Part shown: piece after piece, positions 1-64,000 of the stretch | How positions within the stretch are numbered: position 1 is the stretch's first letter | Layout: every line of letters starts with the position of its first letter | Source of the DNA: an uncultured Planctomycetaceae bacterium | GTDB taxonomy: Bacteria; Planctomycetota; Planctomycetia; Pirellulales; PALSA-1355 | Direction: 5' to 3' | DNA: 64,000 nucleotides | Assembly: GCA_937952415.1 (NCBI GenBank) | Contig: CALFYT010000069.1 | Location: forward strand, 439 to 64,438 | Made by a program: the position numbers and the translations under genes | Notes under the pieces: model-generated | What the model was told of the DNA's origin: nothing | Database searches by the model: none | Seen by the model: only the letters and a program-made list of their open reading frames with translations

Positions 1-662
1 CCCATCGTGGGCGACTCTTCCGAGCCCGGCACGTCGATCGTGGCCATGCCCGAGTCCGGCGGCGTGCCGTCGCCCCAATCGATCATGAACGTATACGATT
101 CGCCGCCTTCGCCCTGCGGTGCGGCGAACTCTGGTTCGAACTGTCCGCCGTAGTCGGTAAATGTGCCGATATCGGTGATCGAGAGCAGCGCGCCTTCATC
201 GATCGTTTGGTCCGATGCGACCGTCAGCGAAAGTCCTTCGCCGTACTCGTCGCCAACTGGAGCCAACTCTTCGGAACCCGTTTCAGCGGTCGACTGGGTG
301 GTAGGCGGATCGCCAACGAACGTGCTCACTTCGCTATCGATGTCGGAAAGCTCTTCCGGTTCGGCCGCCGCGGTGGGAGCAGCAGCGCCTGGTTCTTGCG
401 CCGGCGGTGGCTCTGCTGTGCCAGCATCGGCGCTACCCGACTCGCCCGGTTCCAGGCCAAGCGCGGTGCCCTCGGCCAGTCCGGTGAGCACGACGGGCGC
501 GATGACCACGGCGCCGGGACTAACCGACAGCACGCGACGCTGTTCGAGCTGCCGGACGAAGAAGGGGACGTCGCCGTGCCGTTCGCCGCGAGTTGGTTCC
601 GGCAACCTCCAATTCCGGCAGACCGCATCCCAGACTCTGGTGAGTCGCCACGGCCGTCGCAT
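1..662 (-). CDS. Large secreted/surface protein, N-terminal part (partial, continues past left edge); PKD-like motif
   Basis: Absent from the ORF track because it has no stop in the window. Manual minus-strand translation from the ATG at 662 stays open to position 1. It reads MRRPWRLTRVW..FFVRQLEQRRVLSVSPGAVV, then an acidic/Pro-rich linker, then ..ESYTFMIDWGDGTPPDSGMATIDVPG. The LEQRRVLS-type N-terminal motif and the WGDGT motif resemble large planctomycetal adhesin-like proteins. Confidence 0.55.
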   Translation of the reverse strand, partial: MRRPWRLTRVWDAVCRNWRLPEPTRGERHGDVPFFVRQLEQRRVLSVSPGAVVIAPVVLTGLAEGTALGLEPGESGSADAGTAEPPPAQEPGAAAPTAAAEPEELSDIDSEVSTFVGDPPTTQSTAETGSEELAPVGDEYGEGLSLTVASDQTIDEGALLSITDIGTFTDYGGQFEPEFAAPQGEGGESYTFMIDWGDGTPPDSGMATIDVPGSEESPTM

Positions 663-928
663 GCTTCCGGTTTCCTTTCGCGCCACCTGACGCCTGCCAC
701 CCGGTTTGAGAACGCCCCAAGAGCCCTATTATCCCTAGCCGCACGACCTTCCGTCAAACTATGCCGGCTGGCCGAAGGCCCGTTTCGGCAGCCCCGTCGC
801 GCGATGCTAGCCCCCGGCGACAAGTTAGGGCGAACCTGCCGCTTTTGACGGATGTGTCGATTGTGCCGGAATTAGCCGAAGTGCGATTTACCCAAGGTCG
901 ATAAGGATTGCAGGGGGGTAGCCACACC

Positions 929-2407
929 ATGCGACATCTCGCGGCGCTGGTCATTCTGACGATCTGTTGGTCCGCATCGGGCTGTGCCACGGCCTTGCAG
1001 GGGGTCGCGCTGATTGGCGGCGCGCAGCCCGCCGCGCGGCAAACCACCCTGTCGGACTTCGGGCGCGTGGTCCAAAACTATTCGCCTGTGGGATCCGGGC
1101 AAGTGGCCACGGCAACCAGCGGCGCCGCTCAAGTGCTTGCTCCGTACGACGATTCGTCCGCCGCCGACGCGGACGCCATGCCAATCACGATGGCCGGCGA
1201 CGAGCCGAACCGACTGGCACCGGTTGCTCCGATGCCGCCCGAACTGCCATTGGGCCAACATGCGGCCCCGACCGAATTAGCCGACGTTGCGCCTCCATGC
1301 AACGATCTGCTTGACGAAGGTGGACGTAGCGCACTCGACGATACGGAGCCAGCGCCGATCGCGCCAGGCCCGGAGGCACTAGCATCCACATCGGGCGACG
1401 AGGACTCATTGCCGGGCGAGATCGCGCCGCTGCCGGACGAACTAGCACCAGCAGCACCGCGGTCGTTGTTACCCCAGCGCGAGGTCGTGCTGGCAACCGA
1501 CGCGGTCGCCGCCCGCTCCAATGCCGAGTTGGGCATTGATGGCGTGGTCGCCGGGCAATACGAACATCCGGCCTATCCCGACGTGGCCGCCGAGCCCGAG
1601 GCTCCAGATGCCCCGGGACCAGATGCACTGGGTTTGGCTGGTGACGAGCCGCCGATCGAAAGAAACGTCGCGCCTCAAACGAGCCAAACGGCACAGCCGC
1701 ATCACAACGCACCCGCCGACGCAACGGCAAGTGCGCAATTGCCGCCTGTGCCAAAGGTCGGCTCAAGTGCGCCCGCTGGGACGTTTGTAGACGAAGCGCA
1801 GGTTCACGTCAGCGATGCGGACGAATACTCGCCGCAGGACAGCGCAATTCCGCTGCTGGCCGACCCGCGCTACATGACCGCAAACCAAGGTGAAGTGGTG
1901 CCGTCTCCGGCGCCAGTGCCCACATCGCCATTCAAGTCAGGTGGCGAAGACGAGGACGCCGACCGATTCGGTCGCCACCTGTCGGACGTCATGCTCGACA
2001 TCCGGCCGACCGAAGGCGTCATGCCAACCGACGTAGCGGCGGAAATCTTCGAGCAACAGGCGATCACCGATCCGCGACAAACCCACGAAGGGCCTGGCAT
2101 CCTCTGCTCGTACACGCCATGGACGATTTGTTTCCGTCCGCTGTACTTCGAAGAAGTGGCGTTGGAGCGCTACGGCGAGAAGCGCCGCTTCCTTCAGCCG
2201 GCTGCCTCGGGCGTGCAGTTCCTGAAGAACATCGCGCTGCTGCCCTACAAGATGCGCGTCCGGCCGCCCCGGTCGTGCGTCTGCTCGAACGGATTCAGCC
2301 GCATTGGCGATTGTCCGCCGCCCGGCTACGGAGAGTGTGTATGGCGCTGGGACGCGGCGATCATCGAGGCCGCGGCCGTTACCGGCTTCGTATTCATCCT
2401 GCCGTAG
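929..2407 (+). CDS. Hypothetical lipoprotein, acidic Pro/Ala-rich with a Cys-rich C-terminal domain
   Basis: ORF 908..2407. The internal ATG at 929 gives MRHLAALVILTICWSASGC, a signal peptide with a lipobox Cys. The low-complexity middle is followed by an ordered C-terminus (CSYTPWTICFRPLYFEEVALERYGEKRRFLQP..CVCSNGFSRIGDCPPPGYGECVW). Confidence 0.7.
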   Translation: MRHLAALVILTICWSASGCATALQGVALIGGAQPAARQTTLSDFGRVVQNYSPVGSGQVATATSGAAQVLAPYDDSSAADADAMPITMAGDEPNRLAPVAPMPPELPLGQHAAPTELADVAPPCNDLLDEGGRSALDDTEPAPIAPGPEALASTSGDEDSLPGEIAPLPDELAPAAPRSLLPQREVVLATDAVAARSNAELGIDGVVAGQYEHPAYPDVAAEPEAPDAPGPDALGLAGDEPPIERNVAPQTSQTAQPHHNAPADATASAQLPPVPKVGSSAPAGTFVDEAQVHVSDADEYSPQDSAIPLLADPRYMTANQGEVVPSPAPVPTSPFKSGGEDEDADRFGRHLSDVMLDIRPTEGVMPTDVAAEIFEQQAITDPRQTHEGPGILCSYTPWTICFRPLYFEEVALERYGEKRRFLQPAASGVQFLKNIALLPYKMRVRPPRSCVCSNGFSRIGDCPPPGYGECVWRWDAAIIEAAAVTGFVFILP

Positions 2408-2433
2408 CGCGGCACGTTGCGAGCGAGCCGATT

Positions 2434-4647
2434 CTACTGGTTGAACGTCTGCTTTAACCAGCGCAAGAACTGAGCCCCCAGCGAACGCGGCGCAACGCTG
2501 ATCTTCGCCCGACCGTGAACGCGTGCCAGCGCGAGCTCTGGCCCCTCGTCGAAGCGCACTCGGGCCTGGTACCACGTGTCGAGCGGTCGTTGCAAGCCGT
2601 TCGGATCGCTCTCGGACGGAACGTCGCCGGCCGCGGCCAACGCGCGCGGCATGACGTCCAGATCGAGTTTGGCGACCTCGCTCACCTGCCCGGTGAAAAC
2701 CTGGCCCGGCAGATGGTCAAACATCATTCGCACCGGCTGGCCGGGCTCGACGAGTTCGACGTCGTTTTGCGCGACGTTGAGCATCGCTTCGAAGCGACTT
2801 GGATCGCCCACCAGACAGAGCAGCGTACCAGTTTCCAGGTAGCTGCCGAGATTGCGCGGATCCAGCGGCGTGCCCGACCAGTTCGGCAATTTGTCGGAAC
2901 GCGTTTCGTGCGAGACGGCCGGCGGCGGCAACACGGTTCCGTCGGTCGGTGCGACGAGCGTCAGCCGCGCCGCATCGGTTTTGAGCTGGGCGAGCCGCTT
3001 GTCCAAGTCCGCCAGGGCCTCGGTTGCCGCGGGGATGCGCGAGCCGTCATCTGTGCCTTGCAGACGCTGGGATTGGAGGTGCTCGAGGAACAGCCGCTGC
3101 CGATCGCGCTCGGAAGTTAGTTGTTGCAGCTCGAGCTGGATGTCGCGGTTCTTCAGGTGGGCCAGCGGCTGTTGGCTGGTGACCTGCTCGCCGACCGAAA
3201 CGCACTCTTCCAACTGCCCGGGCACGGTGACGTAGACGCGCTGCGCGTCGCGATACTCCAAGACAAGCGGCGCGGACACGTCCGTCGGAAGCGGAAAGAA
3301 CGCGACAAACAGCAGCAGGACGATTCCGGCACCAGCCGTGACGCCCACGCGCAGCGGCACCATCCGACGTCGGCGAGTGGGATCCGAGGCCCACCGGGCC
3401 GTTTGTGTCACCGCCGGCGCCGCCATGCCGATCAGCGTAACGCCGGCCAGCACGACCACCAGCGGTTCCAAGTGGTACGGCCGCGCCATTAGGTTCAGCG
3501 CCCATAAGATGGCGATCACGACGAGCCAGCGATAGATTGTCGCAGTGACCCAATACACGACCAACAGCGGCTTTCGGCGCTGCGGTGCGTCATCGGGCCC
3601 GCGAAGGTCGAGCCCGAACAGGGCCCGCGCGAAAAACCGCCGTGCCGCGATCGACGCTTGTTCGCGCAGATTGGGCACTTCGATCAGGTCCGACAGGATG
3701 TAGTATCCGTCGTACCGCAGCAGTGGATTGCCGTTGAGCACGACCGTTCCCACCGAACAGATGAGCATGGTATTGAGACACAACGCGTTGAACGTACCTG
3801 GCCCGCTAAACCACCACAGAAACGTGCAGACCGAGGCCAGCAGCAGCTCGACGTAGATCCCCGCGGCCGAAACGGCGATCCGGCGCCACTTGCTCGGCAG
3901 CATCCAGGAATCCGAGACATTGCAGTACAGGCAGGGCGTAAACACCAGCAGCATCAGCCCGATTTCGTGGCAGTCGCCTCCGAAGCGCCGGCACACCAGG
4001 GCGTGCGCCAGTTCGTGCAAGACCTTGATACCGGCCAGCGCAATCAACAGCAGTGGCACGTTCGAGGCCGACAGGATCGCACCGATCGCCGGGAGCCGCG
4101 CAGTAAACGCATCGAATTGGACAACGACCAACAACAGCGCTGCCAGTGCGAGCAACAAACCAGCGGCAACGCAAACGGGCGAGAACGCCCAGCCGAACCA
4201 ACGCTCAAGCACGTCCAGCACACGCGCCGGATTGAAGCCGCGGAATCGAATTGCCAGGACCGCCAGCAGCGACTCATAGCGGCGCTTGCGACGCTGTTCG
4301 TCGCGCCGAGCCAGAAGCTCGCGACCCTGCTCTGCAGAATCGGCCAACAACAGGCCATAGCGGTGCAGTGTCGCCAGGAAGCCGTGAAGTTGTTGCTCGG
4401 TGACGCGCCGCGGACGTAGATTGTCTTCGACGCGGCGGCGCAGCTCGGCAAGACTGACATGGCCGTCGAGCATCTGCAAGACGGCATGTTCCTCGTCGCG
4501 CAAGTGAAAGTACTTTAGCGCCGCCGGATCCTTCACGGCCCAGTAGCGCTGCCCGGCATAGTGCTGCGCCCGAAACTCCAGGTCGGGCCGCGCACGCAGG
4601 CCCAAGGCGCGATCAGCCGCAGATTCGAGTGGGGGCGCGACCGTCAT
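2434..4647 (-). CDS. Peptidase M50 (site-2 protease) domain fused to a HlyD-type membrane-fusion domain
   Basis: ORF 2434..4686 begins with TTG. The ATG at 4647 (MTVAPPLES) lies 4 nt after the upstream stop. HELAH zinc motif in a TM helix (nt 4003-4017) and NPLLRYDGYY third-ligand motif (3700-3729). Several TM helices. The C-terminal half has a coiled coil plus barrel-sandwich sequence typical of HlyD adaptors. Confidence 0.88.
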   Translation of the reverse strand: MTVAPPLESAADRALGLRARPDLEFRAQHYAGQRYWAVKDPAALKYFHLRDEEHAVLQMLDGHVSLAELRRRVEDNLRPRRVTEQQLHGFLATLHRYGLLLADSAEQGRELLARRDEQRRKRRYESLLAVLAIRFRGFNPARVLDVLERWFGWAFSPVCVAAGLLLALAALLLVVVQFDAFTARLPAIGAILSASNVPLLLIALAGIKVLHELAHALVCRRFGGDCHEIGLMLLVFTPCLYCNVSDSWMLPSKWRRIAVSAAGIYVELLLASVCTFLWWFSGPGTFNALCLNTMLICSVGTVVLNGNPLLRYDGYYILSDLIEVPNLREQASIAARRFFARALFGLDLRGPDDAPQRRKPLLVVYWVTATIYRWLVVIAILWALNLMARPYHLEPLVVVLAGVTLIGMAAPAVTQTARWASDPTRRRRMVPLRVGVTAGAGIVLLLFVAFFPLPTDVSAPLVLEYRDAQRVYVTVPGQLEECVSVGEQVTSQQPLAHLKNRDIQLELQQLTSERDRQRLFLEHLQSQRLQGTDDGSRIPAATEALADLDKRLAQLKTDAARLTLVAPTDGTVLPPPAVSHETRSDKLPNWSGTPLDPRNLGSYLETGTLLCLVGDPSRFEAMLNVAQNDVELVEPGQPVRMMFDHLPGQVFTGQVSEVAKLDLDVMPRALAAAGDVPSESDPNGLQRPLDTWYQARVRFDEGPELALARVHGRAKISVAPRSLGAQFLRWLKQTFNQ

Positions 4648-4651
4648 GACC

Positions 4652-5539
4652 TTACTGCCGCGAGTCCTGCGGCGCCGCGTCGCCAATGGTCATCGATCCG
4701 TGCAGCCCGGGGCGAAGCGTTGATTCGGGGTTTTCGATTTCTGCCCAGATCCGTACCTGGCCGTTGAACGGATCGATTTCGGGACTGACGTACGTCACCG
4801 TGCCGAAGAACTGCGTTGGCTGGCCGTCGATGTCGACGGTCAGTGTCGCCTTGCGACCTTTCAAATCGCTCGGCGCGTCGTCCGCCTTGATCATTCCTTC
4901 GGCCCGCAGCCGATCAAGACGCAGCACGCGGAGGATGGTCTGGCCGGGTTCGACCCATTCGCCCTGGTGCCGATTCACCTCCGCGACGAAACCGGCCAGC
5001 GGCGAAACAATCTGGCGCTGGCGAATCGCGTGCTTCGCGCTGTCCACTTCAATCTGCTTGATCTCGCGGCCCGCTTGCGCCAATTCCAGCTCGAGCTGGG
5101 CTTGTTCGATCTCCAGTTCGGTCTTTTGCACGCTCAAGCGCAGACGGTCCAACTCGGATTGCGACACGCTTTGGGCGAACCGCCGCTCGGATTCGATGGC
5201 TCGGCGCAACTCGGCTTGCGCCACTTCGAGCGACTTGCGCGCGAAGCGGACCTTGACGTCGCTATCGGCCTCTTTGGCCGCGGCGATCAGTTCCATCTCA
5301 GTGCGGCGTTTGTCGAATTGAGCGTCGGCATCGTCGATCTGCGCGACCGCGGCACCGGATTCCACCATTTGACCCTCGCGCGCGATCACTTTGTCCAACA
5401 CACCCGCCTCGCGCGCTGGCACCTCAACTTGATCCAACAACTTGACCAATACCGACGGAACACGAATCTCTGCGGCAGCCAGCCCCGAAGCGGAAGCAAC
5501 GATCATCACCACGGCCAGTAGTCGAATCGTGCGTGTCAT
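4652..5539 (-). CDS. HlyD-family periplasmic adaptor (membrane fusion protein)
   Basis: ORF 4652..5620. The internal ATG at 5539 gives MTRTIRLLAVVMIVASASGLAAAE, a signal anchor, 5 nt after the upstream stop. Long coiled-coil segment (ELEIEQAQLELELAQAGREIKQIEVD) flanked by lipoyl/beta-barrel-like segments (IVSPLAGFVAEV, GMIKADD..ATLTVD). Confidence 0.88.
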   Translation of the reverse strand: MTRTIRLLAVVMIVASASGLAAAEIRVPSVLVKLLDQVEVPAREAGVLDKVIAREGQMVESGAAVAQIDDADAQFDKRRTEMELIAAAKEADSDVKVRFARKSLEVAQAELRRAIESERRFAQSVSQSELDRLRLSVQKTELEIEQAQLELELAQAGREIKQIEVDSAKHAIRQRQIVSPLAGFVAEVNRHQGEWVEPGQTILRVLRLDRLRAEGMIKADDAPSDLKGRKATLTVDIDGQPTQFFGTVTYVSPEIDPFNGQVRIWAEIENPESTLRPGLHGSMTIGDAAPQDSRQ

Positions 5540-5544
5540 CGCTG

Positions 5545-7563
5545 TTACCACCACCAATGGGTTTGTATGAACGCGAGCACTTCGTGGAACCACACATATC
5601 CCAGCGACCGCCGGCCGCAATGCACTTTTGCCAAGACGGTTGCGCCGGGCCGCAGTCCCGCGACGTTCGCCCTATCGAATTTTACGGTTACCAGCACGTT
5701 GGGGCTTGTCGTTTCGTCAACCTCGGATGCCAGCGCCACGTCGGACACGTGCCCCGAGTATTCGACGCCCGGCTCGCTGGCCAATGCAAACTTCACTGCC
5801 AGATCCGGGCTGATGGCGTCGCGCGCTTCGAGTAGATGGCCCGCACGGTCGTCCGGCACGTGCAGTTCGACAATCCACGGTCCGTCCAGATCGCCAACGG
5901 TCATCAAGGCCTGACCGCGTTCGACCGGGCGAGCTTCAAGCAGCTCGCGGAGGTTCCACGTCAAGATTTGGCCGCCGATTGGGCTGCGCAACTGCAGGTC
6001 CGCCTGCCGCGCTTCCAGCACGTCGTGCTGCTGCGAAAGTCCCTTGAGCAGCTCTTTGACCTCCTCGACTTCCGCGGTTAGCCGTTGCGCATCGCGATCA
6101 CGGGCTGTTTGATCCCGATTGTTCGCAAGCGACTCGGCTTGCAAGGCAGCCAGTTTCTTTTCAGCAGTTCGAATCTCACCGGCCACACGGCGCAGATCGA
6201 GATCAAGCTGCGGTTGTCGCAGCAAGACGAGCGCTTGATCGGCATCAACCGATCCACCGTGATCCACCAACAACCGATCGACGACGCCGTCATCCGAGGC
6301 GAAGACGTCGCGTCGAACGGCCGGCTGCAACTCGCCCTTGGCTCCCACGTCGAAGTCGGCGGGTATCAACGTCAGCCCGGCCACTGCAAGACAAATTGCA
6401 ACTAGCGCCAGTACGGTCTTGGGCAACTGCCGGGCTTCGGTCAGCCAGCCGATCCGTGCCAGAACACGCCCCACGCGCGCCAACGGCATGTGGCTGTGCG
6501 CAATCGAGTTTGCCAAGGCCAATCCGCCATGCTCGCCAACTTGGGCCAAACGTTCGCGAAGTTCTGCTTGCCGTCCTGGCGATTCGAACTGCTCGGCCAC
6601 CAGCGCGCCGACAATGTGGCTCGGCTGTTGAACCACGCCCGATGCGCTCTGACGTAGCGGAATGATCGCCAGCAATCGGGCATGCGATTCGTCGAGGTAG
6701 GCGTGCAGGGGCTGCTCAATTTGGCCGGGCAAGTCCTCGTCGCCATCGCAGTACCAGATCGGATCGCCGGTGGCCATGCACGGCCCGACCAGGCGTTCGA
6801 GTGTGCGGAGCAGCTTCGAGCGTCGGTCGATCGCGTCGACACCGCTAACGGCTACCGTGCGAAAGTTTCGCCCGCGGCGTTGCAGTACGGTAAGTCGGTC
6901 ACAGCCGACAACGCGCCGGCCTTCATTAGCGATGCGATACGCTGTCGCCGCGGCGTCAAGATCGCGGTGAACGCGCAGGGCGAACTGATCGACCTGACCT
7001 CGGGCCGAATCGCGATCTCGCAGCCGGCTCAGCTCGCGCTGGCGGTGGAAATCGTCGGTCAGTTCGACCATCGCCTCGAGCAGACGCAGCAAGCCCTCGC
7101 GCTGGGCCGCGTTGAGCGGTTGTCGCTGTACCAACTCGATCACGCCGAAAGTGTGTTGGTTGATTCGAAACCGCTGGACGAACGCCCAGCCCGTTTCGCC
7201 CTGCTGTGCCTCGGTCGGCGAGCGGGCATTTTCGCGCAGCGCGATGCTCCGCGATTGCTCCTGGTGGAGGGTATCTTCGACCAGCACTTGATGGCTTGCT
7301 AGCAGCTCGCTGGCAGCGGCACTGGTCGAACGGATCAGTCCCGCCTGGTATTCGAGCCGCAGTTGCCCCGATTCGGCGGCGGTCCAGATTGCTCCGCCCG
7401 AAACGCCGGTCGCGGCAACGATTCGATCCAACAGCATCCGATAGAAGGCGACCTCCGACGGCGCGGAGCGGGCCGCAACCGAGAGCGCATCGAGCACATC
7501 CTCGATTTCGTGCCAGTCAGGATGGGACGGGCCGGAATCGACCCCAAGAGAATGGGAGCCCAT
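5545..7563 (-). CDS. Tandem GAF-like domains + TM + HlyD-type adaptor domain
   Basis: 672-aa ORF with ATG at 7563. The N-terminal ~370 aa are cytoplasmic and contain two GAF-like repeats (..GGAIWTAAESGQLRLEYQAG.. and ..RLTVLQRRGRNFRTVAVSGVD..). One TM helix (TVLALVAICLAVAGLTLIP). The rest is coiled coil plus beta-barrel adaptor sequence (LRSPIGGQILTW, ATVLAKVHCG). Confidence 0.82.
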   Translation of the reverse strand: MGSHSLGVDSGPSHPDWHEIEDVLDALSVAARSAPSEVAFYRMLLDRIVAATGVSGGAIWTAAESGQLRLEYQAGLIRSTSAAASELLASHQVLVEDTLHQEQSRSIALRENARSPTEAQQGETGWAFVQRFRINQHTFGVIELVQRQPLNAAQREGLLRLLEAMVELTDDFHRQRELSRLRDRDSARGQVDQFALRVHRDLDAAATAYRIANEGRRVVGCDRLTVLQRRGRNFRTVAVSGVDAIDRRSKLLRTLERLVGPCMATGDPIWYCDGDEDLPGQIEQPLHAYLDESHARLLAIIPLRQSASGVVQQPSHIVGALVAEQFESPGRQAELRERLAQVGEHGGLALANSIAHSHMPLARVGRVLARIGWLTEARQLPKTVLALVAICLAVAGLTLIPADFDVGAKGELQPAVRRDVFASDDGVVDRLLVDHGGSVDADQALVLLRQPQLDLDLRRVAGEIRTAEKKLAALQAESLANNRDQTARDRDAQRLTAEVEEVKELLKGLSQQHDVLEARQADLQLRSPIGGQILTWNLRELLEARPVERGQALMTVGDLDGPWIVELHVPDDRAGHLLEARDAISPDLAVKFALASEPGVEYSGHVSDVALASEVDETTSPNVLVTVKFDRANVAGLRPGATVLAKVHCGRRSLGYVWFHEVLAFIQTHWWW

Positions 7564-7893
7564 AGCGTTCGAGTATAGTCGATAAGCTGCGCAAAAACTG
7601 GTCGGCTCGGCGACCTTGCCAAGCGCATGTCAACGGCAACCGATTGGGGAAATCTTGACGATTGTAGTGAGAATTATGATGGGTTGGTCTGCGTTGCAGC
7701 CGATCTAGTAAAGCGAAGTGGGGGGCACCGTGCGGTAATTGCGCGCACGTTGCGCGCAGCCGCTTGACAGCGTCGACCAAAAAACTGCCCAAACCGTGCG
7801 ACCACAGCTAGCGGACCGATGCCGCCACCGGTGGGCCCGGCCAGCAGCTCGAACGATCCACGGATTTGGTGGGCTAATCGTCGTGCTTTCAAG

Positions 7894-10074
7894 ATGCTAA
7901 AACCCGGTGTACCCATCTCGCTGCTGCTCGCGACGTCGGTCGTTTTGTCCGGCTGTCTGGTGATCCATCCACCGTGCGAGGTTGATCCGGAGCAGGACTT
8001 CTACCGCACGGTCGCAACCACACCGATCGACACCGGCGGTGGCTGCGCGATGGAGCCCCTGCCACTTGCCACCGAGGCCCCGCTGACGATCGACGAAGAG
8101 TCGCCGCCGCCAGCTTGGGACCTGACGCAAGAACAAGTCATCCGGCTGGGCCTGGAAAACTCGAAGGTACTCCGTGATCTGGGCGGCAGCGTCCTGCGCA
8201 CGCCCCGGCTCGCACAAACAATTCACGATCCGGCCATTCAGGCCAGCGATCCGCGATTTGGCATGGAAGGGGCTCTGGCCGCCTTCGATGCGCAGGTATC
8301 CACCCGCCTGATGGCGTATCGTAACGACCGCGCGTTCAACAACTTGTTTCTGGGCGGCGGCACGTTCTTATTCCGCCAGGATCTGAACAATTTCGTCACG
8401 GAAGTCTCCAAGCAGACTGCCACCGGCGCATCGTACGCCGTCCGGCAGCGCATCGACTACGACGACAACAACGCGTTGGCCAACGTGTTTCGCAGCTATT
8501 TCAACGTCAATTTCGAGACGGAATTCCGCCAGCCGTTGCTGCAAGGAGCCGGTGTCGGATTCAACCGGATTGCCGGCCCCAACGGCGCCCCGGGCCAGGT
8601 CAACGGTGTTGTCATCGCGCGGATCAACAACGACATCAGCACGGCCGAATTCGAGCTGGCGCTGCGCGACTACATTAGCAACCTCGAAAACGCGTACTGG
8701 GATCTCTATTACGCGTATCGCGAACTGGATTCCCAGATCGCGGCCCGCGACGCCGCACTGAAAACCTGGCGAATCATCCAAGCCAACGTGCAGGAAGGGC
8801 GCGGCTACAGCAAGCTGCAAGAAGTTCAGGCCCTGGAACAATACTACCGCTTCCAGGAAGATGTGCTCGATGCCTTGGGCGGCCGGCGTGTCGAGCGAAC
8901 GCGCACCTACAACGGATCGAGCGGCGGCACGTTTCGCGGCGTGGGCGGCGTGCAAGCTGCTGAGCGGCGACTACGAATGTGGATGGGTGTGCCGATCAAT
9001 GACGGCAAGCTGATCCGCCCCACCGACGAGCCGCCCTCGGTTAAGATCGTCTACGACTGGCACCGCGTGGCAGAAGAAGCCTTGTCGCGCCGTCCGGAGT
9101 TGCGCCGCCAACAGGCTGCCGTCGAGCGCTCGAGCATGGAACTGGTCGCCAGCCGCAACTTCCTGCTACCACGGCTCGACATACTCGGGCTTTACCGTTG
9201 GCGCGGCTACGGTCACCGTTTGATCGGAGCCTGGGACCCCAACACGCCTTACGACAACGCGTTTGCCAGTTTGACCAGCGGGCAGTTCCAGGAATGGGAG
9301 CTCGGTTTTCAGTATGACATGCCGATCGGTTTCCGCCGCGAATACGCGGCCGTGCGCAACGCCCAATTCCGCGTTGCCCGCGAGCGTGCCATTCTCGAAG
9401 AGCAGGAACGACAAGCGATTCACGACCTGAGCGCGTCGATCGCCGAAGTAGCGCGGTCCTACGACGTGATGCAAGTCGGCTACAACCGGATGGTCGCTGC
9501 GCAGGATCAATACAGCCGAGCGTACGACGCCTTTTTCGAGTTGGGCGGCAAAGTGTCACTCGAACTCGTGCTCGACGCCCGACTCCGACTTGCCGACTCG
9601 GAAACCAGCTACCATCGGGCACGCATCGACTACGCGCTGTCACTGAAGAACGTTCACTACGAAAAGGGCTCGTTGCTCGACTACAACGGAGCCGTATTGG
9701 CCGACGGGCATTCGTGGCAGGGCGCGTCGGGTGACCTGGCGCGGAAGCGATTGCTCAAGGGCGAAGTGCCCGACATCAACTACGTGTTCGCGCGGCGCAA
9801 GAAGCAGCAGCACAACCCGTACGCGGATCTTCCGCAAGGCGACGTGACCGAATTGGGCGAGCCGGGCGGTGTGCAACTTCTACCCGATGGCGAGCCCGCC
9901 GGCGGTTTTCCGCCCGACGTCAGCATTCCCACACCGAGCGATCCGCCGCCCTGGTCGTCCGGCGACGATGTGCCGGTCCGGCGGTCGAACTGGACAGACA
10001 GCCAGGCGGCTTCCAGGTTGCCCGAGGGTTCACTTCCGCCGGAGCCGTCGCAGCAATTCACCGTCGGCGATTAA
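7894..10074 (+). CDS. TolC-family outer-membrane efflux lipoprotein with a Pro-rich C-terminal tail
   Basis: ORF 7819..10074. The ATG at 7894 gives MLKPGVPISLLLATSVVLSGC (lipobox). Two TolC/OEP repeats are recognisable (LENSKVLR.., AEFELALRDYISNLENAYWDLYYAYRELD, RPELRRQQAAVERSSMELVASRNFLLPRLD, AQDQYSRAYDAF). The last ~110 aa are Pro-rich and low-complexity. Confidence 0.85.
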   Translation: MLKPGVPISLLLATSVVLSGCLVIHPPCEVDPEQDFYRTVATTPIDTGGGCAMEPLPLATEAPLTIDEESPPPAWDLTQEQVIRLGLENSKVLRDLGGSVLRTPRLAQTIHDPAIQASDPRFGMEGALAAFDAQVSTRLMAYRNDRAFNNLFLGGGTFLFRQDLNNFVTEVSKQTATGASYAVRQRIDYDDNNALANVFRSYFNVNFETEFRQPLLQGAGVGFNRIAGPNGAPGQVNGVVIARINNDISTAEFELALRDYISNLENAYWDLYYAYRELDSQIAARDAALKTWRIIQANVQEGRGYSKLQEVQALEQYYRFQEDVLDALGGRRVERTRTYNGSSGGTFRGVGGVQAAERRLRMWMGVPINDGKLIRPTDEPPSVKIVYDWHRVAEEALSRRPELRRQQAAVERSSMELVASRNFLLPRLDILGLYRWRGYGHRLIGAWDPNTPYDNAFASLTSGQFQEWELGFQYDMPIGFRREYAAVRNAQFRVARERAILEEQERQAIHDLSASIAEVARSYDVMQVGYNRMVAAQDQYSRAYDAFFELGGKVSLELVLDARLRLADSETSYHRARIDYALSLKNVHYEKGSLLDYNGAVLADGHSWQGASGDLARKRLLKGEVPDINYVFARRKKQQHNPYADLPQGDVTELGEPGGVQLLPDGEPAGGFPPDVSIPTPSDPPPWSSGDDVPVRRSNWTDSQAASRLPEGSLPPEPSQQFTVGD

Positions 10075-10126
10075 TGTTGACTAGGACGCGTCGCTGGTGC
10101 GACAGACAGCGCTCCGGCTCGATCGG

Positions 10127-11044
10127 CTAGTGCCGGCGCCGGCGCACAGCGCACGCCAGCAGGAGTCCGCCCGCGGCCAACAGCCACACCGAGCTTGGTT
10201 CGGGCACGACGACCGGGATGACCATCAGGGTGTAGCTGCCCGTCTCGGCGTGAACGCCCAGAAAGTCTTCATCGTCGGCGCCGGTCACCGCCAGCAGAAC
10301 GCGTCCCAGGCCATCGGCCGTGCCCACGATCGTCGGCGTGCCGTCCTGGTCAGCGTCCAGCAACAAGTTGCTGGGCCCGCCGAACAGCCCGAGCCGGGCA
10401 TTGAACGTCAGGTCCGACAACAGCGCTGTAAACGCTTGATCGGGCGCAAGCCCCGAGAACAAGAAGAAGTCGACCGAATCACCGCTGCCGGGCCCGACGA
10501 TGTTTTGCACGGTAACCGTCACGGTGCCGCCGTTGCGCTCGGGCTCGGGTATGACCGGTGGATCGATCCAGATGTTGTCGACGAAGCCGGGCGTGACCGT
10601 CTCGAATTCGAGCGACAGCGTTTGGAAGAAAACGTCACTCGAGTCATACAGGTCGAATTGAACGTAGTACGCTCCGGACTGCGCGTGCGCGCCGATGAAA
10701 CTGGTGTCCGGAGCGCCGGTGACGCGGAAGTAGGCCGAGCCGTTGGGCTCGAGCGGCACGCCGACCAATTGACTGGCAAACCCATTACCCAGCGGGCTGC
10801 TATTGTCGTCGCTGATGTGCAACGTGCTGTAGGCCGGATCGTAGTGCCCCAGCAACGTGTTGGGTCGGCCCGCGTTGCCGTTGAGATCGTCGCTCACGAT
10901 CAGCAGGCCCGACGGCAAGATGGCCGCGGTGCCGACCGTGTTGTTCGGTTCGTAAATCGAAACCGCCTCGACGCGCGCAGCGACACCGCTCAGCATCAGC
11001 GCCAGCAACGCGATCAGGGTTCGTTTAATTCTGGAAAACAACAT
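10127..11044 (-). CDS. PEP-CTERM-anchored secreted protein with pre-peptidase-C-terminal-like beta-sandwich domains
   Basis: ORF 10127..11197. The ATG at 11044 gives a signal peptide, MLFSRIKRTLIALLALMLSGVAARVEA. YEPNNTVGTAA is an EPND-type motif. The C-terminus VVPEPSSVWLLAAGGLLLACAVRRRRH is a classical PEP-CTERM sorting signal (PEP motif, TM helix, Arg cluster). Confidence 0.85.
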   Translation of the reverse strand: MLFSRIKRTLIALLALMLSGVAARVEAVSIYEPNNTVGTAAILPSGLLIVSDDLNGNAGRPNTLLGHYDPAYSTLHISDDNSSPLGNGFASQLVGVPLEPNGSAYFRVTGAPDTSFIGAHAQSGAYYVQFDLYDSSDVFFQTLSLEFETVTPGFVDNIWIDPPVIPEPERNGGTVTVTVQNIVGPGSGDSVDFFLFSGLAPDQAFTALLSDLTFNARLGLFGGPSNLLLDADQDGTPTIVGTADGLGRVLLAVTGADDEDFLGVHAETGSYTLMVIPVVVPEPSSVWLLAAGGLLLACAVRRRRH

Positions 11045-11386
11045 AGTACGACGCGCAGTAAAAGGCGGATCCTTCGACCGTCGCGATCGTTGCGTTCGAG
11101 CGGCACAGTGCGCGCAGCGAAAACGCAACACGACAACGGAAGCAAGACTCGCGCGAGCCTTAACAGGGTGGAAAGAAGAGTCCGCGGAACAACACAAAGA
11201 GGTGTCGTTCCGTTGGGTGCGGGCTCTTAAGCGACGATCATTAGCAAGTTGGCGCTTGTGCGCGGGGACGGCCAGATCCTGCCATCGGGCAGGCGCGGTC
11301 CGTCCAGGATCGATCTAACGGTGACTCTAGCCACGTGCTGGCGTCGGGTCAAGCAGTTTTCAGAAACTTTGGCCTTTTTCGACCGT

Positions 11387-12169
11387 TTACGGCTGTTTGC
11401 CGCTCTCGGCAAAGGGGTCGTTGTCGGCGTCGCGGTGCCATTGGTACTCGGTCAGGTCGGCCAGCGACTCCGCGGCCTTCGTGCCGTAGAGGCGATCGAT
11501 TACGTGCAGGGCCATGTCGATGCCGGCCGACACGCCCGACGAAGTGACGCGATTGCCGTCGTCGACCCAACGGGCCTTGTAGACCCAATCGACGTTGGGA
11601 CCCTGGTCGACGGCGATCTGAAAGTAGCGCTTGTTCGACGTGGCGCGGCGGCCGTCGAGCAGCCCCGCCTTGGCCAAGATAGCCGAGCCCGAGCAAACCG
11701 ACATTACGATTTCCGCGCTTTCGGCCCGATCGCGCAGCCAGGTGAGCAGGGCCTCATTACGTAATTCGGCAAGCGTTCCGAAACCGCCGGGCACCATGAC
11801 CAGGTCCAACGGCGGACAGTCTTCGAAGCCATAGTCGGCATGCACTTTTGGTCCTTGTGTCGAAGCGACCGGTCCGGCTTTTTCAGCGACCATCACAATC
11901 TCAAGATGCTGTGGCAGGTTGCCGAACATCTCGGCCGGGCCGTACACGTCGAGCAGCTCGAAGCGCGGATAAAGCACGATGCCGAGCGTGCGCTTTCCTT
12001 TTTTTTTGGCCGCCGGCTTCGCATCGTCTGATGTGTCTGCTTTCGCTGTCGTGGCCGTTTCGTCGTCGCTCGCTTTTTCGGGCGGCGCACCCAAGGCGTT
12101 CATGTGCAACGCGGCCGTAATGAACAGACAACTGGCGAGCAAGACAGAATGCCGCAGTGAGAGTTTCAT
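11387..12169 (-). CDS. DJ-1/PfpI family protein (class I glutamine amidotransferase-like fold), secreted form
   Basis: ORF 11387..12337. The ATG at 12169 gives the signal peptide MKLSLRHSVLLASCLFITAALHMNALG. Nucleophile-elbow motif IVMSVCSGSAILAKAGLLDGRRAT, plus VTSSGVSAGIDMALHVI. Confidence 0.85.
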   Translation of the reverse strand: MKLSLRHSVLLASCLFITAALHMNALGAPPEKASDDETATTAKADTSDDAKPAAKKKGKRTLGIVLYPRFELLDVYGPAEMFGNLPQHLEIVMVAEKAGPVASTQGPKVHADYGFEDCPPLDLVMVPGGFGTLAELRNEALLTWLRDRAESAEIVMSVCSGSAILAKAGLLDGRRATSNKRYFQIAVDQGPNVDWVYKARWVDDGNRVTSSGVSAGIDMALHVIDRLYGTKAAESLADLTEYQWHRDADNDPFAESGKQP

Positions 12170-12400
12170 GATGCATCGCGCTCCCAGTTTTCGAGGATTG
12201 TCGAAATACGCGCCGAACGATTGCCGCACCGGGGCATGCGATCGTTCCGCCAGGCACCACATCGTAACACGGACGCGGTACGCCGTGCCAACGGTTCGTT
12301 GAGCAATACCTGACCAAGTTGAGCTAGGTTTCAGCATTGGCGCTCATCGCCGCGGGGCAGGGCACCTGGCTTGCCTGCGGCTCGCATGGCGAGATGCCGC

Positions 12401-13117
12401 CTACAACCCGTACACGACCGCCGCTCCGCACATAGCGATCGCGCCGCCGCACGCCGCATGGGCATACCGCTCGAGCGCACCGCGCGGGAATCGCGCCAGC
12501 CCGAGATAGCCGATCGCGACCATGACCAGCATCGTCGCCAAGGTGGTCAATCCGAACACCACGGCCACCGCCACGGAGCCTGCCAGGCTGACTTTGGCCG
12601 CAGGGTACATTAGCAGCGGGATCAGCGGTTCGCACGGGCCAAAGATGAAGATCAAAAACACGAGCCACGGCGTGACGATCGCCGAACTATCCTCCGACGC
12701 GTGGACATGAGCATGTTCGGCATCGTGCGTGTGCGTGTGGTAGTGGACGGTGCCGTCAGCGTGCGTATGCACATGGGCGTGCGGCCTGAGGCGCCATGCG
12801 CGGCGCACTCCCCACAGCATGTAGGCCAGTCCAAATCCGAAAAGCAGCCAACCCGCCACGTTGCCGCGAAACGCTTCGACGTTGACCAATCCGGCGACGG
12901 CCACTCCGATCGCCAGCCCGGCCAGTCCAAGCACAACCGAACTGGCAACGTGGCCGATGCCGCACGCCGTCGTGACGAGCATCGTCTTGCGCAGCGACCA
13001 GTTACCGGCGCGCGACAGCGCGATAAACGGCAAGAAATGATCGGGCCCCATCGCCGTATGAATCAAGCCGACTGTTGCGGCCGTGACGATCAGTGTATCG
13101 ATGGTTGTATCCGGCAA
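12401..13117 (-). CDS. NicO/RcnA-like nickel/cobalt transporter with a His-rich loop
   Basis: 238-aa polytopic membrane ORF with a TTG start at 13117 and no usable internal Met. Conserved HTAMGPDH motif in TM1. Central loop RLRPHAHVHTHADGTVHYHTHTHDAEHAHVHASED. Confidence 0.75.
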   Translation of the reverse strand: MPDTTIDTLIVTAATVGLIHTAMGPDHFLPFIALSRAGNWSLRKTMLVTTACGIGHVASSVVLGLAGLAIGVAVAGLVNVEAFRGNVAGWLLFGFGLAYMLWGVRRAWRLRPHAHVHTHADGTVHYHTHTHDAEHAHVHASEDSSAIVTPWLVFLIFIFGPCEPLIPLLMYPAAKVSLAGSVAVAVVFGLTTLATMLVMVAIGYLGLARFPRGALERYAHAACGGAIAMCGAAVVYGL

Positions 13118-13301
13118 ACGCTGGCTCCCGTTCCTGGCGTGTCCGAATCATACCACCCGGGCGCCGGCGGAGATATACACGATCGCACGATGGCGCCAGG
13201 GTGATTCGATCCGGCGGCGGCCGACGATTGGCACGATGGCGGCGCGACGCACCGGACCAAAGTCAGGGGCTGCCACGGTCGGCACGCTGGAACCACGTCG
13301 C

Positions 13302-14825
13302 TCAGTCACCCTCCGTGCTGTCTTCGCGACGCAGCTCGACCCAATGGGTCACCGCCGACGAGCCCCATTGGTCGGGCAACGTAATTGCCGAGACCGGACC
13401 GCGGAGCACGTCGCCTTCGGCCTTCACGGACAAGTGTAGATGATAGTCGCGCCCGCGGTCGTCGTCGGTGCCGATGTCGCTGGCAAATCGGCCGTTGATC
13501 CAGCCGTCGCGAAACTGGGCCCCGTTGAGCAGCGTCTCCAGTTGGCGGCCAAGTCGTACGTGAACGTCGTCCGCGCCGTGGACCTTCAGCACCATCGGAA
13601 TCTCGGCACGGTAAGTGACCAGGTGCCCTTTCCACGTTCCAGTGAACTTGGGCGGGATTGGCGCCTCTTTTTCGTTGTCGGCTCGGTCACCACCATCATC
13701 TTCTTCGCGTTCGCGCTCGGGCAACATGATTTTTAGGATCATCGTACTCAAGCGACCCGGAAAGTAGTTGCTCGTGTTGCTCAAGACGACGATCGCCAAT
13801 CGCTCGGACGGAACCAGGGAACAGAGAGTGGAAACGCCCGGCATTCCGCCCGAGTGTTGCACCATCCGGTAGCCATGCCCATGAACCGATGAGCTCCATC
13901 CGATGCCGTAGCCCGATTCCTTGCTGTCGCCCGAGGTTGGCACTTGCATTGCGTCGAGCGACGCGTCCTCGAGAATCGCTTGCTGATCTTCGAGGTGTTC
14001 CTTCATGTGAAACATCGCGAAGCGGACCAGGTCGTGCGCGCTGGCGTAGATTGCCGACGCGCCCGGATGGTCGAACTCGTAAAACGGAATCCGCTTTCCA
14101 TCGCGCGTGTAGCGAACTGCCTGGTGCGGCCCCAGGCCCGGTCCGATGCCGACCGACGTGTGCGTCATGCCCAGCGGAAGAAACACGTCAGTCCGCATGT
14201 ACTGGGCGAACGGCTGGCCGCTGGCGCGCTCAATGATATAGTCGAGCACGCCATAACCGAGGTTGCTGTATTGAAACCGCTCGCCTGGCGCAAAGGTGAG
14301 GTGGCCGAACCGTCGAATGGTCTCTTCGCGCGTCGGCGGGCGATGCGATTCATCCTCGTAGAAGAACTGGTAGTGCAGCGGCAGGCCCGAGGTGTGGTTG
14401 GCCACGAGGCGGACGGTGGCCTCATCCGTTTCGCCTAAGTGGGCCCGCAGTTTCGCTTCGCCCAGGTATGTGTTGATCGGCTCTTCGAGGTCGATCTTGC
14501 CGCGTTCAACCAGCCGCATCAATCCCGTGGCGGTAATCGGTTTGGAAATCGACGCCAGCGAATACATCGTGTGTTCGGTGGCCGGCTTGCGCTCCTCTCG
14601 ATCGGCCCAGCCAAAGGCCTGCTCCCAGACGATCGTGCCTTCGTGCGCCACGGCGACGGCGATCGACGGGATGTTGTGGTCGACCAGCGCCTTGGCGATG
14701 CGTTCTCGGACGGGCTCGAATCGATCCGCGTCGCCGTGCGCGAGACCGGACGCAGTCAAGACAATCGCGATGCCAAGGACCAGTCGATTTCGTGCTGCAA
14801 TGAGGTTGTGCTTCGAAGCGGGCAT
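13302..14825 (-). CDS. Serine hydrolase, beta-lactamase/penicillin-binding-protein family, with an extra C-terminal domain
   Basis: 507-aa ORF with ATG at 14825. Signal peptide (LVLGIAIVLTASGLAHG). SxxK active-site motif SLASISKPITATG. YSNLGY (YxN) motif. Confidence 0.88.
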   Translation of the reverse strand: MPASKHNLIAARNRLVLGIAIVLTASGLAHGDADRFEPVRERIAKALVDHNIPSIAVAVAHEGTIVWEQAFGWADREERKPATEHTMYSLASISKPITATGLMRLVERGKIDLEEPINTYLGEAKLRAHLGETDEATVRLVANHTSGLPLHYQFFYEDESHRPPTREETIRRFGHLTFAPGERFQYSNLGYGVLDYIIERASGQPFAQYMRTDVFLPLGMTHTSVGIGPGLGPHQAVRYTRDGKRIPFYEFDHPGASAIYASAHDLVRFAMFHMKEHLEDQQAILEDASLDAMQVPTSGDSKESGYGIGWSSSVHGHGYRMVQHSGGMPGVSTLCSLVPSERLAIVVLSNTSNYFPGRLSTMILKIMLPEREREEDDGGDRADNEKEAPIPPKFTGTWKGHLVTYRAEIPMVLKVHGADDVHVRLGRQLETLLNGAQFRDGWINGRFASDIGTDDDRGRDYHLHLSVKAEGDVLRGPVSAITLPDQWGSSAVTHWVELRREDSTEGD

Positions 14826-15057
14826 GGTGGCACCATCTCGTTGATCGTCGAAACGCGCAGCGGTCGCGCACCGCGCTACGCCATACTCTAAACCACCGCG
14901 GGTCGCGTCTCCACCGAATCGCGGGCGCGTCGCCGCGAAGTCGCCGGTTCAGGGGTAAGATCGGGCCCTAGCCTCTGGCTTGTGGCGCGAGTATGCTGAG
15001 CGGTTCCCGTGAGGAGAAACTCCCGCCCGAAGTCCCCCAACCAGAAGCGAGTCTGCC

Positions 15058-15447
15058 GTGAGCGATGCTGCCCAAGCCCCGGATTTCAAAAAGGGCGACG
15101 GCCTGTTGCCGGCCATCGCGCAGGATGCCGCGACCGGCCAGGTACTGATGCTGGCCTACATGAACCGCGAGAGCTACGACGAAACGATCAAGACCGGACG
15201 GGCGGTCTACTTCAGCCGCAGCCGCGGAAAACTATGGCGCAAAGGCGAAGAAAGCGGCAACGTGCAGGAAGTGCAATCGGTTTTCGTCGATTGCGACGCG
15301 GACACCATCCTGCTGAAAGTCAATCAAATCGGTGGAGCCGCATGCCATGAAGGGTATGCCAGTTGCTTCTTTCGCCAGGTAACTCCCGACGGGCTGCAGG
15401 TCATCGGCGATCGCGTGTTCGACCCGGCGGAAGTCTACAAGAAATAA
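15058..15447 (+). CDS. hisI: Phosphoribosyl-AMP cyclohydrolase (monofunctional HisI)
   Basis: 129-aa ORF with a GTG start. [79 protein letters not shown] matches the HisI cyclohydrolase core, including the Cys ligands. Confidence 0.93.
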
Positions 15448-15490
15448 GCCCCCTTCGCCCCCTTGCCGCAACGACCAACTCCGCTACGCC

Positions 15491-16372
15491 ATGCCCAGTG
15501 ACAATTGTCTAAAACTTGGGATCCCCTCCGGAAGCCTTCAAGAAGCCACGGCCGAACTGTTTCGCCGCGCGGGCTACAAGATCAGCTTCAACTCGCGGAG
15601 CTATTACCCGACGATCGACGACGACGAAATCGAATGCGTCTTGATTCGCGCGCAGGAAATGGCGCGTTACGTGCAAGACGGCGTTCTCGACGCGGGACTG
15701 ACCGGCCACGATTGGATCGTGGAAAACGGGGCCGACGTCGTGGAGGTGGCCGAGCTGGTGTTCTCGAAAGTCAGCCGACGCCCGGTGCGCTGGGTGCTCT
15801 GCGTTCCGGAAAACTCGCCGTTTCAAAGCGTCAAAGACTTGCAGGGCAAGCGCATTGCCACCGAAGCAGTCGGCCTCACGCAGCGCTACTTGGACAAACA
15901 CGGCGTCACGGCGAAAGTTGAATTCAGTTGGGGCGCCACCGAAGTGAAACCGCCCCAATTGGCCGACGCGATTGTCGAAGTGACGGAAACCGGCAGCTCG
16001 TTGCGGGCCAACCAGCTACGGATTCTCGACGAAGTGGTCACCAGCACACCCCGCTTCATCGCCAACCGGGACGCGTACGCCGAAGCGTGGAAGAAACAGC
16101 GTATCGACGACATCGTACTGATGTTGCGGGGCGCGATGGCGGCCGAAGGCAAGGTGGGCCTGATGATGAACGTGCCCCGCGACAGCATGCAACAGGTCCT
16201 GTCGCTGTTGCCTGCACTGCAACAACCCACCGTCTCGAGCTTGTCGGATGAGCATTGGGTCGACGTGAACACCGTGGTCGATGAATCGATCGTGCGACAT
16301 ATTATTCCGCGGCTGAAGGCCGCCGGCGCGCGGGGTATCGTCGAGTATCCCCTTTCGAAGATCATCGATTGA
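15491..16372 (+). CDS. hisG: ATP phosphoribosyltransferase, long form
   Basis: 293-aa [26 protein letters not shown].., [18 protein letters not shown] (PRPP-binding signature) and a C-terminal regulatory domain ([20 protein letters not shown]). Confidence 0.93.
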
Positions 16373-16390
16373 GTAAGCGAGGGCCCCAGC

Positions 16391-17086
16391 ATGCAACGCG
16401 CCGACAAGAACGAAACGCTCCGGTTCCTCACGCTTTGTGCGGCGCTGCTGGTTGGTTGCGCCGGTGCCGCTATGGCCGAAGATCTGCGCGAGTTGGTTAC
16501 GGAAGACTTCGAGGCGGGCGCCGGCAATTGGCGGCCAGTCGATCCGAATTCCTGGAGAGTCGTCGAAACGCCCGAGGGCAATGTCTACAGCCTGTTCCAG
16601 CAGAGCAAGTACGCGCCGCCGCATCGCAGCCCGCGCAACATCGCCCTGTTAGACAACGTGGTGGTGGGCGACTTCGCTCTCGACGCGCGACTTCAAAGCA
16701 CGGTGAGGGACTACAACCATCGGAGTATGGTCGTCGTCTTCGGCTATCAGGATCCGGCACATTTCTACTATGTCCACTTCGGTAAGAAGACCGACGATCA
16801 CGCGAATCAGATCTTCATCGTCAACGACGCTCCGCGCGTGAAAATATCGACCAAGACGACGCCCGGAACTGCTTGGGACGACGCATGGCATCGCGTGCGG
16901 ATCGAGCGCGACGTACGCAGCGGCGAGACGGCCGTCTATTTCGACGACATGGACACACCCGTCATGACCGCCACGGACAAGACGTTTGCCTGGGGCAAGA
17001 TTGGGATCGGGGCGTTCGACGACTTGGGCAATTTCGACGACATTGTCTTGCACGGCATTCCCGTGGAGCCGCCAGCCGACCGATGA
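16391..17086 (+). CDS. Hypothetical secreted protein, concanavalin-like/DUF1080-like jelly-roll (weak)
   Basis: 231-aa ORF with signal peptide LRFLTLCAALLVGCAGAAMA. The pattern W..V....W.V, ..GDFALDARL.., ..WHRVRIERD.., GKIGIGAF.. resembles lectin-fold domains. The function call is weak. Confidence 0.7.
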   Translation: MQRADKNETLRFLTLCAALLVGCAGAAMAEDLRELVTEDFEAGAGNWRPVDPNSWRVVETPEGNVYSLFQQSKYAPPHRSPRNIALLDNVVVGDFALDARLQSTVRDYNHRSMVVVFGYQDPAHFYYVHFGKKTDDHANQIFIVNDAPRVKISTKTTPGTAWDDAWHRVRIERDVRSGETAVYFDDMDTPVMTATDKTFAWGKIGIGAFDDLGNFDDIVLHGIPVEPPADR

Positions 17087-17126
17087 GGTCGAGCCATCCA
17101 AGACCACTAAGCAAGGAGCCACTTCG

Positions 17127-17591
17127 ATGAGCGCTGAGCAACGACTGACTGAATTGGGGCTCGAACTTCCGCCCGCGCCCAAGCCCGCCGGTGTCTACAA
17201 GCCGGTAGTCGTGGCCGACAACATGGCGTACGTGTCCGGGCATGGACCGCTATTGCCCGACGGTAGCATGCTGACCGGCCGCGTGGGTGCAGACACCGAT
17301 TTGCACGGCGGCGAACGTTCGGCGCGACAGACTGGATTGGCCATTTTGGCCACGTTGCGGGCGAATCTGGGCAGCTTGGATCGCGTGGTCCGCGTCGTGA
17401 AGCTTTTGGGCATGGTCAACTGCACGCCTGATTTCACGGCCCATCCGCAAGTGATCAACGGGTGTAGTGAGCTGTTTCGCGACGTGTGGGGCGAGGATCA
17501 TGGCGTCGGGGCACGCAGCGCCGTCGGTATGGGCTCATTGCCCGGCAACATCACGACAGAGATCGAAGTAATCTTCGAGGTGAAGCCGTAG
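17127..17591 (+). CDS. RidA/YjgF-family deaminase-like protein
   Basis: ORF 16986..17591. The ATG at 17127 is preceded by AAGGAG (17113-17118). MSAEQRLTELGLELPPAPKPAGVYKPVV..AYVSGHGP.. and ..RSAVGMGSLPGNITTEIEVIFEV match the RutC/YjgF family. Confidence 0.88.
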   Translation: MSAEQRLTELGLELPPAPKPAGVYKPVVVADNMAYVSGHGPLLPDGSMLTGRVGADTDLHGGERSARQTGLAILATLRANLGSLDRVVRVVKLLGMVNCTPDFTAHPQVINGCSELFRDVWGEDHGVGARSAVGMGSLPGNITTEIEVIFEVKP

Positions 17592-17661
17592 GCGGCACGG
17601 ACGCGCCGGCTTTTCGGGCCAGCGGAACGCGAGCGAACCGGCGGACGCGCGTTAGTCGCCG

Positions 17662-18282
17662 CTACAGATCGCCGTCGCCGCTGATCAGATGGTGCAAGTG
17701 CGCCGTATCGTTCAGCGCGTGCACTTTAACTTCGCCGCCCCAGTCAAGCCGGCTGATTGACCCGTTCGAGAAAGAGAACGGATTGTGCTGAGCCGGGATG
17801 TCGAGCAGGCTTTTCAAGGCCGCCGATAGCGAGCCGCCGTGCGCGACGACGACCACCAGGCGATAGTCGGTCGCACGGATGGCGCGAAAAGCTGCGCCGG
17901 TGCGCTGCATCAGGTCGCGCCGCGATTCTCCTTCGGGAATGCGATAGTCGGGGTTCGCCGCGCGCCATTGGGCGGCCGCCTCGGGATAGTGCTGGCCGAT
18001 TTCATCCCATGTGTGCCCTTGGAAGATCCCCGCATTGATTTCCATCAGCCGTGGATCGGTCTGGATTTCAAGCTTCAACACGTTGGCCAGATAACGGGCC
18101 GATTCGACGGCTCGTGACAACGGGCTGGCCACGATGGCGTCGACGTCCGTGTTCGCTAGCGCGCTAGCGACCGCCTGGCACTGCCGCTTGCCGAGCGGCG
18201 AAAGGTGGCTGTCGGACTGGCCCTGGATCCGACCTTCCAAGTTGTATTGGGTTTCGCCGTGACGTACGCAGATTAGTTTCAT
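17662..18282 (-). CDS. Histidine phosphatase (phosphoglycerate-mutase-like) family protein
   Basis: ORF 17662..18363. The ATG at 18282 gives MKLICVRHGETQYNLEGRIQG (RHGE catalytic motif), SPLSRAVESA, and VVVAHGGSL (second catalytic His). Confidence 0.9.
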   Translation of the reverse strand: MKLICVRHGETQYNLEGRIQGQSDSHLSPLGKRQCQAVASALANTDVDAIVASPLSRAVESARYLANVLKLEIQTDPRLMEINAGIFQGHTWDEIGQHYPEAAAQWRAANPDYRIPEGESRRDLMQRTGAAFRAIRATDYRLVVVVAHGGSLSAALKSLLDIPAQHNPFSFSNGSISRLDWGGEVKVHALNDTAHLHHLISGDGDL

Positions 18283-18375
18283 CGTGCCCTCAAGTTGCAA
18301 CGACGAAACTAACAGGCATGACTCCGTTGGGCAACCGCCCGCAGTACGAGCGATTCGTGGCACGCGGCGTGCCCG

Positions 18376-19851
18376 CTAGCGCAACACGCGATCGGTCGGT
18401 TCGGTCGATGAGCTGGACCACCGCACGCCGCCGGCGGGAAGGGCCCGCTGCCGGCCGGAGGCCGGCTGCCGCGCTGCCGGAACTTGCAACGAGGTCAAAT
18501 GCCGCGCACTCTGTGCTTCGCGATCCGCCGCCAATTGGCGAAGGAACTCCGGAGAGGCCCGATCGAGGCGAATGACTTCGCTCGGAGCGTTTGTGTCGTC
18601 CAGCGATCGGACAATGCAAATCACTTCCGCGCCGTCGCCCTGGCCGCGCAGCTCGGCCAGCGTGGCTTGCTCGCGGGCCGTCATCAGCGCGGCGTTTGCG
18701 GTGGCGTGAGCCATCGATTCCGCTTCCGACGTTTCGGGCATCGCCACCAAGACGGAGGGCGACGGACGCGCCGCGTAGACCGCAGTTAGTCCGGACCCAT
18801 CGAGGTGGCTATGAATCGACTCCAATGCGGCGTACAGACCTTCGTTGTCGGCCGGATCGGCCGCGTTACAAACGCCGATGACGTGGCCGTCGGTCGTGAA
18901 TAGTCCGCCACCACTGCGCCCCTCGACCGGCAATCCGGCCACTTGCAGATTAGGCGGGCCCAGGAACTTGTTCTTCGAATTGATCTGGCTGTCGATGGCC
19001 GTCGGCGGACCACCGTTGTTGCAACCCACCGTAATTACCGCGTCGCCTTGGGCGATCGCGCGGCCCTTGGGCGCCACGGGCGCCACGTGAACCGGCACGC
19101 CTGGACGAATGCTGACCAGCCCGAGGTCGCGCTTCAGGTCATAGCCGACCAACCGGCCGGGCAACTGCTTGGGATCGTCTGGGCCGAGCATGTCGACCAG
19201 GATCGTTCCTTTGCCCTGCGATTCGCGAAAGATGTGGCCGCAGGTCAAAATCAGGGCTTCGCCCTGCCGTGCGTCGATCAACGTGCCGGTGCCGTACGAG
19301 GAACCGGTGGCGTCTTCGATCTTTAGCCGCACGCTGGCCCGGACCAATTGTTGCCGGGTGGTCGATTGTCCGCCGTTGGGTGCCGGGTTGTCGTAAGCGC
19401 TCGGGCCGGTCGGTTCGTGGGAAGGGCTCGGTAGAACGGCGGTTGCGGGTTCGTTGTGGGCCGTTTCGATCGTGCGCGTGCTGCCCGGGGTATAGGAGTC
19501 GGGCGATTGAGCGCGGGCAATGCTCGAAGACCGGCCGTGTGGTTCGACTCCGGCGTTTTTGAACATCGCCACGAGCCGGTTCCGCCGCACCGCGCCAGTG
19601 ACGCGCGAAACTTCGCGCCCGTCAACCAGCAGCACGAAACTAGGAACCGATTGCACGTTGAAGCGGTCGGCCAAGGCCCGCTCGTGATCGATGTCTACCT
19701 TGCGCACCGGGTAGCCGGCACGCTGGAGCTGGGCGACAGTGCCTTCCATGGCGCGGCACGGCGCGCACCACGTAGCCTGAAAATCCAAGAGCACGGTATC
19801 ACTTGGTCCGGAGACAGCAAGGACCAAAGCGGCAATCTGCACTGAGACCAT
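18376..19851 (-). CDS. Thioredoxin domain fused to a trypsin-like (S1) serine protease domain
   Basis: 491-aa ORF with ATG at 19851. WCAPC redox motif (nt 19756-19770). The downstream protease domain has candidate triad residues H205 (LTCGHIF), D242 (KRDLGLV) and S313 (GRSGGGLF). About 140 aa at the C-terminus are unassigned. Confidence 0.85.
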   Translation of the reverse strand: MVSVQIAALVLAVSGPSDTVLLDFQATWCAPCRAMEGTVAQLQRAGYPVRKVDIDHERALADRFNVQSVPSFVLLVDGREVSRVTGAVRRNRLVAMFKNAGVEPHGRSSSIARAQSPDSYTPGSTRTIETAHNEPATAVLPSPSHEPTGPSAYDNPAPNGGQSTTRQQLVRASVRLKIEDATGSSYGTGTLIDARQGEALILTCGHIFRESQGKGTILVDMLGPDDPKQLPGRLVGYDLKRDLGLVSIRPGVPVHVAPVAPKGRAIAQGDAVITVGCNNGGPPTAIDSQINSKNKFLGPPNLQVAGLPVEGRSGGGLFTTDGHVIGVCNAADPADNEGLYAALESIHSHLDGSGLTAVYAARPSPSVLVAMPETSEAESMAHATANAALMTAREQATLAELRGQGDGAEVICIVRSLDDTNAPSEVIRLDRASPEFLRQLAADREAQSARHLTSLQVPAARQPASGRQRALPAGGVRWSSSSTEPTDRVLR

Positions 19852-20481
19852 CGTTTCCCTCCCTGGAAAGAGTTGGTCTGTCGTACGGACGAATCAGTTT
19901 TTGATCGTGCGCGTCGTTCGCCGGCGAATCACTCCGAGGACTTTGGCCGTCGGGCCATGTCGGTCGTTGAAGGCTCGCCCTTCGGAGTTGCTACGCGCTC
20001 AACGCCAAGCCAGCACCCGCTTGTCGTCGCCGCGGGCCGGACATCTTGTCTGGCCCGACAGGTTCGCTAGCGCGGCACGACGATTTTCGCCCGCCACCGA
20101 ACCCCGACGCTTGGCTTGGTCCTGGCAAAAGTGCAACATCTTGGTCCATCCTTCCAAAACTTACAATCGCAATTCCGTCCGTGGCGACCCGAGGGCAGAG
20201 CAGGGCGGCGCGTCGCAAGTCGTGGCAGTTCGGCCTGTTAGTTGCCGAAGGCGGGGCATTGTGCCCTCCCGCATCCGGCGATCATGCGATACCAAGCACC
20301 TGCCGTGCCAGATGACGGCGAAATTGCCTGGGAACGATCCGAAAGGACCGCATGCGTTCAACCGCTATCATTGAAGATGGCGGCGGCCGAGTGTGTCCGT
20401 CGCGCCCCTTGAGGCGGCATGCCACCCCGCGATAGGCTCAAGGTTTGCGGACCCGATTTCTTGCAACCAAGGCTGATTCCA

Positions 20482-21441
20482 ATGCGACCTTCCTACGGAT
20501 GGCCGATCACGCTAGCAGTTGTGATGATCGTTCTGGTCGTCACGCTGATTGTGGGCTGGATCATCCTGACGGTTCGCGAGATCGACCGCTCGGGCGTTTT
20601 TTGGGTCCTGCTGTTCGTAGGCACGATCTTCCTGCTGCTGGTGCTCGTCGGCGTGGTGCTCTATCTGCTGATATCGATCAAGGGAATTCGGCTCAACCAG
20701 CGTCAGTCGAATTTTATCGATAGCGTCACGCACGAGCTCAAGTCACCGATCGCCTCGCTCAAGCTGTATTTGCAAACCCTTTCGCGCCGCACAGTGACCG
20801 ACGAACAACGGGCCGGCTTCTATCGTTTCATGTTGGAAGACGTTGAGCGGCTCGACACGCTGATCAATCACACACTCGACGCGGCCCGGCTGGATCAACA
20901 ACCGGTCGAAACGGACATGGTCGACGTCGAGTTATCGAGTCTGCTGCGCAGTTGTTCCGAGACACTTTGCCTGCGCTACCATCTGCCGGCCGATACGGTG
21001 CGGCTCGACTTGGAGCCAGCGATTTTGCACGCTCGGACGATCGACATCGAGATGGTCTTCCGCAACTTGATCGATAACGCAATCAAGTACGGCGGCACCG
21101 AACCGATCGTGGAAGTCGAATCGCGGATGGTCGATGAGAATAGGGTGATGACGCGGATTGTTGACAATGGGCGCGGAATACCGCCCAATTTGAGGCGCAA
21201 GGTGTTCGGACGCTTTGTGCGGTTGGGCCACGAACTCGAGCGGTCGCAATCGGGAACTGGATTGGGATTGTTCATCGTGCGCACGTTGGTGAGACGATTG
21301 CACGGAAAGATCACCGTGCGCGATCGGGGTAACCACACCGGTACGGTGTTCGAGGTGCAGCTCCCGGCGCGACGCGGCGAGAAGTCTCTGCAGCCAGATC
21401 AGTCGACCCCGGCGGCCGACCCGGAAGACGCATTTCGCTAA
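20482..21441 (+). CDS. Sensor histidine kinase (two closely spaced TM helices, no periplasmic domain)
   Basis: ORF 20419..21441. The start is either ATG 20419 or ATG 20482 (MRPSYGWPITLAVV). H-box SVTHELKSPIASL, N-box FRNLIDNAIKYG, G-boxes DNGRGIP and GTGLGLFIV. Confidence 0.9.
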   Translation: MRPSYGWPITLAVVMIVLVVTLIVGWIILTVREIDRSGVFWVLLFVGTIFLLLVLVGVVLYLLISIKGIRLNQRQSNFIDSVTHELKSPIASLKLYLQTLSRRTVTDEQRAGFYRFMLEDVERLDTLINHTLDAARLDQQPVETDMVDVELSSLLRSCSETLCLRYHLPADTVRLDLEPAILHARTIDIEMVFRNLIDNAIKYGGTEPIVEVESRMVDENRVMTRIVDNGRGIPPNLRRKVFGRFVRLGHELERSQSGTGLGLFIVRTLVRRLHGKITVRDRGNHTGTVFEVQLPARRGEKSLQPDQSTPAADPEDAFR

Positions 21442-21511
21442 CCTTTGTACCGAGCCGGCATGATGTCATGGCGCACGCGTGTTCGATGTTCGTATCCGGT
21501 GAGTCGATTGG

Positions 21512-22228
21512 ATGAAGCACATTCTGGTCGTTGAAGACGAGCAGCATCTAGCCTTCGGCATCAAGTACAACTTGGAAGCCGAAGGATACGACGTGACCAC
21601 CGCCGACGACGGTCCCTCGGCGCTGCGGCTGATCGAGGAAAGCCCTCACGAAACGGACCTGGTAATTCTCGATCTGATGTTGCCGGGCATGAGCGGGTAT
21701 GCCGTGTGCGAATCGTTGCGCCAAAAGGGCAACGACGTGCCTGTGCTGATGCTCAGCGCCCGCACGCTGGTCGAGGATCGGATTCGCGGCTACGACGTGG
21801 GCGCCGATCAGTACCTGCAAAAACCGTTCGAGTTGGAAGAGCTGCTGAGCATGACGCGAAATCTGCTCGCCCGCCGCGCGAAGTCGGCATCGGCCACCGG
21901 CGGAAAGTCGATTGGGTCCGAATTCGAGTTCGGTCGAGCCCACGTCAACTTCGACACGTTCGACGTCACCGTCGCCGACGAGCGCGTCCGGCTGACCCAC
22001 ACCGAGATGAAACTCTTGCGCTACTTCGTCGAGAACGAAGGTGTGGTGGTAACACGGGCAGAGCTGCTGGAAAACGTGTGGGACATGTCCCACATTCCTA
22101 CGACCCGCACGGTCGACAACTTCATCGTCAACCTGCGAAAATACTTCGAGGAAGATCCAGCTAACCCGAAGCACTTTCTCAGCGTGCGGGGTGCCGGTTA
22201 CCGATTCGTCGCCGCCGGCGAGTCGTGA
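21512..22228 (+). CDS. OmpR/PhoB-family response regulator
   Basis: 238-aa ORF. Receiver domain (MKHILVVEDE.., DLVILDLMLPGMSG, LSAR, KPF). Winged-helix domain (LTHTEMKLLRYFVENEGVVVTRAELLENVW..TRTVDNFIVNLRKYFE..VRGAGYRF). Confidence 0.93.
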   Translation: MKHILVVEDEQHLAFGIKYNLEAEGYDVTTADDGPSALRLIEESPHETDLVILDLMLPGMSGYAVCESLRQKGNDVPVLMLSARTLVEDRIRGYDVGADQYLQKPFELEELLSMTRNLLARRAKSASATGGKSIGSEFEFGRAHVNFDTFDVTVADERVRLTHTEMKLLRYFVENEGVVVTRAELLENVWDMSHIPTTRTVDNFIVNLRKYFEEDPANPKHFLSVRGAGYRFVAAGES

Positions 22229-22254
22229 GACGACGGGATCGTTTGGCTTGCGAC

Positions 22255-25146
22255 TTACGGCTTGACCAACGTGAAATCTTCGGCCGTCGTGCCGAGATAG
22301 ATGTGGTCGAACAACGCATGCTCGCCATCGACCGGAGACAACGCCATGCCGGTCAACGTGAATTCTCCAAAGTCGGCGAACAAATCGCGCGTGACGACGG
22401 TAAACTCACCAGGCAATGCTTCATCGACCGCGACCGAAGCGCCGTAGCACTGGCCCGCCGGACCGGCATGGTAGCGGAAACTGGCCTTGCCGTCCCCTTC
22501 GGGACCGAACTTGCCGTCGTGACTTAGCTGCAAACAGATTGCCTCGCCGCCGTGCTTCTTCCAAGCAAAGCGGATGAATCGATACTCACCCGGCGCGGGG
22601 AACTCGCGAATCTTGACGCTCAGGTTCGGGATCGTCGGGTTGAAGCGTTGATCAGGCGTCACTTTGATGCTGGCCAGGCCCGAGTACTTTTCGTCGGCGA
22701 CGATGCTTGCTTTGCCGCCGCCCTCGGTCAAGGCGGCAAGAAACTCAACATGGTCTTCGAACACCGCCCGGGGTTGCTCCGGGGGCGGTTTTTCGCCAGG
22801 CACCACGTTGAGTAACAGCGGCACTGGCTGACTGCGGACAACCGACTTGGCGTTTTTCGGGTCGAGCTGGCTGGTGGCTACCAGCCGTACGTTGTCAAGT
22901 TTGCCCTCCGGCGCACCGTAACGCACAGCCAGGGGAAACTCGAATTCGGATTGGTCGGCCGGCACCTCGAACGTTACCGGCTTGCTCCCCTTGGGAAGCC
23001 CGCTGACACGCAGAATCACCGGTTTGTCGAAGCCTGCCGCGCGGACGACTTTGCCGGCGACCTTTCCCGTGTCGCCCAGGCCGGCTCGGGCTTCGATCGG
23101 GTCGGTCGCCGCCAGTTGGATGGACATTGGAGCCGCCGCCAGTAGGCGCCGCGCGGGAGTCACGGCGGATTGTATGACCTGCTTTCCATCGGCGCCCAGC
23201 AGCTCTGCGCGAATCGCCACGTCGTACGCGAGCCGGGGCAGATCCGATGGCACCAGGACTTGGGCCTCGATCTCATTTTGATCTGCGGCAATCGTCGGCG
23301 TGTCGGCCAACCGGATGCTGCGCTCCACGTCGTCGACTTCCTGTTCCTGGTTGTTCACTTTCACTTTCTTGCGCGGCATCACCTGTGACGTGAGCAATTG
23401 CAACCGAACCGAGCCGCTGGTGCCCTCCGCGCGAGCGACGCTTAGTTTGATTGGCAACGCAGTGCCGACCGATAGCCGAGTTTCGGAGCCAAACGGCTCC
23501 CAGGCTAGCGCAAGGGGGCTGGGGTTGGTCACGGCGACGGCAACTTCGTCCTCGAACCAGGGCAAGTGCTCAACCGCGCCGCTGACCGGCGGCGCGGCCA
23601 TCCGCGTAATCGGCGGATCGGCCTGCACACTGGTGCCAAGAATGGTCGCCAGCGATTGTCTGGGGTGCAGCCCGGGCGCCGTCAACGTTACCAGTGCCTG
23701 GGAGGCGCGGGCTGGGATTTCGGCGCCGTCGATCCCGACGCCTTCGGGCAAGTTCAAAAACGCGAGCTTGATCGGACCGTTGTAGCCGGACCGTTGTACG
23801 CGAACGCGCGCAAGCGCTGCGCCGTCTTTGGGAATCAGCAGCCGGTCCGATTCCAAGGATAAGGAAAAATCCGGCTGTCCGAGCGGCGTGATCCCGATGC
23901 GGTAGACGAAGTCCGGGCCGCCACGACCTTGCAGATCGCGCAGCGCCACAATTAGCGTGTCGGTGTCCTTGGGCACGGTGTAATCCAGGCCTGGATCGCG
24001 CGTCTCGCGACGGTCGTCGCTGGCGGCCAATTCGGCGCCGGAGGCGTTCTGAATGGATAGCACGCCGTCCACCGGAGATCCCGCACGGTTGGCCAACACG
24101 TCGAAACGCAGCTTCGCGCCGGGCGAAACCGTCAGACGATAGCGGTCTTGCTCACCGGCTTTTGCTAGCCGGCCGTTGATCGCTACGGGCGCCGCGGCAA
24201 GTTGTTGCGGCTCGCCGCCGGCGTCTTCTTCGACCAATTCGGCATGGCTGCTGACGATGATCTGGGGTTGGGCCCCTGTGAGCGGAAGCACATCTGCCGG
24301 CCACGGCGCGGGACGGATGATTCGCTGTCGGCCATCGGGAATCGACCATTTGACCGACGCGCGGGCCGATTCGGCCAAACTACCGCGCGGGAACTCGAAC
24401 GCGGCCTCTTTGTCCTGCTGGACGGCCAGGGGAAACGCTACGTCGGCAAACTGAAGGTCGCCCACTTTGAGCCGGAAGTAGCCCGGATCAGCCCCACGAT
24501 ACAGGGCGTCGTGTACTTCGATCGAATACGTACCATCGGCCGGCAACGTTGTCACAAGGCGGGCGTCGCCGGCCAGCGACGACTGACCCTGCGCCCAGGC
24601 TGTCGGCACGTTGCGTGGATCGTACAGACGAACAATAGGGTTGAGTTTCGCGCCTAAGCGCCGGCTTTCGACTTCGCAGACAACGCGCTGTCCTTTCTTG
24701 CCGCTGAACAACGTTTTCAAGACGGAGTCACCGCGCAGCTCGCCCGACATGGCCACGTCGGTGGCGACCAGCTCCGGTGCGAACGGGATCTGCGCCAGGT
24801 GGTCGACGCCTACCGCGACAGGTGTTGAAATGCCGCTGGCTGACGCAACCCGCAGCAGATAGATTCCCGGAGGCGTCTTGCCATCGAGCGCGAAGGTGAC
24901 TTCCAGGCGCTTGTCGGTGGCACCCGGGACAATCGTGTGCTTCGCTCCTGGAGCAGCAAACCAGATCCGCGGCTCGGGCAGCAGCTCGCGCCCCTCGATC
25001 ACCAGCGTCGTAACTCCGCCGGCTTGCAGCCCGCGGAGCGAGAGTTTGTCGATCGTCGGCGCCGCGTACGCGAGGTGCGCTGTCGCGGCGAGCAGCATCA
25101 CGCAAACGCCCAGCCAACAGATCATGCGAGGCAAACGAGACGACAT
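22255..25146 (-). CDS. Large secreted protein with repeated beta-sandwich-like domains (unknown function)
   Basis: 963-aa ORF with ATG at 25146. Signal peptide MSSRLPRMICWLGVCVMLLAATAHLAYA. Contains a segment like a pre-peptidase C-terminal domain (GDSVLKTLFSGKKGQRVVCEV..DGTYSIEVHDALYRG). No catalytic motif recognised. Confidence 0.8.
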   Translation of the reverse strand: MSSRLPRMICWLGVCVMLLAATAHLAYAAPTIDKLSLRGLQAGGVTTLVIEGRELLPEPRIWFAAPGAKHTIVPGATDKRLEVTFALDGKTPPGIYLLRVASASGISTPVAVGVDHLAQIPFAPELVATDVAMSGELRGDSVLKTLFSGKKGQRVVCEVESRRLGAKLNPIVRLYDPRNVPTAWAQGQSSLAGDARLVTTLPADGTYSIEVHDALYRGADPGYFRLKVGDLQFADVAFPLAVQQDKEAAFEFPRGSLAESARASVKWSIPDGRQRIIRPAPWPADVLPLTGAQPQIIVSSHAELVEEDAGGEPQQLAAAPVAINGRLAKAGEQDRYRLTVSPGAKLRFDVLANRAGSPVDGVLSIQNASGAELAASDDRRETRDPGLDYTVPKDTDTLIVALRDLQGRGGPDFVYRIGITPLGQPDFSLSLESDRLLIPKDGAALARVRVQRSGYNGPIKLAFLNLPEGVGIDGAEIPARASQALVTLTAPGLHPRQSLATILGTSVQADPPITRMAAPPVSGAVEHLPWFEDEVAVAVTNPSPLALAWEPFGSETRLSVGTALPIKLSVARAEGTSGSVRLQLLTSQVMPRKKVKVNNQEQEVDDVERSIRLADTPTIAADQNEIEAQVLVPSDLPRLAYDVAIRAELLGADGKQVIQSAVTPARRLLAAAPMSIQLAATDPIEARAGLGDTGKVAGKVVRAAGFDKPVILRVSGLPKGSKPVTFEVPADQSEFEFPLAVRYGAPEGKLDNVRLVATSQLDPKNAKSVVRSQPVPLLLNVVPGEKPPPEQPRAVFEDHVEFLAALTEGGGKASIVADEKYSGLASIKVTPDQRFNPTIPNLSVKIREFPAPGEYRFIRFAWKKHGGEAICLQLSHDGKFGPEGDGKASFRYHAGPAGQCYGASVAVDEALPGEFTVVTRDLFADFGEFTLTGMALSPVDGEHALFDHIYLGTTAEDFTLVKP

Positions 25147-25427
25147 GGCGGATCTTCCTTCGCGGCTGGTGGCACGGTTCGGTTGGAACGCATCAGGCGG
25201 GCGACACTCGGCCGAAGCGCGGCATCAGGCTGCAGCGCTCGGCACGTACGTCGTGTGGGTTGCCGTGCCACCGCGTGGGCGGGTGGCAACGATCGTGTTT
25301 TGAATCAGGCCGGTGACCCCGACCGCCGTCCGGCAACGCTGGCTGGGTGCATCCTTCGCTGCCACTCGGGTCCGCCGTGTAACCTCGATGAGGGCGACGG
25401 ATCACAAGGGACCGCCACGTCACCTGA

Positions 25428-26384
25428 TCACGGGTCGGCAAACGGATCGTCTTCTTCCGGCATTTCAGGTTCGGCGGCCGGTTCAGCACTGTCGGCCGGC
25501 GCAGCACTGTCGGCCGGTTCAAGACTGTCGGCCGGTTCCGCACTTGCGCCATCGTCGCCCGCCGGTGGATCGGCAAACGGATCGTCCTCGGCAGGCAGAT
25601 CGAGAGGATCGTCGGCGGGCATCTCGGCGGCCGGTGGATTCGCGGCCGGCGGTTCGGGTGTGGTGTTAGCCGCAGCGGGCGGTGCCACCGCCGGTTCGTT
25701 TGCCGCAGGCGGCACACTGGTTCCGGCGGGGGCGGCGGCTGGCGCGCCAGCAAACGGATCGGCCGCTGCCGGTGGTTCGGGCATCGGCGCCGGCGGAACC
25801 GCCGGCTGTGCAACAGCGGGAACAGGCACTTCCTTTGCGGGCACATCGGGCGGTGCGGCCGCATTGGGCTGTGCCGGCGCCGGCTCGATCGCGGTCGCGG
25901 GCGCCGCTTGTCCGGCCGGCGCGCGCAATACTTGCTGCTCGCGTCGCCGTAGCTGCTCGTATCGCGCCGCGTCGGCGCGGCGCTGTTCGGCGATCGCCGT
26001 GGCGCGGGCCAACGCACGATACCGTTCGATCTTCATTCGTGTCGAACCTTGAATCCGCTCCAAGGCCTTGCCCACCGGATAGTATTGGTCCGAGTCGCGC
26101 GTCTCCAGTCGGGCGGCAGTTCGAAACTCGTCGTCGCCGCCATACCCAAGACGCGATTTCACCAGGCCAAGATAGTAGTGGGCTCGCGGGTCGCGGCTGC
26201 CGGCGTTGATCGCGGCCTCAAGATCTGACATCGCCTGACTGTAGTCGCCCGAGAAGTAGTGATGGACTCCGCTTCCGTAGAACTCGTCCAACACGGCATC
26301 TTGCGCCGTGGCATTCGTAGCGCTACTGGCCACCAGCAAAAGCAAGCAGCCGCACGTTGCAAGAACCAGTCTGTGGGTCATCAT
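25428..26384 (-). CDS. Secreted protein: TPR-like N-domain plus a long Pro/Ala/Asp-rich tail with DPFA motifs
   Basis: 318-aa ORF. Signal peptide MMTHRLVLATCGCLLLLVASSATNATA. TPR-like helices (GDYSQAMSDLEAAINAGSRDPRAHYYLGLV). The tail has repeated PADS hexapeptides and three DPFA motifs, and ends EEDDPFADP. Confidence 0.75.
   Translation of the reverse strand: MMTHRLVLATCGCLLLLVASSATNATAQDAVLDEFYGSGVHHYFSGDYSQAMSDLEAAINAGSRDPRAHYYLGLVKSRLGYGGDDEFRTAARLETRDSDQYYPVGKALERIQGSTRMKIERYRALARATAIAEQRRADAARYEQLRRREQQVLRAPAGQAAPATAIEPAPAQPNAAAPPDVPAKEVPVPAVAQPAVPPAPMPEPPAAADPFAGAPAAAPAGTSVPPAANEPAVAPPAAANTTPEPPAANPPAAEMPADDPLDLPAEDDPFADPPAGDDGASAEPADSLEPADSAAPADSAEPAAEPEMPEEDDPFADP
25481..25552. repeat. 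In-frame 18-nt tandem repeat (4 units) inside the Pro-rich tail gene
   Basis: cggttcagcactgtcggc / cggcgcagcactgtcggc / cggttcaagactgtcggc / cggttccgcacttgcgcc. On the minus strand these encode (E/A)PADS(A/L) hexapeptides. Confidence 0.8.
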
Positions 26385-26677
26385 GCCAATTTCGCTCTCT
26401 CTGATCGTTACTCGGTCGTTCCGCCACGGGGGCCGAGCGCATTCTGACCACGGCCCAACGCCCCATTATAATTGGAAACGATCGCATCGTAGTCGCGAAA
26501 ATGGGGTAAATCAACCATTTCCACGGCGCGGCCATGCGATGGAAAGCCTGCCTTGCGGGCGCCGTCGAAGGATTGGTAGCGCAGCCGCCGAGATATTTCT
26601 CCAAGGTCCGGCAGCGGTCGATCTGCCCGAGTCGAACGGCCGTGCGGCCAAAGCCGCGTACTTCGATTCCGCCGTGC

Positions 26678-27343
26678 CTAGTCGAGCGGCTTGACCTGGA
26701 TGTTCTTGTAGTACGTCGTGCTTTTCGGGTCGTGAGCCTGGAGCGCGAACGTACCCTGATCGATCACTTCCAACTCGCCTGTCTTTCCTTTCGGCTCGGT
26801 GTACTCGGAAATGGTTTTCCCGTCGACGATCGTCTTGATCGTTTTCTTGTCCGCGTCGACGACGATCTCTTGGGTGAACCATTCGTTGTCTTTCGCCGGT
26901 GGGTCAAAGTTTTTCACCAGGTGATAGATGCTGCCGGTGCGCACTGGGTCGGTGTGTGAGTTGTTGACTTGTGCCTCGAAACCCGTACGGGGCCAGCCCC
27001 CTTCCTGAAACTTGGCATGGAAGTACATACCCGAGTTGCTGCCGGGCGTTGTCATCACATCGGCCTTGAAGCGAAAGCTCTTGAACTTGGGCGGGTTTTC
27101 CGGATCGTCGCCGACATAGAACAGGTGGCTGCGCGGACCGGCGGCCACGATCATGCCGTCTTTGACCTTCCATTGCTCGGCGTTCTCGCTGGCCTTCCAT
27201 CCGTCCAGCGACTTGCCGTCGAACAGACGGATCCAACCGTCATCGTCTTTGTCGTTGGCCTGCGATACGCTCGGCATAACGGACACGGTGAGCGCCGTTA
27301 CGAAAAACAGAATCAGGATGGTCCAGCGGGATGCGTACTTCAT
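26678..27343 (-). CDS. DUF1080 (3-keto-disaccharide hydrolase-like) domain protein, secreted
   Basis: 221-aa ORF with ATG at 27343. Signal peptide. Hallmark GWIRLFDGKSLDGWK..W.VKDG.I, GMYFHAKF, FALQAHDP..YYKNIQVKPL. Confidence 0.88.
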   Translation of the reverse strand: MKYASRWTILILFFVTALTVSVMPSVSQANDKDDDGWIRLFDGKSLDGWKASENAEQWKVKDGMIVAAGPRSHLFYVGDDPENPPKFKSFRFKADVMTTPGSNSGMYFHAKFQEGGWPRTGFEAQVNNSHTDPVRTGSIYHLVKNFDPPAKDNEWFTQEIVVDADKKTIKTIVDGKTISEYTEPKGKTGELEVIDQGTFALQAHDPKSTTYYKNIQVKPLD

Positions 27344-27424
27344 CGTTGTGGCTCCGGGGTGGGCTCGTGGGGTTAGTGGGTGATGGCGCGGCTCCGCGAA
27401 TTGCGGCCGTTCGATCGTATCGGG

Positions 27425-28138
27425 CTAGTCGAACGAGAGCGTCGCCTGGTCTTTGTGGCAGATGCGGCAGCTCTGGCTCACAGCCACCGTGGCATAGCTC
27501 GACACGGAATCGGAGTTGGCGTTGTGGCATTCGGTGCAACAAGCCAGGTTGTCCAAGTCTGCCGTGCCGAGCACCTGCTGCTGACCCACGGTGTACCGCG
27601 GAGCCTGGCTCGGTTGGTGCCGTGTGCACGCGGCGGTGTGCATTCCGGCCAGCAGCTTTCGCTCGGTTGGGGTGAATCGCGGTTGGTCATCGTCGGGGCG
27701 TACCACGACATGGCTATCGTTGATCGGCGGCACTGTGGAATATCCGTCGAGCGACCAGCGCGTGCTAACCAGCGAACCCAGCGTGACACCGAGGGCCAAT
27801 GCCGCCGCCAGCCCCCATGCCGACAGCGCGGAAAATCCACGTGACTGGCCGACGGGCTGCATCGGGCGCAGCTTGGCCCGTTTCGGTTCCATCTCGCGCG
27901 CATAGGATACGAGCGGTTGCGTGCGTTCCGCGCCCACCGAGCACCAATAGCCCGGCAGGTCCCGACTCTCCTCCGGACTGATGGCCTCTTGAAACAACTC
28001 AAGCGCCGGACGCAGGGCATCGGCCAGCCGCCGGCACTCCGGACAAACGCGAAGATGGGCCTCGACAGGCGTATCGCACGCTGTTCCGGTCGGGAACGGA
28101 CCACGTGTTAACACGTCGAATACTTGATCGCAATTCAT
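27425..28138 (-). CDS. Anti-sigma factor (zf-HC2) with a TM helix and a C-terminal domain carrying two CXXCH motifs
   Basis: 237-aa ORF whose ATG at 28138 lies 3 nt after the sigma-factor stop. H28-x3-C32-x2-C35 (AHLRVCPECRR) is the zf-HC2 anti-sigma signature. TM helix ~103-124 (ALSAWGLAAALALGVTLGSLV). CTECH (nt 27524-27538) and CRICH (nt 27455-27469). Confidence 0.85.
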   Translation of the reverse strand: MNCDQVFDVLTRGPFPTGTACDTPVEAHLRVCPECRRLADALRPALELFQEAISPEESRDLPGYWCSVGAERTQPLVSYAREMEPKRAKLRPMQPVGQSRGFSALSAWGLAAALALGVTLGSLVSTRWSLDGYSTVPPINDSHVVVRPDDDQPRFTPTERKLLAGMHTAACTRHQPSQAPRYTVGQQQVLGTADLDNLACCTECHNANSDSVSSYATVAVSQSCRICHKDQATLSFD

Positions 28139-28141
28139 TCC

Positions 28142-28819
28142 TCAATGCTCCTGACGCGCGGCGCCGGACGATTGGTCCTGCGCGCCGGCGTCTTCCAGCA
28201 AAAGTGCCATACGTTCCAGGCCGCAGCGCACGCGCGATTTGGCCGTGTTCAAACTGCACTGCATCGTGGCGGCAATTTCGTGAAACTTCAGTCCGCCAAA
28301 GAATCGCAGCCGCAACGCGTCCGCCTGCACCGTGCTCAACTGCCGCAGCACCGACTCAAGCGTCGCGGCGCGCTCCTTGGCCAGCAGTTTGCCAAGGGGC
28401 GACGTGTCGCCGGTTTCGACTGCTTCATCCAGCGAAACCCCATCGGCACCGGCGGGCGCCGGTTCGATCCGGGCGCGGCGCAGGCGGCGCTGGTAGTGTC
28501 CGCGACATTGGTTGAGCAGGATAGTCCAGAGCCAGGTACGGAAGTTGTACCGCGGGTCGTAACTGCCGCACGACTTGTAAGCGGCCATAAACGTCTCTTG
28601 GACCACGTCCTCCGCCCAATCGACTCGGCCCAGCCGGCTGCGGGCCACGCGCGTCAATGGGCCCTGATACCGGCGCACCAACTCTTCGAAGCAGTCGGTC
28701 TGGCCGGCGCGCACGCGCTCGACCAGCGCCGCGTCCGAGTCTGTTGGCCGCTGGTTCATGTTTGGTGTCCCCGCTTGCCCGCCGTAGGCGGCCCAATCGA
28801 CCTTGGGCGCATTCGTCAT
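28142..28819 (-). CDS. ECF (sigma-70 family) RNA polymerase sigma factor
   Basis: ORF 28142..28846 starts with TTG. ATG candidates are 28819 (MTNAPK) and 28759 (MNQRPTDSD). Region 2: LVERVRAGQTDCFEELVRRYQGPL..VVQETFMAAY. Region 4: LSTVQADALRLRFFGGLKFHEIAATMQCSLNTAKSRV. Confidence 0.9.
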   Translation of the reverse strand: MTNAPKVDWAAYGGQAGTPNMNQRPTDSDAALVERVRAGQTDCFEELVRRYQGPLTRVARSRLGRVDWAEDVVQETFMAAYKSCGSYDPRYNFRTWLWTILLNQCRGHYQRRLRRARIEPAPAGADGVSLDEAVETGDTSPLGKLLAKERAATLESVLRQLSTVQADALRLRFFGGLKFHEIAATMQCSLNTAKSRVRCGLERMALLLEDAGAQDQSSGAARQEH

Positions 28820-28957
28820 TTTTGCCAGCCTATCCGGTTCACGCAAGCAGTCGGAATGGGGGAATCGTTATGTGCGTTCCAGCCGGGCGGGCTCCCACCG
28901 TGGCGATTCGCCACACCGCGAGTGGGCGAGTTGGAATCGGCGAGGGCCCGAGCCAGG

Positions 28958-29539
28958 TCATGCCAGCATCTTTGCGAGCATGCCCACAAGATCGGCGCCC
29001 AGTTGCTCGACCGCGGATTGCGCGGCGTGATCTTTGAGCGCGCCGTCGTCGGCGAAAGCGTCGTGCGCGTGCGAAATCGACTTGGTGGCCGGCAGGACGA
29101 GCGTGCCAAGATTGCCCAGGATGGCCCGCAGGTGGACCAGTCCGCGCAGCCCGCCAAGTCCGCCCGGCGATGCGCTCATCACGACCGCGACCTTGCCGGT
29201 GAAGCATGCCAGCGGCGGCTCTCCCTCGACGTGGCGCGACGTCCAATCGATCGTGTTCTTCAGCAATGCCGTGATCGTGCTGTTATGCTCCGGAGACGCA
29301 ATCAGAAAACCGTCGTGCGCGAGCATCAAATCCTTGAACTTCCGCGCCGCATCAGGCAGGCCGTGCTCGGCCTCGTACTCCTGGTCGAACAGCGGCATCG
29401 GATAGTCTCTTAGGTCGACGACGTTGACCTGACCGCCGGCCAAGCTCGCGCCTTCAGCAGCGATGCGCACTAACTTCTTGTTCAACGAATCGCGACGCGC
29501 GCTTCCGGCAAACGCCAAGATCTTGGGCTTAGGGGGCAT
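28958..29539 (-). CDS. NADPH-dependent FMN reductase family protein
   Basis: ORF 28958..29575. The ATG at 29539 gives MPPKPKILAFAGSARRDSLNKKL (the flavodoxin-like GSxRxxSxN motif). ..FLIASPEHNSTITALLKNTIDW. Confidence 0.88.
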   Translation of the reverse strand: MPPKPKILAFAGSARRDSLNKKLVRIAAEGASLAGGQVNVVDLRDYPMPLFDQEYEAEHGLPDAARKFKDLMLAHDGFLIASPEHNSTITALLKNTIDWTSRHVEGEPPLACFTGKVAVVMSASPGGLGGLRGLVHLRAILGNLGTLVLPATKSISHAHDAFADDGALKDHAAQSAVEQLGADLVGMLAKMLA

Positions 29540-29649
29540 GGCGGGAGTCCTTGCAACGGGACAGTATTCGAGCAACTACGACCTCAAGCCGGACACGCCG
29601 CCATCGTCGTCCGGGATTGCAGCGGGCGCGCGTGCCGACGTTTGGTATC

Positions 29650-29925
29650 ATGGATGACATGAGCCGGAAGCAAAAGACCGCGCGGGGCCAGTTTCGTCTA
29701 CGTTCCCTGCTGTTGGGCATTATGTGGTTCGCACTACTTCTGGCCGTCTGCGTCCGTTACCAGCAGGCCACCACCCGACAACGCCAGATTGTCGAGACCC
29801 TGCCTGCCGCCGGGCGGTTGCCCGCGGTCCGCGTGCTCAATCGCTGGCCCACTTCTGCCGTTACAACACCCACCGCGCCCGCGGGTCCATCCCGCGGTGC
29901 CAAGCGCGCTCGCGGATCATCGTAG
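29650..29925 (+). CDS. Small hypothetical membrane protein
   Basis: Within ORF 29551..29925. The ATG at 29650 gives MDDMSRKQKTARGQFRLRSLLLGIMWFALLLAVCV (one TM helix). Its stop lies 2 nt before the ferredoxin ATG, which suggests coupling. No family recognised. Confidence 0.4.
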   Translation: MDDMSRKQKTARGQFRLRSLLLGIMWFALLLAVCVRYQQATTRQRQIVETLPAAGRLPAVRVLNRWPTSAVTTPTAPAGPSRGAKRARGSS

Positions 29926-29927
29926 CC

Positions 29928-30260
29928 ATGCCGCCGTTTACGAGCCACATTTTTGTCTGTTGCAATCGGCGCGAGCCGGGACACCACCGTGGTTGTTGCG
30001 ACCCCGACGGCGCCGGCCGGTTGCGGGAGTGCTTCAAGCAGGAACTGAAGCGGCATAATCTTGGGACGACTGTGCGGGCCAACTCGGCCGGCTGCCTGGA
30101 CCAGTGCGAGCTGGGACCGACCGTGGTCGTTTATCCGCAGGCGATTTGGTATGGCGGCGTGCGGCCGGAAGATGTGCCCCGGATCGTTGAACAAACCGTG
30201 ATCGGCGGGCTCGTCTTGGAGGACTTGCGCATCCCCGACGAGAAGCTCAACGCCCGTTAG
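29928..30260 (+). CDS. Thioredoxin-like [2Fe-2S] ferredoxin family protein
   Basis: Within ORF 29724..30260, with ATG at 29928. MPPFTSHIFVCCNRREPGHHRGCC..ANSAGCLDQCELGPTVVVYPQAIWYGGV matches the (2Fe-2S) ferredoxin domain, including the Cys ligands. Confidence 0.85.
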   Translation: MPPFTSHIFVCCNRREPGHHRGCCDPDGAGRLRECFKQELKRHNLGTTVRANSAGCLDQCELGPTVVVYPQAIWYGGVRPEDVPRIVEQTVIGGLVLEDLRIPDEKLNAR

Positions 30261-30363
30261 CCGCGCCCAAAGTGGCCTGGACAGTCGTCCGAACGGCCCC
30301 AAAGTGCGCCGCCACAACCGGTTTCGTGCCGCGGGGGGTGGTGCATGAAGTGGTGGAAGTTTC

Positions 30364-30393
30364 TTGCCAGTCGCCCCACTGTCAAGGTATATT
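30364..30393 (+). promoter_or_regulatory. Candidate sigma-70-type promoter upstream of the PSCyt1-WD40 gene
   Basis: TTGCCA (30364-30369), 18 nt, TATATT (30388-30393), within the 408-bp non-coding gap. Implies a leader of roughly 270 nt. Confidence 0.25.
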
Positions 30394-30668
30394 CGGGGAT
30401 TGGCAGCGACGGCGACGCAACGCGGCGAATCAGTGCCCGTGCATGGTTTGGTCCTACCTTGCGTGCGCAGCGGCGACGCGCTGCCAGGAGACAAGACGTT
30501 GCCCCGACATGCACCCCGCGGCGGCCTGGCACGAGTTGCTCGTGGCTGCCGTGTGGCCCGCCTCCCGAAGACGACCTGCCGAACAAAACGCCGCATGCGC
30601 CGAAATTCGATGGCGCGCAACGCGGACCGACTGTCCAAAGAATTCAAACGGTATTAGGGATCGCCAAA

Positions 30669-32114
30669 ATGATGCCTGCACGACACACGTTGGGCCTGCT
30701 CCCCGTCGTCGTACTTTCGGCTGCTGCGCTGGCGCCGATCTCGGCGGTGGCGGCCGACGAAAGTGCCGGTGACTCGGCCGCGTCCAATGTCAGCTACTTT
30801 CGTGACATCCGGCCCATCTTCCAAGCCCAGTGCCAAGGCTGTCATCAGCCCGCCAAGCCGATGGGCGAATTGGTGATGACCACCCGCGAAGGGTTGCTCA
30901 AAGGCGGCGAAAGCGAGATGCCGGCCGTAGTTCCCGGCAAGCCCGACGAGAGCTATCTCCTGGATCAGATTACGCCGACCGATGGTTCGGCCGAAATGCC
31001 CAAGGAAAAGGACCCGCTGACCGAAGACCAGATCAACAAGATTCGCCAGTGGATCGTTGATGGCGCGGTGGACGACACACCAGCATCGGTCCAACGGGTC
31101 GTAGACGCCGACAACCCGCCGACATACGAGGCGGCTCCCGTCTTGACGGCGTTGGATTTTTCGCCCGACGAAAAGATACTCGCCGTGAGCGGATATCACG
31201 AGACCCTCTTGCACCATGCCGACGGTTCGGGGCTTGTGGCCCGACTGGTTGGACAATCGGAGCGGATTGAATCATTGGCCTTCTCGCCCGACGGAACGCT
31301 GTTGGCCGCCAGCGGCGGCAGCCCGGGACGCTTTGGCGAGGTGCAGGTTTGGGACGTTGCGTCGCGGACCCTGAAGCACTCGGTGCCCGTGACGTTCGAT
31401 ACGGTTTATGGAGTCAGTTGGTCGGCCGACGGAAGCAAAATCGCGTTTGGTTGTGCGGACAACACGCTACGAGCCATCAACGCCAACGACGGCAAACAAT
31501 TGCTCTATCAAGGTGCGCACAGCGACTGGGTGCTTGACACCGTGTTTTCAACCGATGCGAAGTACCTGATCTCGGTCAGTCGCGATCGGTCGATGAAACT
31601 GGTCGAGGTGGCCACCGAGCGTTTCGTCGACAACATCACCAGCATCACGCCCGGCGCACTCAAAGGCGGACTGGCCGCGGTCGACCGGCATCCGGGCAAG
31701 AACGAGTTGCTCATCGGCGGAGCGGACGGCATTCCGAAGGTGTACCAAATGCTTCGCACCAAGGATCGCAAGATCGGCGACGACTACAACTTGATCAAGG
31801 CCTATGACGCGGTGCCCGGTCGAATCTTCGACATCGACTTCAATGCGGATGGCTCGCAGTTCGTCGTCGGAAGCAGCCTGGACCGAACGGGCGAAGTTCG
31901 CATCTACGAAACGGACAGCGGCAAAATGTTAACGAAGCTCGAAGGACAAAAGGGCGCCGTTTTTTGCGTTCGTTTCAGCCCCAGTGGCAAGGTAGTCGCG
32001 TCAGCCGGGTTTGATGGCATGGTGCGGCTGAACGACGCACAAAGCGGCAAGCTCATCAAGGAGTTCTCTCCGGTGCCCGAGGGGGCCACGGTCGTTGCGT
32101 CGGCAGGAGATTGA
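30669..32114 (+). CDS. Planctomycete cytochrome c (PSCyt1) domain fused to a WD40 beta-propeller
   Basis: Within ORF 30345..32114. The ATG at 30669 gives the signal peptide MMPARHTLGLLPVVVLSAAALAPISAVAA. FRDIRPIFQAQCQGCHQPAKP (CXXCH) ..PGKPDESYLLDQI. WD40-like blades follow (LAFSPDGTLLAASGG..VQVWD, VSWSADGSKIAFG, VRFSPSGKVVASAGFDGMVRL). Confidence 0.88.
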   Translation: MMPARHTLGLLPVVVLSAAALAPISAVAADESAGDSAASNVSYFRDIRPIFQAQCQGCHQPAKPMGELVMTTREGLLKGGESEMPAVVPGKPDESYLLDQITPTDGSAEMPKEKDPLTEDQINKIRQWIVDGAVDDTPASVQRVVDADNPPTYEAAPVLTALDFSPDEKILAVSGYHETLLHHADGSGLVARLVGQSERIESLAFSPDGTLLAASGGSPGRFGEVQVWDVASRTLKHSVPVTFDTVYGVSWSADGSKIAFGCADNTLRAINANDGKQLLYQGAHSDWVLDTVFSTDAKYLISVSRDRSMKLVEVATERFVDNITSITPGALKGGLAAVDRHPGKNELLIGGADGIPKVYQMLRTKDRKIGDDYNLIKAYDAVPGRIFDIDFNADGSQFVVGSSLDRTGEVRIYETDSGKMLTKLEGQKGAVFCVRFSPSGKVVASAGFDGMVRLNDAQSGKLIKEFSPVPEGATVVASAGD

Positions 32115-32181
32115 GTTTAGTAACACGCAAAGTGCCGGCACCGGAGTCTGTGCTGGCCAATTTATCGAGCAGGAATTCGTC

Positions 32182-35100
32182 ATGAAGCACACGTTCCTCA
32201 CGGTTGGACTTCTAGGTTGTGTCGTGGCGCTGTCGATCGGCGGCCATGCCGCTGCCGACACCAGCGCTCAACTTCCCGAAGGCGCGAAGATCGTTTCGCT
32301 CGAGGTGCTGCCCGCCGAAATCGCACTGGACAATCACTATGCCTATGCCCAGGTGCTGCTGACCGCCGAACTCGACAACGGCGATCGGGTCGACGTGACG
32401 CGTCTGGCCAAAGCGACCCTCAATGACGATCTGGCAACGGTGTCCGAAGCGGGCGTCGTCCGGCCCAAGGCGGACGGCACCGGACAAATCACGTTCGAGG
32501 TCGCGGGGGCGTCGGTGACGGCTCCTCTTTCGGTCTCGGGAGAATCGACCGAACGTCCTGTCAGCTTCGTGCGCGACGTGATGCCCGTGTTGTCCAAGAT
32601 GGGTTGCAATGCCGGCACATGCCACGGGTCGCTCAATGGCAAGAACGGTTTCAAGCTGTCGCTACGCGGCTACGATGCGATTTTCGACCATCGGGCCTTG
32701 ACCGACGACATCGAAGGCCGGCGCATCAACAGGGCAGCGCCGGACCAAAGCCTGATGTTGCTCAAGCCGGCTGGTGTGATCCCGCATGTCGGCGGCGTGC
32801 TCACTGAGCCGGGTCATCCCTACTACGAAGCGATTCGATCGTGGATCCTCAACGGCGTGCAGCTCGACATGGAGAGCCCCAGGGTCGCGAGCATCGAAAT
32901 CTTCCCCAAGAATCCAATCGTGCCACAGCCGGGCATGTCGCAACAGATGCGGCTGCTAGCGACGTACACCGATGGCTCGGTGCGCGACGTGACGCTTGAG
33001 GCGTTTATCGAGAGCGCCAATACCGAAGTCGCTGAACCGAACAAGACAGGCCTGATTTCGGTGATTCGCCGCGGCGAAGCCGCCGTCTTGGCGCGCTACG
33101 AAGGCGCGTACATCGCCACGACGCTCACCGTCATGGGCGATCGTAGTGGGTACGCGTGGCAGGAAGTGCCGGCGAACAACTATGTCGACGAACTGGTGTA
33201 TGCCAAGCTGAAGCGCGTCAAGTCGATGCCGAGCGAACTTTGCACCGACGGCGAGTTCGTGCGACGTGTCTGGCTTGACTTGACGGGCCTGCTCCCGCCT
33301 GCCGACGACGTACGCGCCTTCTTGGCCGATCCGCGCGAATCGAAAGTCAAGCGCGACGAACTGATCGATCGGCTCGTCGGCAATCGCGATTACGTCGAGA
33401 TGTGGACCAACAAGTGGGCCGATCTGTTGCAGGTGAACAGTAAGTTTTTGGGTCAAGAAGGAGCGTTTGCGCTGCGGCGTTGGATTCAACAAGCGGTGGC
33501 CTCGAACATGCCGTACGACGAATTTGTCTACGCCGTGCTGACCGCCAGCGGTTCCACCATCGACAATCCTCCGGCTGCTTACTACAAGATCCTGCGCACG
33601 CCGGAAGAGACGATGGAAAACACCACGCAGCTCTTCCTGGGCGTGCGATTCAATTGCAACCATTGCCACGACCATCCGTTCGAGCGCTGGACCCAGGGGC
33701 AGTACTGGCATCTGTCGGCGTACTTTGCCCAAATCGGTCGCAAGGCAGACCCCGCGGCCGGCGGAAAGATGCTTGGCGGCACCGCGGTCGAAGGCGGAAA
33801 ACCGCTGATCGAAACGATCTACGACACCGGGTCCGGAGAAGTAACCGACGGCGCCACCGGGCAAACGGCCGCACCGTCTTTCCCGTACGAGCACGATGAT
33901 CTAGCGCCGGATACGGCGTCGCGCCGCGAGCAATTGGCCCGCTGGGTGACTTCGGAGGAGAACGAATACTTTGCCAAGAGCTACGTGAATCGGTTGTGGG
34001 GTTATCTGTTCGGCCGCGGCATCATCGAGCCGATCGACGACATCCGCGCCGGCAACCCACCGACCAACCCCGTATTGTTGGAGCGGCTGACGCGCGAGTT
34101 TATCGAGAGCGGTTTCGACACCCAACAAATCCTACGTACGATTTGTAAGTCGCGTACGTATCAAACGTCGATCGCGACCAACAAGTGGAACGAGGACGAC
34201 GAGATCAATTTCTCGCACGCGATTGCCCGCCGTTTGCCGGCCGAAGTTTTGTACGATGCGATCAAGCGTGGCACCGGCTCGAGCAGCCGTTTGCCCGGAG
34301 TACCCGAAGGCTATCGAGCCACGCAATTGCCCGACGTGGCGTTGAAGCTGCCCAGCGGATTCTTCGAGGTTTTCGGGCGTCCGGCCCGCGAGAGCGCCTG
34401 CGAGTGTGAGCGCTCCAGCGGCATGATGCTCGGGCCGGTGATGACGTTGGTCAACGGCCCGACGGTGGCCGACGCGATCGCCGATCCGAACAACGCGATC
34501 GCGGATCTCGTCGCTTCGCACACCGAAGACGGCGAAGTCGTCAACGAGCTATTCATGCGCCTCTTGTCACGCGAGCCCACGGCGACCGAATTGGAGTCGG
34601 GCATCGCGGCGATGCACGCCGGCGGTGATGAACTCGACCCGTTGCGAAAGGAGTTGGCCGAATACGAAGCAAAGTTGGTCGAGAAGCAGGTCGCGTGGGA
34701 AGCCACGCAGATCCCGCCCTCGTGGACCGTGGTATCGCCCGCGCAGCTTGAGTCCAGCATGGGCGCGACGTTCGCCAAACAGGACGACGGTTCCGTGCTG
34801 GTGACGGGCGCCAACGGCAAGGGCCAATACATCGTGTCGCTTGACACGCCGGTCAAGAACGTTACCGCGCTACGGCTCGAAGTGCTGGCCGACGATCGCC
34901 TGCCGGGTCGTGGGCCGGGCCGTGCACCCAACGGCAACTTTGTGCTGACCGAGCTGACGGCCGAGGCGGCATCGAAGGCCGATCCGGCGAGCCTCAAAAA
35001 GTTGGCGCTCGGTCGCGGCACCGCCGACTTCGAGCAAAACGGCTTTCCCGCCAGCTACGCGATCGATCAACGACCGAAGACGGGCTGGGCAATCTCGCCC

Positions 35101-35493
35101 GAGGTCGGCAAGGAGCACTGGGCCGTGTTCGAGATGCTCGACGACGTTAGCCTCGACGAGCAGACGCGGATCGTCTTGAAGCTCGACCAACAGTTCGACG
35201 ACCGACACACGATCGGCAAGTTCCGTTTTTCGGTTACGACGGCGGCACGGCCGCTCAACTATCCGAAGCTGCCGGAAAATATCGCGGCGATCGTAGCCAT
35301 CGCCGCGGATCAGCGCAGTGATGCGCAGAAGGCTGAGCTGGCTGAGTACTACCGTTCGCGCGACGCGGACTGGAAGCGGATGAGCGAGGCGGTTACCGCG
35401 GCAGCCGAGCAGCAGAAGAATCATCGTTTAACCGGCGCGCAGGATTTGGCCTGGGCCCTGATCAACAGCCCGGCGTTCTTGTTCAATCGGTAA
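32182..35493 (+). CDS. DUF1549 (PSCyt2) / DUF1553 (PSD1) domain protein with an N-terminal Ig-like domain and an inserted beta-sandwich domain
   Basis: Within ORF 32095..35493. The ATG at 32182 gives the signal peptide MKHTFLTVGLLGCVVALSIGGHAAA. CNAGTCHGSLNGKNGFKLSLRGYD. DUF1549 motif FLGVRFNCNHCHDHPFERW. DUF1553-type C-terminal end WALINSPAFLFNR. Confidence 0.88.
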   Translation: MKHTFLTVGLLGCVVALSIGGHAAADTSAQLPEGAKIVSLEVLPAEIALDNHYAYAQVLLTAELDNGDRVDVTRLAKATLNDDLATVSEAGVVRPKADGTGQITFEVAGASVTAPLSVSGESTERPVSFVRDVMPVLSKMGCNAGTCHGSLNGKNGFKLSLRGYDAIFDHRALTDDIEGRRINRAAPDQSLMLLKPAGVIPHVGGVLTEPGHPYYEAIRSWILNGVQLDMESPRVASIEIFPKNPIVPQPGMSQQMRLLATYTDGSVRDVTLEAFIESANTEVAEPNKTGLISVIRRGEAAVLARYEGAYIATTLTVMGDRSGYAWQEVPANNYVDELVYAKLKRVKSMPSELCTDGEFVRRVWLDLTGLLPPADDVRAFLADPRESKVKRDELIDRLVGNRDYVEMWTNKWADLLQVNSKFLGQEGAFALRRWIQQAVASNMPYDEFVYAVLTASGSTIDNPPAAYYKILRTPEETMENTTQLFLGVRFNCNHCHDHPFERWTQGQYWHLSAYFAQIGRKADPAAGGKMLGGTAVEGGKPLIETIYDTGSGEVTDGATGQTAAPSFPYEHDDLAPDTASRREQLARWVTSEENEYFAKSYVNRLWGYLFGRGIIEPIDDIRAGNPPTNPVLLERLTREFIESGFDTQQILRTICKSRTYQTSIATNKWNEDDEINFSHAIARRLPAEVLYDAIKRGTGSSSRLPGVPEGYRATQLPDVALKLPSGFFEVFGRPARESACECERSSGMMLGPVMTLVNGPTVADAIADPNNAIADLVASHTEDGEVVNELFMRLLSREPTATELESGIAAMHAGGDELDPLRKELAEYEAKLVEKQVAWEATQIPPSWTVVSPAQLESSMGATFAKQDDGSVLVTGANGKGQYIVSLDTPVKNVTALRLEVLADDRLPGRGPGRAPNGNFVLTELTAEAASKADPASLKKLALGRGTADFEQNGFPASYAIDQRPKTGWAISPEVGKEHWAVFEMLDDVSLDEQTRIVLKLDQQFDDRHTIGKFRFSVTTAARPLNYPKLPENIAAIVAIAADQRSDAQKAELAEYYRSRDADWKRMSEAVTAAAEQQKNHRLTGAQDLAWALINSPAFLFNR

Positions 35494-35800
35494 CCGCCAC
35501 CGGCGTCCGCTGCTATTGCCGCGCCGCGCGTGACACGTGTGCCCGGCGCCGTCCCGTACGGCGACGTGGCCAGATCGCTACGAGTGTGCGATGCGTGCGA
35601 CGTGGTGAGCCGAGCGGCGCGCCACGCTTGCCAAAGTGCAGGTCCCGGCGGACAATGTTTCTCAGCACACGGGCCTTAGTCCATCGAACACGAAGGACGT
35701 TCGGCACGTCGGTTACGATCGTGGTTCGGTGATTCCGGACGCGCAGCCGTTCGGTTCGAGGACCTTCGCTGGGAACAGATTCGCACGACAGGCCTTTCTC

Positions 35801-36676
35801 GTGTACGTCGAAACGCACTCGCTCACGAAGCGCTACGGGCACTTTACAGCGCTTGGAGATTTCACGTTCGGTGTCGATCAAGGCGAGGTTGTCGGTCTGC
35901 TGGGTCCGAATGGAGCCGGCAAGACGACCCTCTTGCGGATGCTGATGGGATACTTGCGGCCGACCAGCGGCTCGGCCACGATCGACGGCCTGGACGTTTA
36001 CCGCCAGTCGACCGAAGTGCACAAGCGGGTTTCGTATTTGCCGGGCGAGGCGCGTCTGTTTCGCACGATGCGCGGCCGCGAGATCGTTGACTTCTTCACG
36101 TCGGTTCGCGGCGATGGCAGCCGGAAGCTGGCCGTGGAGTTGGCCTCGGAACGATTCGGACTCGATCTTGCCCGACCGGTCGCAGCCATGTCGACCGGCA
36201 TGCGGCAGAAGTTGGCACTGGCCGTTACGCTGGCCGTTGATACGCCGTTGGTCATTCTCGACGAGCCGACTTCAAACCTGGATCCCACGGTCCGTGCCGA
36301 CGTTGGCGCGCTGGTGGCCGAACAGCGGCAACAGGGACGCACCATCATCTTCTCGTCGCATGTTATTTCCGAAGTCGAACAGGTTTGCGATCGGGTGCTA
36401 ATTCTTCGCTCCGGTTCGTTGGTCCACACGCAGACCATCGGGGAACTGCGCCGTCGGCATCACATTCGGGCCCAGTTGACCGGTCCGCTGCCGCCGCTGC
36501 CCGAATCGTTCAACGGGCAGGTCGCGGTCTCGCGTGGCGAGGCGGGAGACCTGTTGATCGAAACGCCCGGCGAGCTATCGGGCCTGCTGGGTTGGCTGGC
36601 GACGCTTCCGCTGGCGGAAGTGCAAATCGAGCCGGTCGGACTCCAAGCCCTGTACGACCAGTATCACGCAACCTGA
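35801..36676 (+). CDS. ABC transporter ATP-binding protein
   Basis: ORF 35636..36676. No internal ATG precedes the Walker A motif. An in-frame GTG at 35801 gives MYVETHSLTKRYG. Walker A GPNGAGKTT, signature MSTGMRQKL, Walker B LVILDEPTSNLD, H-loop SSHV. Confidence 0.88.
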   Translation: MYVETHSLTKRYGHFTALGDFTFGVDQGEVVGLLGPNGAGKTTLLRMLMGYLRPTSGSATIDGLDVYRQSTEVHKRVSYLPGEARLFRTMRGREIVDFFTSVRGDGSRKLAVELASERFGLDLARPVAAMSTGMRQKLALAVTLAVDTPLVILDEPTSNLDPTVRADVGALVAEQRQQGRTIIFSSHVISEVEQVCDRVLILRSGSLVHTQTIGELRRRHHIRAQLTGPLPPLPESFNGQVAVSRGEAGDLLIETPGELSGLLGWLATLPLAEVQIEPVGLQALYDQYHAT

Positions 36677-36701
36677 CTCCGCACGTTGTTGCAGGCCTCC
36701 G

Positions 36702-37565
36702 ATGACCAATCGTGCTCTCTGGAAAAAGACATTGATCGACTGCCGCTGGCTGCTGGTCGGGGGCATCGTCTTTATGTTCGGTGTGCATTGGCTGCGGGTA
36801 TGGATCAGCAGCTTTTTCTCGACGCGCGACCTGGAATACATGCTCAGCCTGCTGCCGGCCCCGATCGAGCAACTGCTGCCCGTCTCGTACAAGCAAATGG
36901 CCAGCGGCGCCGGGCAAATTGCGGCCGAGTACGACGATCCGGTCGTGTTGTTGCTGATGACCGTCTGGGCCATCTCACGCGGTTCGGATGCTGTCAGCGG
37001 TGAACTGAATCGCGGTACCATGGAAATGGTCTTGGCGCAGCCTGTCACCAGGACCAGCGTGCTGACGATCCAAGGCATCGTTGCCGTGATCGGCGCGGCG
37101 TTGCTGGCTTGCGCCGCCTGGTGCGGCACGTGGACCGGACTCAACACCGTGACGCTTGAAGCGCCGATCGAAGCCCGCGTGTTCGTTCCGCCGGCGCTGA
37201 ACCTGTTCGCGCTGGGTGCCTTCCTGGCCGGCCTGACGACCATGGTTTCGGCCGGTACGAACTACCGGGCGCGCACGATCGGCATCGTCGGCGGCTTCTA
37301 TGCCGTGTCGATGGTTCTGAAGATCGTCGGTCGCGCCGCGCCCGGCTGGGAGTGGCTCGGCTACACATCGTTCTTCACGCCGTTCGAACCGCAGCGGCTG
37401 GTGGGCGACGCGTCGCGCGCGTGGAGCGTGTGGTTCGAGACCGCACCGGGATCCTACGAGTTGGGGGGGATTGGTTATGACAGCGTGTTGATCGGCCTGG
37501 GGTTGGCTGCGTATGTGGTCGCCGCCGTGGTCTTCGCCCGTCGCGATTTGCCAGCGCCGCTCTAG
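36702..37565 (+). CDS. ABC-2-type transporter permease
   Basis: 287-aa polytopic membrane ORF, 25 nt after the ATPase gene. GELNRGTMEMVLAQPVTR is typical of ABC-2 (YhaP/NatB-like) permeases. Confidence 0.8.
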   Translation: MTNRALWKKTLIDCRWLLVGGIVFMFGVHWLRVWISSFFSTRDLEYMLSLLPAPIEQLLPVSYKQMASGAGQIAAEYDDPVVLLLMTVWAISRGSDAVSGELNRGTMEMVLAQPVTRTSVLTIQGIVAVIGAALLACAAWCGTWTGLNTVTLEAPIEARVFVPPALNLFALGAFLAGLTTMVSAGTNYRARTIGIVGGFYAVSMVLKIVGRAAPGWEWLGYTSFFTPFEPQRLVGDASRAWSVWFETAPGSYELGGIGYDSVLIGLGLAAYVVAAVVFARRDLPAPL

Positions 37566-37714
37566 CCGGGACCGACCTCATGACCGCCGTAAAACGCTGC
37601 GCCCAGCCGTCCCGATGCGGAATTCGCATGGCGTCGGGTGTCGCTTGCCGTCATAATGCGGCGCCCCAGGGAAGGGTCGCGTTGGGCACATTGCGTCTTT
37701 TCAAGGAGCCAGTC

Positions 37715-39283
37715 ATGGTTCGCCGCAACTGCTTGCATTGGTTGATGGGCATCGTGGCGATGCTCGCCTGCGCGACGGCTCGCGCGGACGATAGTCCCGG
37801 GCAAGAGATGCTCGACAAGGCGATGGAGACCAAGCTCACCGCCGAAACGGCCGGCGATCTGAACGACGTGATCACGTTCTGTCGCGACGCTCTCGAAGCC
37901 GGGTTGAATGAACCGAACACGCAGTTTGCCAACGAGCTGTTAGCCAGCACGCTCACGCAGCGGGCCGACCTGATCTGCACGGAACTGTTTGAGCGCCCGG
38001 TCCGCCCGGCACGCGGACGCCGGCTGCTGCAGATGGCCGTGACCGATTTGCAGGAAACGCTGCGCATCAACTCCGAACAGCCGCTGGCGCAGCATTTGAT
38101 TGGGCGAATCTACGCCCACTTGGGACAAAAGAAGCAGGCCTTAGAGGCGTTGAACACAGCCATACGGTTGGCCGGCGAAGACCGCCACATCCAAGCGCGG
38201 TCGCTGATCGTGCGAGCCAATCTTCGCGAAGAACCGGCCGAGCAATTGGCCGACTTCGATGAGGCCGTGGAACTGACGCCGGGCGACCCGGACGTGTTTC
38301 GCTATCGTGGCATGTACCACCTGAGCGAAAACCGTGTCGACAATGCCCTGGCCGACTTTCACGCGGCGCTCGAGATCGAGCCTGACGACACCGACACGCT
38401 CGAGGCGGCCGGATTGGCGCAATCGGTCCTGGAGAAGTACGACGAAGCGATGGAGAGCTTCAACAAGGTGATCGAGCTCGAGCCGAAGAGCCCTTCGGCC
38501 TACACGCATCGTGCCCGAGTCCGCGCGATCCAAGGCGACATGGACGCGGCACTGGCCGACGTGGAAGAAGCCCTGAAGATGCAACCTGGTTCCGTGCAAG
38601 CGCTGCGGCTGCACGCGTCGCTGTTGGGCGGTAACGGCGAATTCGAGAAGGCGCTGCGCGACTTGAACATGCTGCGGACCGCAATGCCCGACGATCCGGA
38701 ATTGCTCCTGCAAATCGGCGCGATGTACCAGGCGTCGAAACAGCCTGACGAAGCCATCCGCACGTACGGCACGTTGCTCGACGCCGATGCCAAGAACGTG
38801 GCGGCGTACCGCGGCCGGGCCGATTCGTACCTGAGCCTGGGAAAGCAAGCCGAGGCAATCGCCGACTACGAAAAGGCCATCGAGAACGAACCCAACGACA
38901 GCGGCTCGCTGAACAATCTCGCCTGGGTGCTGGCCACTTCACCCGACGACGAGCTGCGCGATGGAAAGCGCGCGATCGAACTTGCCAAGCAAGCCTGTGA
39001 AGTCACCGAGTATAAAGAAGCGCACATCATCAGCACGTTGGCGGCCAGCTACGCTGAGGTCGGCGATTTCGAGTCGGCCATCGACTGGTCGAAAAAGGCC
39101 GTGGAACTTGGCCCCGACGCGCTCAAGGGTCAGTTGCAGAAGGAACTGGATAGCTACAAAGAGCACAAGCCCTGGCGCGAAGCGATCCCGCCGGATCTGG
39201 CGGCCGCTCCTCAAGATCGCGTTTCGGCGAACGAACCGTCTCCTCCAACCGACGAGACCGCGCGGACCAAGGCCAGGAGGTAG
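37715..39283 (+). CDS. Secreted tetratricopeptide-repeat (TPR) protein
   Basis: Within ORF 37580..39283. The ATG at 37715 is preceded by AAGGAG (37703-37708). Signal peptide MVRRNCLHWLMGIVAMLACATARA. Many TPR units (e.g. AIADYEKAIENEPNDSGSLNNLAWVLATS). Confidence 0.88.
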   Translation: MVRRNCLHWLMGIVAMLACATARADDSPGQEMLDKAMETKLTAETAGDLNDVITFCRDALEAGLNEPNTQFANELLASTLTQRADLICTELFERPVRPARGRRLLQMAVTDLQETLRINSEQPLAQHLIGRIYAHLGQKKQALEALNTAIRLAGEDRHIQARSLIVRANLREEPAEQLADFDEAVELTPGDPDVFRYRGMYHLSENRVDNALADFHAALEIEPDDTDTLEAAGLAQSVLEKYDEAMESFNKVIELEPKSPSAYTHRARVRAIQGDMDAALADVEEALKMQPGSVQALRLHASLLGGNGEFEKALRDLNMLRTAMPDDPELLLQIGAMYQASKQPDEAIRTYGTLLDADAKNVAAYRGRADSYLSLGKQAEAIADYEKAIENEPNDSGSLNNLAWVLATSPDDELRDGKRAIELAKQACEVTEYKEAHIISTLAASYAEVGDFESAIDWSKKAVELGPDALKGQLQKELDSYKEHKPWREAIPPDLAAAPQDRVSANEPSPPTDETARTKARR

Positions 39284-39287
39284 CGCC

Positions 39288-39857
39288 TTGGATCGGCAAG
39301 CCGCGTGGGAGCTCGTCTGCCAGTACACGGCCAGCGATAGCCTGCGCAAGCACATGCTCGCTGTCGAAGCGGCCATGCGGGCCTATGCTCGGCAAACAGG
39401 GGCCGACGAAGACGAATGGGGCATCGTCGGACTGCTGCACGATTTCGACTACGAGCGGTGGCCGGATCCGCCCAATCACCCGCTGAAGGGTGCGGAGATC
39501 TTGGCTGAACAGGGTTACCCGCAGCACGTGATCTACGCGATCAAGTCGCACGCCGACTATCTGCCCGACTGCCCGCGTATCTCCGAGTTGGACAAGACGC
39601 TTTACGCCTGCGACGAATTGGCAGGCTTCATCACGGCGGTTGCCAAGGTGCGGCCCGAGGGAATCCGTGGGCTTAAGGCTTCGAGCGTGAAGAAGAAGCT
39701 CAAGCAGAAGGCGTTTGCCGCGGCGGTTAACCGCGACGACATCTCGCGCGGGGCCGCCGATTTGGGCGTCGACCTGACCGAACACATCCAGTTCGTCATC
39801 GATGCGATGGAAGCCTCGGCCGCCGAGCTCGGTCTGGAAGGCGGCGCCTCAAACTAA
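39288..39857 (+). CDS. HD-domain metal-dependent phosphohydrolase
   Basis: In frame within ORF 38961..39857, whose upstream part overlaps the TPR gene. A TTG at 39288 lies 7 nt after AGGAGG (39275-39280) and gives MDRQAAWELV... H..HD motif: LRKHMLAVEAAMR..GLLHDFDYERW; IKSHADY. Confidence 0.8.
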   Translation: MDRQAAWELVCQYTASDSLRKHMLAVEAAMRAYARQTGADEDEWGIVGLLHDFDYERWPDPPNHPLKGAEILAEQGYPQHVIYAIKSHADYLPDCPRISELDKTLYACDELAGFITAVAKVRPEGIRGLKASSVKKKLKQKAFAAAVNRDDISRGAADLGVDLTEHIQFVIDAMEASAAELGLEGGASN

Positions 39858-40005
39858 ACCGCGCATTGCCTCGCAGGCCGGTTCAGGCCGTGGTGAGGGC
39901 CCGTCCCGCGTATCCGTTTGGCGCGGTACGCGCCTCGCGATAGTTTGATTTGCCCGCGCGGCTGCGGTATGTTGCGGCCAGTTCAACTCCACGACAGCGT
40001 GCAAC

Positions 40006-40023
40006 GCAACGGCCGGCCGTTGC
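40006..40023. other. Perfect 18-bp palindrome between the HD-domain gene and the P450 gene
   Basis: GCAACGGCCGGCCGTTGC at 40006-40023, preceded by a GCAAC direct repeat. No T-tract follows, so whether it is a terminator or an operator is undetermined. Confidence 0.3.
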
Positions 40024-40181
40024 GCGGATCGACGACCCGGGCGAGGACTCTTATTGATAGCTAGCCGAATAATGGGCTGGTCGTGTTGAACAAGATTGCC
40101 GCAGTCGCCGGGGCTGCCGCTGGTCGCCCCTGGCCCGTTGGCTGCCTAGTACTCAATAGGACCCAAACTGGGACAAGCACC

Positions 40182-41420
40182 GTGAAGACTGATTTGAAGT
40201 TGGACATTTGGAGCTCGGAGTTTAAGGCGGATCCATTTCCGTTCTATGCCCACCTTCGCGCCAATTCGCCGGTTCATCCGATCACGCTGCCCGACAAGCA
40301 GACCGCGTGGCTTGTCACGCGATACGACGACGTGGCGATGGTGCTCAAGGACGAGCGGTTTGCGAAAGACCGGATGCGCGTCTATTCGAGCGAGCAACTG
40401 GCCAAACAGCCGTGGATGCCGGCCATGTTCAAGCCGCTGTCGCGCAACATGTTGGACGTGGATCCGCCCGACCACACTCGGCTTCGCGCACTCGTGCAAC
40501 AGGCGTTCTCTCCGCGGACGGTCGACCAAATGCGGCCCCGCATCGAATCCTTGGCCCACGAACTGATTGATCGGTTTGGCCGGCGAAAGCGGGTCGACCT
40601 AATGCACGACTACGCGCTGCCGATTCCGACGACGATCATTGCCGAGATGTTGGGCGTGGACGCGCGCGATCGGCACAAGTTTCACCGTTGGTCCAGCGGC
40701 ATCCTCGCCTCGACGTCCTCCTCGCGCGGAACGTTTTGGGCATTGCCCAACGTGTTCCTTTTCCTGCGGTACTTGCGACGGTTGATTCACGACCGGCGCG
40801 CGGAACCGCGAGACGATTTGGTTACGGCCCTGGTACAGGCCCACGAAGCAGGCGACCGGCTCAGTGACGACGAACTGATCTCGATGATCTTTCTGCTCAT
40901 CATCGCCGGGCATGAGACGACCGTAAATCTGATCGCCAGCGGGCTGTTGGCCCTGATGGAACACCCCGATCAGATGCGTCGATTGCGAGACGATCCGTCG
41001 CTTGGCAGGACGGCCGTCGAGGAGTTGCTGCGGTTTACCGCGCCGGTCGAAACGGCGACGGAGCGCATCGCCCGCGAGGACGTCGACGTCGGCGGCACGA
41101 CGATTCCCAAACACGGCTCGGTGCTGGCCGTAATCGCTTCGGCGAATCGCGACGAAGCGCACTTTGACAATCCCGACACGCTCGATATCGGGCGCGATCC
41201 GAACAAACACCTGGCGTTCGGCCTGGGAATCCACTTCTGCTTGGGCGCGTCGCTGGCCCGCATGGAAGGCCAGATCGCGATCGGAACGCTGCTGGAGCGA
41301 ATTGACGAGCTGGAGCTAGCCGTGTCTGCCGGGCAGCTGCGTTGGCGGCCCGGGCTGGTGCTGCGCGGGCTAAAGGCCTTGCCGGTGAACGTTGCGCGCA
41401 GCGCGGCGGTCGTTGCCTAG
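40182..41420 (+). CDS. Cytochrome P450
   Basis: ORF 40083..41420. The start is GTG 40083 or, more likely, GTG 40182 (MKTDLKLDIWSSEFKADPFPFYAHLR). I-helix AGHETT, ExxR (VEELLR), heme-thiolate loop FGLGIHFCLGASLAR. Confidence 0.9.
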   Translation: MKTDLKLDIWSSEFKADPFPFYAHLRANSPVHPITLPDKQTAWLVTRYDDVAMVLKDERFAKDRMRVYSSEQLAKQPWMPAMFKPLSRNMLDVDPPDHTRLRALVQQAFSPRTVDQMRPRIESLAHELIDRFGRRKRVDLMHDYALPIPTTIIAEMLGVDARDRHKFHRWSSGILASTSSSRGTFWALPNVFLFLRYLRRLIHDRRAEPRDDLVTALVQAHEAGDRLSDDELISMIFLLIIAGHETTVNLIASGLLALMEHPDQMRRLRDDPSLGRTAVEELLRFTAPVETATERIAREDVDVGGTTIPKHGSVLAVIASANRDEAHFDNPDTLDIGRDPNKHLAFGLGIHFCLGASLARMEGQIAIGTLLERIDELELAVSAGQLRWRPGLVLRGLKALPVNVARSAAVVA

Positions 41421-41499
41421 GGCGGGCCGATTGCGTCGCGAGTTTCTGACGCAGTGCGCAACGAGCCGGTGGCGCAACGGCGCAGTCAGGCGAATGCCA

Positions 41500-41970
41500 C
41501 TAAGCGGCCGGCAGTTTCGTCATCGGTGTTGTTGCATCGCAGGGGCGATGTGACATGGCCGAGTCTTTTTGAGCGTCACTCCGGGCAATCGCGTACAGCC
41601 GCCTCATGATGATCCAAAATGGTGGCAGGTACATGATGTCGGCGAAGAACAGGATGAGCAGAAACATCGGCGGGAGCTTGCCGAGCACGACGTAGCCCAC
41701 GCCCAATGCCGACCCTAGCGCCTTGCTCAAGAACCCCAGCGTCAGCAAGTTTCGGTTTTCGACGGGATTGCTGGCCACCAGCAGGTAGCCGACGCCGAAC
41801 AGCCCCACAAGAATTCCCACCAGTTGCACTGGCAGCATCAACTGCGGCTTTGCAACGCCGAGAAACTTAAAACTCTCGTGGTAGAACACGAGCATCGTCA
41901 GGGCGGCCAGCAAGTTGTAGACGCCAACGAAGCGCAACAAATAGCGCATCCAGGGCTTAAGAGGTTCCAT
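41500..41970 (-). CDS. Hypothetical integral membrane protein (4 TM helices)
   Basis: ORF 41500..41991, with start ATG 41991 or 41970. Hydrophobic helices (YLLRFVGVYNLLAALTMLVFY, LPVQLVGILVGLFGVGYLLVA, LGSALGVGYVVLG, MFLLILFFADIMYLPPFWII). No family recognised. Confidence 0.6.
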   Translation of the reverse strand: MEPLKPWMRYLLRFVGVYNLLAALTMLVFYHESFKFLGVAKPQLMLPVQLVGILVGLFGVGYLLVASNPVENRNLLTLGFLSKALGSALGVGYVVLGKLPPMFLLILFFADIMYLPPFWIIMRRLYAIARSDAQKDSAMSHRPCDATTPMTKLPAA

Positions 41971-42139
41971 GATGTGGACTTCCTTTTCCACGAGTTGCGA
42001 GGTGGGCCCCCAGCGAGCCAGGAACCGACGCGGTTCTTGAGTGCGTCGTCACAAATCCAGCCGGGTTCCGCGACAACAGGCGGTAATCGACTTCAAAACG
42101 CCAATTGCTCACACGGTCGGGCGGATTTGTTCGGTTGTA

Positions 42140-43912
42140 CTAAATCACAAAGCCGACTGATTTGGGCGGCGAGTCTTCGGCCGCTCCCGCATGTTTCTCG
42201 GTCCAGGCCAGCAGATCGTCGCGGCCTTTGCGGTAGCAGAAGTCGCCGAGGGTCTCTCCGTCGTTGCGCGCCTCCTTGAAATACGCGAACACAGGAACCA
42301 ACGACGAAACGATCTCGGATCCGGGAACCATGTCCTTGTAGTTGAAGTTCAAGCGATCGCCCAGCAGCCGGCCACCCAGAAAAATGGTGTACTTGTCCTT
42401 GGCCTTGCCGACCAGTCCGATGTCGCAGTTGTAGGGCCGTGCACAGGCATTCGGACAGCCGGTCATGCGAAGCGTGAACGTCTCGTTCGATAGGTCGAGC
42501 TTCGCCAGTTCCACCTCTAGTTGGTCGACCAGCCCAGGCAAAGCGCGCTCGCTTTCGGTGATGGCCAGCCCGCACGTTGGCCACGCGACACACGCCATCG
42601 ACCAGCGCCGCAGCGTCGTAATCTCGTCGTGCAGCTTGACGCCGTGGTCGCGGAGCATGCTTTCTAGCTTCGGACGGTCGTCGGGCGCAAGGTCGGTGAA
42701 CAGGATGCTTTGGTGCGCCGTCAGTCGGATGCCCGGCTTGAGCGTTGAGCAGATCGCGCGCAAGGCACTCTTGAGGCGAAACGCACCCTCGTCCTTAATG
42801 CGGCCGTTTTCCACATTCAGTCCGTAAAACAACCGGCCGTCACCCTGCTCGTGCCAGCCAATGTGATCGTCGAAGCCGTGCACGTCGTCCGGATGCGGAT
42901 CGGGGAGTGGCTTTCCGTAGTACTCCTCGACCTTGGCCTTGAACGCCGGCAGTCCCCAATTGTGGATCAGGTACTTAAGCCGCGCAACCTTGCGGTCCGC
43001 GCGGTTGCCGAAATCGCGCTGCACTTTGATGATCGCGGTGGCGACGTCGACGACCTCTTCCGGTTTGACGGACGCCATCCGATGGGCCACGGCCGGAAAC
43101 GTTTTCGCGGCACTCGGCGTCACACCCATCCCGCCGCCCACGAGCACGTTGTAGCCGACGATCCGCTGTTGCTCGACGATCGCCAACAGTCCCAGATCAT
43201 TGGTGTACAGATCCACGCAATTGTCGTCCGGCAGGCCGATCGCCGTCTTGAACTTGCGCGGCAAGTACGTCGGTCCGTAGATCGGTTCCTCGACCGCCTG
43301 ACCGTTGGAGCCGCCGGCCACGAGCGTTTTCTCCTGCGTGTCAGGATCGGTCAGCCAGATCTCGTGATACGCAGGTGTGCGCGGGGCAAGATGCACGGCC
43401 AGCTCGTCGGCCAGTGCTTGCATTTGGCCGCGCACGTTGTCGTGCAGCGGTGCCGGGCAGCACATGATGTTGCGCTCGACGTCGCCGCAGGCGGCCAGGG
43501 TCGAGAGTTGGATTTCATTGATCCGATGGATCGTCTTCCACAGATCCTTCTTGACCACTCCGTGCAGTTGCAGCCCTTGCCGGCTTGTGATCCGGAGCGT
43601 CGTGTTACCGACTTCTTCGCACAGGTCGATCTCGGCCAGGAGCTGTTCACTGGTCAGCTTGCCGCCGGGGATCTTGGTCCGCACCATGAAGGAAAAGACC
43701 TTGGGCGACTTGCCCGTCTGGCCGTCCTGGCGTCCGCCTGCCCGGGCATCGCGATCGTCTTGCTGATAAGTTCCGTGATGCTTCAGCAACTGCACGCTGC
43801 CTTTGCCGAAGAAGTCATTGCCGTCGCGCAGTTCGTCGGCAATCTCTCCGCGCAGACCTTGGCTCTGCTCCTTGAACACTTCGACCGGGCTTGGTTTCTG
43901 CGGGTCAGCCAT
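42140..43912 (-). CDS. Assimilatory sulfite reductase hemoprotein (siroheme/[4Fe-4S], CysI/Sir family)
   Basis: ORF 42140..43996. The ATG at 43912 gives MADPQKPSPVEVFKE... LLKHHGTYQQDDRD, TLRITSRQGLQLHGV, and cluster Cys motifs ACVAWPTCGLA and MTGCPNACARP. Confidence 0.9.
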   Translation of the reverse strand: MADPQKPSPVEVFKEQSQGLRGEIADELRDGNDFFGKGSVQLLKHHGTYQQDDRDARAGGRQDGQTGKSPKVFSFMVRTKIPGGKLTSEQLLAEIDLCEEVGNTTLRITSRQGLQLHGVVKKDLWKTIHRINEIQLSTLAACGDVERNIMCCPAPLHDNVRGQMQALADELAVHLAPRTPAYHEIWLTDPDTQEKTLVAGGSNGQAVEEPIYGPTYLPRKFKTAIGLPDDNCVDLYTNDLGLLAIVEQQRIVGYNVLVGGGMGVTPSAAKTFPAVAHRMASVKPEEVVDVATAIIKVQRDFGNRADRKVARLKYLIHNWGLPAFKAKVEEYYGKPLPDPHPDDVHGFDDHIGWHEQGDGRLFYGLNVENGRIKDEGAFRLKSALRAICSTLKPGIRLTAHQSILFTDLAPDDRPKLESMLRDHGVKLHDEITTLRRWSMACVAWPTCGLAITESERALPGLVDQLEVELAKLDLSNETFTLRMTGCPNACARPYNCDIGLVGKAKDKYTIFLGGRLLGDRLNFNYKDMVPGSEIVSSLVPVFAYFKEARNDGETLGDFCYRKGRDDLLAWTEKHAGAAEDSPPKSVGFVI

Positions 43913-43976
43913 GATGCTCGTTCGCTTGCTGAACTGGGGAATGGGGGCAGATATTGCGGGCTGCGAGCGAATAAAG

Positions 43977-44002
43977 TTTACAATGGTAAGTACCATTATA
44001 AT
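43977..44002. promoter_or_regulatory. AT-rich palindrome and promoter-like hexamers in the divergent region between the sulfite reductase gene and folD
   Basis: TTTACAATGGTAAGTACCATTATAAT. Inverted repeat AATGGTA-AG-TACCATT (43982-43997). TTTACA (43977-43982) and TATAAT (43997-44002) are only 14 nt apart, which is suboptimal spacing. This is the only AT-rich patch in the 300-bp intergenic region. Confidence 0.3.
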
Positions 44003-44219
44003 CTTTCGCCGGCGGGCAGTCCATCGGCCCTCCAGACTATAGCTGGATTGCGCGGGGGCTTCTACGTCGATTTACGCGCTCGTGAGCCCCCTGGCTCGGC
44101 GGGATCTTGGTCCACTGGCCGCGCCGGTCGGGCAATAGGCGACACCGCAACGTTGTTTTAGAATGCCACGTCTCGACAGTTCGTCCGCGACATTTCCCAA
44201 TGACGCTGAAAGGTTCCAG

Positions 44220-45086
44220 GTGACGGCAGAGATTCTTGACGGCAAGAAGCTGGCAAGTCAGATCCGCGACGAGCTGCACGAACAGGTGGCGGATTTCATC
44301 GAGAACAACGCGATCGTCCCGACCCTGGCCGCCGTGCTGGTTGGCGACGATCCGGCCAGCGAAGTCTACGTGCGGAATAAAGTGACCGGTTGCGAACAGG
44401 TTGGAATTCGTAGCCAGTTACACCGGCTGCCGGCGACGACGACCACCGACGAGTTGCTGGCCCTGGTCGGCAGGCTCAACCGCGATCGGGACGAGGCCGT
44501 ACACGGCATTCTTGTGCAGCTCCCGCTGCCGGCACAAATCGATGCCAAGCGAATCTTGCATGCCGTTTACCCGCTGAAGGACGTGGACGGATTTCATCCG
44601 GAGAACGTGGGCCGATTGGTTCAAGGGCAGCCCCGGTTTCTGCCCTGCACGCCGTACGGCATTCAGCAGCTTTTGTTGCGCAACGGGATCGAGATTGCCG
44701 GCCGCAGCGCGGTCGTCGTGGGACGCAGCGAAACAGTGGGCAAGCCGATGGCGCTGATGCTGATGCAGCGCGGCACGGGCGGCGATGCCACCGTCACGGT
44801 ATGTCACAGCAAGACGCCGGATCTGGCCGATGTGACGCGCCGCGCCGACATCCTGATCGTGGCAGCCGGTCAGCCGCAGTTCATCACGTCCGAGATGGTC
44901 AAGCCCGGCGCGGTCGTCGTCGACGTCGGAATCCATCGCGTCGGGAAGCGGCTTGTGGGCGACGTAGACTTTGAGGGCGTCAGCCAGGTGGCGAGCCGGA
45001 TCACGCCTGTGCCCGGCGGCGTCGGTCCGCTGACCGTGACGATGCTGCTGGTCAATACGCTGGCCGCTGCGGGCCTCCAGCGGTAG
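44220..45086 (+). CDS. folD: Bifunctional methylenetetrahydrofolate dehydrogenase / methenyl-THF cyclohydrolase
   Basis: ORF 44163..45086. An in-frame GTG at 44220 gives MTAEILDGKKLASQIRDEL, the canonical FolD N-terminus. VLVGDDPASEVYVRNK, ILVQLPLP, VVGRSETVGKPMALML, PVPGGVGPLTVTML. Confidence 0.92.
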   Translation: MTAEILDGKKLASQIRDELHEQVADFIENNAIVPTLAAVLVGDDPASEVYVRNKVTGCEQVGIRSQLHRLPATTTTDELLALVGRLNRDRDEAVHGILVQLPLPAQIDAKRILHAVYPLKDVDGFHPENVGRLVQGQPRFLPCTPYGIQQLLLRNGIEIAGRSAVVVGRSETVGKPMALMLMQRGTGGDATVTVCHSKTPDLADVTRRADILIVAAGQPQFITSEMVKPGAVVVDVGIHRVGKRLVGDVDFEGVSQVASRITPVPGGVGPLTVTMLLVNTLAAAGLQR

Positions 45087-45120
45087 GGGCCGTTAGGCGC
45101 ACCTTCGGTGCAGACACGCG

Positions 45121-45930
45121 TCAGCCAAGGCCCGTGCGTTGGCGCAGCGCTTCGTAGAACAAGACGGCCGCTGCGGCCGAAACATTCAAGCTGTCGGCCG
45201 TGCCGTGCATCGGCAGCCCAATCGGCTTGACGTCGGCGTCGCGCCATGCTTTCGACAGCCCGCTCGACTCGCTGCCCAACAGAATCGCCGAGCGACCGCG
45301 AAAGTCCACGTCGGAATACGCACAGTCCGCGTCGAGTCGTGCCGCGAATAGCTTGAATTGGTTGGATCGAAGCCACGCGAGCGCGTCGGAACCCGCAGCT
45401 TCGACAACCGGTTTGGCGAAAATCGTGCCCAGGCTCGCGCGAATGCAATTCGGGTTGAATAGATCGGTTGCTGGGTCGGCAACAATCACCGCGTCGACAC
45501 CGGCGGCATCCGCGCTGCGAATGATCGCCCCGACGTTGCCCGGCTTCTCCAAACCACAGGCCACGGCGACCAGTGCGTTGTCGGCAACGTGCAACTGTTC
45601 GAGTCCAGGGCAGGGCGTGTGGGCAACGGCGACCAGGCCCTCGTGGCGCTTTCCAAACGCGAGCCGCGAAAAAACCTCTGGCGATACGTCCCAGACCGGC
45701 ACCCCCAGTTTGTCGATGCGGGCCAGCACCGTGTCGCCGCCAGATTGCTGGCAGAGCGACCGACAAACGAACACCTCGACAAGCTCCACTTTGGCGTCAA
45801 CCGCGCGACCAATTTCGCGAATGCCGTCAACAAGCGTTCGCTGCTGCTTGGTGCGGTGCCGGCTCAAGCGCAGTCGCGCAGCGTCCTTGATGCGGTGATT
45901 CTGCGGGCTGGTGATCGACCGGGAGTTCAT
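45121..45930 (-). CDS. TrmH/SpoU-family RNA 2'-O-methyltransferase
   Basis: ORF 45121..46206. The ATG at 45930 gives MNSRSITSPQNHRIKDAARL. SPOUT motifs GLEKPGNVGAIIRSADAAGV, ILLGSESSGLS, IPMHGTADSLNVSAAAAVLFYE. Confidence 0.88.
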   Translation of the reverse strand: MNSRSITSPQNHRIKDAARLRLSRHRTKQQRTLVDGIREIGRAVDAKVELVEVFVCRSLCQQSGGDTVLARIDKLGVPVWDVSPEVFSRLAFGKRHEGLVAVAHTPCPGLEQLHVADNALVAVACGLEKPGNVGAIIRSADAAGVDAVIVADPATDLFNPNCIRASLGTIFAKPVVEAAGSDALAWLRSNQFKLFAARLDADCAYSDVDFRGRSAILLGSESSGLSKAWRDADVKPIGLPMHGTADSLNVSAAAAVLFYEALRQRTGLG

Positions 45931-46853
45931 GGACACCGGGCAGAGCGCGGGCGGGCGGACTTGTCCGCTATTGGCGAGGATTCTGCATCTGCCACCGGGG
46001 CGGTCCAACGTACAACCGCGCCGCAGTGCAGCTTTCCGCCGGAGGTCGAATGAAGGAACATGTCGCTGGCCATGATCTTGCCGCGGCGTTGCAGACCCGG
46101 AGCCGACGTGATTGCCGCCTTCAAGAGCCCTTCGGCGCCCGATAGCTCTCCCGAATGGGCCGTCAGCAACAAGAACCGACCGCCGTTGCCCATCAATTCC
46201 AGGCACAGCTCGAGCAATTCACCCAACTGATCGGCGAGTTTCCATTCTTGGCCCTTCGGACCGTGGCCATAGGCGGGTGGGTCGAGGATTACGGCATCAT
46301 ATTGTCGGCGACGCTTCAATTCGCGTCGCATGAAAGTCAACGCGTCTTCAGCGATCCACCGGATCGGGGCTTGCTCCATGTGCGAGGTGGCCGCGTTGCG
46401 CCGGGCCCATGCGACGACATTTCGTGCCGCGTCGACGTGGGTTACTTCCGCGCCAACCGCGGCCGCGGCCAGGCTGCTCGCGCCGGTATATCCGAACAGA
46501 TTCAGCACGCGCATCGGTTCGTCGTTCGCACCCACCTGTGCGGCGATCCAGTCCCAGTTCGCGGCTTGTTCGGCAAAGATCCCGACCTGACCGAAGTCGG
46601 AGAATCGGAGCCCCAGCTTCATGGGGCCAAACTGGATGGGCCACGTGGCGGCGATCTGGCGGCGAAACGTCCAGCGGCCGCGTTGTCCTGCCTGTCGCTC
46701 GAAGCGCGCATCGGCCTGTTCCCATAACTCCGCAGCGCCGCGCTTGGCAGTTGCGGCGGCCGGCGACGGCCGATCGATCGTGTACGGACCGAAGCGCTCG
46801 AGCTTGCGCCCAGCTCCGAGATCCAACAGTTCGTACTCGTCACTTTCAAACAT
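45927..46853 (-). CDS. Class I SAM-dependent (rRNA-type, RlmI/RlmK-like) methyltransferase
   Basis: ORF 45927..47027. The ATG at 46853 (MFESDEYELLDLG) lies 5 nt after the ygiQ stop. SAM motif VLNLFGYTGASSLAAA; catalytic DAVILDPPAYG. Its stop overlaps the TrmH-family start in an ATGA overlap. Confidence 0.82.
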   Translation of the reverse strand: MFESDEYELLDLGAGRKLERFGPYTIDRPSPAAATAKRGAAELWEQADARFERQAGQRGRWTFRRQIAATWPIQFGPMKLGLRFSDFGQVGIFAEQAANWDWIAAQVGANDEPMRVLNLFGYTGASSLAAAAVGAEVTHVDAARNVVAWARRNAATSHMEQAPIRWIAEDALTFMRRELKRRRQYDAVILDPPAYGHGPKGQEWKLADQLGELLELCLELMGNGGRFLLLTAHSGELSGAEGLLKAAITSAPGLQRRGKIMASDMFLHSTSGGKLHCGAVVRWTAPVADAESSPIADKSARPRSARCP

Positions 46854-46858
46854 AGGCG

Positions 46859-48877
46859 CTAGCGGCTGTGCTTTTCGCGTCGGCGCGCCGTCTTGCGTTT
46901 GGGGCGATATCCGCCTTGTCCGCCCGAGCGGATATGGTCGCCCGACGTCTGTTCGCGCAGCGCCTTGTTCGCCCTCCGCCGCCGACGATTCAGAGCCTCT
47001 TTCGGCGGGCGCTCGGGAATCAGACAATCGCAGCCGCTGCCGATCAAATCAGCGCGTCCGGCCTGTTGCAGCGCACGGCGGACCTCGAAGTAGTTCTCCG
47101 GCTTGAAGAACTGCATCAAGGCGCGCTGCAGTTTGCGGTCGCGCAGGTGTTTCGCGATGTAGACCGGCTTTTTCGTGAAGGGGTCGAGCCCCGTGTGATA
47201 CATGCACGCCGCGATGTCGAACGGGCTGGGGATAAAGTCTTGCACCTGATCCGGCTCGTAATGATTGCGCTTGAGAAACAGAGCCAGCTCGATCATCGTC
47301 TCGAGCGTGCTGCCGGGATGGCTGGCGATGAAGTACGGCACCAGGTACTGCTTCTTGCCGGCCCGTTTCGATGCTTTTTGGAATTCGCCGTCGAACTTCG
47401 TGAAGTCGTCGATCCCCGGCTTCTTCATCAGTGACAAGACGCCGGAATCGGTATGTTCCGGGGCCACCTTCAAGTGGCCGCCGACGTGATGCGTAGCCAA
47501 TTCGCGCATGTACTGCGGGCTGCGACGTGCCAGATCCATCCGCAGGCCGGACGCGACCAGCACTTTCTTCACACCCGGTTCGTTGCGGGCCGCGTGCATC
47601 AACTCGATCAGCGGACCATGGTCGGTACCCAGCAGTTTGCAAATCGTCGGGTGGACGCAGCTCAGCCGGCGGCATTTGGCCTCGACTTCGGGCCGAGTGC
47701 AGCGCATTTGGTACATGTTGGCCGTGGGGCCACCGATGTCACTTACCACGCCTTTGAATTCCGGGTCTTCGGTCATTTGGCGGATTTCGCCCACGACCGA
47801 CTCCTGACTGCGGCTTTGGATAATGCGGCCTTCATGCGCCGTGATGGAGCAAAATGTGCAGCCGCCGAAACAACCCCGCATGATCTGCACCGAATCCTTG
47901 ACTACCTGGTAGGCCGGAATTGCGGCATCGCCATAGCTGGGATGTGGCTTGCGCGTGAACGGCAGTCCGTACGCCCGATCCATTTCCTCTTGCGACAAGG
48001 GTAATGCTGGCGGATTTGCAACCAGGCACTCGCGATCGTGGAACTGCAGCAGCCTCCGAGCGTTGTACGGATTCGTTTCGTTGTGCGAGATCTTGGTCAT
48101 CTCGGCGAAGGCCCAACGGTCGGCCACCACCTGTTCGTAGCTGGGCAGCGTAACCGTTTGGTGCTGGCTCGTCGGCAAACTCTGATTTGCTCCCAGTCGA
48201 TAGGCAACGCCGCGCATGTCGTACAGATCTTGCACGCTCTGGCCCGCATCCAGCCGCTGTGCGATTTCGACAATCGCCCGTTCGCCCATGCCGAAAACCA
48301 GTAGATCCGCCTTGCTGTCCATGATGATCGAACGGCGGACTTTGTCGCTCCAATAGTCGTAGTGGGCCAGCCGGCGCAGACTGGCCTCGACTCCGCCGGC
48401 AATTACCGGCACGCCGCGGAATGCTTCGCGCGCACGTTGACAGTAGGCCAACGTAGCGCGATCGGGCCGCCGGCCGATGGCGCCACCCGGACTGTAGGCG
48501 TCGTCGTTGCGCACTTTGCGATTTGCCGTGTAGTGATTGATCATCGAGTCCATGTTGCCGGCACTGACGGCAAAGAACAGCCGCGGCCGTCCGAAAGTGC
48601 GCCACGCTTCACAATCGTGCCAGTTCGGCTGGCTGACGATGCCGACGCGATAGCCCTGGCTTTCGAGCAGCCGCCCCAGCAGCGCCATGGCGAAGCTCGG
48701 ATGATCGACGTAGGCATCTCCGGTGACAAAGACGATATCCACCTCGTCCCATCCGCGCTGTGTCATCTCGGCGCGCGACATCGGCAGCGGCGGCGTCGGT
48801 TTGGGTCGCCGCGCGGTGTCTTGGCCCGTGGGCTCTTGAATGACTGGTAGCGAACTGGACATGGGCACTGAACTCAT
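46859..48877 (-). CDS. ygiQ: YgiQ-family radical SAM protein (UPF0313)
   Basis: 672-aa [42 protein letters not shown] matches the YgiQ N-terminal domain. Radical SAM cluster motif [10 protein letters not shown]. Basic C-terminal tail. Confidence 0.9.
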
Positions 48878-49095
48878 TTGCGAAAGCGTCGCGCGTGAAA
48901 CCGCGCGTCGCCCCGTATTCTATCAGCCAGTGGATCGGCCCGGCTACCGGTCGAAACACGAGTTGGCGGGTATGTCACGCGGAGGGCCTGTCGCGGCCCG
49001 CACAACCGGCGACGACGGGCCTTGTCACCACGCGATTGACCGATATCGTGGTATCAAAGCCCCAAACTTCCGACTGCCACGGCAATCGACGCGCC

Positions 49096-49305
49096 ATGCC
49101 CGATCCACGATCACCGATTTCGCAACGCACCCTGCTGCTGATCATCATGGGCACGCTGGTGGCGTGGGCGCTCTACGTCGCGATCGGTGCCTATTGGTAC
49201 AACTTCGACTGGATGCGGGCAGTCGTCGTGCTGGGATGCATGGCGGCGTTTCTTGGTGTTTGGTTGCTGTTGCTGTGGGCCCGGCGCGGGCACAAGCGGC
49301 GTTAG
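49096..49305 (+). CDS. Small hypothetical membrane protein (2 TM helices)
   Basis: Within ORF 48895..49305. The ATG at 49096 gives MPDPRSPISQRTLLLIIMGTLVAWALYVAIGAYWYNFDWMRAVVVLGCMAAFLGVWLLLLWARRGHKRR. Composition is clean compared with the overlapping frames. No family recognised. Confidence 0.4.
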   Translation: MPDPRSPISQRTLLLIIMGTLVAWALYVAIGAYWYNFDWMRAVVVLGCMAAFLGVWLLLLWARRGHKRR

Positions 49306-49567
49306 TCGCGCTGGCCGGTTGGGCCTGCTATCTGCAGCGGCGATTCGCCGTGCGTCCAAACGGAATCGGGCAAGAAGAATGCGCGCCTCAACACGCGCAG
49401 TGTGCAGGATTTGCGCGAGGTTTGCGCGGCTGCGCTACCGACCTTTTCCGACACCCGCGACGTAGAATACACGGGGTGCCTGCGCGGGAATCCGAACTGT
49501 GCGGATTAGCCAGGATTGGCCATAATCTCCGCCAGGTCGATTGCAGATCAACAGAGGTGCTATCCAC

Positions 49568-51271
49568 ATGGCTCATTCACAAGCTGCCGCCGAGTTGCCC
49601 ATTCGCAGCCACGTTCCGACGACGGGGTCAACCGTGGGACTATCGATCGGCGAATACTTGATTCGTCGCTTGCAGGATTACGGAATCGGCCACGTGTTCG
49701 GCATTCCGGGCGACTACGTTTTGCAATTCTATTCGATGCTCGATCGTAGCCCGCTCGAAGTCGTGACGACCACGCGCGAAGACTGTGCGGGCTTTGCCGC
49801 CGACGCGTACGCGCGCGTCCATGGGATGAGCGCAGTTTGCGTTACTTACTGTGTTGGCGGGCTGAGCGTTTGCAACTCCGTGGCCGGAGCCTACGCCGAA
49901 AAGTCGCCCGTGGTGGTGATTACCGGATCGCCTGGGATGCAGGAGCGACACAACGACCCGCTGTTGCACCACATGGTGCGCGATTTTCGCACGCAATACG
50001 ACGTGTTCGAAAAGCTGTGCATTGCCGGCGCAGAGCTCGATGATCCGCGTCGGGCATTTTACGAAATCGATCGCGTCCTGGCGGCCGCGGCGCGCTACAA
50101 GCGGCCTGTCTATCTGGAAATCCCCCGCGACATGGTCGACGTGGTTCCGGAGGTTCCCCACGAGTTTGAGTATACCGACATCTCGAGCGATCCCCACGTG
50201 CTGGCCGAGGCGGTGGCCGAGGCCGAAGCATGGCTAAACAACTGCAAGCGTCCGGCGATCGTTGCCGGGGTCGAAATCCATCGGTTCGGGCTGCAGGACG
50301 AATTGTTGGCGCTGGCCGAAGGATCGCAAATCGCCATCACCACGACCATGCTCGGCAAGAGCGTCATCTCCGAAACACATCCGTTATTCGTGGGGCTTTA
50401 TGAAGGTGCGATGGGCAACAGCGAAGTGACCCAGTTCATCGAGCAAAGCGATTGCCTGCTGCTGCTGGGAACCTTCATGACCGACATCAATTTGGGCATC
50501 TACACGGCGAAGCTCGACCCGGCCAATTGCATCTACGCCACCAGTGAACAGCTGCGCGTGCGGCACCACCATTTTCACAACGTGCTGTTGCCCGACTTTC
50601 TGCGCGAGCTGGCGGCCCGGCGCCCGCGTGCCGCGAAGCGCGCTCTGCCCGCGATCAAGCACGGATCGGCAGAGAAGTACGTGCTGCGCGCCGACGATCC
50701 GATTCGCATCGAGCGACTGATTGCCCGGCTGAACGAATCGCTCAACGACGAGACGGTGGTTGTCGCCGACATTGGCGACTCGTTGTTTGCCGCCAGCGAA
50801 TTGGTGATCCGCGGCCGCACCGAGTTCCTGAGCCCGGCGTACTACACGTCGATGGGCTTCTCGGTTCCGGCTGCGTTGGGTACGCACATGGCTCGACCCG
50901 ATCTGCGGACCATCGCGATCGTAGGCGACGGGGCGTTTCAAATGACCGGGACCGAACTTTCGTCGCTCGTGCGGCACAAGAGCCCGACGATCGTCATCGT
51001 GCTCGATAACGGAGGGTACGGCACCGAGCGGTTCTTGCACCCAGGCGAATTCGAGTTCAATGAGATTCAACCCTGGGCCTACCACAGGCTGCCGGAAGTG
51101 TTCGGCGGGGGCACCGGGTATGAGGTGCGGACCGAAGGCGACTTCGATCATGCACTGCGGCAATCGCTAGCAGACACCTCCGGGCCCAGCCTGATTCACG
51201 TGCATCTGGATCGGGGCGACCACAGCGTGGCCCTGAGGCGCTTGACCGAACGGTTGAGCCAGCGGGTCTAG
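49568..51271 (+). CDS. Thiamine-diphosphate-dependent alpha-keto-acid decarboxylase (indolepyruvate/phenylpyruvate decarboxylase family)
   Basis: ORF 49541..51271, with ATG at 49568. [44 protein letters not shown] (catalytic Glu), and TPP motif [24 protein letters not shown]. Confidence 0.88.
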
Positions 51272-51277
51272 CAGTCC

Positions 51278-51308
51278 GTTGAAAAATGCCATTGTGGCAT
51301 TTTTCAAC
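51278..51308 (+). terminator. Perfect 14-bp AT-rich hairpin just after the decarboxylase stop (candidate bidirectional intrinsic terminator)
   Basis: GTTGAAAAATGCCA-TTG-TGGCATTTTTCAAC. Arms 51278-51291 and 51295-51308 are perfect complements. The inner GC core is flanked by an A5 and a T5 run. It starts 7 nt after the stop at 51271. Confidence 0.45.
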
Positions 51309-51316
51309 CTCGCCAA

Positions 51317-51371
51317 GTGCGGAGCCAAGCTCCGCACGGCTCGCAGAATAACGACTTACGTCGCTATTCTG
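51317..51371. other. Two further stem-loops immediately downstream of the first
   Basis: GTGCGGAGC-CAA-GCTCCGCAC (51317-51337, perfect 9 bp). CAGAATAACGAC-TTAC-GTCGCTATTCTG (51344-51371, 11 of 12 bp). Confidence 0.5.
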
Positions 51372-51425
51372 GCATCGCGTCCGCGCGATGACGCACCCCG
51401 TCGAATTCTTCAACGGGCTGCTAGA

Positions 51426-51507
51426 TCGCCGCCGGGCGAGAATCTGCCGAAACGCGGGCGAAACGCTATTGGGGATTTCGCCGCCGGGCGGATAAGATTC
51501 TCCGCCC
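51426..51507 (+). promoter_or_regulatory. Structured leader of the GT9 gene: a 13-nt direct repeat and a long-range stem ending at the start codon
   Basis: TCGCCGCCGGGCG occurs at 51426-51438 and 51478-51490. GGGCGAGAATC (51434-51444) pairs with GATTCTCCGCCC (51496-51507), giving 11 bp with a 1-nt bulge. The ATG is at 51508. Confidence 0.35.
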
Positions 51508-52554
51508 ATGAAAACGCCCCTGAAAAGCTCGCGAATTCTGATTGTCCGCCTCAGCGCGATTGGCGACGTGCTGCACGGTCTGCCTGTGCTGTGTGCCCTG
51601 CGCCAGGCACTGCCCCAAGCGTATCTGGCATGGGTCGTCGAGGGCCGAACCGGCGACCTGATCCGTTCGCACGCGGCACTGGACGAAGTGATCGCCGTGC
51701 CGCGCGGTTGGCTCAAATCGCCGCGCGCCGTGCTGGCACTAGGGCGCCAACTGCGGGCCAAACGGTTCGACATTGCGATCGACTTGCAGGGACTCACCAA
51801 GAGCGCCGTGGCCTCGCGATTGTCGCGCGCGCGCCGCCGCATAGGCTTCGCCGGCGCCGACGGACGTGAGCTGAGCCGCTGGCTAAACAACGAACTGATC
51901 ATGCCGACCGCCGAACACGTCGTGGACCGCAACTTGGAGTTGCTCCGAGCGCTCGGCATCGACAAGCCCCCGGTTCGCTTCGATCTGGAGATCGCTGCGC
52001 AGGATCGAGCGTCGGCGCAGCGTGTGCTACACGAGGTCGGGACCGCCGAGTCGTTCGCCGTGATCAATCCGGGCGCCGGGTGGCCGTCGAAGCTCTGGCC
52101 GGCGGATCGGTTCGCGGCAGTGGCTCGCTATTTGGGCCGATCACGCGCCCTGCGGTCGCTTGTGGTTTGGGCCGGCGAACAAGAGCGGGCCTGGGGCGAG
52201 CAAATCGCCGGCGAATCGGACGGGTGGGCCGCCTTGGCTCCGCCAACCAGTCTTGGCGAACTGGCCGCGATCGCCCGGCAGGCTGACTTGTTCATCAGTT
52301 CCGACACGGGGCCGTTGCACTTGGCCGCCGCAGTCGGAACGCCGTGCGTCGGACTATTCGGTCCCATGCCGGCCAAACGCAACGGACCGTATGGTGCACA
52401 GCACGTCACGGTGCAGAAGGTCTGTCTGGCCGGCAGCAGCCGGCAGCGCCGCACCGCCGGGCCCGAATCGATGGAAGCGATTTCCGTCGAAGACGTGCGC
52501 GCTGCCTGCGATCGAATTCTTAACCGGGGCGGCGGATTGAAGCGCTCCGCGTAG
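51508..52554 (+). CDS. Glycosyltransferase family 9 (LPS heptosyltransferase-like)
   Basis: 348-aa ORF. SRILIVRLSAIGDVLHGLPVLCALRQALP.., FDIAIDLQG, NPGAGWPSKLWP, FISSDTGPLHLAAAVGTPCVGLFGP. Confidence 0.9.
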   Translation: MKTPLKSSRILIVRLSAIGDVLHGLPVLCALRQALPQAYLAWVVEGRTGDLIRSHAALDEVIAVPRGWLKSPRAVLALGRQLRAKRFDIAIDLQGLTKSAVASRLSRARRRIGFAGADGRELSRWLNNELIMPTAEHVVDRNLELLRALGIDKPPVRFDLEIAAQDRASAQRVLHEVGTAESFAVINPGAGWPSKLWPADRFAAVARYLGRSRALRSLVVWAGEQERAWGEQIAGESDGWAALAPPTSLGELAAIARQADLFISSDTGPLHLAAAVGTPCVGLFGPMPAKRNGPYGAQHVTVQKVCLAGSSRQRRTAGPESMEAISVEDVRAACDRILNRGGGLKRSA

Positions 52555-52606
52555 CGCGAGTCATCCGGCCAGCCCGGCAATGCCGGCGTGCCGCGAGCAT
52601 GCACGG

Positions 52607-53221
52607 CTAACCCTTGTCCGCCTTGGCGCCCTGGCCCGACTTGTAGAGGTACGGATTCATCGTCGGGTCGTTGTACATCTTGAACTGAAAGTACACTTTC
52701 AGCCGCTTGCGACCAGCGAAGATGTCGTCCAGCAGTTCGGCCAGCGACGTTGACAGGTCCTTGTGCTGCTCGGCAAGTACCTCAAGCCGCTGCCGCACTT
52801 TCGCTTGATGTTCCTCGCCGGCATCTTCCCGGTCGGCCTGTTCCTGCATGTGATAGCGGCGCAGCGCGAGGATAGAGAGCCGATCGATCGCACTGCCGGG
52901 CGTTTCAGTGTTCAGCTTTGCACCGGGCTCGGGCTCGACCTTGCGCTCCGCCAGTTCGCGCAGTAGAAACGCGTCGAGGGCTTCGATACCGTCGTTGCGT
53001 TTCTGGTTGAACCCGTCAATCGCCCGCTTCACGGCCGCGATCTTTTCGTCGCCCACGTTCGGGCTGCGGGCGATATCCTCTTCGTGCCAGAGTTGGAAGT
53101 TGAACGCATGCTGGTGGCACACCGCGTGCAAGAATCCGGAGTACGGATTCGAGATTTCTTCCGTATGCCAGCGCGCGACGGTGTCGGCGTGCAGCTTCGT
53201 AACTTCTTTGACGTCGATCAT
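52607..53221 (-). CDS. DUF4254 domain protein
   Basis: 204-aa ORF with ATG at 53221. HQHAFNFQLWHEEDIARS and SAIDRLSILALRRYHM match my recollection of DUF4254, a family often found beside GT9 heptosyltransferases. Confidence 0.75.
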   Translation of the reverse strand: MIDVKEVTKLHADTVARWHTEEISNPYSGFLHAVCHQHAFNFQLWHEEDIARSPNVGDEKIAAVKRAIDGFNQKRNDGIEALDAFLLRELAERKVEPEPGAKLNTETPGSAIDRLSILALRRYHMQEQADREDAGEEHQAKVRQRLEVLAEQHKDLSTSLAELLDDIFAGRKRLKVYFQFKMYNDPTMNPYLYKSGQGAKADKG

Positions 53222-53387
53222 GGTTCGCTCCGTCGACCGGCCTGATACGCGGGAAGTCCATCGCCATCCGTTTGGCCAAAAGTGTCCGAAATTCTATCGC
53301 TAGGCCCCAACGGCAACAACCCGACGATCCGGCAGCGCTCGGTCGCTTGATCTAGGCTCGGCTCGCGATGCGGCCTAAAATGCAACC

Positions 53388-54425
53388 ATGGTTGCCGCCA
53401 TGAAGTCCACGTCTGCCAAGCCCTCGCCGATCGCGCGTCCGTCGGTCCAGACCATTTTGTTGGCCGCGGTCCTGGCCGGCAGCGGCGCGCTGGTTGTCTA
53501 CCTGCTGATGTTTCACGATCCGGCAGCGGCGGCTCCGCGGGCGGCGTCGATCAGCGGCGGTCCCGCGCTGGCTGACATTCCCTTTGATGGTCAGCGGGCT
53601 TACGGATACCTACAAGAGTTGTGCGCCCTGGGCCGACGCACGAGCGACTCGCCCGGGATGCAAGCCCAGCGAACGCTGTTGGCGGCTCACTTCAAGAAGT
53701 TGGGCGGCGACGTGCGCTACCAGCGGTTTCGGGTGCGCCATCCCGTCGACGGCAGTCCGGTGCCGATGGCCAATATGATCGTTCGCTGGCACCCTGAGCG
53801 GCGCGAGCGCATCTTGTTGTGTACGCACTACGATACGCGCCCCTACCCGGACCAGGACTTGCGCAATCCGCGCGGAACGTTCATCGGGGCCAACGACGGT
53901 GCCAGCGGCTGCGCGCTCTTGATGGAACTGGCGCATGTTATGCCGGAGCTCGACGGCGAATTGGGCGTGGACTTCGTCTTCTTCGACGGCGAGGAGTATG
54001 TGTTTCGCGACGGCGATCCGTACTTCATCGGATCCGAATACTTCGCGCTCAACTACGCCGGCAATCCACGGGGCGTGCGCTACCGGTGGGCCGTGCTGCT
54101 CGACATGGTGGCCGATCGCGACTTGCAGATTGTGCCGGATCGTCACACGATGTCGTGGAGCGACTCTCGTCCGCTGGTGGAATCGATTTGGGGAACGGCC
54201 AAGCGGCTGGGGGTTACGGAATTCGACATCGAACAGCGGTGCGACGTGCTGGACGACCATCTCAAACTGCACAATATCGGCAAGATTCCCAGTTGCGACT
54301 TGATCGACTTCCGTTATCCGGCCTGGCACACCGAGGACGATCTGCCGGATCAGTGTTCGCCCCTGTCGCTGGCCAAGGTTGGCTGGGTCGTGCAGACTTG
54401 GCTTGAAGAGGCCGTTAAGCAATAG
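53388..54425 (+). CDS. M28-family peptidase / glutaminyl-peptide cyclotransferase-like protein
   Basis: 345-aa ORF with an N-terminal membrane anchor. ILLCTHYDTRPYPD, GANDGASGCALLMELA, FVFFDGEE (metal ligands), DDHLKLHNIGIP-like (DDHLKLHNIGKIP), WHTEDD. Confidence 0.85.
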   Translation: MVAAMKSTSAKPSPIARPSVQTILLAAVLAGSGALVVYLLMFHDPAAAAPRAASISGGPALADIPFDGQRAYGYLQELCALGRRTSDSPGMQAQRTLLAAHFKKLGGDVRYQRFRVRHPVDGSPVPMANMIVRWHPERRERILLCTHYDTRPYPDQDLRNPRGTFIGANDGASGCALLMELAHVMPELDGELGVDFVFFDGEEYVFRDGDPYFIGSEYFALNYAGNPRGVRYRWAVLLDMVADRDLQIVPDRHTMSWSDSRPLVESIWGTAKRLGVTEFDIEQRCDVLDDHLKLHNIGKIPSCDLIDFRYPAWHTEDDLPDQCSPLSLAKVGWVVQTWLEEAVKQ

Positions 54426-54458
54426 GCCGTCAAGCAGGCAATTGCACAAAGGTTGGCA

Positions 54459-55118
54459 ATGATGGTCATGGACACCTTTTCCGCCTGCGTCGCCCTTGGC
54501 CCATTGGCCATCTATCTGGTCATGATCGGGTTGGTCAACCTCATGCCCCGGCCACTGGTCGTCAACGGGACACGCGAAGTGATCGCCATGGGGCTGGCAT
54601 TGAGCGGGCTGGTGGTTGTCGGGCCGATGCAACTGTTCATGCCTGAGGCGGCTGCCGCGCGATTCGGCACGATGGTCTGGGCCTTGCTTTTGGGCTTTTA
54701 CATTCTGTGTCTGATGTTGGCGATCCTGGTAGTGCGGCCGCGGCTGGTGGTTTACAACCTGACGGTGGACCAACTTCGCGGCGTGCTAGCCGAGGTTGCG
54801 AATCGGATCGACCACGACAATCAGTGGGCCGGCCGCGCGCTCAGCTTGCCCCAATTGCGGATGCACCTGGTGATCGACAGTTTCGTGCCGATGTTCAACG
54901 TGACGTTGACTGCCACCAGTCACGGTCAGAGCGTGGCCGGCTGGCGGCGGCTCGAATCGGCGCTGCGCGACGCCTTGGCCGGAGTGCCCGCGGCGAGCCG
55001 TGCCCACGGGCTCTGGCTGGCGATGTGCGGGATGATGATCCTGATCGTGTTGGGGTTTCGCGTCGCGGACGATCCACAAACGATCGCGCGCGGCATCGCG
55101 CGGATGTTCACCCCGTAG
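54459..55118 (+). CDS. Hypothetical integral membrane protein
   Basis: ORF 54453..55118 starts with TTG. The ATG at 54459 lies 6 nt after AAAGG. Four hydrophobic helices plus a soluble middle segment. No family recognised. Confidence 0.6.
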   Translation: MMVMDTFSACVALGPLAIYLVMIGLVNLMPRPLVVNGTREVIAMGLALSGLVVVGPMQLFMPEAAAARFGTMVWALLLGFYILCLMLAILVVRPRLVVYNLTVDQLRGVLAEVANRIDHDNQWAGRALSLPQLRMHLVIDSFVPMFNVTLTATSHGQSVAGWRRLESALRDALAGVPAASRAHGLWLAMCGMMILIVLGFRVADDPQTIARGIARMFTP

Positions 55119-55482
55119 CCGTTGGCGCGGCTTGCTTTCGCTTTGGCGCGCGACGAGCCTCGATGGCGGCCGCTTGTTCTTCTTCGGAGAACAACTCGAA
55201 GCAGACGCGATAGGCGCGATGACCATCGGCCAGTTGGTCGGCATAGAGCGTCGCCAATTCATCTCGCAAGGCTTCCGCTGTCTCGAATCCGTCGGGCACC
55301 GCGTCGTCGTCGGTCAGCGCGCTCAACTCCATCGCTTCGACCGACTTGATCCGAATGTAACCGGCGCCGGGAATGTAGCTCCGCTGGCCGGCGCGCATCC
55401 GACAGTGACGCCACAGGCGAATTGTCTGCGACTTCTCGTGGGCTCGAATCGCCGGCAGGAACTTCTTTTTGAACAACAGCAC
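55108..55482 (-). CDS. ASCH-domain protein
   Basis: 124-aa ORF. MLLFKKKFLPAIRAHEKSQTIRLW..G...YI is a typical ASCH (PUA-like) N-terminal beta-strand pattern. Confidence 0.7.
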   Translation of the reverse strand: MLLFKKKFLPAIRAHEKSQTIRLWRHCRMRAGQRSYIPGAGYIRIKSVEAMELSALTDDDAVPDGFETAEALRDELATLYADQLADGHRAYRVCFELFSEEEQAAAIEARRAPKRKQAAPTATG

Positions 55483-55519
55483 GCCGTACCCGCTACTTTC
55501 GAGATGGTTGCGTTGTGTC

Positions 55520-57529
55520 CTAATTACCGGCCTTTTCTTCCGGTGGTTTCTCCGTTTCCGCTCGATCCAACCACGCGCTCAGCCCGACCGCCAGTTGCGG
55601 CACGGCGCCGGGACGCTCTTCGAGGACTGGCGCCGCCGACCTGAGACATCGCTTGGCACGCTCCACATACTCGGGCCGGTCGAGTGCGTCGGCCAGGTAG
55701 AGCAGGTTGGAGACCGACACCGAGTTGCCGGACGGCGTCACACCGTCGACCGGCAGCTTGCTGCGGGCGATCAACTGCTCGTGTTCCTCCGACGAGTAGA
55801 AAAAGCCGCCGACGCCCTCGTCCCAGAAGCGCTCGATTTGGTCACCCGTGAGCTCGTCGGCCGCATCGAGCCATCGCTGATCCGCCGTAGCGACGTGCAG
55901 GGCGATCAACCCGTCGATCAGGTACGCATAGTCGTCGAGATATCCCAGAATTCTTGCCTGGCCGCCGGCGTGGGAACGCATCAACCGGCCTTGGTCGTCG
56001 CGCATCTTGGTCAAGACAAAGTCCGCCGCGCGGGCCGCCGCCTCGGTGTATCCATCGTTGTCGAGAATCCGGCCCGCGTCGGCCAGCCCGCGAATCATCA
56101 GACCGTTCCAACCGGCAAGGATCTTGATGTCGGTCAGAGGTCGCTGCCTCTGGTTGCGCTTGGCCAGCAGCTTGCCGCGCGCCGATTCGAGCGATGCAAG
56201 CAATTCGGCTTCGTCCAACTTGCGCTCGGCGGCAACATCAGCCACGGGCTTCGACAGCAGCGGAATGTAGTGCTCCTCGAAGTTCGGCTCGCCTGAAAGT
56301 CCGTAGACGCTTGCGAAAAGCTCATACTCGTCCGCCGCCAGGGCCGCTTGCACTTCGTCACGCTGCCACACGTAGAACCGACCTTCCTCGGCTTCGGTTT
56401 CCGCATCAATCGCGGCATAGAACCCGCCCTCGCCGTCGGTCATCTCGCGCAGAACAAATGCAATCGCCTCATCGACGACCCGCCGAAATGCTTCCTGCCC
56501 GGCCATCTCATACGCCCGCGCGAAGACCGAGACGAGCTGCCCGTTGTCGTAGAGCATCTTCTCGAAGTGCGGAACGCGCCAGAAGCGATCGGTGCTATAG
56601 CGGTGGAATCCGCCGCCTACGTGGTCGCGGATTCCGCCTTGCGCGATGCGCTCGAGCGTGTGGGTCAGCATCTTGGCTGCCGTTTTGCTGCCGCGCTCCG
56701 CTTGATCCAGCAGGAAGAAGAGATTTGGCGGCTCGGGGAACTTGGCTTGCCGCGGGTTTTCCGGATCGAAGCCGAAGCCGCCATGCTCTGGATCGTAGCG
56801 CGTTGCCAGTGCCCGCAACACGCGTTGCGCCATGGGCCGACCGAGCTTGGGCACAGTCAGGATTGGTTGCTGCTTGAGCGACTCGGCGACGTAATCGGCC
56901 AGCGAGTCGCCTGTCTTCTGCCACTTTTCGGGATCGGCCGACCACGTTTCCTGCACGCGGTTCAACACGGTCAAGAAGCCAATTTGCCCGTCGCGGTCAC
57001 GAGGAGGAAAATACGTGCCGCCCATCAGGGGCTTGGCATCCGGCGTCAGGAACATCGACAAGGGCCACCCGCCGCCTTGCTTCGATCCGACCAGTTGCAG
57101 GTAGATGTGTAGCGCGTGCATGTAGACGTCGTCGATGTCAGGCCGCTCTTCGCGGTCGACCTTGATGCACACGAAATGCTTGTTCATCAGCGCCGCGATC
57201 TCGTCGTCCATGAACGACTCGCGTTCCATCACGTGGCACCAGTAGCAACTTGAGTAGCCGATCGAAAGAAAGATCAGCTTCTTCTCCTCTCGGGCCTTCG
57301 TCAGGGCCTCGTCGCCCCACGGATACCAGTCGACCGGATTGTGCGCGTGTAGAAGCAGGTAGGGGCTGGTCTCTTTCGCCAGCCGGTTGGTGTGCTGCGG
57401 GGGTTGATCGCCGGGCGCATCGGGCCTTGTCGATGGCGGGTCCGCGCCCAGCACGCAGGAAACAAGGACCGAGGACACCGCGGCGGACCAGCATGACCGG
57501 CGACCGAGACTCAAGAAAACTCTACCCAT
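55520..57529 (-). CDS. Thioredoxin-domain protein, DUF255/YyaL family (thioredoxin fold plus six-hairpin alpha/alpha barrel)
   Basis: ORF 55520..57841. The ATG at 57529 gives a signal peptide ([29 protein letters not shown]). [50 protein letters not shown] is the DUF255 signature. Confidence 0.88.
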
Positions 57530-57674
57530 TCGATTGCTCCGCGTAGCTATAGCGCAACGACCGACGTGACTGTTCGGTCTGTCTGCATTGTCGCACGTTC
57601 TCGGGCCGCGGCAAACACGCGCAGGCTGCCGTGCGGATGGGACGTGCGCGGGGCTTGACGAGAAGTCCGCGAAG

Positions 57675-58136
57675 CTACTCGTTCGGCTCGACGGTTTCAT
57701 CGTCGCTGGGAAATAGCGGGGCGTCGGGCGTCTTGCCCAGTTCGTGCTTCCCGTTGCCGTTCCCGTTGTCCGACGAGTGCGGATCGCCGGCTTCCACGCG
57801 GGGCGCTTCCCAGGTAGACGATCGTCCGGGCCGCGATTCATTGAGCAAATACTCGGCGCGGAAGGTCACCGGACCGACTGTGAAGGAATCACCCGGTTTG
57901 ACGGGGATCGCGTCTTCGGTGATGCGCGCGTCGCCGACAAACGTGCCATTGAGCGAGCCAAGATCGCGGACCATGAGCAGGCCTTCGGCTTCGAAGACCT
58001 CGCAGTGTTGCCGGCTTACTAGAGGATGGCCGAGGCGGACGTCCGTACTGCGACTGCGGCCGATGATTGCGGGCAGTTCCAGTTCGTATTGACGTGCTTG
58101 CGCATCGCCTTGAACGACGACGAGTTTTGCTTCCAC
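57675..58136 (-). CDS. FHA-domain protein with an acidic C-terminal tail
   Basis: ORF 57675..58256 starts with TTG. An in-frame GTG at 58136 follows a GGAG and gives [61 protein letters not shown] (FHA core GR..S..H..NGT). Confidence 0.82.
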
Positions 58137-58555
58137 GTGCCACTCCGATCGCGGCCCTGCTCCACGGCCACGGCTGGGGAAGGCCCCCCGAATTTGAGCC
58201 TGCGCATCAATCCTCAAGTATAGCTGGAAAAAAACGGCGCTGCCAGCGCGCGACAAACCCTGGAGAATTCGCTCGCTGGAGTTCCGTTAGACCGCGCGTC
58301 GCGAGAATCACGTTATCCCGGGTCGCCTGTTCGCATCGGCGCGAGGTATCTAGAATAGTGCAGCGGCAGCCGGACGTCGGCCGCGCTGTCGCACAGTTGG
58401 CAGCGCCAACCGATCGAGTCGCGGCCCGAGCGCGTCGCTCTCGAACGATCGAACTTACTGGTCGTCGACGACAGGCCGCACCATCCGCGTGCGTGGCAGC
58501 ACTCGCCGTTTGAAGTCCTGCTCGATACCGACGATCCGGCCGCGGGGTCGCGTTG

Positions 58556-59653
58556 ATGCGGAAAATCATGCACGTCATTCCGACACTCGATCGCTCGGGT
58601 GCGGAAAAGCAATTGGTATTGCTGGCCAAACACCTGCCGCGTGACGAGTTCGACGTGTCGGTTTGCGTGTTGACGCGCGGAGGCCCACTGGCAGCGGAAC
58701 TGGACGATGCCGACATCCCCACGACGTTCATCGGGAAGCAACTGAAGTTCGATCCGATGGCCTGGTGGCGCCTTCGACGACACATTGCCCGATCGCGTCC
58801 CGATCTGGTCCAGACCTGGTTGTTCGCGGCCAACGCATACGGGCGCACAGCCGCGACGTCCGCCGGGGTTCGGTGCGTCGTCGCCAGCGAGCGGTGCGCC
58901 GACCATTGGAAGGCGGGGCACGAGTTGATCCTGGATCGACTTTTGGCCCGACGCACCGCCGCGATCATCGTCAACAGCCGGGGCGTGTTCGACTTTTATC
59001 GCGAGCAGGGCATCGCTGCCGACAAATTGCGGTTGATTCACAACGCCGTCGAACCGGTGCCCGCCAGCGCGACATCGCGCGAGCAATTGTTGGCCGAATT
59101 GAACCTGCCGTGCGGCACCCGGCTCATCGCGGCCATCGGGCGACTATGGCCGCAGAAGCGGCTCAAGGATCTGATTTGGGCCACCGACCTGTTGCAGGTC
59201 ATCCGCGACGATGCCCACCTGCTGGTGATCGGCGACGGTCCGCAGCGCGAATCGCTGGGCCGTTACGCGCGGCAATGTCACGTGGCACGCCGCGTCCACT
59301 TCTTGGGTGTTCGCCACGACGTACCAAGAATCTTGCCGCACGTCGACGTTTTGTGGCTGGCCAGCAGCTACGAAGGCTTGCCCAACGTGGTGATGGAGGC
59401 CATGGCGGCCGGCGTGCCCGTCGTGTGCTCGGACATACCAGGCAATCGCGAACTGGTCGAACACGGCACCACCGGGTTTCTGGTCCCCGTCGGCGACCGG
59501 GCCGGATTCGCGCGGTATGCCCACAAGGTTTTCGACGATTCGGAGTTGCAAGCCCGGCTCGGGAACGCCGGAAAGGCGCGCATCCTGGCTGATTTCTCCG
59601 TCGATGCCATGGTCGAAGCGCACGCGGCGCTGTACCGTGAACTATTGAGCTAA
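58556..59653 (+). CDS. Glycosyltransferase family 4 (GT-B, group 1)
   Basis: ORF 58553..59653 (TTG), with ATG at 58556. MRKIMHVIPTLDRSGAEKQLVLLAK.. C-terminal EX7E-type region SYEGLPNVVMEAMAAGVPVVCSDIPGNRELV. Confidence 0.88.
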   Translation: MRKIMHVIPTLDRSGAEKQLVLLAKHLPRDEFDVSVCVLTRGGPLAAELDDADIPTTFIGKQLKFDPMAWWRLRRHIARSRPDLVQTWLFAANAYGRTAATSAGVRCVVASERCADHWKAGHELILDRLLARRTAAIIVNSRGVFDFYREQGIAADKLRLIHNAVEPVPASATSREQLLAELNLPCGTRLIAAIGRLWPQKRLKDLIWATDLLQVIRDDAHLLVIGDGPQRESLGRYARQCHVARRVHFLGVRHDVPRILPHVDVLWLASSYEGLPNVVMEAMAAGVPVVCSDIPGNRELVEHGTTGFLVPVGDRAGFARYAHKVFDDSELQARLGNAGKARILADFSVDAMVEAHAALYRELLS

Positions 59654-59777
59654 GAAATCGTCTGGCGTTGACGTCTCGGCGATGCCGTCGTTCACCGCCG
59701 AGGCCGCGACACGTTGGACGCGTTGCGTTCGAGTCTTGATCTCCGTCAACATCTGTGCACTAGTGCGTGCTGCCGTC

Positions 59778-61736
59778 ATGTGTGGAATCGCTGGAGCCAT
59801 CTGGAGCGATCAGTCCGCCGCGCTGGCACCTGAAGTGCTACAGCGGATGACCGACGTGCTGCGGCACCGGGGACCGGACGACGCGGGCAGCTACTCCAGC
59901 GGATACCGCGTGCGAGACGGCTACGGTGCCGTTCCGGGCGTCGCATTGGGGCATCGGCGGCTGGCCATCATCGACGTGGCCGGTGGGCATCAGCCGCTGT
60001 CGAACGAAGACGGCTCGATCTGGATCACGTTCAACGGCGAAATCTACAACCATCGCGAATTGCGAAAGCGGTTGGAAGGCTCCGGCCATCAGTTCCGCAC
60101 GCACTGCGATACCGAGGCGATCGTCCACCTTTACGAAGACGAGGGGATCGGTTTCCTCGAACACCTCAATGGAATGTTCGCGCTGGCCATTTGGGATAGT
60201 CGGGCCCGTCGGTTGGTTGTGGCCCGCGACCGGTTGGGTGAGAAGCCATTGTATTACCGTGTTGAGCGCCACCGGCTGTTGTTTGCCAGCGAGCTGAAAA
60301 GCCTGCTGCAAGTGCCAGGCATGGTCCGCGAGTTGGATCCCCAAGCGCTCGATGCGTATCTGGCGTATCAGTACGTCCCGCATCCAGACACGATCCTGCG
60401 AGGATTCTCGAAGCTGCCGCCGGCTCATTACGGAGTGTACGAAGATGGTCGCTGGACGACCGGCCGCTACTGGAATCCAGACTTCAATCTAGAGCAAAAG
60501 CAGTCGTTGGACGATTACGCGGAGCAATTGCGCGAACTGATGTCGTCGGCCGTGCGGTTGCGGATGGAGTCCGACGTGCCGCTGGGTGCCTTTCTTTCCG
60601 GGGGTGTCGATTCGGCATTGATCGTCGGCCTGATGCAGGAAACGATCGGCCGGCGCGTCAAGACGTTCACGATCGGCTTCGAGGCGAAGGAGTACGACGA
60701 GACGGCCGCCGCGCGGGAGACGGCTCAGCGTCTGGAAACCGACCATCACGAGTTTCGCGTCGAGCCGCAATGCACCGACGTGCTCGAGCAGTTGGTGTGG
60801 CACTACGACGAGCCATTCGCCGACAGCTCGGCCATACCCACGTACTACGTTTCGCGGCTGACACGACAGCACGTGACCGTCGCGCTGACCGGCGATGGCG
60901 GCGACGAGCTATTTGCCGGCTACCTGCGATATCGGGCGGTCCGGCTTGCTTCGTGGTTTGACCACACACCTGTTTGGGCTCGGGCGAAGTTGGCCAGTCG
61001 GCTAGGACGCGCGCTGGTCCGCCGACAGCGCCAGCGATCCGTTCTGCGGCGCGCCGGCCGGTTTGCCGAAGCGATGGCCTATGGTCCCCAGCGCCGGTAC
61101 ATGGAGTGGATGTCAATGTTCAACGAGGCGCGCCGCGCCGACTTGTACACCGATTCATTCCTCGCCGAGCTACCCGGCGCCGATCCGTTCGACTTCCTGT
61201 CGCGGGCGTTTGCTCGTTCGCGTGCGCGCGACGCCGTGACGTCTGCCAGCCTGACCGACCTGACGACGTACCTCCCGTGCGACCTGATGACCAAGGTCGA
61301 CATCGCCTCGATGGCCAACAGCCTCGAATGCCGTGCGCCTTTTCTCGATCATCGCGTGGTCGAGTTGGCCGCTAAGATGCCGATTGAGTGCAAGCTCCGC
61401 CGCGGAAGTGGAAAACGCGTCTTGCAGCGCGCATTCGGCCCGCTATTGCCCAAGTCGCTGATGCGGAGGCCGAAGAAGGGCTTCGGTGTGCCCTTGGAGC
61501 ACTGGTTTCGCGACGACCTGCGTGACTACACACGTCAGGTGTTGCTCGACCGCACAGCGACCGAGCGGGGAATCTTTAACCCCGCCGCGGTCCAGCGACT
61601 GCTCGAGGAACATCAAGCCGGCACCTTCGATCATTCGTACCGGCTGTGGGGATTGTTGTTCTTCGAGTTGTGGCATCGTCAATGGCTCGATCGCCAATCG
61701 GCGCCGGCAGCCGCGGCGACCCCGGCCGTGGCGTGA
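59778..61736 (+). CDS. asnB: Asparagine synthase (glutamine-hydrolysing)
   Basis: Within ORF 59682..61736. The ATG at 59778 gives MCGIAG (Ntn Cys2 nucleophile). HRGPDD, HRRLAIID, NGEIYN, and the PP-loop FLSGGVDSALIVGL. Confidence 0.92.
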   Translation: MCGIAGAIWSDQSAALAPEVLQRMTDVLRHRGPDDAGSYSSGYRVRDGYGAVPGVALGHRRLAIIDVAGGHQPLSNEDGSIWITFNGEIYNHRELRKRLEGSGHQFRTHCDTEAIVHLYEDEGIGFLEHLNGMFALAIWDSRARRLVVARDRLGEKPLYYRVERHRLLFASELKSLLQVPGMVRELDPQALDAYLAYQYVPHPDTILRGFSKLPPAHYGVYEDGRWTTGRYWNPDFNLEQKQSLDDYAEQLRELMSSAVRLRMESDVPLGAFLSGGVDSALIVGLMQETIGRRVKTFTIGFEAKEYDETAAARETAQRLETDHHEFRVEPQCTDVLEQLVWHYDEPFADSSAIPTYYVSRLTRQHVTVALTGDGGDELFAGYLRYRAVRLASWFDHTPVWARAKLASRLGRALVRRQRQRSVLRRAGRFAEAMAYGPQRRYMEWMSMFNEARRADLYTDSFLAELPGADPFDFLSRAFARSRARDAVTSASLTDLTTYLPCDLMTKVDIASMANSLECRAPFLDHRVVELAAKMPIECKLRRGSGKRVLQRAFGPLLPKSLMRRPKKGFGVPLEHWFRDDLRDYTRQVLLDRTATERGIFNPAAVQRLLEEHQAGTFDHSYRLWGLLFFELWHRQWLDRQSAPAAAATPAVA

Positions 61737-61842
61737 GAACGCGGGCGGCTGTCTTCCGGGGCCCTTTAGCTCGTTCTGCCCAAGGGCTAAGATGCAGGGG
61801 CTGATGGACCGTCCACGGGTTAAGACTTCGGAGAGTATTGGC

Positions 61843-63099
61843 ATGGATAGTGTATTGGCAGTGGTTTTGGCTGGCGGCAAAGGAGAACGACTGGAGCCGC
61901 TAACGCGCGATCGTGCCAAGCCGGCCGTACCGTTCGGCGGTGCCTACCGCATCATCGATTTCACGCTGTCGAATTGTCTCAACAGCGGGTTGCGCAAGAT
62001 GCTGGTGCTCACGCAATACAAAGCGATGAGTCTGGACCGGCATATCAACCTGGGCTGGCGCCGTCTGTTGTGCCGCGAGTTGGACGAGTTCATCGACGTT
62101 GTGCCGCCGCAACAGCGCATTGACGAACACTGGTACCAGGGCACGGCCGACGCGGTTTACCAGAACATCTACACGCTGGAAAAGGAACGGCCCGACTACG
62201 TCGTCATCCTGGCCGGCGATCACATCTACAAGATGGATTACGGCAATCTTGTGCGCTATCACAAGGAAGCTGGCGCGGATCTCACGGTGGGGGCCTTGCC
62301 CGTGTCAGCCGACCAATCGCGGCACTTCGGCGTGATCGAGGTCGACACCGAACAACGCATCGTCGGTTTCCAGGAAAAGCCGGAAGTCGGCAAGACGATC
62401 CCCGGCGACGACGCGCATATTCTGGCCTCGATGGGAATTTATGTTTTCACGGCCCGATTCCTGTTCGAGCAACTCTGTCTCGACGCGACGCGGCCGGGCA
62501 GCCGGCACGACTTTGGCCACAATATCATTCCGGCGGTGATCGACACGCACAGCGTCTACGCGTATCCATTTCGAGACGAGAACCGAAAGCGCGACGCCTA
62601 CTGGCGCGACGTCGGCACGCTCGACGCTTACTTCGACGCCAACATGGATTTGATCTCGATCGACCCGCAATTGAACATGTACGACGAGCATTGGCCGATC
62701 CGCACGTATTTACCCAACTATCCGCCGCCCAAGTCCGTATTCGCCGGCGCGGGCGAGAACGCGCGCCGTGGCCAGGCGCTGGACAGCATCGTCTGCCAGG
62801 GCTCGATCATCTCTGGCGGTACGGTCGAACGCTCAGTATTGGGCAACAATACGCGCGTCAACAGCTTCGCGCACGTCGAGGATTCGATCTTGCTGGATCA
62901 CGTCGACATCGGGCGGCATTCGCGCGTGCGCCGCGCGATTATCGATAAGGGCGTGCACATCCCACCCGGTACGGAAATCGGGTTTGATCCTGAACACGAT
63001 CGGGCACGCGGATTCACCGTCAGCGAGGGAGGCGTCGTCGTGATTGCCAAGGCCGACGGCGTCGACCACTTCGTGGAAGCGCAAGTCGCGCACGGCTAG
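61843..63099 (+). CDS. glgC: Glucose-1-phosphate adenylyltransferase
   Basis: Within ORF 61486..63099. The ATG at 61843 gives MDSVLAVVLAGGKGERLEPLTRDRAKPAVPFGGAYRIIDFTLSNCLNSG. WYQGTADAV, ILAGDHIYKMDY, ASMGIYVF, and a C-terminal left-handed beta-helix. Confidence 0.93.
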   Translation: MDSVLAVVLAGGKGERLEPLTRDRAKPAVPFGGAYRIIDFTLSNCLNSGLRKMLVLTQYKAMSLDRHINLGWRRLLCRELDEFIDVVPPQQRIDEHWYQGTADAVYQNIYTLEKERPDYVVILAGDHIYKMDYGNLVRYHKEAGADLTVGALPVSADQSRHFGVIEVDTEQRIVGFQEKPEVGKTIPGDDAHILASMGIYVFTARFLFEQLCLDATRPGSRHDFGHNIIPAVIDTHSVYAYPFRDENRKRDAYWRDVGTLDAYFDANMDLISIDPQLNMYDEHWPIRTYLPNYPPPKSVFAGAGENARRGQALDSIVCQGSIISGGTVERSVLGNNTRVNSFAHVEDSILLDHVDIGRHSRVRRAIIDKGVHIPPGTEIGFDPEHDRARGFTVSEGGVVVIAKADGVDHFVEAQVAHG

Positions 63100-63156
63100 T
63101 TGCGCAGTGAGCCAACTTCGTAGAGAGTTTACTCCGCGACCGGGGAACCAGCCGCG

Positions 63157-64000
63157 ATGTCTACCATTCGATTCGGGCTCGTTGGATATGGCGCGTGGGG
63201 CAGCCATCACGCTCGCGCAATCACCAGCGCGCCCGGGGCCACGCTCGCGGCCATTTGCAGTCGCACGGAAGCCAGCCGACAGCGCGCCGGCCAGGAGTAT
63301 CCGCAAGCCACGCTCTACGACGACTACCGGGCAATGCTGGCCAGCGAACAGCTCGACGCGGTCGACGTCGTCGTGCCGTCGGACCTGCACTATGAAGTGG
63401 CTTCGGCGGTGCTCGAGTCGGGCCGCCACGTGCTGCTAGAGAAGCCGATGGCGCTTTGCGAAGAGGACTGCACGCGCCTGGTCGACCTGGCAGAGCAGCG
63501 AGGCCTGATTCTGGCAGTAGGACACGAGCTGCGGCTTTCGTCGCTGTGGGGCAAGGTTAAAGACTTAATTGACGCGGGTTCGATCGGTCAGCCGCTGTAC
63601 GCGCTAATCGAACTTTGGCGGCGGCCTTATCGCCTGGGCTCGGCGGGGTGGCGGTACGAGATCGATCGCGTGGGCGATTGGATTCTGGAGGAGCCGATCC
63701 ATTTCTTCGATCTTGCCCGCTGGTACTTCTCCGAGTTGGGCGAACCCGAGACGGTGTACGCGCAGGCCAGCGCCATTCGATCGGACCATCCGGAGCTGCA
63801 CGACAACTTCTCGGCAATGGTCACGTTTCCGAAGGGAGCGTACGCGGTCGTATCTCAGACCCTGGCCGGTTGGGAACATCATCAAACCGTCAAGCTCACC
63901 GGCACCGAAGGCGCGCTATTGGCCCGGTGGAGCGGCGCGATGGATCGCACGTTCGAGCCGACATTCTCTTTGCAGATGCGCCGCGGCGAAGATGTCGAGG
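63157..64000 (+). CDS. Gfo/Idh/MocA-family oxidoreductase (partial, continues past right edge)
   Basis: Absent from the ORF track because it has no stop in the window. Manual translation from the ATG at 63157: MSTIRFGLVGYGAWGSHHARAI (Rossmann GxGxxG) ..VVVPSDLHYEVASAVLESGRHVLLEKPMA (EKP motif). The frame is open to nt 64000. Confidence 0.85.
   Translation, partial: MSTIRFGLVGYGAWGSHHARAITSAPGATLAAICSRTEASRQRAGQEYPQATLYDDYRAMLASEQLDAVDVVVPSDLHYEVASAVLESGRHVLLEKPMALCEEDCTRLVDLAEQRGLILAVGHELRLSSLWGKVKDLIDAGSIGQPLYALIELWRRPYRLGSAGWRYEIDRVGDWILEEPIHFFDLARWYFSELGEPETVYAQASAIRSDHPELHDNFSAMVTFPKGAYAVVSQTLAGWEHHQTVKLTGTEGALLARWSGAMDRTFEPTFSLQMRRGEDVE

Follow-up and report, generated by a model that had tools for sequence, protein, structure and literature searches.

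Type I and other tripartite exporters, among them HlyBD-TolC, CvaAB-TolC, MacAB-TolC and EmrAB-TolC, combine an ABC, RND or MFS component with one adaptor of lipoyl/beta-barrel/alpha-hairpin architecture and a TolC-family factor. In exporters of the colicin V or PCAT type, an N-terminal leader is removed during export by a peptidase domain, which is a cysteine peptidase of the C39 type and part of the ABC protein, and in TriABC-OpmH, which is driven by an RND pump, two distinct adaptors share a single TolC-docking ring. In the Eep/PptAB pheromone pathway of Enterococcus faecalis, covered in a review (PMC10202637), an S2P yields a peptide that is then exported. Protease and exporter are separate in this pathway, the exporter is an ABC protein, and neither an adaptor nor TolC is involved.

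In 2015, Kamneva, Poudel and Ward described a locus related to type I secretion and associated with a secondary SecA_DEAD protein, which occurs in Planctomycetes among other phyla (PMC4452313). Its core is a trio of proteins with Peptidase_M50 and HlyD, HlyD and Biotin_lipoyl, and GAF and HlyD domains, respectively, sometimes with an OEP gene adjacent and without an ABC transporter; the authors suggested that the M50 protein serves as the element in the inner membrane and the SecA-like protein as the ATPase. Those loci had been seeded on the SecA_DEAD paralogue. We found no experimental follow-up in the literature, and neither transport nor cleavage has been demonstrated for any family member.

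The cluster analysed here lies at 2434-10074 of a 64-kb stretch of DNA from an uncultured Planctomycetaceae bacterium, hereafter the window, and encodes the same three proteins (Table 1). Three minus-strand genes, C, B and A, follow each other with gaps of 5 nt (C/B; stop 5545, start 5539) and 4 nt (B/A; stop 4652, start 4647), and a gene for a TolC-family lipoprotein diverges from them. ORF analysis and an independent gene caller run on the source contig returned the boundaries given in the preliminary description of this pump-less module, with products of 672, 295, 737 and 726 aa for C, B, A and TolC, and every kind of domain named there scores above its Pfam cut-off, so that the earlier observation is confirmed. 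Most of about 165 related loci have the C-B-A trio as well, again with gaps of 4-5 nt, so the arrangement is not a chance one. Neither a conserved small ORF nor a consensus sigma-70 site was found between the divergent start sites. The statement of the preliminary description that no member has been characterised experimentally appears correct, but bioinformatically the architecture was known from the 2015 study. Two things set the window apart from the loci described then: it contains no SecA_DEAD paralogue in 64 kb, and the lipoprotein, giant PKD-repeat protein and kinase-WD40 genes found in its clade were not described in that work.

Table 1. Features of the cluster and its surroundings, in window coordinates.
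Feature	Position	Strand	Description	Basis
Giant PKD/Ig-repeat protein gene, 5' part	1..662	-	220 codons, continues past window edge; candidate cargo	tblastn, gene caller
Conserved lipoprotein	929..2407	+	492 aa	Alignment A3, synteny
Protein A	2434..4647	-	737 aa; RRE/PqqD-like domain, 7-TM M50 core, adaptor	Pfam, NCBIfam, hydropathy, AF2, Foldseek
MFP (adaptor) half of A	2437..3282	-	Residues 456-737; lipoyl, beta-barrel, alpha-hairpin	Foldseek, profile vs PDB
NPLLRYDG motif of A	3706..3729	-	N307-G314; its Asp is the third zinc ligand in M50 proteases	Invariant in A1, A2
HELAH motif of A	4003..4017	-	H211-E212-L-A-H215, TM helix 2; zinc-binding/catalytic	Invariant in A1, A2
Putative RRE/PqqD-like winged-helix domain of A	4333..4605	-	About residues 15-105; predicted cytoplasmic	Sub-threshold hits, AF2
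Protein B	4652..5539	-	295 aa; ordinary periplasmic adaptor, N-terminal signal/anchor	Pfam, TIGR01730
Protein C	5545..7563	-	672 aa; cytoplasmic GAF region, one TM, periplasmic adaptor domain	Pfam, hydropathy
Divergent intergenic region	7564..7893	.	Between trio operon and TolC gene	No conserved small ORF, no consensus sigma-70 site
TolC-family outer-membrane factor	7894..10074	+	726 aa; LSGC lipobox, C-terminal tail rich in proline (about 130 aa)	OEP, gene caller
PEP-CTERM protein	10127..11044	-	305 aa; neighbour of TolC gene	PEP-CTERM 21.4 bits (cut-off 20.7); TIGR02595
ABC-2 permease	36702-37565		ABC_tran ATPase partner at 35636-36676	

Protein A is a fusion of an intramembrane protease and an adaptor. 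It matches Peptidase_M50 with 32.0 bits (cut-off 27.2), HlyD_D23 with 37.5 (30) and HlyD_3 with 29.7 (22.2). Hydropathy predicts seven TM helices, and together with the AF2 model (pLDDT 79.8) it places the N-terminus inside and the adaptor outside. The HELAH region aligns with the HExxH helix of MjS2P (PDB 3b4r) in a profile comparison. Residues H211-E212-x-x-H215, N305 and N307-P308-x-x-x-x-D313-G314 are invariant in both alignments of homologues (A1 and A2, 24 sequences each, identity down to 36%); the protease motifs are intact and show no degeneration in these alignments. The adaptor half, which passes the HlyD cut-offs as already noted and whose alpha-hairpin is formed by helices 501-530 and 538-560, retrieves MacA (3fpp, E 6e-13) as well as EmrA, MexA and AcrA with Foldseek, and MacA (3e-14) and HlyD (7sgr, 2e-4) by profile comparison with the PDB; TriABC-OpmH (6vej) is also among the profile hits.

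Over its N-terminal region, the family profile of protein A matches PqqD (3g2b, E 0.02, positions 27-101) and TfuB1 (E 0.99), Pfam PqqD is hit below threshold (E 0.08), PF05402 is precomputed on two homologues, and AF2 predicts three strands followed by three helices; each of these hits is weak, but together they are consistent with an RRE/PqqD-like domain. The same region falls within a much longer match, over residues 33-408, to the RRE-fused daptide proteases (NCBIfam daptide_HExxH, NF041824; E 5e-53, 180 bits against a 300-bit cut-off), and the YydH/LiaK family (NF058609) is matched as well. Judged from these profiles, the N-terminal 400 residues are homologous throughout to RRE-fused intramembrane RiPP leader peptidases, at a score below the family cut-off. 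Proteins of the daptide MpaP family are RRE-dependent intramembrane peptidases that remove the leader (10.1101/2023.03.08.531785). Like protein A, MpaP and YydH/LiaK begin with an RRE-like domain and continue with an M50 core, and the match is nearly full-length; unlike it, they have no adaptor part, and their exporters, in Gram-positive bacteria, are ABC proteins. In a further difference from those pathways, domain and small-ORF searches found neither a RiPP precursor peptide nor a modifying enzyme near this cluster. The relationship is a new point beyond the 2015 study, and because the protease half resembles such leader peptidases from end to end, it lends support to proteolysis-coupled export.

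Protein B is a free periplasmic adaptor that most loci keep between C and A; it matches HlyD_D23 (71.4 bits), HlyD_3 (68.5), Biotin_lipoyl (30.8) and TIGR01730 RND_mfp (102.7 bits, over a cut-off of 94.9). Protein C, the conserved first gene of the trio (HlyD_3, 36.7 bits), is anchored by a single TM helix (residues 384-402 by hydropathy) with its GAF region in the cytoplasm. It had been credited with several GAF domains; the GAF-adaptor combination is real, but Pfam detects just one, at residues 205-347 (6523-6951; 25-27 bits, cut-off 22.4).

No ABC, RND or MFS pump for the cluster was found in the 64-kb window, where only protein A and the separate ABC-2 permease exceed four predicted TM helices. 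The same holds for the family: among about 165 related planctomycete loci, polytopic neighbours are sporadic, a scan for ABC motifs returned five ABC-like ORFs, none in a conserved position and one of them an ABC-F translation factor, and no conserved ABC, RND or MFS neighbour emerged. The absence of a pump holds at this locus, but across the family a non-canonical ATPase recurs as a partner. This truncated SecA comprises SecA_DEAD, PP_bind and NBD2, gives no SecA_SW hit and retains GEGKT and DEAD-type motifs. Among the 31 sister-clade loci with enough flank, 14 have its gene directly upstream of the trio, and in this sister clade DUF3467 and BBP7 barrel genes also flank the trio. Of 82 genome loci, 10 have the SecA-like gene within 10 kb, and its occurrences are spread over at least five subclades of the protein A tree. 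In the window's own clade it is nearby in one of about 13 loci (L003), there beside the TolC gene, and no SecA-like gene is present in the window or the contig's other 3.7 kb. Its recurrence beside the trio implies that the energiser of this cluster may simply be encoded elsewhere.

The window's clade keeps the TolC gene, the lipoprotein gene at 929-2407 and the giant PKD protein gene. The TolC protein (OEP, 82 bits over two repeats; the lipobox is present if the start is at 7894) adjoins the trio throughout this clade. The lipoprotein is novel. It consists of a lipobox, a variable acidic and proline-rich linker, a C-terminal domain of about 170 aa that is conserved and carries the motifs TPWTIC-RPLYFEE-LERYG ... 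PPRSC-CSNGFS (alignment A3) and a terminal hydrophobic helix; it has 54 homologues, no hit in Pfam or NCBIfam, and a poor AF2 model (pLDDT 60). Its gene co-occurs with the OEP gene solely in this clade and still adjoins it in the rearranged loci L038 and L077, so that it resembles a component more than a cargo and probably represents the fifth one, associated with the TolC protein.

Both substrates proposed earlier, the lipoprotein and the PEP-CTERM protein, are indeed syntenic, but their signals are of the ordinary Sec type. PEP-CTERM homologues (VPEPS, TM helix, Arg tail) occupy the equivalent position in L001, L085, L086 and L087; in L003 and L056 this synteny is lost. A better candidate, missed earlier, is the giant PKD protein, whose sequence begins with a predicted non-Sec leader, MRR..W..(about 30 aa)..LEQRRVLS (motif at 528-548). 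The gene caller likewise places the start at 662, and tblastn links the protein to the giant proteins of L001 and L056. Orthologues of 1272-1679 aa come after the lipoprotein gene in L001, L003, L056, L085, L086 and L087, and L-E-x-R-R-V-L is invariant in seven orthologues; the window's protein does not match PF07595. A protein bearing LExRxLL is nearby in only 2 of 80 sister-clade loci, which makes the cargo link weak outside the window's clade, and synteny within the clade may reflect shared ancestry only.

Our best explanation, held tentatively, is that the cluster encodes a protein exporter of type-I-like design that cleaves off leaders and draws on a motor, probably SecA-like, encoded elsewhere. 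Such an envelope-spanning machine would export a polypeptide in a single step and remove its leader en route. The RRE-like domain of A would bind the substrate leader in the cytoplasm, the M50 site near the cytoplasmic membrane face would cut it off, and the TM bundle of A, probably oligomeric, would form the inner-membrane passage. The adaptors of A, B and C could together form a mixed ring for docking of the TolC channel, with the GAF region of C gating or regulating the machine and the lipoprotein as a TolC-associated accessory. Energy would come from the truncated secondary SecA, here encoded beyond the contig, rather than from an ABC, RND or MFS protein, and the most likely cargo would be the giant PKD-repeat surface protein encoded next to the cluster, which carries the LExRRVL leader. 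TriABC-OpmH offers a multi-adaptor precedent, with two adaptors rather than three; the three different adaptors and likely SecA-like motor distinguish the cluster from known tripartite systems, and the fusion of an intramembrane M50 protease to an adaptor distinguishes it from both PCAT and Eep/PptAB. Counting against this model are the absence of a SecA-like gene from the contig, the sub-threshold RRE hits, the low daptide score and the weak cargo link outside the clade; nor do we know of any S2P that acts as a translocation pore.

It is unlikely, but conceivable, that no motor is needed. S2P enzymes (family M50) cut TM helices, and adaptor/TolC ducts can accept periplasmic cargo, as in MacB-type systems. 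A substrate inserted by Sec/YidC could then have its TM anchor cut by the M50 site, and its freed periplasmic part could leave through the adaptor cage and TolC, with cleavage itself supplying directionality; this was the first reading in the preliminary description. Candidates would be the PEP-CTERM protein, which ends in a TM helix and an Arg-rich tail, or the lipoprotein, which ends in a hydrophobic helix; both are syntenic in the closest relatives, and neither the window nor most loci of its clade contain an energiser. However, the cytoplasmic RRE-like domain and the homology to leader peptidases whose precursors are cytoplasmic suggest that substrates are recognised in the cytoplasm, and the SecA-like partner keeps a preprotein-binding domain, which speaks for an unfolded chain pushed from that side. 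PEP-CTERM proteins, moreover, have a dedicated processing enzyme, exosortase, and their synteny breaks down as described, while the lipoprotein behaves like a component.

Two further readings are improbable. Signalling is the commonest role of S2P enzymes (PMC10202637), and the adaptor/TolC scaffold could sense the envelope or outer membrane and the GAF domain a cytoplasmic ligand, with the M50 site cleaving a membrane-bound regulator so as to alter transcription and nothing exported; the gene for a large Ser/Thr kinase-WD40 protein, which relatives keep at a distance of two genes, would fit. Yet no sigma/anti-sigma family recurs among the neighbours of the roughly 165 loci, three complete hairpin adaptors and a TolC channel are export hardware, protein A is closest to leader peptidases rather than to regulators of the RseP/SpoIVFB type, and the SecA-like partner has no obvious signalling role. 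Equally doubtful is that adaptors and TolC serve an unlinked ABC, RND or MFS transporter, with the M50 protease as an accessory maturation peptidase, the counterpart of C39 in peptidase-containing ABC exporters. Genes for OMFs, and occasionally those for adaptors, need not be linked to the genes of their pumps. For OEP genes this was noted in PMC4452313. The contig, too, is just 67.7 kb long. Against this, adaptor genes almost always adjoin their pump, yet no ABC, RND or MFS neighbour is conserved in the roughly 165 loci, which come from many lineages; the genes linked to the trio are instead SecA-like, DUF3467 and BBP7 genes. Least probable is a purely structural scaffold, such as an anchor or assembly platform for surface fibres in which the protease matures a subunit without free secretion: the giant neighbour is of adhesin/fibre type, the lipoprotein has two membrane-anchoring ends and the family is abundant, with many paralogues per genome in Planctomycetota, but this overlaps heavily with the export model since a fibre must still be exported.

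Proteolysis-coupled export remains the most economical reading, as proposed from an anatomy that proved right, with the partner ATPase, the novelty and the substrates corrected. The family is very large and has been known from comparative genomics since 2015, and its members are probably unusual machines that cleave proteins and export them.

The three minus-strand genes C (GAF-adaptor), B (plain adaptor) and A (M50 protease-adaptor fusion) form a tight operon with intergenic gaps of 5 and 4 nt, next to a TolC-family gene on the opposite strand. An independent gene caller run on the source contig (ENA ERZ869938, NODE_202, 67,741 bp) reproduced the gene lengths and agrees with the ORF positions that the preliminary description had assigned to the trio and TolC. 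The domains proposed there were also recovered, each above its own Pfam cut-off: Peptidase_M50 (32 bits against a cut-off of 27.2), HlyD_D23 and HlyD_3 in A; HlyD_D23, HlyD_3 and Biotin_lipoyl in B; and HlyD_3 and GAF in C, where a single GAF domain was detected instead of the several proposed. The adaptor portions of all three proteins, which had been singled out for checking, thus pass the HlyD HMM cut-offs.

Features of the window discussed in the text
Feature	Position	Strand	Remarks
Giant PKD-repeat protein gene, 5' end	1-662, runs off window edge	-	start 662 by gene caller
Sigma-70-like site	757-728		TTGACG-18-GATAAT (10/12 matches), just upstream of giant gene
Lipoprotein	929-2407	+	lipobox, variable acidic linker, conserved Cys-containing C-terminal domain, terminal hydrophobic helix
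A, M50-adaptor fusion	2434..4647	-	737 aa
Cys/His cluster of A	3922-3993		C219, C226-H227-E228, C239, C242; C-x6-CHE-x10-C-x2-C
B, plain adaptor	4652..5539	-	295 aa
C, GAF-adaptor	5545..7563	-	672 aa
TolC-family gene	7894 (or 7819) to 10074	+	OEP 82 bits, two repeats (Pfam)
PEP-CTERM protein	10127-11044	-	real start 11044; supported by homologues and gene caller
DJ-1/PfpI and DsbD_2-like membrane protein genes	11387-13117	-	next to PEP-CTERM gene
Thioredoxin domain fused to trypsin-like serine protease	18376-19851	-	491 aa
PSCyt1-WD40 protein, then PSCyt2/PSD1 (DUF1549/DUF1553) protein	30345-35493	+	589 and 1,132 aa, overlapping
ABC_tran ATPase	35636-36676		partner of ABC-2 permease
ABC-2 permease	36702-37565		most TM-rich window ORF besides A

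A carries the motifs of an M50 site-2 protease, HExxH in a transmembrane helix and NxxPxxxxDG supplying the third zinc ligand. In two alignments of 24 sequences each, extending down to 36% identity, neither its HELAH nor its NPLLRYDG motif varies, so that the motifs are not degenerate across orthologues, and judged from these residues the protease site is intact. Hydropathy and an AlphaFold model (pLDDT 79.8) agree on a topology in which the first ~150 residues are cytoplasmic and are followed by seven transmembrane helices and a periplasmic adaptor domain. In Foldseek searches, the C-terminal half groups with MacA, EmrA, MexA and AcrA, alpha-hairpin included; the PDB entries in the Foldseek results also include the TolC-binding lipoprotein YbjP. 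Direct sequence searches of the PDB gave no match for A or for the GAF region of C. An anti-phage defence role was discarded, none of the five proteins having a PADLOC match. A (near-)invariant Cys/His cluster, found family-wide, sits on the beta-hairpin that directly follows the HExxH helix; it may bind a further metal ion or act as a redox switch. One homologue, 49% identical to A (protein P0058, locus L088), is an orphan: B, C and TolC are all missing from its surroundings, and its neighbours are a PIN/DUF2281 pair and genes for AddAB-like helicase-nucleases.

The closest family relationship of A is to leader peptidases. Residues 33-408 match NF041824, the daptide intramembrane metalloprotease model, over profile positions 15-366 of 379 (180.5 bits, E 5e-53), and also match the YydH/LiaK model of NCBIfam. 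The NF041824 score lies below the equivalog cut-off of 300 bits, and by sequence A is a relative, not a member, of the daptide RRE-S2P leader peptidase family. Signals of a putative PqqD-like RRE domain are weak but in the right place (PqqD, E 0.08, sub-threshold in Pfam; family profile against 3g2b, E 0.02); PF05402 is present on two homologues, and the putative RRE region has a beta3-alpha3 topology in the AF2 model. Whereas daptide systems have precursor peptides and Dmp-forming enzymes co-located with the peptidase, neither was found near the cluster. A RiPP-like precursor was also sought by clustering the intergenic ORFs of 25-120 aa from 83 loci; only DUF3467 and its antisense shadows recur, and none of these is in the window.

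No ABC, RND or MFS transporter is encoded with the adaptors in the 64-kb window, as the preliminary description had noted, the sole ABC genes being the ABC-2 permease/ATPase pair. We collected related loci from one-genome-per-species contigs (80 loci, exclusively Planctomycetota, a single genome often contributing several paralogues), by exact-protein look-ups (9 loci) and from sister-clade metagenomes (80 loci). The family of A is very large: it counts 4,103 representative clusters at the 50%-identity level (E < 1e-30), and a planctomycete genome carries several of its paralogues. The C-B-A trio is kept in most of the ~165 loci. A Walker-A/ABC-signature scan of these loci combined with transmembrane-helix counts revealed no conserved hidden pump: five ABC-like ORFs were found in all, none at a conserved position, that of L040 being an ABC-F factor, and other polytopic neighbours are sporadic. 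A 9-TM protein of L054 is, by eye, a candidate transglutaminase-like protein. With no conserved ABC, RND or MFS neighbour, the preliminary description's first reservation, that homologous clusters might be linked to a pump, therefore does not apply. A conventional pump encoded at an unlinked position would supply the missing engine to the adaptors and TolC, and we regard it as highly improbable. Elsewhere, the window encodes a thioredoxin-serine protease fusion and the PSCyt1-WD40 and PSCyt2/PSD1 proteins, a typical planctomycete pair.

The preliminary description regarded the architecture as experimentally uncharacterized. This appears correct, the searched literature offering no experimental follow-up and only one comparative-genomics paper. 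In that paper, Kamneva, Poudel and Ward (PLoS One 2015, PMC4452313) had already described these three proteins at loci centred on a secondary SecA_DEAD protein, in some cases accompanied by an OEP gene. They proposed that the SecA paralogue is the ATPase and the M50 protein the inner-membrane element, and noted that partners may be encoded elsewhere. The trio also occurs in phyla without the planctomycete export signal. A 2023 review of S2P proteases (PMC10202637) makes no mention of HlyD. The cluster is of a kind noticed by comparative genomics and never characterized.

Our analysis recovered the SecA association independently of that report. The paralogue (~650 aa) comprises SecA_DEAD, PP_bind and the second NBD, has no SecA_SW match and ends in a conserved C-terminal DPYLD. 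It lies within 10 kb of the trio in 10 of 82 genome loci, and among the 31 sister-clade loci with enough flank there are 14 in which it immediately precedes C. On a neighbour-joining tree of A, the loci with this paralogue are spread across five or more subclades; inside the window's own clade, it adjoins the TolC gene in L003. Two further families accompany the trio. One is a DUF3467 protein (~110 aa, Pfam E 2.5e-20); no other small ORF is conserved beside the trio. It immediately follows A in 30 of the 62 sister-clade loci with enough flank (~30 of L090-L169) and in L018, L029, L034 and L043, and could be a chaperone/adaptor or cargo. The other, a BBP7-family outer-membrane beta-barrel (Pfam E 1e-98), often precedes the SecA paralogue in the sister clade, where it occurs in place of an adjacent TolC (loci with this barrel include L021, L029, L034, L075, L090, L094 and L100). 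The window contains no SecA paralogue (tblastn, no match), DUF3467 or BBP7 gene, and the source contig ends 2.8 kb beyond A. The M50+HlyD, HlyD+Biotin_lipoyl and GAF+HlyD proteins are encoded together as in the loci described in 2015; in contrast to these, the window represents a sub-variant with a TolC, lipoprotein and giant-protein neighbourhood and no adjacent SecA paralogue.

The cluster is real and non-random; its parts list and topology, intact catalytic site, adaptor folds with hairpins, tight operon, conservation across the family and lack of a conserved pump are established. In the mechanism we tentatively favour, a mixed adaptor ring would dock TolC, the RRE-like domain of A would bind a leader and the M50 site would cut this leader off on the cytoplasmic side of the membrane. 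The motor would be a SecA-like ATPase whose gene lies elsewhere, pushing an unfolded chain across the inner membrane by a passage that A helps to form, with the GAF region of C regulating the machine. Release by anchor cleavage, which would require no motor and corresponds to the first reading of the preliminary description, is unlikely. Signalling by regulated proteolysis is very unlikely; no sigma or anti-sigma family recurs among the neighbours. That the assembly is a structural scaffold is barely plausible.

In the window's clade, the PEP-CTERM gene comes first and is followed by those for TolC, C, B, A, the lipoprotein, the giant PKD/Ig-repeat protein and a Ser/Thr kinase-WD40 protein of ~1,700 aa. 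L001, L085, L086 and L087 show the whole series; L003 and L056 have it minus the PEP-CTERM gene. The preliminary description had suggested the lipoprotein as a speculative substrate; because its gene stays beside the TolC gene even in the rearranged loci L038 and L077, we read it as a component, not as cargo. Its C-terminal domain has no match in Pfam or NCBIfam, and the predicted structure (pLDDT 60, pTM 0.29) was too poor for a fold search, also as regards a possible likeness to YbjP. At the PEP-CTERM gene, two long ORFs overlap on opposite strands (10097-11230, plus; 10127-11197, minus); the plus-strand ORF was rejected as a GC-rich shadow, homologues and the gene caller supporting only the minus-strand one. 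The conserved block reaches beyond the cluster, since in L085, a relative with 65% identity, synteny extends to the DJ-1/PfpI and DsbD_2-like genes. On the other side, at a position past the left edge of the window, L001, L003, L056 and L085-L087 have a Ser/Thr kinase-WD40 propeller fusion directly after the giant gene (~1,600-1,780 aa in L001/L002, L003 and L085-L087, for which a full-length product is reported). The two genes are probably co-transcribed, the gap or overlap being only a few nucleotides, and the kinase may regulate the system.

The giant protein, whose orthologues are 1,272-1,679 aa long, is a candidate cargo. A classical signal peptide is absent. The N-terminus is conserved and reads MRR..W.., followed by LEQRRVLS (528-548), of which L-E-x-R-R-V-L is invariant in seven orthologues. 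A planctomycete-specific N-terminal export signal, RRLxxExLExRxLLA (Pfam PF07595), is attributed to Studholme 2004. In Tuwongella, it is found on giant proteins of the envelope (PMC8567305), and the searched literature gives no export route for it. The leader resembles the core of this signal, the shared part being L-E-x-R-R-V-L only. PF07595 does not match the window protein (cut-off 25.5 bits) and scores 11.8-14.4 bits, also below the cut-off, on the clearer examples in L021 and L029; an HMM built from motif instances found no further cases. Large proteins with the canonical motif occur near other trio paralogues, and 6 of 11 adjoin the module directly against 20% expected (p 0.0125, uncorrected for relatedness). 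The association was not reproduced in frequency in the sister clade, where only 2 of 80 metagenome loci have an LExRxLL-type neighbour, so that a general enrichment was rejected and the association is kept only as a lead.

It is quite doubtful that the trio family is a dedicated secretion system for giant planctomycete surface proteins bearing a phylum-specific, non-Sec N-terminal signal (RRLxxExLExRxLLA and relatives such as LExRRVLS). If it were, it would amount to a new type of secretion system: the RRE-like domain of A would read the signal, the M50 site would remove it, and the truncated SecA paralogue would push the chain through a ring of three different adaptors to TolC or, in the sister clade, to the BBP7 barrel. 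The invariant LExRRVL on the syntenic giant protein of the window and six related loci, the canonical-motif proteins beside other trio paralogues and the lack of a described export route for the signal in the searched literature are compatible with this reading; against it stand the scarcity of such neighbours in the sister clade and the occurrence of the trio in phyla without the signal. Together with the missing Pfam match, these points lead us to regard the giant protein's role as cargo as a novel proposal, not as a finding.

Compared with a canonical tripartite exporter or type I secretion system, the cluster has the TolC-family factor and the adaptor and lacks a linked ABC, RND or MFS transporter. 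The proposed mechanism is functionally closest to type I secretion of the colicin V/PCAT kind, where the substrate loses its leader while it is exported; in the cluster, every inner-membrane part is replaced. To our knowledge, every characterized exporter that depends on TolC is driven by an ABC, RND or MFS engine, and the cluster differs from them further in its three adaptors and S2P fusion. In the trio family, the partner of the adaptors and TolC is instead an intramembrane protease, in many cases joined by a truncated SecA. This architecture would surprise a specialist, although the claim is tempered by the 2015 report and by the absence of the motor from the contig. If the trio exports proteins, it would represent a new way across the Gram-negative envelope, with leader cleavage and adaptor function merged in one polypeptide, and a testable candidate for how planctomycetes place giant surface proteins outside the cell.

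Follow-up and report, generated by a model that had tools for sequence, protein, structure and literature searches.

What would a site-2 protease (S2P, M50) do when it is built into one polypeptide with a periplasmic adaptor domain? Such a protein is encoded in a 64-kb stretch of planctomycete DNA (the window), and a preliminary description of it had recognized an M50 protease joined to a HlyD-type domain and called the combination mechanistically unusual. Both domains are indeed present, and a third one at the N-terminus, which is PqqD/RRE-like, had been missed. The fusion may fairly be called unusual, but it is not new since the module to which it belongs was already reported on bioinformatic grounds by Kamneva, Poudel & Ward in 2015 (PLoS One e0129066, PMC4452313). 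What appears to be new here is the RRE domain and the linkage of proteobacterial homologues of the fusion to giant genes encoding leader-bearing proteins.

Domain architecture of the fusion protein

The longest open reading frame at the locus covers 2434..4686 on the minus strand, and translation from the ATG at 4647 gives the 737-residue product described earlier (Table 1). More than 3,600 homologues were found, and the best 120 of these are nearly all full-length proteins of about 737 aa. How widespread the fusion is had been left as a question; it occurs in at least 599 species genomes. An AF2 model of the complete protein had a pLDDT of 79.7. Because a structure search with this full-length model matched adaptors only, the N-terminal 462 aa were modeled separately. 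According to these models the fusion protein is an inner-membrane protein composed of three modules, a cytoplasmic RRE, an S2P core and a periplasmic adaptor.

In the AF2 model the N-terminal domain is formed by β-strands at residues 17-50 and three helices at residues 51-96. Foldseek matched it to PqqD (5sxy), TbiB1 (5v1v) and lasso B1 (6jx3) with a probability of 1.0 and TM-scores of 0.64-0.68, and the three-stranded sheet and three-helix winged-helix fold of an RRE is present in the predicted structure. The matched structures 5v1v and 6jx3 were solved with leader peptides bound, and the domain may likewise bind a leader peptide. Among 25 family members the Pfam PqqD profile matched weakly in 15 and TIGR03859 in 5; these matches are sub-threshold yet recurrent. 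The Methylosinus orthologue is annotated as 'PqqD family protein' by PGAP.

The Pfam Peptidase_M50 profile (PF02163) matched the fusion protein with 32.0 bits, against a gathering cut-off of 27.2. The two motifs on which the preliminary description had based its assignment, HELAH and NPLLRYDGYY (aa 307-316, nt 3700-3729), were found at exactly the coordinates given there. As described, HELAH sits in a hydrophobic segment, the transmembrane (TM) helix 194-221. The second motif directly follows helix 285-303 and has the layout N305-x-x-P308-x-x-x-x-D313-G314, which matches NxxPxxxxDG, the sequence that we take to be the S2P consensus. Residues H211, E212, H215, N305, N307, P308, D313 and G314 do not vary among 25 homologues sharing 45-66% identity, and the catalytic-motif residues are also kept in nine proteobacterial homologues with 26-30% identity, one of which has D-S for D-G. 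The alignments do not place either motif away from the S2P catalytic positions. The invariance of N305, P308, D313 and G314 and their predicted location on the same membrane face as HELAH agree with the proposed role of the second motif in supplying an Asp metal ligand. With the metal-ligand motifs intact and invariant throughout the family, the earlier judgment that the protease is probably active can be maintained; the sequence indicates that the S2P domain is most likely an active intramembrane zinc protease whose catalytic site lies close to the cytoplasm.

The fusion protein shares with RseP, SpoIVFB and mjS2P the HExxH motif in a TM helix, the NxxPxxxxDG motif, a re-entrant β-hairpin that follows the HExxH helix and a predicted active site close to the cytoplasm. 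It differs from these enzymes by the lack of PDZ and CBS domains, by extra TM helices, by the fused RRE and adaptor, and by a genomic context without a regulatory cascade. Its sequence has negligible similarity to those of solved S2Ps. The top Foldseek match of the core in the PDB was mjS2P (3b4r), which is a weak match (E=0.04, probability 0.97), and PDB sequence searches with the single protein and with a profile returned no S2P apart from a marginal HExxH alignment to 3b4r. NF041824, the daptide intramembrane metalloprotease family, matched aa 33-408 with E=5e-53 and 180.5 bits, below the 300-bit cut-off. Judged by these profile matches, the nearest S2P subfamily is the RRE-fused leader-peptidase type (daptide, YydH/LiaK), not the anti-sigma-cleaving type of RseP and SpoIVFB. 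The release of anti-sigma or transcription-factor fragments, against which the fusion had first been viewed, therefore appears to be the wrong frame, and for a protease of the leader-peptidase subfamily processing of a substrate for export is a natural expectation. The daptide RRE-S2P and the epipeptide proteases YydH/LiaK (NF058609) also consist of an N-terminal RRE followed by an M50 protease, and they act on leaders of ribosomal peptides; in daptide clusters the homologous RRE-S2P functions as a leader peptidase (bioRxiv 10.1101/2023.03.08.531785). In contrast to the fusion protein, these proteases belong to Gram-positive peptide clusters with tailoring enzymes and have neither a periplasmic adaptor domain nor a TolC partner. 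No daptide tailoring genes were found near the fusion operon, and none are conserved in 54 long Planctomycetia loci.

The C-terminal 287 aa were modeled as lipoyl, α-hairpin (helices 501-529 and 538-560) and β-barrel domains. Foldseek matched this half to MacA (3fpp, E=3e-12), EmrA, MexA and AcrA with E values from 3e-12 to 1e-8, and also to ZneB. The Pfam scores were 37.5 for HlyD_D23 (cut-off 30) and 29.7 for HlyD_3 (cut-off 22.2), and a profile search matched EmrA (4tko). The earlier assignment of the last ~300 residues to a periplasmic adaptor is borne out by the MacA/AcrA-like model and the above-threshold HlyD matches, and both coiled-coil strings on which it relied are present. The predicted topology has a cytoplasmic N-terminus followed by seven TM helices. 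Predicted cytoplasmic segments contain 27, 6 and 4 Lys and Arg residues, whereas the loops predicted to be periplasmic have 1, 0 and 0. From the TM helices and this positive-inside pattern, both catalytic motifs are predicted to lie where TM2 and TM4 reach the cytoplasm, and the adaptor half is predicted to be periplasmic, not cytoplasmic.

Table 1. Features of the fusion gene and its neighborhood, in window coordinates.
Feature	Position	Strand	Basis
RRE-S2P-adaptor fusion gene, 737 aa	2434..4647	-	ORF/translation, Pfam M50 and HlyD above cut-off, homologues, AF2 model
Predicted PqqD-like RiPP-recognition element (RRE), cytoplasmic, ~aa 15-102	4342..4605	-	AF2 fold, Foldseek, weak Pfam/TIGRFAM matches
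Predicted seven-TM S2P (M50) core, ~aa 140-450, re-entrant β-hairpin 229-242	3298..4230	-	PF02163, NF041824, Foldseek, TM/positive-inside
HELAH zinc-binding/catalytic motif, aa 211-215 (H211, E212, H215), predicted cytoplasmic end of TM2	4003..4017	-	Coordinates, invariance, 3b4r alignment
NGNPLLRYDGYY, S2P second motif NxxPxxxxDG, Asp313 as predicted third metal ligand, predicted cytoplasmic end of TM4	3700..3735	-	Coordinates, conservation
Adaptor domain of membrane-fusion protein type, aa 451-737, predicted to be periplasmic	2437..3297	-	Foldseek, Pfam, EmrA profile match
Short periplasmic adaptor, ~295 aa, N-terminal signal/anchor	4652..5539	-	TIGR01730 (RND_mfp) 102.7 bits, above cut-off; HlyD_D23 E=9e-20
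GAF-TM-adaptor protein encoded by the first gene of the operon, 672 aa	5545..7563	-	Pfam GAF aa 205-347, HlyD_3 aa 525-637
TolC-like outer-membrane factor, 751 aa, lipobox LSGC, Pro-rich C-terminal tail	7819..10074	+	Pfam OEP E=6e-23, TIGR01844
Lipoprotein-like gene, lipobox SASGC, Cys-rich C-terminal domain	929..2407	+	Translation; between operon and candidate substrate
Candidate substrate, a large PKD-type repeat protein of which the first 220 aa lie inside the window, remainder cut off by the window edge	1..662	-	Starts MRRPWRLTRVWDAVCRNWRLPEPTRGERHGDVPFFVRQLEQRRVLSVS

An operon with three adaptors

The fusion gene is the last gene of an operon in which it is preceded by the GAF-adaptor and the short adaptor (Table 1). 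The genes are closely spaced, with 5 nt between the GAF-adaptor stop codon and the next ATG and 4 nt between the short-adaptor stop codon and the ATG of the fusion gene. The gene for a TolC-like OEP lipoprotein lies divergently next to the operon, which fits the suggestion that the periplasmic part of the fusion could dock on an outer-membrane channel. The possibility that the three adaptor modules are recent duplicates was rejected on pairwise E values of 0.002 to >1. Their α-hairpin regions seem to differ in length as judged by reading the sequences, which argues against a simple mixed hexamer.

No ABC, RND or MFS transporter was found in the operon or within ~25 kb of it. In particular, the HlyB-type ABC transporter of canonical type I secretion was absent around the operon and not conserved in the 54 long loci. 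A tblastn search for a SecA-like gene gave no match in the 64-kb window; such a gene could be encoded elsewhere in the genome. Besides the M50 protein the module contains no polytopic inner-membrane protein, and neither an inner-membrane channel nor an energy source for it was identified in this window. From its gene content the module is envelope-spanning and type-I-like, consisting of the fusion protein, the GAF-adaptor, the short adaptor and the TolC-like lipoprotein, with no ABC, RND or MFS transporter. The lipoprotein-like gene may possibly also be part of the module. Its product had no match in Pfam or NCBIfam, and six related loci (L001-L005 and L055) encode conserved versions of its C-terminal 150-170 aa in the same place and on the same strand.

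Conservation in Planctomycetia and Proteobacteria

The trio of GAF-adaptor, short adaptor and fusion gene is kept in 56 of 62 Planctomycetia loci. In 57 of 62 related loci the short adaptor precedes the fusion gene, and the GAF-TM-adaptor is found in equally many (57/62). A TolC-like gene adjoins the operon in 8 of 51 Planctomycetia loci. Beyond the trio, OEP, SecA-like and putative β-barrel proteins recur in subsets only of the 54 long Planctomycetia loci, and across these no ABC, RND or MFS transporter is conserved near the trio.

Proteobacterial homologues share 26-30% identity with the fusion protein over the full length and are encoded in operons with TolC and two adaptors that adjoin giant genes. 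The TolC gene lies within the operon in six of the proteobacterial contexts examined, and the Methylosinus counterpart of the GAF-adaptor likewise carries a GAF domain. A gene for a truncated SecA-like ATPase is present in or next to two alphaproteobacterial operons (Methylosinus and Alisedimentitalea) and 8 of 81 related Planctomycetia loci. On natural plasmids of E. coli (for example NZ_CP081687) and Citrobacter the order is one putative substrate gene, then TolC, then three adaptor genes, with the fusion gene last. The operons of E. coli, Methylosinus, Thalassospira and Variovorax contain no ABC, RND or MFS transporter. EHEC O-island 28 was considered as the equivalent locus in E. coli but was discarded, being a type I system of the canonical ABC kind.

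Kamneva et al. described a 'type I secretion-related' locus associated with a secondary SecA_DEAD gene (PMC4452313). As in the window, Peptidase_M50+HlyD, HlyD/biotin-lipoyl and GAF+HlyD proteins are co-encoded there and an ABC transporter is absent; OEP is present in some of the loci, which were found in Planctomycetes and Proteobacteria. The operon in the window is an instance of this module. The published locus was defined via the secondary SecA_DEAD gene, whereas the 64-kb window lacks one. The authors called the M50 similarity weak, reported no RRE, named no substrate and left the role as 'function unknown', while concluding independently that the module is secretion-related (PMC4452313).

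Giant neighbors and a shared leader motif

The giant genes beside the proteobacterial homologues encode proteins of ~3,500-16,000 aa. Their products measure 4,459 aa on the E. coli plasmid (an Ig-like protein), 8,847 aa in Methylosinus, 4,033 aa in Thalassospira, 16,239 aa in Variovorax, 3,504 aa in Burkholderia and ~8,150 aa in Alisedimentitalea. In C. metallidurans CH34 and Azospirillum the neighboring ORFs exceed 2,300 aa, a lower bound as they extend past the sequence examined. LEPR-XLL giant proteins (NF012209) thus adjoin homologues of the fusion gene: the Methylosinus protein scored 28.7 bits with NF012209 (threshold 17), and PGAP gives the Thalassospira protein the name 'LEPR-XLL domain-containing protein'. 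In all six N-termini of these giant proteins that were in view, a LEPR-XLL-type motif comes after a basic stretch. Leader and protease vary together: LEPRxLLxAD leaders are paired with proteases reading NGNPL[LQ]RFD[GS], and LExRx[LM]FD[GA]AA leaders with proteases reading NxSPFMRFDG. We found no literature linking LEPR-XLL giant proteins to an S2P. In Chlorobium chlorochromatii a TolC gene lies between Cag_663 and the other giant gene, Cag_665, and the products of the two are stated to lack a known transport signal (bioRxiv 10.64898/2026.03.19.712371).

The only leader-motif match in the window is the N-terminus of the candidate substrate, the gene of which begins just downstream of the operon. 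Orthologues of 1,395-1,874+ aa with the same leader and at the same place were found in four related loci (L001, L003, L004 and L005). Compared to the LEPR-XLL giants of 8,000 aa or more, the candidate (~1,600 aa) has a likeness at the motif level alone (LEQRRVLS). NF012209 gave no match at its threshold of 17 bits to the candidate or to the orthologues in L001 and L005. With orthologues of ~1,400-1,900 aa, the candidate is large rather than giant. In the clade of the window such leaders occurred at 8 of 606 ORF N-termini and in 3 of 2,127 internal windows, an enrichment of about 9-fold. A leader-bearing gene was located within 10 kb in only 8 of 81 loci, and most Planctomycetia loci have no adjacent one.

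Possible function of the module

On balance, the sequences and structural models make it somewhat probable that the module serves as a secretion system in which the S2P subunit recognizes and cleaves the N-terminal leader of large surface proteins. Speaking against this are the many Planctomycetia loci with no leader-bearing neighbor, the candidate's lack of an NF012209 match and its less than giant size, the absence of a SecA-like gene from the 64 kb, and the weak fold match to a solved S2P. Large repetitive surface proteins would carry an N-terminal leader in which a basic stretch is followed by φ-x-L-E-x-R-x-L-L/F-S/D. The RRE would capture this leader via β-strand addition, cleavage would take place at the S2P site, and the polypeptide would exit by way of the adaptor tube and the TolC-like channel. 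A cytoplasmic ligand of the GAF domain might gate export. In the window the candidate substrate would be the product of the gene starting at nt 662 (-). Leader binding and cleavage, and likewise the route across the inner membrane and the energy source, are steps that we infer.

Several of the same observations can be read differently. The RRE-S2P could trim the leader of a short peptide, with the adaptor and TolC exporting the mature RiPP or bacteriocin, as in daptide or YydFGHIJ systems. This agrees with the daptide metalloprotease being the best family match (E=5e-53), with the additional matches to YydH/LiaK and with an RRE fold that is typical for RiPP enzymes. However, the NF041824 score of 180 is far under the cut-off of 300, modification enzymes, precursor-like genes or an ABC exporter are not conserved around the trio in the 54 long loci, and the recurrent neighbors in Proteobacteria are giant genes rather than short ORFs, making small-peptide maturation and export highly unlikely. 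We consider it equally improbable that the S2P cuts a regulator tethered to the membrane, for instance an anti-sigma factor, while the adaptor and GAF domains monitor the condition of the envelope or of a TolC channel. Regulated proteolysis is the classical role of S2Ps such as RseP and SpoIVFB, and the operon partner has a GAF sensor domain, but no gene for a sigma factor, anti-sigma factor or transcription factor is conserved nearby. Furthermore, the protease belongs by its profile matches to the leader-peptidase subfamily and has an RRE in place of PDZ or CBS domains, and three adaptors with an outer-membrane factor indicate a conduit.

An unlikely but less easily dismissed explanation is that the M50 domain has a task other than leader removal. 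It might mainly serve as scaffold or pore, the latter having been suggested for the M50 protein by Kamneva et al. (PMC4452313), or it might clear stalled substrates or leftover signal peptides as a housekeeping function. The absence of any other polytopic inner-membrane protein from the module suits a scaffold or pore. For housekeeping, RseP offers a precedent in that it also degrades remnant signal peptides. Against both stands the strict invariance of all catalytic residues from Planctomycetes to Proteobacteria, which argues for catalysis, and the dedicated RRE together with the co-variation of leader and protease points to specific recognition of the substrate N-terminus.

Secretion with leader cleavage by the S2P would resemble known export routes in part. 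Type I secretion (HlyBD-TolC, LapBCE) also combines an adaptor with a TolC-like channel and exports large repetitive adhesins, and in systems of the PCAT type (ComA/CvaB) removal of an N-terminal leader is coupled to export (reviewed in PMC8277102). In contrast to both, the module has no ABC transporter, and three different adaptors stand where those systems have one. An S2P metalloprotease takes the place of the C39 cysteine protease of PCATs, and the proposed signal is N-terminal whereas the signal of RTX substrates is C-terminal and uncleaved.

A wider proposal, which we advance tentatively and which falls a little short of being probable, is that the RRE-S2P-adaptor protein is the subunit that reads and removes the signal in an unrecognized protein secretion pathway. 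Three adaptors, a TolC-like channel and a truncated SecA-like ATPase replacing the ABC transporter would be dedicated to LEPR-XLL-type leaders, and the pathway would be a near-universal general route for large surface proteins in Planctomycetia. With lengths between 4,000 and >36,000 aa, giant LEPR-XLL proteins are found in symbionts, vibrios, rhizosphere bacteria and Planctomycetes, and proteins of this class include some of the largest known in bacteria. If the proposal is correct, the module left as 'function unknown' in 2015 would be explained as a new secretion route with an intramembrane metalloprotease at its core, and the biology of S2Ps would widen from signaling and peptide maturation to protein export. 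The plasmid operons of E. coli and Citrobacter would then offer a tractable test bed, and the surface proteome of Planctomycetes could be predicted by a rule based on the leader sequence.

Architecture, active site and topology of the fusion protein

The longest minus-strand ORF (2434..4686) has an ATG at 4647 that yields a 737-aa product, the protein which the preliminary description had read as a probably active M50 site-2 protease (S2P) fused to an HlyD domain. Peptidase_M50, HlyD_D23 and HlyD_3 all exceeded their Pfam gathering scores, and both reported motifs, HELAH and NPLLRYDGYY, were recovered at exactly the positions claimed for them. In an alignment of 25 homologues with 45-66% identity, H211, E212, H215, N305, N307, P308, D313 and G314 were invariant, and the second motif follows the pattern NxxPxxxxDG, which we take to be the S2P consensus. 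The motifs occupy the S2P catalytic positions and, as judged from these residues, the active site is intact. ORF, motifs, Pfam matches and invariant residues confirm that the M50/HlyD fusion is real, was correctly read and goes beyond a chance pattern.

An AlphaFold2 model was built on the 25-homologue alignment (mean pLDDT 79.7; segments in the table). The C-terminal half resembles MacA, EmrA, MexA, AcrA and ZneB (Foldseek E=3e-12 to 1e-8). With a separate model of aa 1-462 the top PDB match was the M. jannaschii S2P 3b4r, at a weak score (E=0.04, prob 0.97), followed by PqqD and the leader-peptide-complexed lasso RiPP-recognition elements (RREs) TbiB1 and B1 (prob 1.0, TM 0.64-0.68). Pfam PqqD gave weak matches in 15 of 25 family members and TIGR03859 in 5 of 25; the Methylosinus orthologue is annotated 'PqqD family protein' by the NCBI pipeline. 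For aa 33-408 the best curated family was the daptide intramembrane metalloprotease NF041824 (E=5e-53; 180 bits, under the 300-bit cut-off), with YydH/LiaK next. From the model and the Foldseek, PqqD and NF041824 matches, the protein is described as RRE, S2P and periplasmic adaptor. Two of these three parts had been seen before; the N-terminal RRE had been overlooked.

Lys plus Arg totals 27 across the first 156 aa; loops 305-355 and 422-430 have 6 and 4, and loops 177-193, 281-284 and 392-393 have 1, 0 and 0. From this distribution and the seven transmembrane helices, the N-terminus and both catalytic motifs are predicted to face the cytoplasm and the adaptor to lie in the periplasm, where the preliminary description had also put it.

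Four cysteines (C219, C226, C239, C242) flank the re-entrant hairpin beside HExxH, a region of low model confidence. Within Planctomycetia they are invariant or almost so; homologues from Proteobacteria have V, A, M or D at these positions. The cysteines may provide a second metal site, or disulfides, peculiar to this lineage.

Features of the fusion protein, its operon and related loci
Feature	Position	Strand	Remark
Leader-bearing gene	ATG 662	-	continues past left edge
Lipoprotein-like gene	929-2407	+	lipobox SASGC, Ala/Pro-rich middle, Cys-rich C-terminal domain
Fusion gene	2434..4647	-	last of three
NPLLRYDGYY	3700-3729		aa 307-316
Four-cysteine region	3922-3993	-	aa 219-242
HELAH	4003-4017		aa 211-215
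Short adaptor gene	4652-5539	-	middle of three
GAF-TM-adaptor gene	5545-7563	-	first of three
Tail of TolC-like protein	9760-10074	+	C-terminal ~105 aa
Gene directly after TolC-like gene	10097-11230	+	377 aa
Thioredoxin/peptidase gene	18376-19851	-	491 aa
Small N-terminal alpha/beta domain	strands aa 17-50, helices 51-96		AF2 model
Arg-rich linker helix	after N-terminal domain		AF2 model
Seven long hydrophobic helices	aa 157 to 450		AF2 model
Beta-hairpin	aa 229-242		AF2 model; immediately after HExxH helix
Lipoyl/alpha-hairpin/beta-barrel module	from aa 452		AF2 model; hairpin 501-529, 538-560
DUF3467 gene, Methylosinus	L084 5690-6010		between giant and GAF-adaptor genes
SecA-like gene, Methylosinus	L084 10168-12084		plasmid pMSC49a
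SapC-family gene, Alisedimentitalea	L090 1558-2355		plasmid; upstream of giant gene
DUF3467 gene, Thalassospira	L091 9705-10001		between giant and GAF-adaptor genes
gspG, K, M, D, E, F, Variovorax	L093 14216-22846		directly after fusion gene, same strand

Operon and distribution

The three adaptor-containing genes are separated by 5 nt (GAF-TM-adaptor/short adaptor) and 4 nt (short adaptor/fusion gene); by eye, their hairpin regions appear unequal in length. Divergent from the operon, at 256 bp, lies an outer-membrane factor (OEP/TolC-like) gene for a 751-aa product with a lipobox. TolC proteins are typically ~490 aa and are not known to have such an extension; this product ends in a Pro-rich, low-complexity tail of ~100 aa. 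No ABC, RND or MFS transporter was found within ~25 kb of the operon, and no SecA-like gene within the 64-kb window.

The protein encoded directly after the TolC-like gene has no family match; in L001 and L003 its homologues are encoded beside the OEP gene, and the L001 homologue carries a weak PEP-CTERM annotation. The lipoprotein-like gene product had no match in Pfam or NCBIfam. Its gene is kept in L001-L005 and L055 at the same position, on the opposite strand between the fusion and leader-bearing genes, and may be an accessory component. A protein with an N-terminal thioredoxin domain and a trypsin-like peptidase domain is also encoded in the window, unrelated to the fusion gene.

The fusion family is very large. 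Among candidates scored there were 3,602 matches, the best 120 nearly all of ~737 aa, and 50%-identity clusters numbered 20,459 at E<=1e-3 and 5,932 at <=1e-30 (best 150 mostly full-length). The survey called for in the preliminary description found the fusion in at least 599 species-representative genomes, from which 80 loci, all Planctomycetia MAGs, were retained. Both other adaptors accompany it in the same order and strand in 56 of the 62 loci with enough upstream sequence, and an OEP gene is adjacent in 8/51 Planctomycetia loci. Clustering of all flanking ORFs in the Planctomycetia loci gave no further conserved neighbour.

In 8 Planctomycetia loci the trio is closely preceded, on its own strand, by a SecA-like gene (652-749 aa). 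In seven Planctomycetia loci without an adjacent TolC-like gene (L033, L051, L070, L071, L073, L075, L082; ~2-4 kb, locus minus strand) a 431-514-aa family with a signal peptide is divergent from a SecA-like gene. We read it as a putative outer-membrane beta-barrel-like protein, which might act as the partner in the outer membrane instead.

Linkage to leader-bearing giant genes

A LEPR-type motif regex had one match in the window, in the minus-strand gene starting at 662, whose product begins MRRPWRLTRVWDAVCRNWRLPEPTRGERHGDVPFFVRQLEQRRVLSVS... and continues into a PKD-like repeat. Because this protein falls below the threshold of the short NCBIfam HMM NF012209, its LEPR-XLL membership is at motif level only. 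In the closest loci (L001, L003-L005), orthologues of 1,395-1,874+ aa with this leader are found at the equivalent place, downstream of the fusion gene. Across the Planctomycetia loci, N-termini with a basic stretch and the motif occurred in 8/606 ORFs (>=300 aa) versus 3/2,127 internal control windows.

Searching plasmids and chromids by tblastn gave full-length Proteobacteria homologues (26-30% identity) with HExxH and NxxPxxxxD(G/S) intact. Their operons comprise TolC and two adaptors, one short and the other a longer HlyD protein, contain no ABC transporter, and adjoin giant genes: a 4,459-aa Ig-like protein (E. coli IncF plasmid), an 8,847-aa LamG protein (Methylosinus), a Ca-binding protein of about 8,150 aa (Alisedimentitalea), a 4,033-aa 'LEPR-XLL domain-containing protein' (Thalassospira), a 16,239-aa tandem-95 repeat protein (Variovorax), a 3,504-aa ORF (Burkholderia), and ORFs >2,300 aa continuing past the fetched stretch (C. 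metallidurans CH34, Azospirillum). In all six giant-gene N-termini in view a LEPR-type motif comes after a basic stretch, and the Methylosinus protein scores 28.7 bits with NF012209 (cut-off 17). The start of the Alisedimentitalea 'calcium-binding protein' was evidently called too far downstream, hiding its LEPRLLLAAD leader. Fusion-family operons are genetically linked to leader-bearing giant genes.

Leader subtype co-varies with protease subtype. LEPRxLL[SNA]AD leaders pair with NGNPL[LQ]RFD[GS] proteases, with a GAF-bearing adaptor where checked (Methylosinus); LExRx[LM]FD[GA]AA leaders pair with NxSPFMRFDG proteases and a shorter HlyD (about 450-480 aa), which in E. coli gave no GAF match.

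Immediately after the fusion gene, Methylosinus and Alisedimentitalea carry a truncated SecA-like gene (about 640-650 aa; SecA_DEAD, PPXD, P-loop), labelled 'prepilin peptidase' and 'SecA', respectively; the former is a mis-annotated truncated SecA-like ATPase. West-Roberts et al. described giant proteins with embedded truncated SecA DEAD/PPXD domains. The small DUF3467 genes (Methylosinus, Thalassospira) and the SapC-family gene (Alisedimentitalea; likewise reported in Chlorobium chlorochromatii, Cag_662) may be chaperone or accessory genes. The position of the Variovorax type II secretion genes may reflect either coincidence or a functional link.

Proposed role of the module

The fusion and its operon were already described in 2015, and the locus belongs to a known, uncharacterised module. 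Starting from secondary SecA_DEAD proteins, Kamneva, Poudel and Ward (PMC4452313) reported three co-encoded clusters (Peptidase_M50+HlyD, HlyD/biotin-lipoyl and GAF+HlyD); OEP was present at some of the loci, and an ABC transporter was absent. They proposed SecA_DEAD as ATPase and the M50 protein as possible pore, and called the biological role 'completely unknown'. Their account reports no RRE and names no substrate, whereas an RRE and a candidate leader link are added here. A 2026 preprint (bioRxiv 10.64898/2026.03.19.712371) described 36,806-aa and 20,647-aa Chlorobium chlorochromatii LEPR-XLL proteins without known transport signals, with a TolC gene between them. A link between S2P fusions and LEPR-type leaders was not found in the literature searched, which excluded most subscription-journal papers.

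If the protein works like RRE-dependent RiPP enzymes and like ABC exporters that contain a peptidase, its RRE would bind the LExRxLL segment and its S2P would cut off the leader on the cytoplasmic face of the membrane. Export of the substrate would run through the adaptors and outer-membrane factor, regulated by GAF and, in lineages carrying one, driven by a SecA-like motor. Three rival readings (export of small peptides, RIP signalling, and scaffolding or clearance by the M50 part) fit the gene neighbourhoods less well than leader-processing secretion. To the 2015 description the present analysis adds the RRE domain and a repeated association with LEPR-type leaders that is matched by subtype; the two together replace 'function unknown' with a hypothesis of secretion that is specific and can be tested.

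Follow-up and report, generated by a model that had tools for sequence, protein, structure and literature searches.

A Pirellulales ECF anti-sigma factor with a predicted periplasmic di-haem c module

The window analysed here is a stretch of 64,000 nucleotides from an uncultured Planctomycetaceae bacterium (contig CALFYT010000069.1). The gene of interest occupies 27425..28138 on the minus strand. According to the open reading frame listing and the sequence, it starts with ATG, ends with the stop codon at 27425-27427 and encodes a single-pass membrane anti-sigma factor of 237 aa. The product is identical to protein P0001 on public contigs. Upstream, on the same strand, lies the cognate ECF sigma gene (28142..28819); the public call starts at 28819, and the promoter motif described below suggests the ATG at 28759 and a protein of 205 aa. 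The sigma product matches Pfam Sigma70_r2 (1e-16), Sigma70_ECF (6e-12) and Sigma70_r4_2 (2e-8), and it scores above the cut-off of NCBIfam TIGR02937 sigma70-ECF (85 vs 42.9 bits). The initial annotation had the anti-sigma gene starting 3 nt past the sigma stop, and the junction reads exactly so: TGA at 28142-28144, GGA, and the ATG at 28138. The sigma gene is adjacent or overlapping in other genomes as well. It lies directly upstream of the anti-sigma gene in 5/5 other contigs examined and in most of 80 genome loci, and the adjacency extends to distant di-CXXCH subgroups. Such a position directly downstream of an ECF sigma gene, probably with translational coupling, is shared with the ZAS class I anti-sigma factors RsrA of S. 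coelicolor, ChrR of R. sphaeroides, RslA of M. tuberculosis and RsiW of B. subtilis.

A promoter-like element conserved upstream of the sigma gene (28818..28846, minus strand) consists of TTGCGT (28841-28846), 17 nt and AAAAAT (28818-28823). Across 23 orthologous loci, the pattern TTGCnn-N16-18-nA(A/G)AAT occurs 25 times in 574 kb on both strands, and 17 of these occurrences, one per locus, stand just upstream of the sigma gene. No second copy of TTGCnT-N17-nAAAAT was found within the locus. Since the element is found only upstream of the sigma gene, it cannot be used to define further regulon targets. The motif resembles a sigma-70-type promoter more than a classical ECF promoter.

Downstream of the anti-sigma gene, 81 nt past its stop, a gene on the minus strand (26678..27343) encodes a secreted protein of 221 aa with a DUF1080 / 3-keto-disaccharide-hydrolase fold (Pfam PF06439, 9e-39). 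This gene is probably in the same operon, and both the orthologous group and several distant subgroups have it immediately after the anti-sigma gene. Two further conserved downstream neighbours on the minus strand encode a secreted TPR-like protein of 318 aa with a Pro/Ala/Asp-rich tail (25428..26384) and a secreted 963-aa protein with PPC domains (22255..25146). In the orthologous group, the operon is predicted to comprise the sigma, anti-sigma, DUF1080, TPR-like and 963-aa protein genes behind the promoter-like motif. Upstream of the sigma gene and in the same orientation lies a gene for an NADPH-dependent FMN reductase (28958..29539, minus strand; Pfam FMN_red, 2e-40), whose synteny is kept in the orthologous group. 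It is followed by a divergent block on the plus strand (29928..35493), conserved across orthologous loci, with three genes for a thioredoxin-like [2Fe-2S] ferredoxin (29928-30260), a PSCyt1 (CXXCH)-WD40 protein (30669-32114) and a PSCyt2/PSD1 protein (32182-35493). Thus, a PSCyt1 protein with a CXXCH motif is encoded at the same locus as the anti-sigma factor. In distant subfamilies the neighbouring genes differ, the sigma gene alone is consistently shared, and no common regulon was found beyond it. Cytochrome c maturation genes were not seen in the window stretches 10-22 kb and 32-46 kb. In one cultured species of the Pirellulales, bc1, caa3, ACIII and NrfAH are present (PMC6995999).

The 237-aa protein has 1058 homologues at E<=1e-3. 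They are named "hypothetical protein" or left unnamed, and none carries an informative name. The homologues in which both CXXCH motifs proved invariant number more than 200, and every one belongs to an uncultured member of the Pirellulales or of other Planctomycetia. The host organisms are soil and water planctomycetes, which live across oxic-anoxic transitions.

The cytoplasmic anti-sigma domain comprises residues 1-66 (MNCDQVFDVLTRGPFPTG...LPGYWC; 27941..28138, minus strand). Residues 1-64 include 39 invariant columns and form the best-conserved portion of the protein. The zf-HC2 signature described in the initial annotation is present as H28-LRV-C32-PE-C35. This H-x3-C-x2-C (ZAS) motif (28034..28057, minus strand) is invariant in every full-length homologue. 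AlphaFold2 predicts helices at residues 3-12, 20-31, 33-52 and 55-58, with pLDDT means of 70-94 for 10-residue blocks over residues 1-60; a helical N-terminal domain with this motif is shared with the ZAS anti-sigma factors named above. Candidate zinc ligands are C3, H28, C32 and C35. C3 is invariant and lies 25 residues ahead of H28, matching the position expected of the fourth ligand. ChrR and RsrA have a comparable arrangement in H6-H31 and C11-H37, where the fourth ligand precedes the His by about 25 residues. Matches to curated families stay below threshold, for both Pfam zf-HC2 (14.5 bits vs a cut-off of 22.2; 32/87 members match at E<0.1) and NCBIfam NF052375 "antisigma" (26 bits vs 100; 63/87 members match at E<0.01). 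A full-length profile search against solved structures (PDB) gave no sequence-level match for this domain. Judged by its sequence, the anti-sigma domain is a divergent, lineage-specific planctomycete family with MNCDQVFD.LTRGPFPTG at its N-terminus. Short paralogues of 137 aa with the same N-terminal domain also occur, and they have neither the periplasmic part nor a sigma neighbour.

A single transmembrane helix had also been claimed, and the sequence holds one hydrophobic segment, at residues about 102-124 (27767..27835, minus strand). In Kyte-Doolittle windows of 19 residues, the maximum of 1.73 starts at residue 102 and the runner-up reaches 0.39. AlphaFold2 places a helix at residues 104-131 over this segment. 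The flanking charges, averaged over 114 homologues, are biased accordingly: K+R amounts to 2.4 upstream vs 1.1 downstream, and D+E to 0.4 vs 1.1. The helix is followed by an acidic, poorly conserved linker (residues about 125-156; 27671..27766, minus strand), in which pLDDT falls below 50 at residues 137-150. Because there is a single transmembrane segment, the charge bias follows the positive-inside rule and the N-terminal domain must meet sigma in the cytoplasm, the CXXCH motifs are predicted to lie on the extracytoplasmic side of the membrane. A cytoplasmic placement of the CXXCH domain is not supported by hydrophobicity and charge. The single-pass, N-in topology is shared with the membrane-bound RsiW and RslA.

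The C-terminal domain (residues 125-237) contains 6 Cys, 5 His and 1 Met. Near-invariant columns and hhalign delimit within it a predicted di-haem c module at residues about 157-230 (27449..27670, minus strand). The module consists of a helix (LA.LP.A-C171), followed by C200-C201-x2-C204-H205, 18 residues and C224-x2-C227-H228. The two CXXCH motifs are found where they had been annotated, with CTECH at residues 201-205 (nt 27524-27538) and CRICH at residues 224-228 (nt 27455-27469). On the minus strand, C200 and the first haem-attachment motif, C201-T-E-C204-H205, together cover 27524..27541, and the second motif, C224-R-I-C227-H228, covers 27455..27469. The codon of the extra near-invariant C171 lies at 27626..27628 (minus strand); C171 is a candidate distal haem ligand or disulfide partner of C200.

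At least two CXXCH motifs arise by chance with P ~4e-5 (200,000 composition-preserving shuffles), and the conservation of the pair, as read from the alignments, goes far beyond chance. Both motifs are kept in 100% of 114 full-length homologues at 44-86% identity. They are also kept in 110 non-redundant C-terminal domains, the most divergent of which share only about 16-20% identity with the query. Furthermore, the CXXCH pair and HxxxCxxC are invariant in 66 further cluster representatives and in the genome-derived loci. The only apparent CXXCH exceptions (L053, L075 and L080) are frameshifted genes in which the module is still encoded in another frame. Among the 110 diverse domains, the sole invariant or near-invariant columns are C171 (98%), C200 (97%), C201, C204, H205, C224, C227 and H228. 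The remainder of the C-terminal domain drifts, its columns being 22% identical on average. AlphaFold2 models the periplasmic module with low confidence (block means of 49-74 over residues 151-237 in the full-length model; mean of 54 when modelled alone), and fold searches with the module were therefore uninformative. In these low-confidence models, the module of about 75 residues is mostly helical, and the CXXCH motifs fall within helical segments.

Profile searches point to a relationship of the module with c-type cytochromes. A homologue search with the domain returned only short fragments of the family itself. An exhaustive search across 1.84 billion representative proteins retrieved the same anti-sigma architecture and about nine cytochromes, and nothing else. 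These cytochromes carry 3-24 CXXCH motifs each, seven of them 11 or more, and most show the 23-residue spacing. In hhalign, the module aligns with a multihaem paired-CXXCH repeat at 95.7% probability (E 8.9e-9), gapless over 32 columns and with the same 23-residue spacing. That spacing and the pattern C..CH.a...VP.....sCq.CH are shared with the paired-CXXCH repeats of Paired_CXXCH_1 (PF09699), Cytochrome_C7 (PF14522) and P0133, a protein with 24 CXXCH motifs. In contrast to these repeats, the module comprises only one pair, which a transmembrane helix connects to the anti-sigma domain. Sub-threshold Pfam and NCBIfam matches of the module include cytochrome c7, c3 and Paired_CXXCH families. For instance, Cytochrome_C7 is matched weakly by 61/87 members and Paired_CXXCH_1 by 54/87, and NCBIfam adds weak matches to tetra-, di-, tri- and deca-haem cytochrome families. 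All matches to cytochrome families, like those to anti-sigma families, remain below the curated thresholds. A search of the PDB with the C-terminal profile gave weak matches, almost all to c-type cytochromes.

The same residues could be read without haem. The six Cys and two His would then hold a metal such as zinc or copper, or the Cys would pair in three structural disulfides, and the CXXCH pattern would be coincidental. The arrangement CXXC-(19)-CXXC follows the spacing logic of zinc ribbons too. One of the PDB matches is ribosomal protein L33 (E 0.039), and Zn_ribbon_ACC is matched weakly by 3/87 members. The poor AlphaFold2 model and the lack of a conserved distal His or Met also suit a domain without haem. 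However, the His after both CXXC is 100% invariant, and neither zinc ribbons nor disulfides need such a His. The domain has a predicted extracytoplasmic location, in which CXXCH marks a substrate for haem ligation, and the motifs lie in predicted helices, not in beta-hairpin knuckles. Moreover, the 1.84 billion representatives yielded no zinc-ribbon protein; the matches outside the family were multihaem cytochromes c. A non-haem Cys/His domain is thus considered very unlikely, and we infer that the module binds haem covalently.

The initial annotation had proposed a di-haem anti-sigma factor and named loss of the motifs among orthologues, a cytoplasmic location and a zinc-ribbon relationship as findings that would contradict it. 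All three were looked into, none was found, and the proposal is supported by sequence comparison. From these comparisons, the protein is best explained, with a probability of roughly 60%, as a ZAS-type ECF anti-sigma factor that spans the membrane once and receives its input through a minimal di-haem c-type cytochrome in the periplasm.

Once the module is exported, its two haems would be attached to C201/C204 and C224/C227 by the cytochrome c maturation system, and H205 and H228 would serve as proximal ligands. In the multihaem repeats, the presumed distal ligands are His residues at -8 and +15. Here these positions are A193 and A216, and hhalign aligns the inter-motif His of the repeat with the near-invariant A216. 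No conserved distal His or Met was found in the C-terminal domain in the family alignments, where His is conserved only in CXXCH. Two extra invariant Cys, which the repeats do not have, are present instead. With A216 in place of the distal His and no further conserved His or Met, the sixth position of the haems would be either occupied by the C171 and C200 thiolates (His/Cys haems) or vacant (five-coordinate haems). Either state is more typical of haem sensors than of electron carriers. One subclade has another residue in place of C200 throughout; C171 is retained in 9/13 of its members, and 12/13 have gained a His between the two motifs. A purely structural C171-C200 disulfide was considered, prompted by two loci in which both Cys are missing (L052 and L083, the latter identical to P0198). 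It is weakened by the retention of C171 in 9/13 members of the subclade after the loss of C200.

The module might also carry haem and yet not be the sensor. Sigma would then be released through the cytoplasmic ZAS residues (C3, C21, H28, C32, C35 and C66) by thiol oxidation and zinc loss, as in RsrA, and the di-haem module would transfer electrons or serve in docking, with the neighbouring PSCyt cytochrome-domain proteins as possible partners. The N-terminal domain, with five or six conserved Cys including an RsrA-like C-H-C-C ligand set, would suit such a role. The existence of paralogues that consist of this domain alone and the conserved redox neighbours (FMN reductase, [2Fe-2S] ferredoxin, PSCyt1 CXXCH protein) point the same way. 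Nonetheless, C21 and C66 are missing from many distant members (9-Cys forms) in which the six periplasmic Cys are retained, and the redox neighbours are missing in distant subfamilies. The haem module is the defining feature of all sigma-linked members, and a membrane-tethered di-haem unit without bis-His ligation is an unlikely electron wire. This explanation is accordingly given little credence.

If the di-haem module is the sensory input, the following sequence of events may be proposed. In the resting state, the cytoplasmic domain would sequester sigma at the membrane. A change in haem state would loosen or refold the small periplasmic module; candidate triggers are reduction or oxidation with loss of the Cys ligand, or binding of O2, NO, CO or sulfide. 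By analogy with other single-pass anti-sigma factors, the altered module would be exposed to periplasmic (site-1) and then intramembrane proteolysis. The freed sigma factor would transcribe its own operon, which in the orthologous group includes the sigma, anti-sigma, DUF1080, TPR-like and 963-aa secreted protein genes. More tentatively, the family may represent an unrecognised class of haem sensor on the ECF branch, with His/Cys haems formed by C171 and C200, in which displacement of the thiolate by reduction, gas or sulfide, or failure of haem attachment, would lead to proteolytic release of sigma. This broader proposal is regarded as possible rather than probable.

Alternatively, the haem-binding module may sense no external ligand and act as a sentinel of haem maturation and supply, i.e., as a reporter substrate of periplasmic cytochrome c maturation. 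When haem, iron or reduced CXXCH thiols run short, the domain would stay in the apo form, unfold and be degraded, and sigma would be freed. Apocytochromes c are unstable, which is in keeping with this scheme. Conservation confined to the haem-attachment residues and two Cys, with drift elsewhere, is what would be expected if only holo-versus-apo folding were under selection. In addition, 7/23 non-redundant orthologous loci share a gene, at a distance of about 7 kb, for a periplasmic fusion of thioredoxin with a trypsin-like protease. However, that gene is unlinked in distant subfamilies, and nothing evident ties the DUF1080, TPR-like, PPC and FMN reductase neighbours to haem or to cytochrome biogenesis. 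Nor would the scheme explain why C171 and C200 are nearly invariant, unless both are needed for folding. A sentinel of this kind is considered unlikely.

Compared to characterised anti-sigma factors, the di-CXXCH cytochrome-like extracytoplasmic domain is the feature that sets this family apart, as it is unreported in those proteins. Periplasmic c-haem sensor domains occur on MCPs, histidine kinases and GGDEF proteins, and the haem of Tll0287 is His/Cys-ligated (PMC12889525; PMC8396549). Like the GSU proteins and Tll0287, the anti-sigma factor is predicted to place covalent haem c in the extracytoplasmic input of a membrane signal transducer. A non-standard or labile distal ligation, predicted here, is another common trait (the GSU proteins have a water/Met switch and Tll0287 has His/Cys ligation), and in both cases cytochromes appear to have been the source of the CXXCH segment. 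In contrast, those sensors bind a single haem in a PAS/Cache fold some 130 residues long, and the present module has two predicted haems in about 75, mostly helical, residues. Their outputs are phosphorelay, chemotaxis and c-di-GMP, whereas the output here is an anti-sigma domain; none of the c-haem sensor architectures listed in PMC12889525 has an anti-sigma output. A search for the Cache fold (sCache_heme, PF11845, GSU0582 type) found only 1/87 members to be weakly Tll0287-like (E 0.012). The module may therefore function like the sCache_heme or PAS-like c-haem sensors, but it is not a member of that family. A haem-dependent output is also known for an ECF sigma/anti-sigma pair, HasI/HasS with HasR (PMC3984077). 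HasS differs in being of the FecR type and binding no haem, and its signal comes from a TonB-dependent haem transporter, whereas the anti-sigma factor described here is predicted to carry covalent haem itself. No description of a c-haem or CXXCH anti-sigma factor was found in the literature, including the ECF classification papers.

Among the major modes of signal transduction in bacteria, ECF sigma/anti-sigma pairs rank third, and the input is known for only a minority of anti-sigma factors. Haem-based sensors have been well described among kinases, chemoreceptors and cyclic-di-GMP enzymes. To our knowledge, periplasmic sensing by covalent haem c is known only for kinase, chemoreceptor and cyclic-di-GMP outputs. 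The present family, with more than 1000 uncharacterised sequences confined to Pirellulales-type planctomycetes, would extend haem c sensing to anti-sigma factors and suggests a new route linking extracellular redox or gas sensing to gene expression. If the proposed mechanism is true, this would be the first anti-sigma factor to use a covalently bound cofactor as its input, and it would offer a minimal model, of about 75 residues, of thiolate-switch c-haem sensing. The small size of the module and its unusual predicted ligation, with no distal His or Met and two invariant Cys, make it accessible to expression and spectroscopy. The family would also provide a handle on a conserved, functionally opaque envelope locus of planctomycetes, with its DUF1080, TPR-like and PPC proteins and PSCyt neighbours.

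The minus-strand ORF at 27425..28138 encodes 237 residues, which give the residue numbers used here. As the initial annotation proposed, its N-terminus carries a zinc anti-sigma (ZAS) motif, H28-LRV-C32-PE-C35. Both proposed CXXCH motifs are present as placed, CTECH at residues 201-205 (nt 27524-27538) and CRICH at 224-228 (nt 27455-27469); with this composition, two would arise by chance with P ~4e-5. The 3-nt gap to the upstream gene is also confirmed, the TGA of the latter (28142-28144) lying three bases ahead of the anti-sigma ATG. By its profile matches, the upstream ORF unambiguously encodes an ECF sigma factor (Pfam Sigma70_r2 1e-16, Sigma70_ECF 6e-12, Sigma70_r4_2 2e-8), and it exceeds the cut-off of NCBIfam TIGR02937.

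Conservation is highest over the N-terminal 65 residues, which AlphaFold2 confidently predicts to form a helical bundle. C3, H28, C32, and C35 are spaced as the ligands are in ChrR and RsrA. Matches to curated profiles all stay below threshold: zf-HC2 scores 14.5 bits, and NF052375 ‘antisigma’ is hit by 63 of 87 family members. A PDB sequence search found no solved structure matching the domain. The strongest argument for an anti-sigma identity is genetic, namely the adjoining ECF sigma gene. It lies directly upstream in orthologous loci and is the sole neighbour common to distant subfamilies with the di-CXXCH module. A second subfamily of ~135-138 aa (MDCDQVFMILTRGPFPTG...) shares ~70-75% identity with the anti-sigma domain and stops just past the transmembrane helix, without the periplasmic module (loci L036, L041, L044-L046, L049-L051, L057, L058, L061-L063, L066-L068, L070, L073, L074, L076, L078, L079, L082, and L086; about 7001-7410 in most). 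No sigma gene was found adjoining the short gene in L051; judged from translations, its upstream neighbours look like ribosome-silencing-factor and arginyl-tRNA synthetase genes, and small, uncharacterised ORFs lie downstream. Such short proteins may be anti-sigma orphans or decoys.

Among 5.8 billion proteins searched, 1058 matched; their source names point to metagenome-assembled genomes (MAGs) of Pirellulales/Planctomycetota. None of the 1058 bore an informative name (‘hypothetical protein’ or none). Conservation in orthologues, a check suggested by the initial annotation, was strict: none of the 114 full-length homologues (44-86% identity) departs from either CXXCH motif, from the HxxxCxxC motif, or from C3 and C171, and C200 is kept in 99%. 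One genome per GTDB species was also scanned, giving 127 pattern matches and 104 confirmed relatives. The best 80 of the 104 were retained as loci, and every one came from a Pirellulales/Planctomycetia MAG. Every long member among the loci has both CXXCH motifs, counting three frameshifted genes in which the module runs on in another frame (L053, 7714-7821; L075, 7438-7701; L080, 7662-7775). These frameshifts are either assembly errors or pseudogenes, and two of the three genes come from MAGs with names starting ‘MFD’. When 110 non-redundant C-terminal domains are compared, just eight columns are invariant or nearly so: C171 (98%), C200 (97%), C201, C204, H205, C224, C227, and H228. Mean column identity is 22% in a 73-sequence alignment of these domains, and identity to the protein studied here falls to 16%.

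Several searches relate the C-terminal domain to cytochromes. When 1.84 billion cluster representatives were searched exhaustively with an HMM profile of the domain, 76 proteins were returned. About 66 of them, some being fragments, are built alike, with MNCDQVFD.LTRGPFPTG at the N-terminus, then the ZAS motif, one transmembrane helix, and a C-terminal pair of CXXCH motifs. The remainder are cytochromes with 3-24 CXXCH each, seven with 11 or more. Most carry repeats such as CLSCHASGAQAVPASHKGRTNETCQSCH, with the 23-residue spacing of CTECHNANSDSVSSYATVAVSQSCRICH in the family. Profile-profile comparison of the family domain with eight such repeats aligned 32 columns without gaps (95.7% probability, E 8.9e-9). 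Pfam matches among the 87 members, each weak but consistent, were to Cytochrome_C7 (61), Paired_CXXCH_1 (54), the MtrC/MtrF domain (15), and cytochrome c3 (10), and NCBIfam matches were to tetra-, di-, tri-, and deca-haem families. A zinc ribbon, which had been named as an alternative, was matched by only 3 of the 87 members and by one L33 protein (E 0.039) in a PDB profile search whose other hits were almost all c-type cytochromes; the matches thus favour a cytochrome over a zinc ribbon. These weak but consistent matches suggest a cytochrome-like module, which probably binds haem. A domain holding a non-haem metal or a disulfide is quite improbable. Fold searches with the predicted module structure (pLDDT ~50-74) returned only noise. 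The closest relatives of the module outside the family are the tandem paired-CXXCH units, ~50 residues each, of P0133, a 943-aa, 24-CXXCH multihaem cytochrome from the representative library.

Haem c is attached only outside the cytoplasm. The proposed topology agrees with this: the module is predicted to lie outside, because only one segment is hydrophobic across the family (19-residue Kyte-Doolittle windows; mean of the best score 1.69 vs 0.68 for the next best segment), the 15 residues before and after it are biased in charge (K+R mean 2.4 vs 1.1; D+E mean 0.4 vs 1.1), AlphaFold2 places a helix at 104-131, and the N-terminal domain must meet a cytoplasmic sigma factor.

The haem sites differ from those of multihaem cytochrome repeats. 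Counted from the first Cys, the repeats have a His at -8 and at +15, where the family has A193 and the near-invariant A216. Those His residues presumably serve as distal ligands in bis-His haems. The domain alignments contain no other conserved His, Met, Lys, or Tyr. What the domain has instead is a further pair of cysteines, C171 and C200, both almost invariant; C200 is the first C of CC-x2-CH. They may form a disulfide, leaving the haems five-coordinate, or their thiolates may be the distal ligands of two His/Cys haems. In a divergent subclade (P0198-P0210, L052, L081, and L083), C200 is always replaced (S/T/M/A/K/N), C171 is kept in 9 of 13, sometimes as C-x-H, and a new His (‘HW/HY’ motif, His-Trp/Tyr) lies between both CXXCH in 12 of 13. 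The pattern suggests a swap of distal ligands. If the sole role of C171 were to pair with C200, it should not survive unpaired in the periplasm, so we lean, only weakly, towards ligand roles. Under either reading, the predicted haems would not be ordinary electron-transfer haems, and a labile or absent sixth ligand is typical of haem sensors. That the module binds haem without sensing, leaving this to RsrA-like cytoplasmic thiols, is very unlikely in our estimate. Among known proteins, the c-haem sensor Tll0287 is His/Cys-ligated, and in GSU0582/0935 the distal ligand changes with redox state (PMC12889525; PMC8396549).

The orthologous group comprises L001-L027 (at least 45% identity). Its loci have a main block, in one orientation, of genes for an FMN reductase, sigma, anti-sigma, DUF1080, a TPR-like protein, and a 963-aa PPC protein. 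The products of the three genes after the anti-sigma gene have hydrophobic, signal-peptide-like N-termini, as read from sequence, and the DUF1080, TPR-like, and PPC genes are kept in some distant subgroups. In the window, the conserved 318-aa TPR-like protein encoded downstream (25428-26384, minus strand) has a short TPR-like head and a long, acidic, Pro/Ala-rich tail with repeated ‘DDPFADP’ and ‘EPADS’ units. A divergent block holds PSCyt2/PSD1, PSCyt1-WD40, and a [2Fe-2S] ferredoxin. The typical planctomycete pair PSCyt1 (CXXCH ‘planctomycete cytochrome c’)-WD40 and PSCyt2/PSD1 (DUF1549/DUF1553), at 30669-35493 on the plus strand, keeps strict synteny with the sigma/anti-sigma operon throughout the group. 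ABC transporter genes follow the pair (35636-37565). Further along are a cytochrome P450 gene (40083-41420) and a sulfite/nitrite reductase (NIR_SIR) gene (42140-43996), for which no link to the anti-sigma finding was seen in the window. Beyond the main block lie a response regulator and histidine kinase, then a fusion of thioredoxin with a Trypsin_2 (DegP/DegS-like) serine protease (491 aa; 18376-19851, minus strand), found near 7 of the 23 non-redundant orthologous loci (L006, L008, L018, L020, L025, L026, and the window's own L002). Speculatively, it could act on CXXCH proteins as a periplasmic protease dependent on thiol state.

A conserved promoter-like element, TTGCnT-N17-nA(A/G)AAT, directly precedes the sigma gene, once per locus, in 17 of the 23 non-redundant loci (28818-28846, minus strand, in the window), and it is rare elsewhere (25 matches in total over 574 kb, both strands). 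The fuller consensus, cTTGCnT-N17-(g/a)acAAAAATag with an A/T-rich ‘tttg..gaaat’ stretch upstream, resembles a sigma-70-type promoter, and no second copy was found in the locus. The public annotation starts the sigma gene at ATG 28819, which in the window overlaps the -10 box of the element, so ATG 28759 (MNQRPTDSD..., 205 aa) is probably the true start.

With a probability of roughly 0.6, the protein would be a ZAS-type anti-sigma factor whose periplasmic di-haem c module acts as a redox or small-ligand switch, gating the stability of the anti-sigma factor and thereby sigma release, probably via regulated proteolysis. A module acting instead as a sentinel of haem maturation is unlikely. Chemoreceptors, kinases, and c-di-GMP enzymes are known to carry periplasmic c-haem input domains, and an anti-sigma output is absent from the most recent survey of these domains (PMC12889525). 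We found no description of a c-haem anti-sigma factor in the literature. Neither part is new in kind: one is a ZAS anti-sigma domain, the other a paired-CXXCH cytochrome unit. The novelty lies in how they are combined and in the ligation predicted for the haems.
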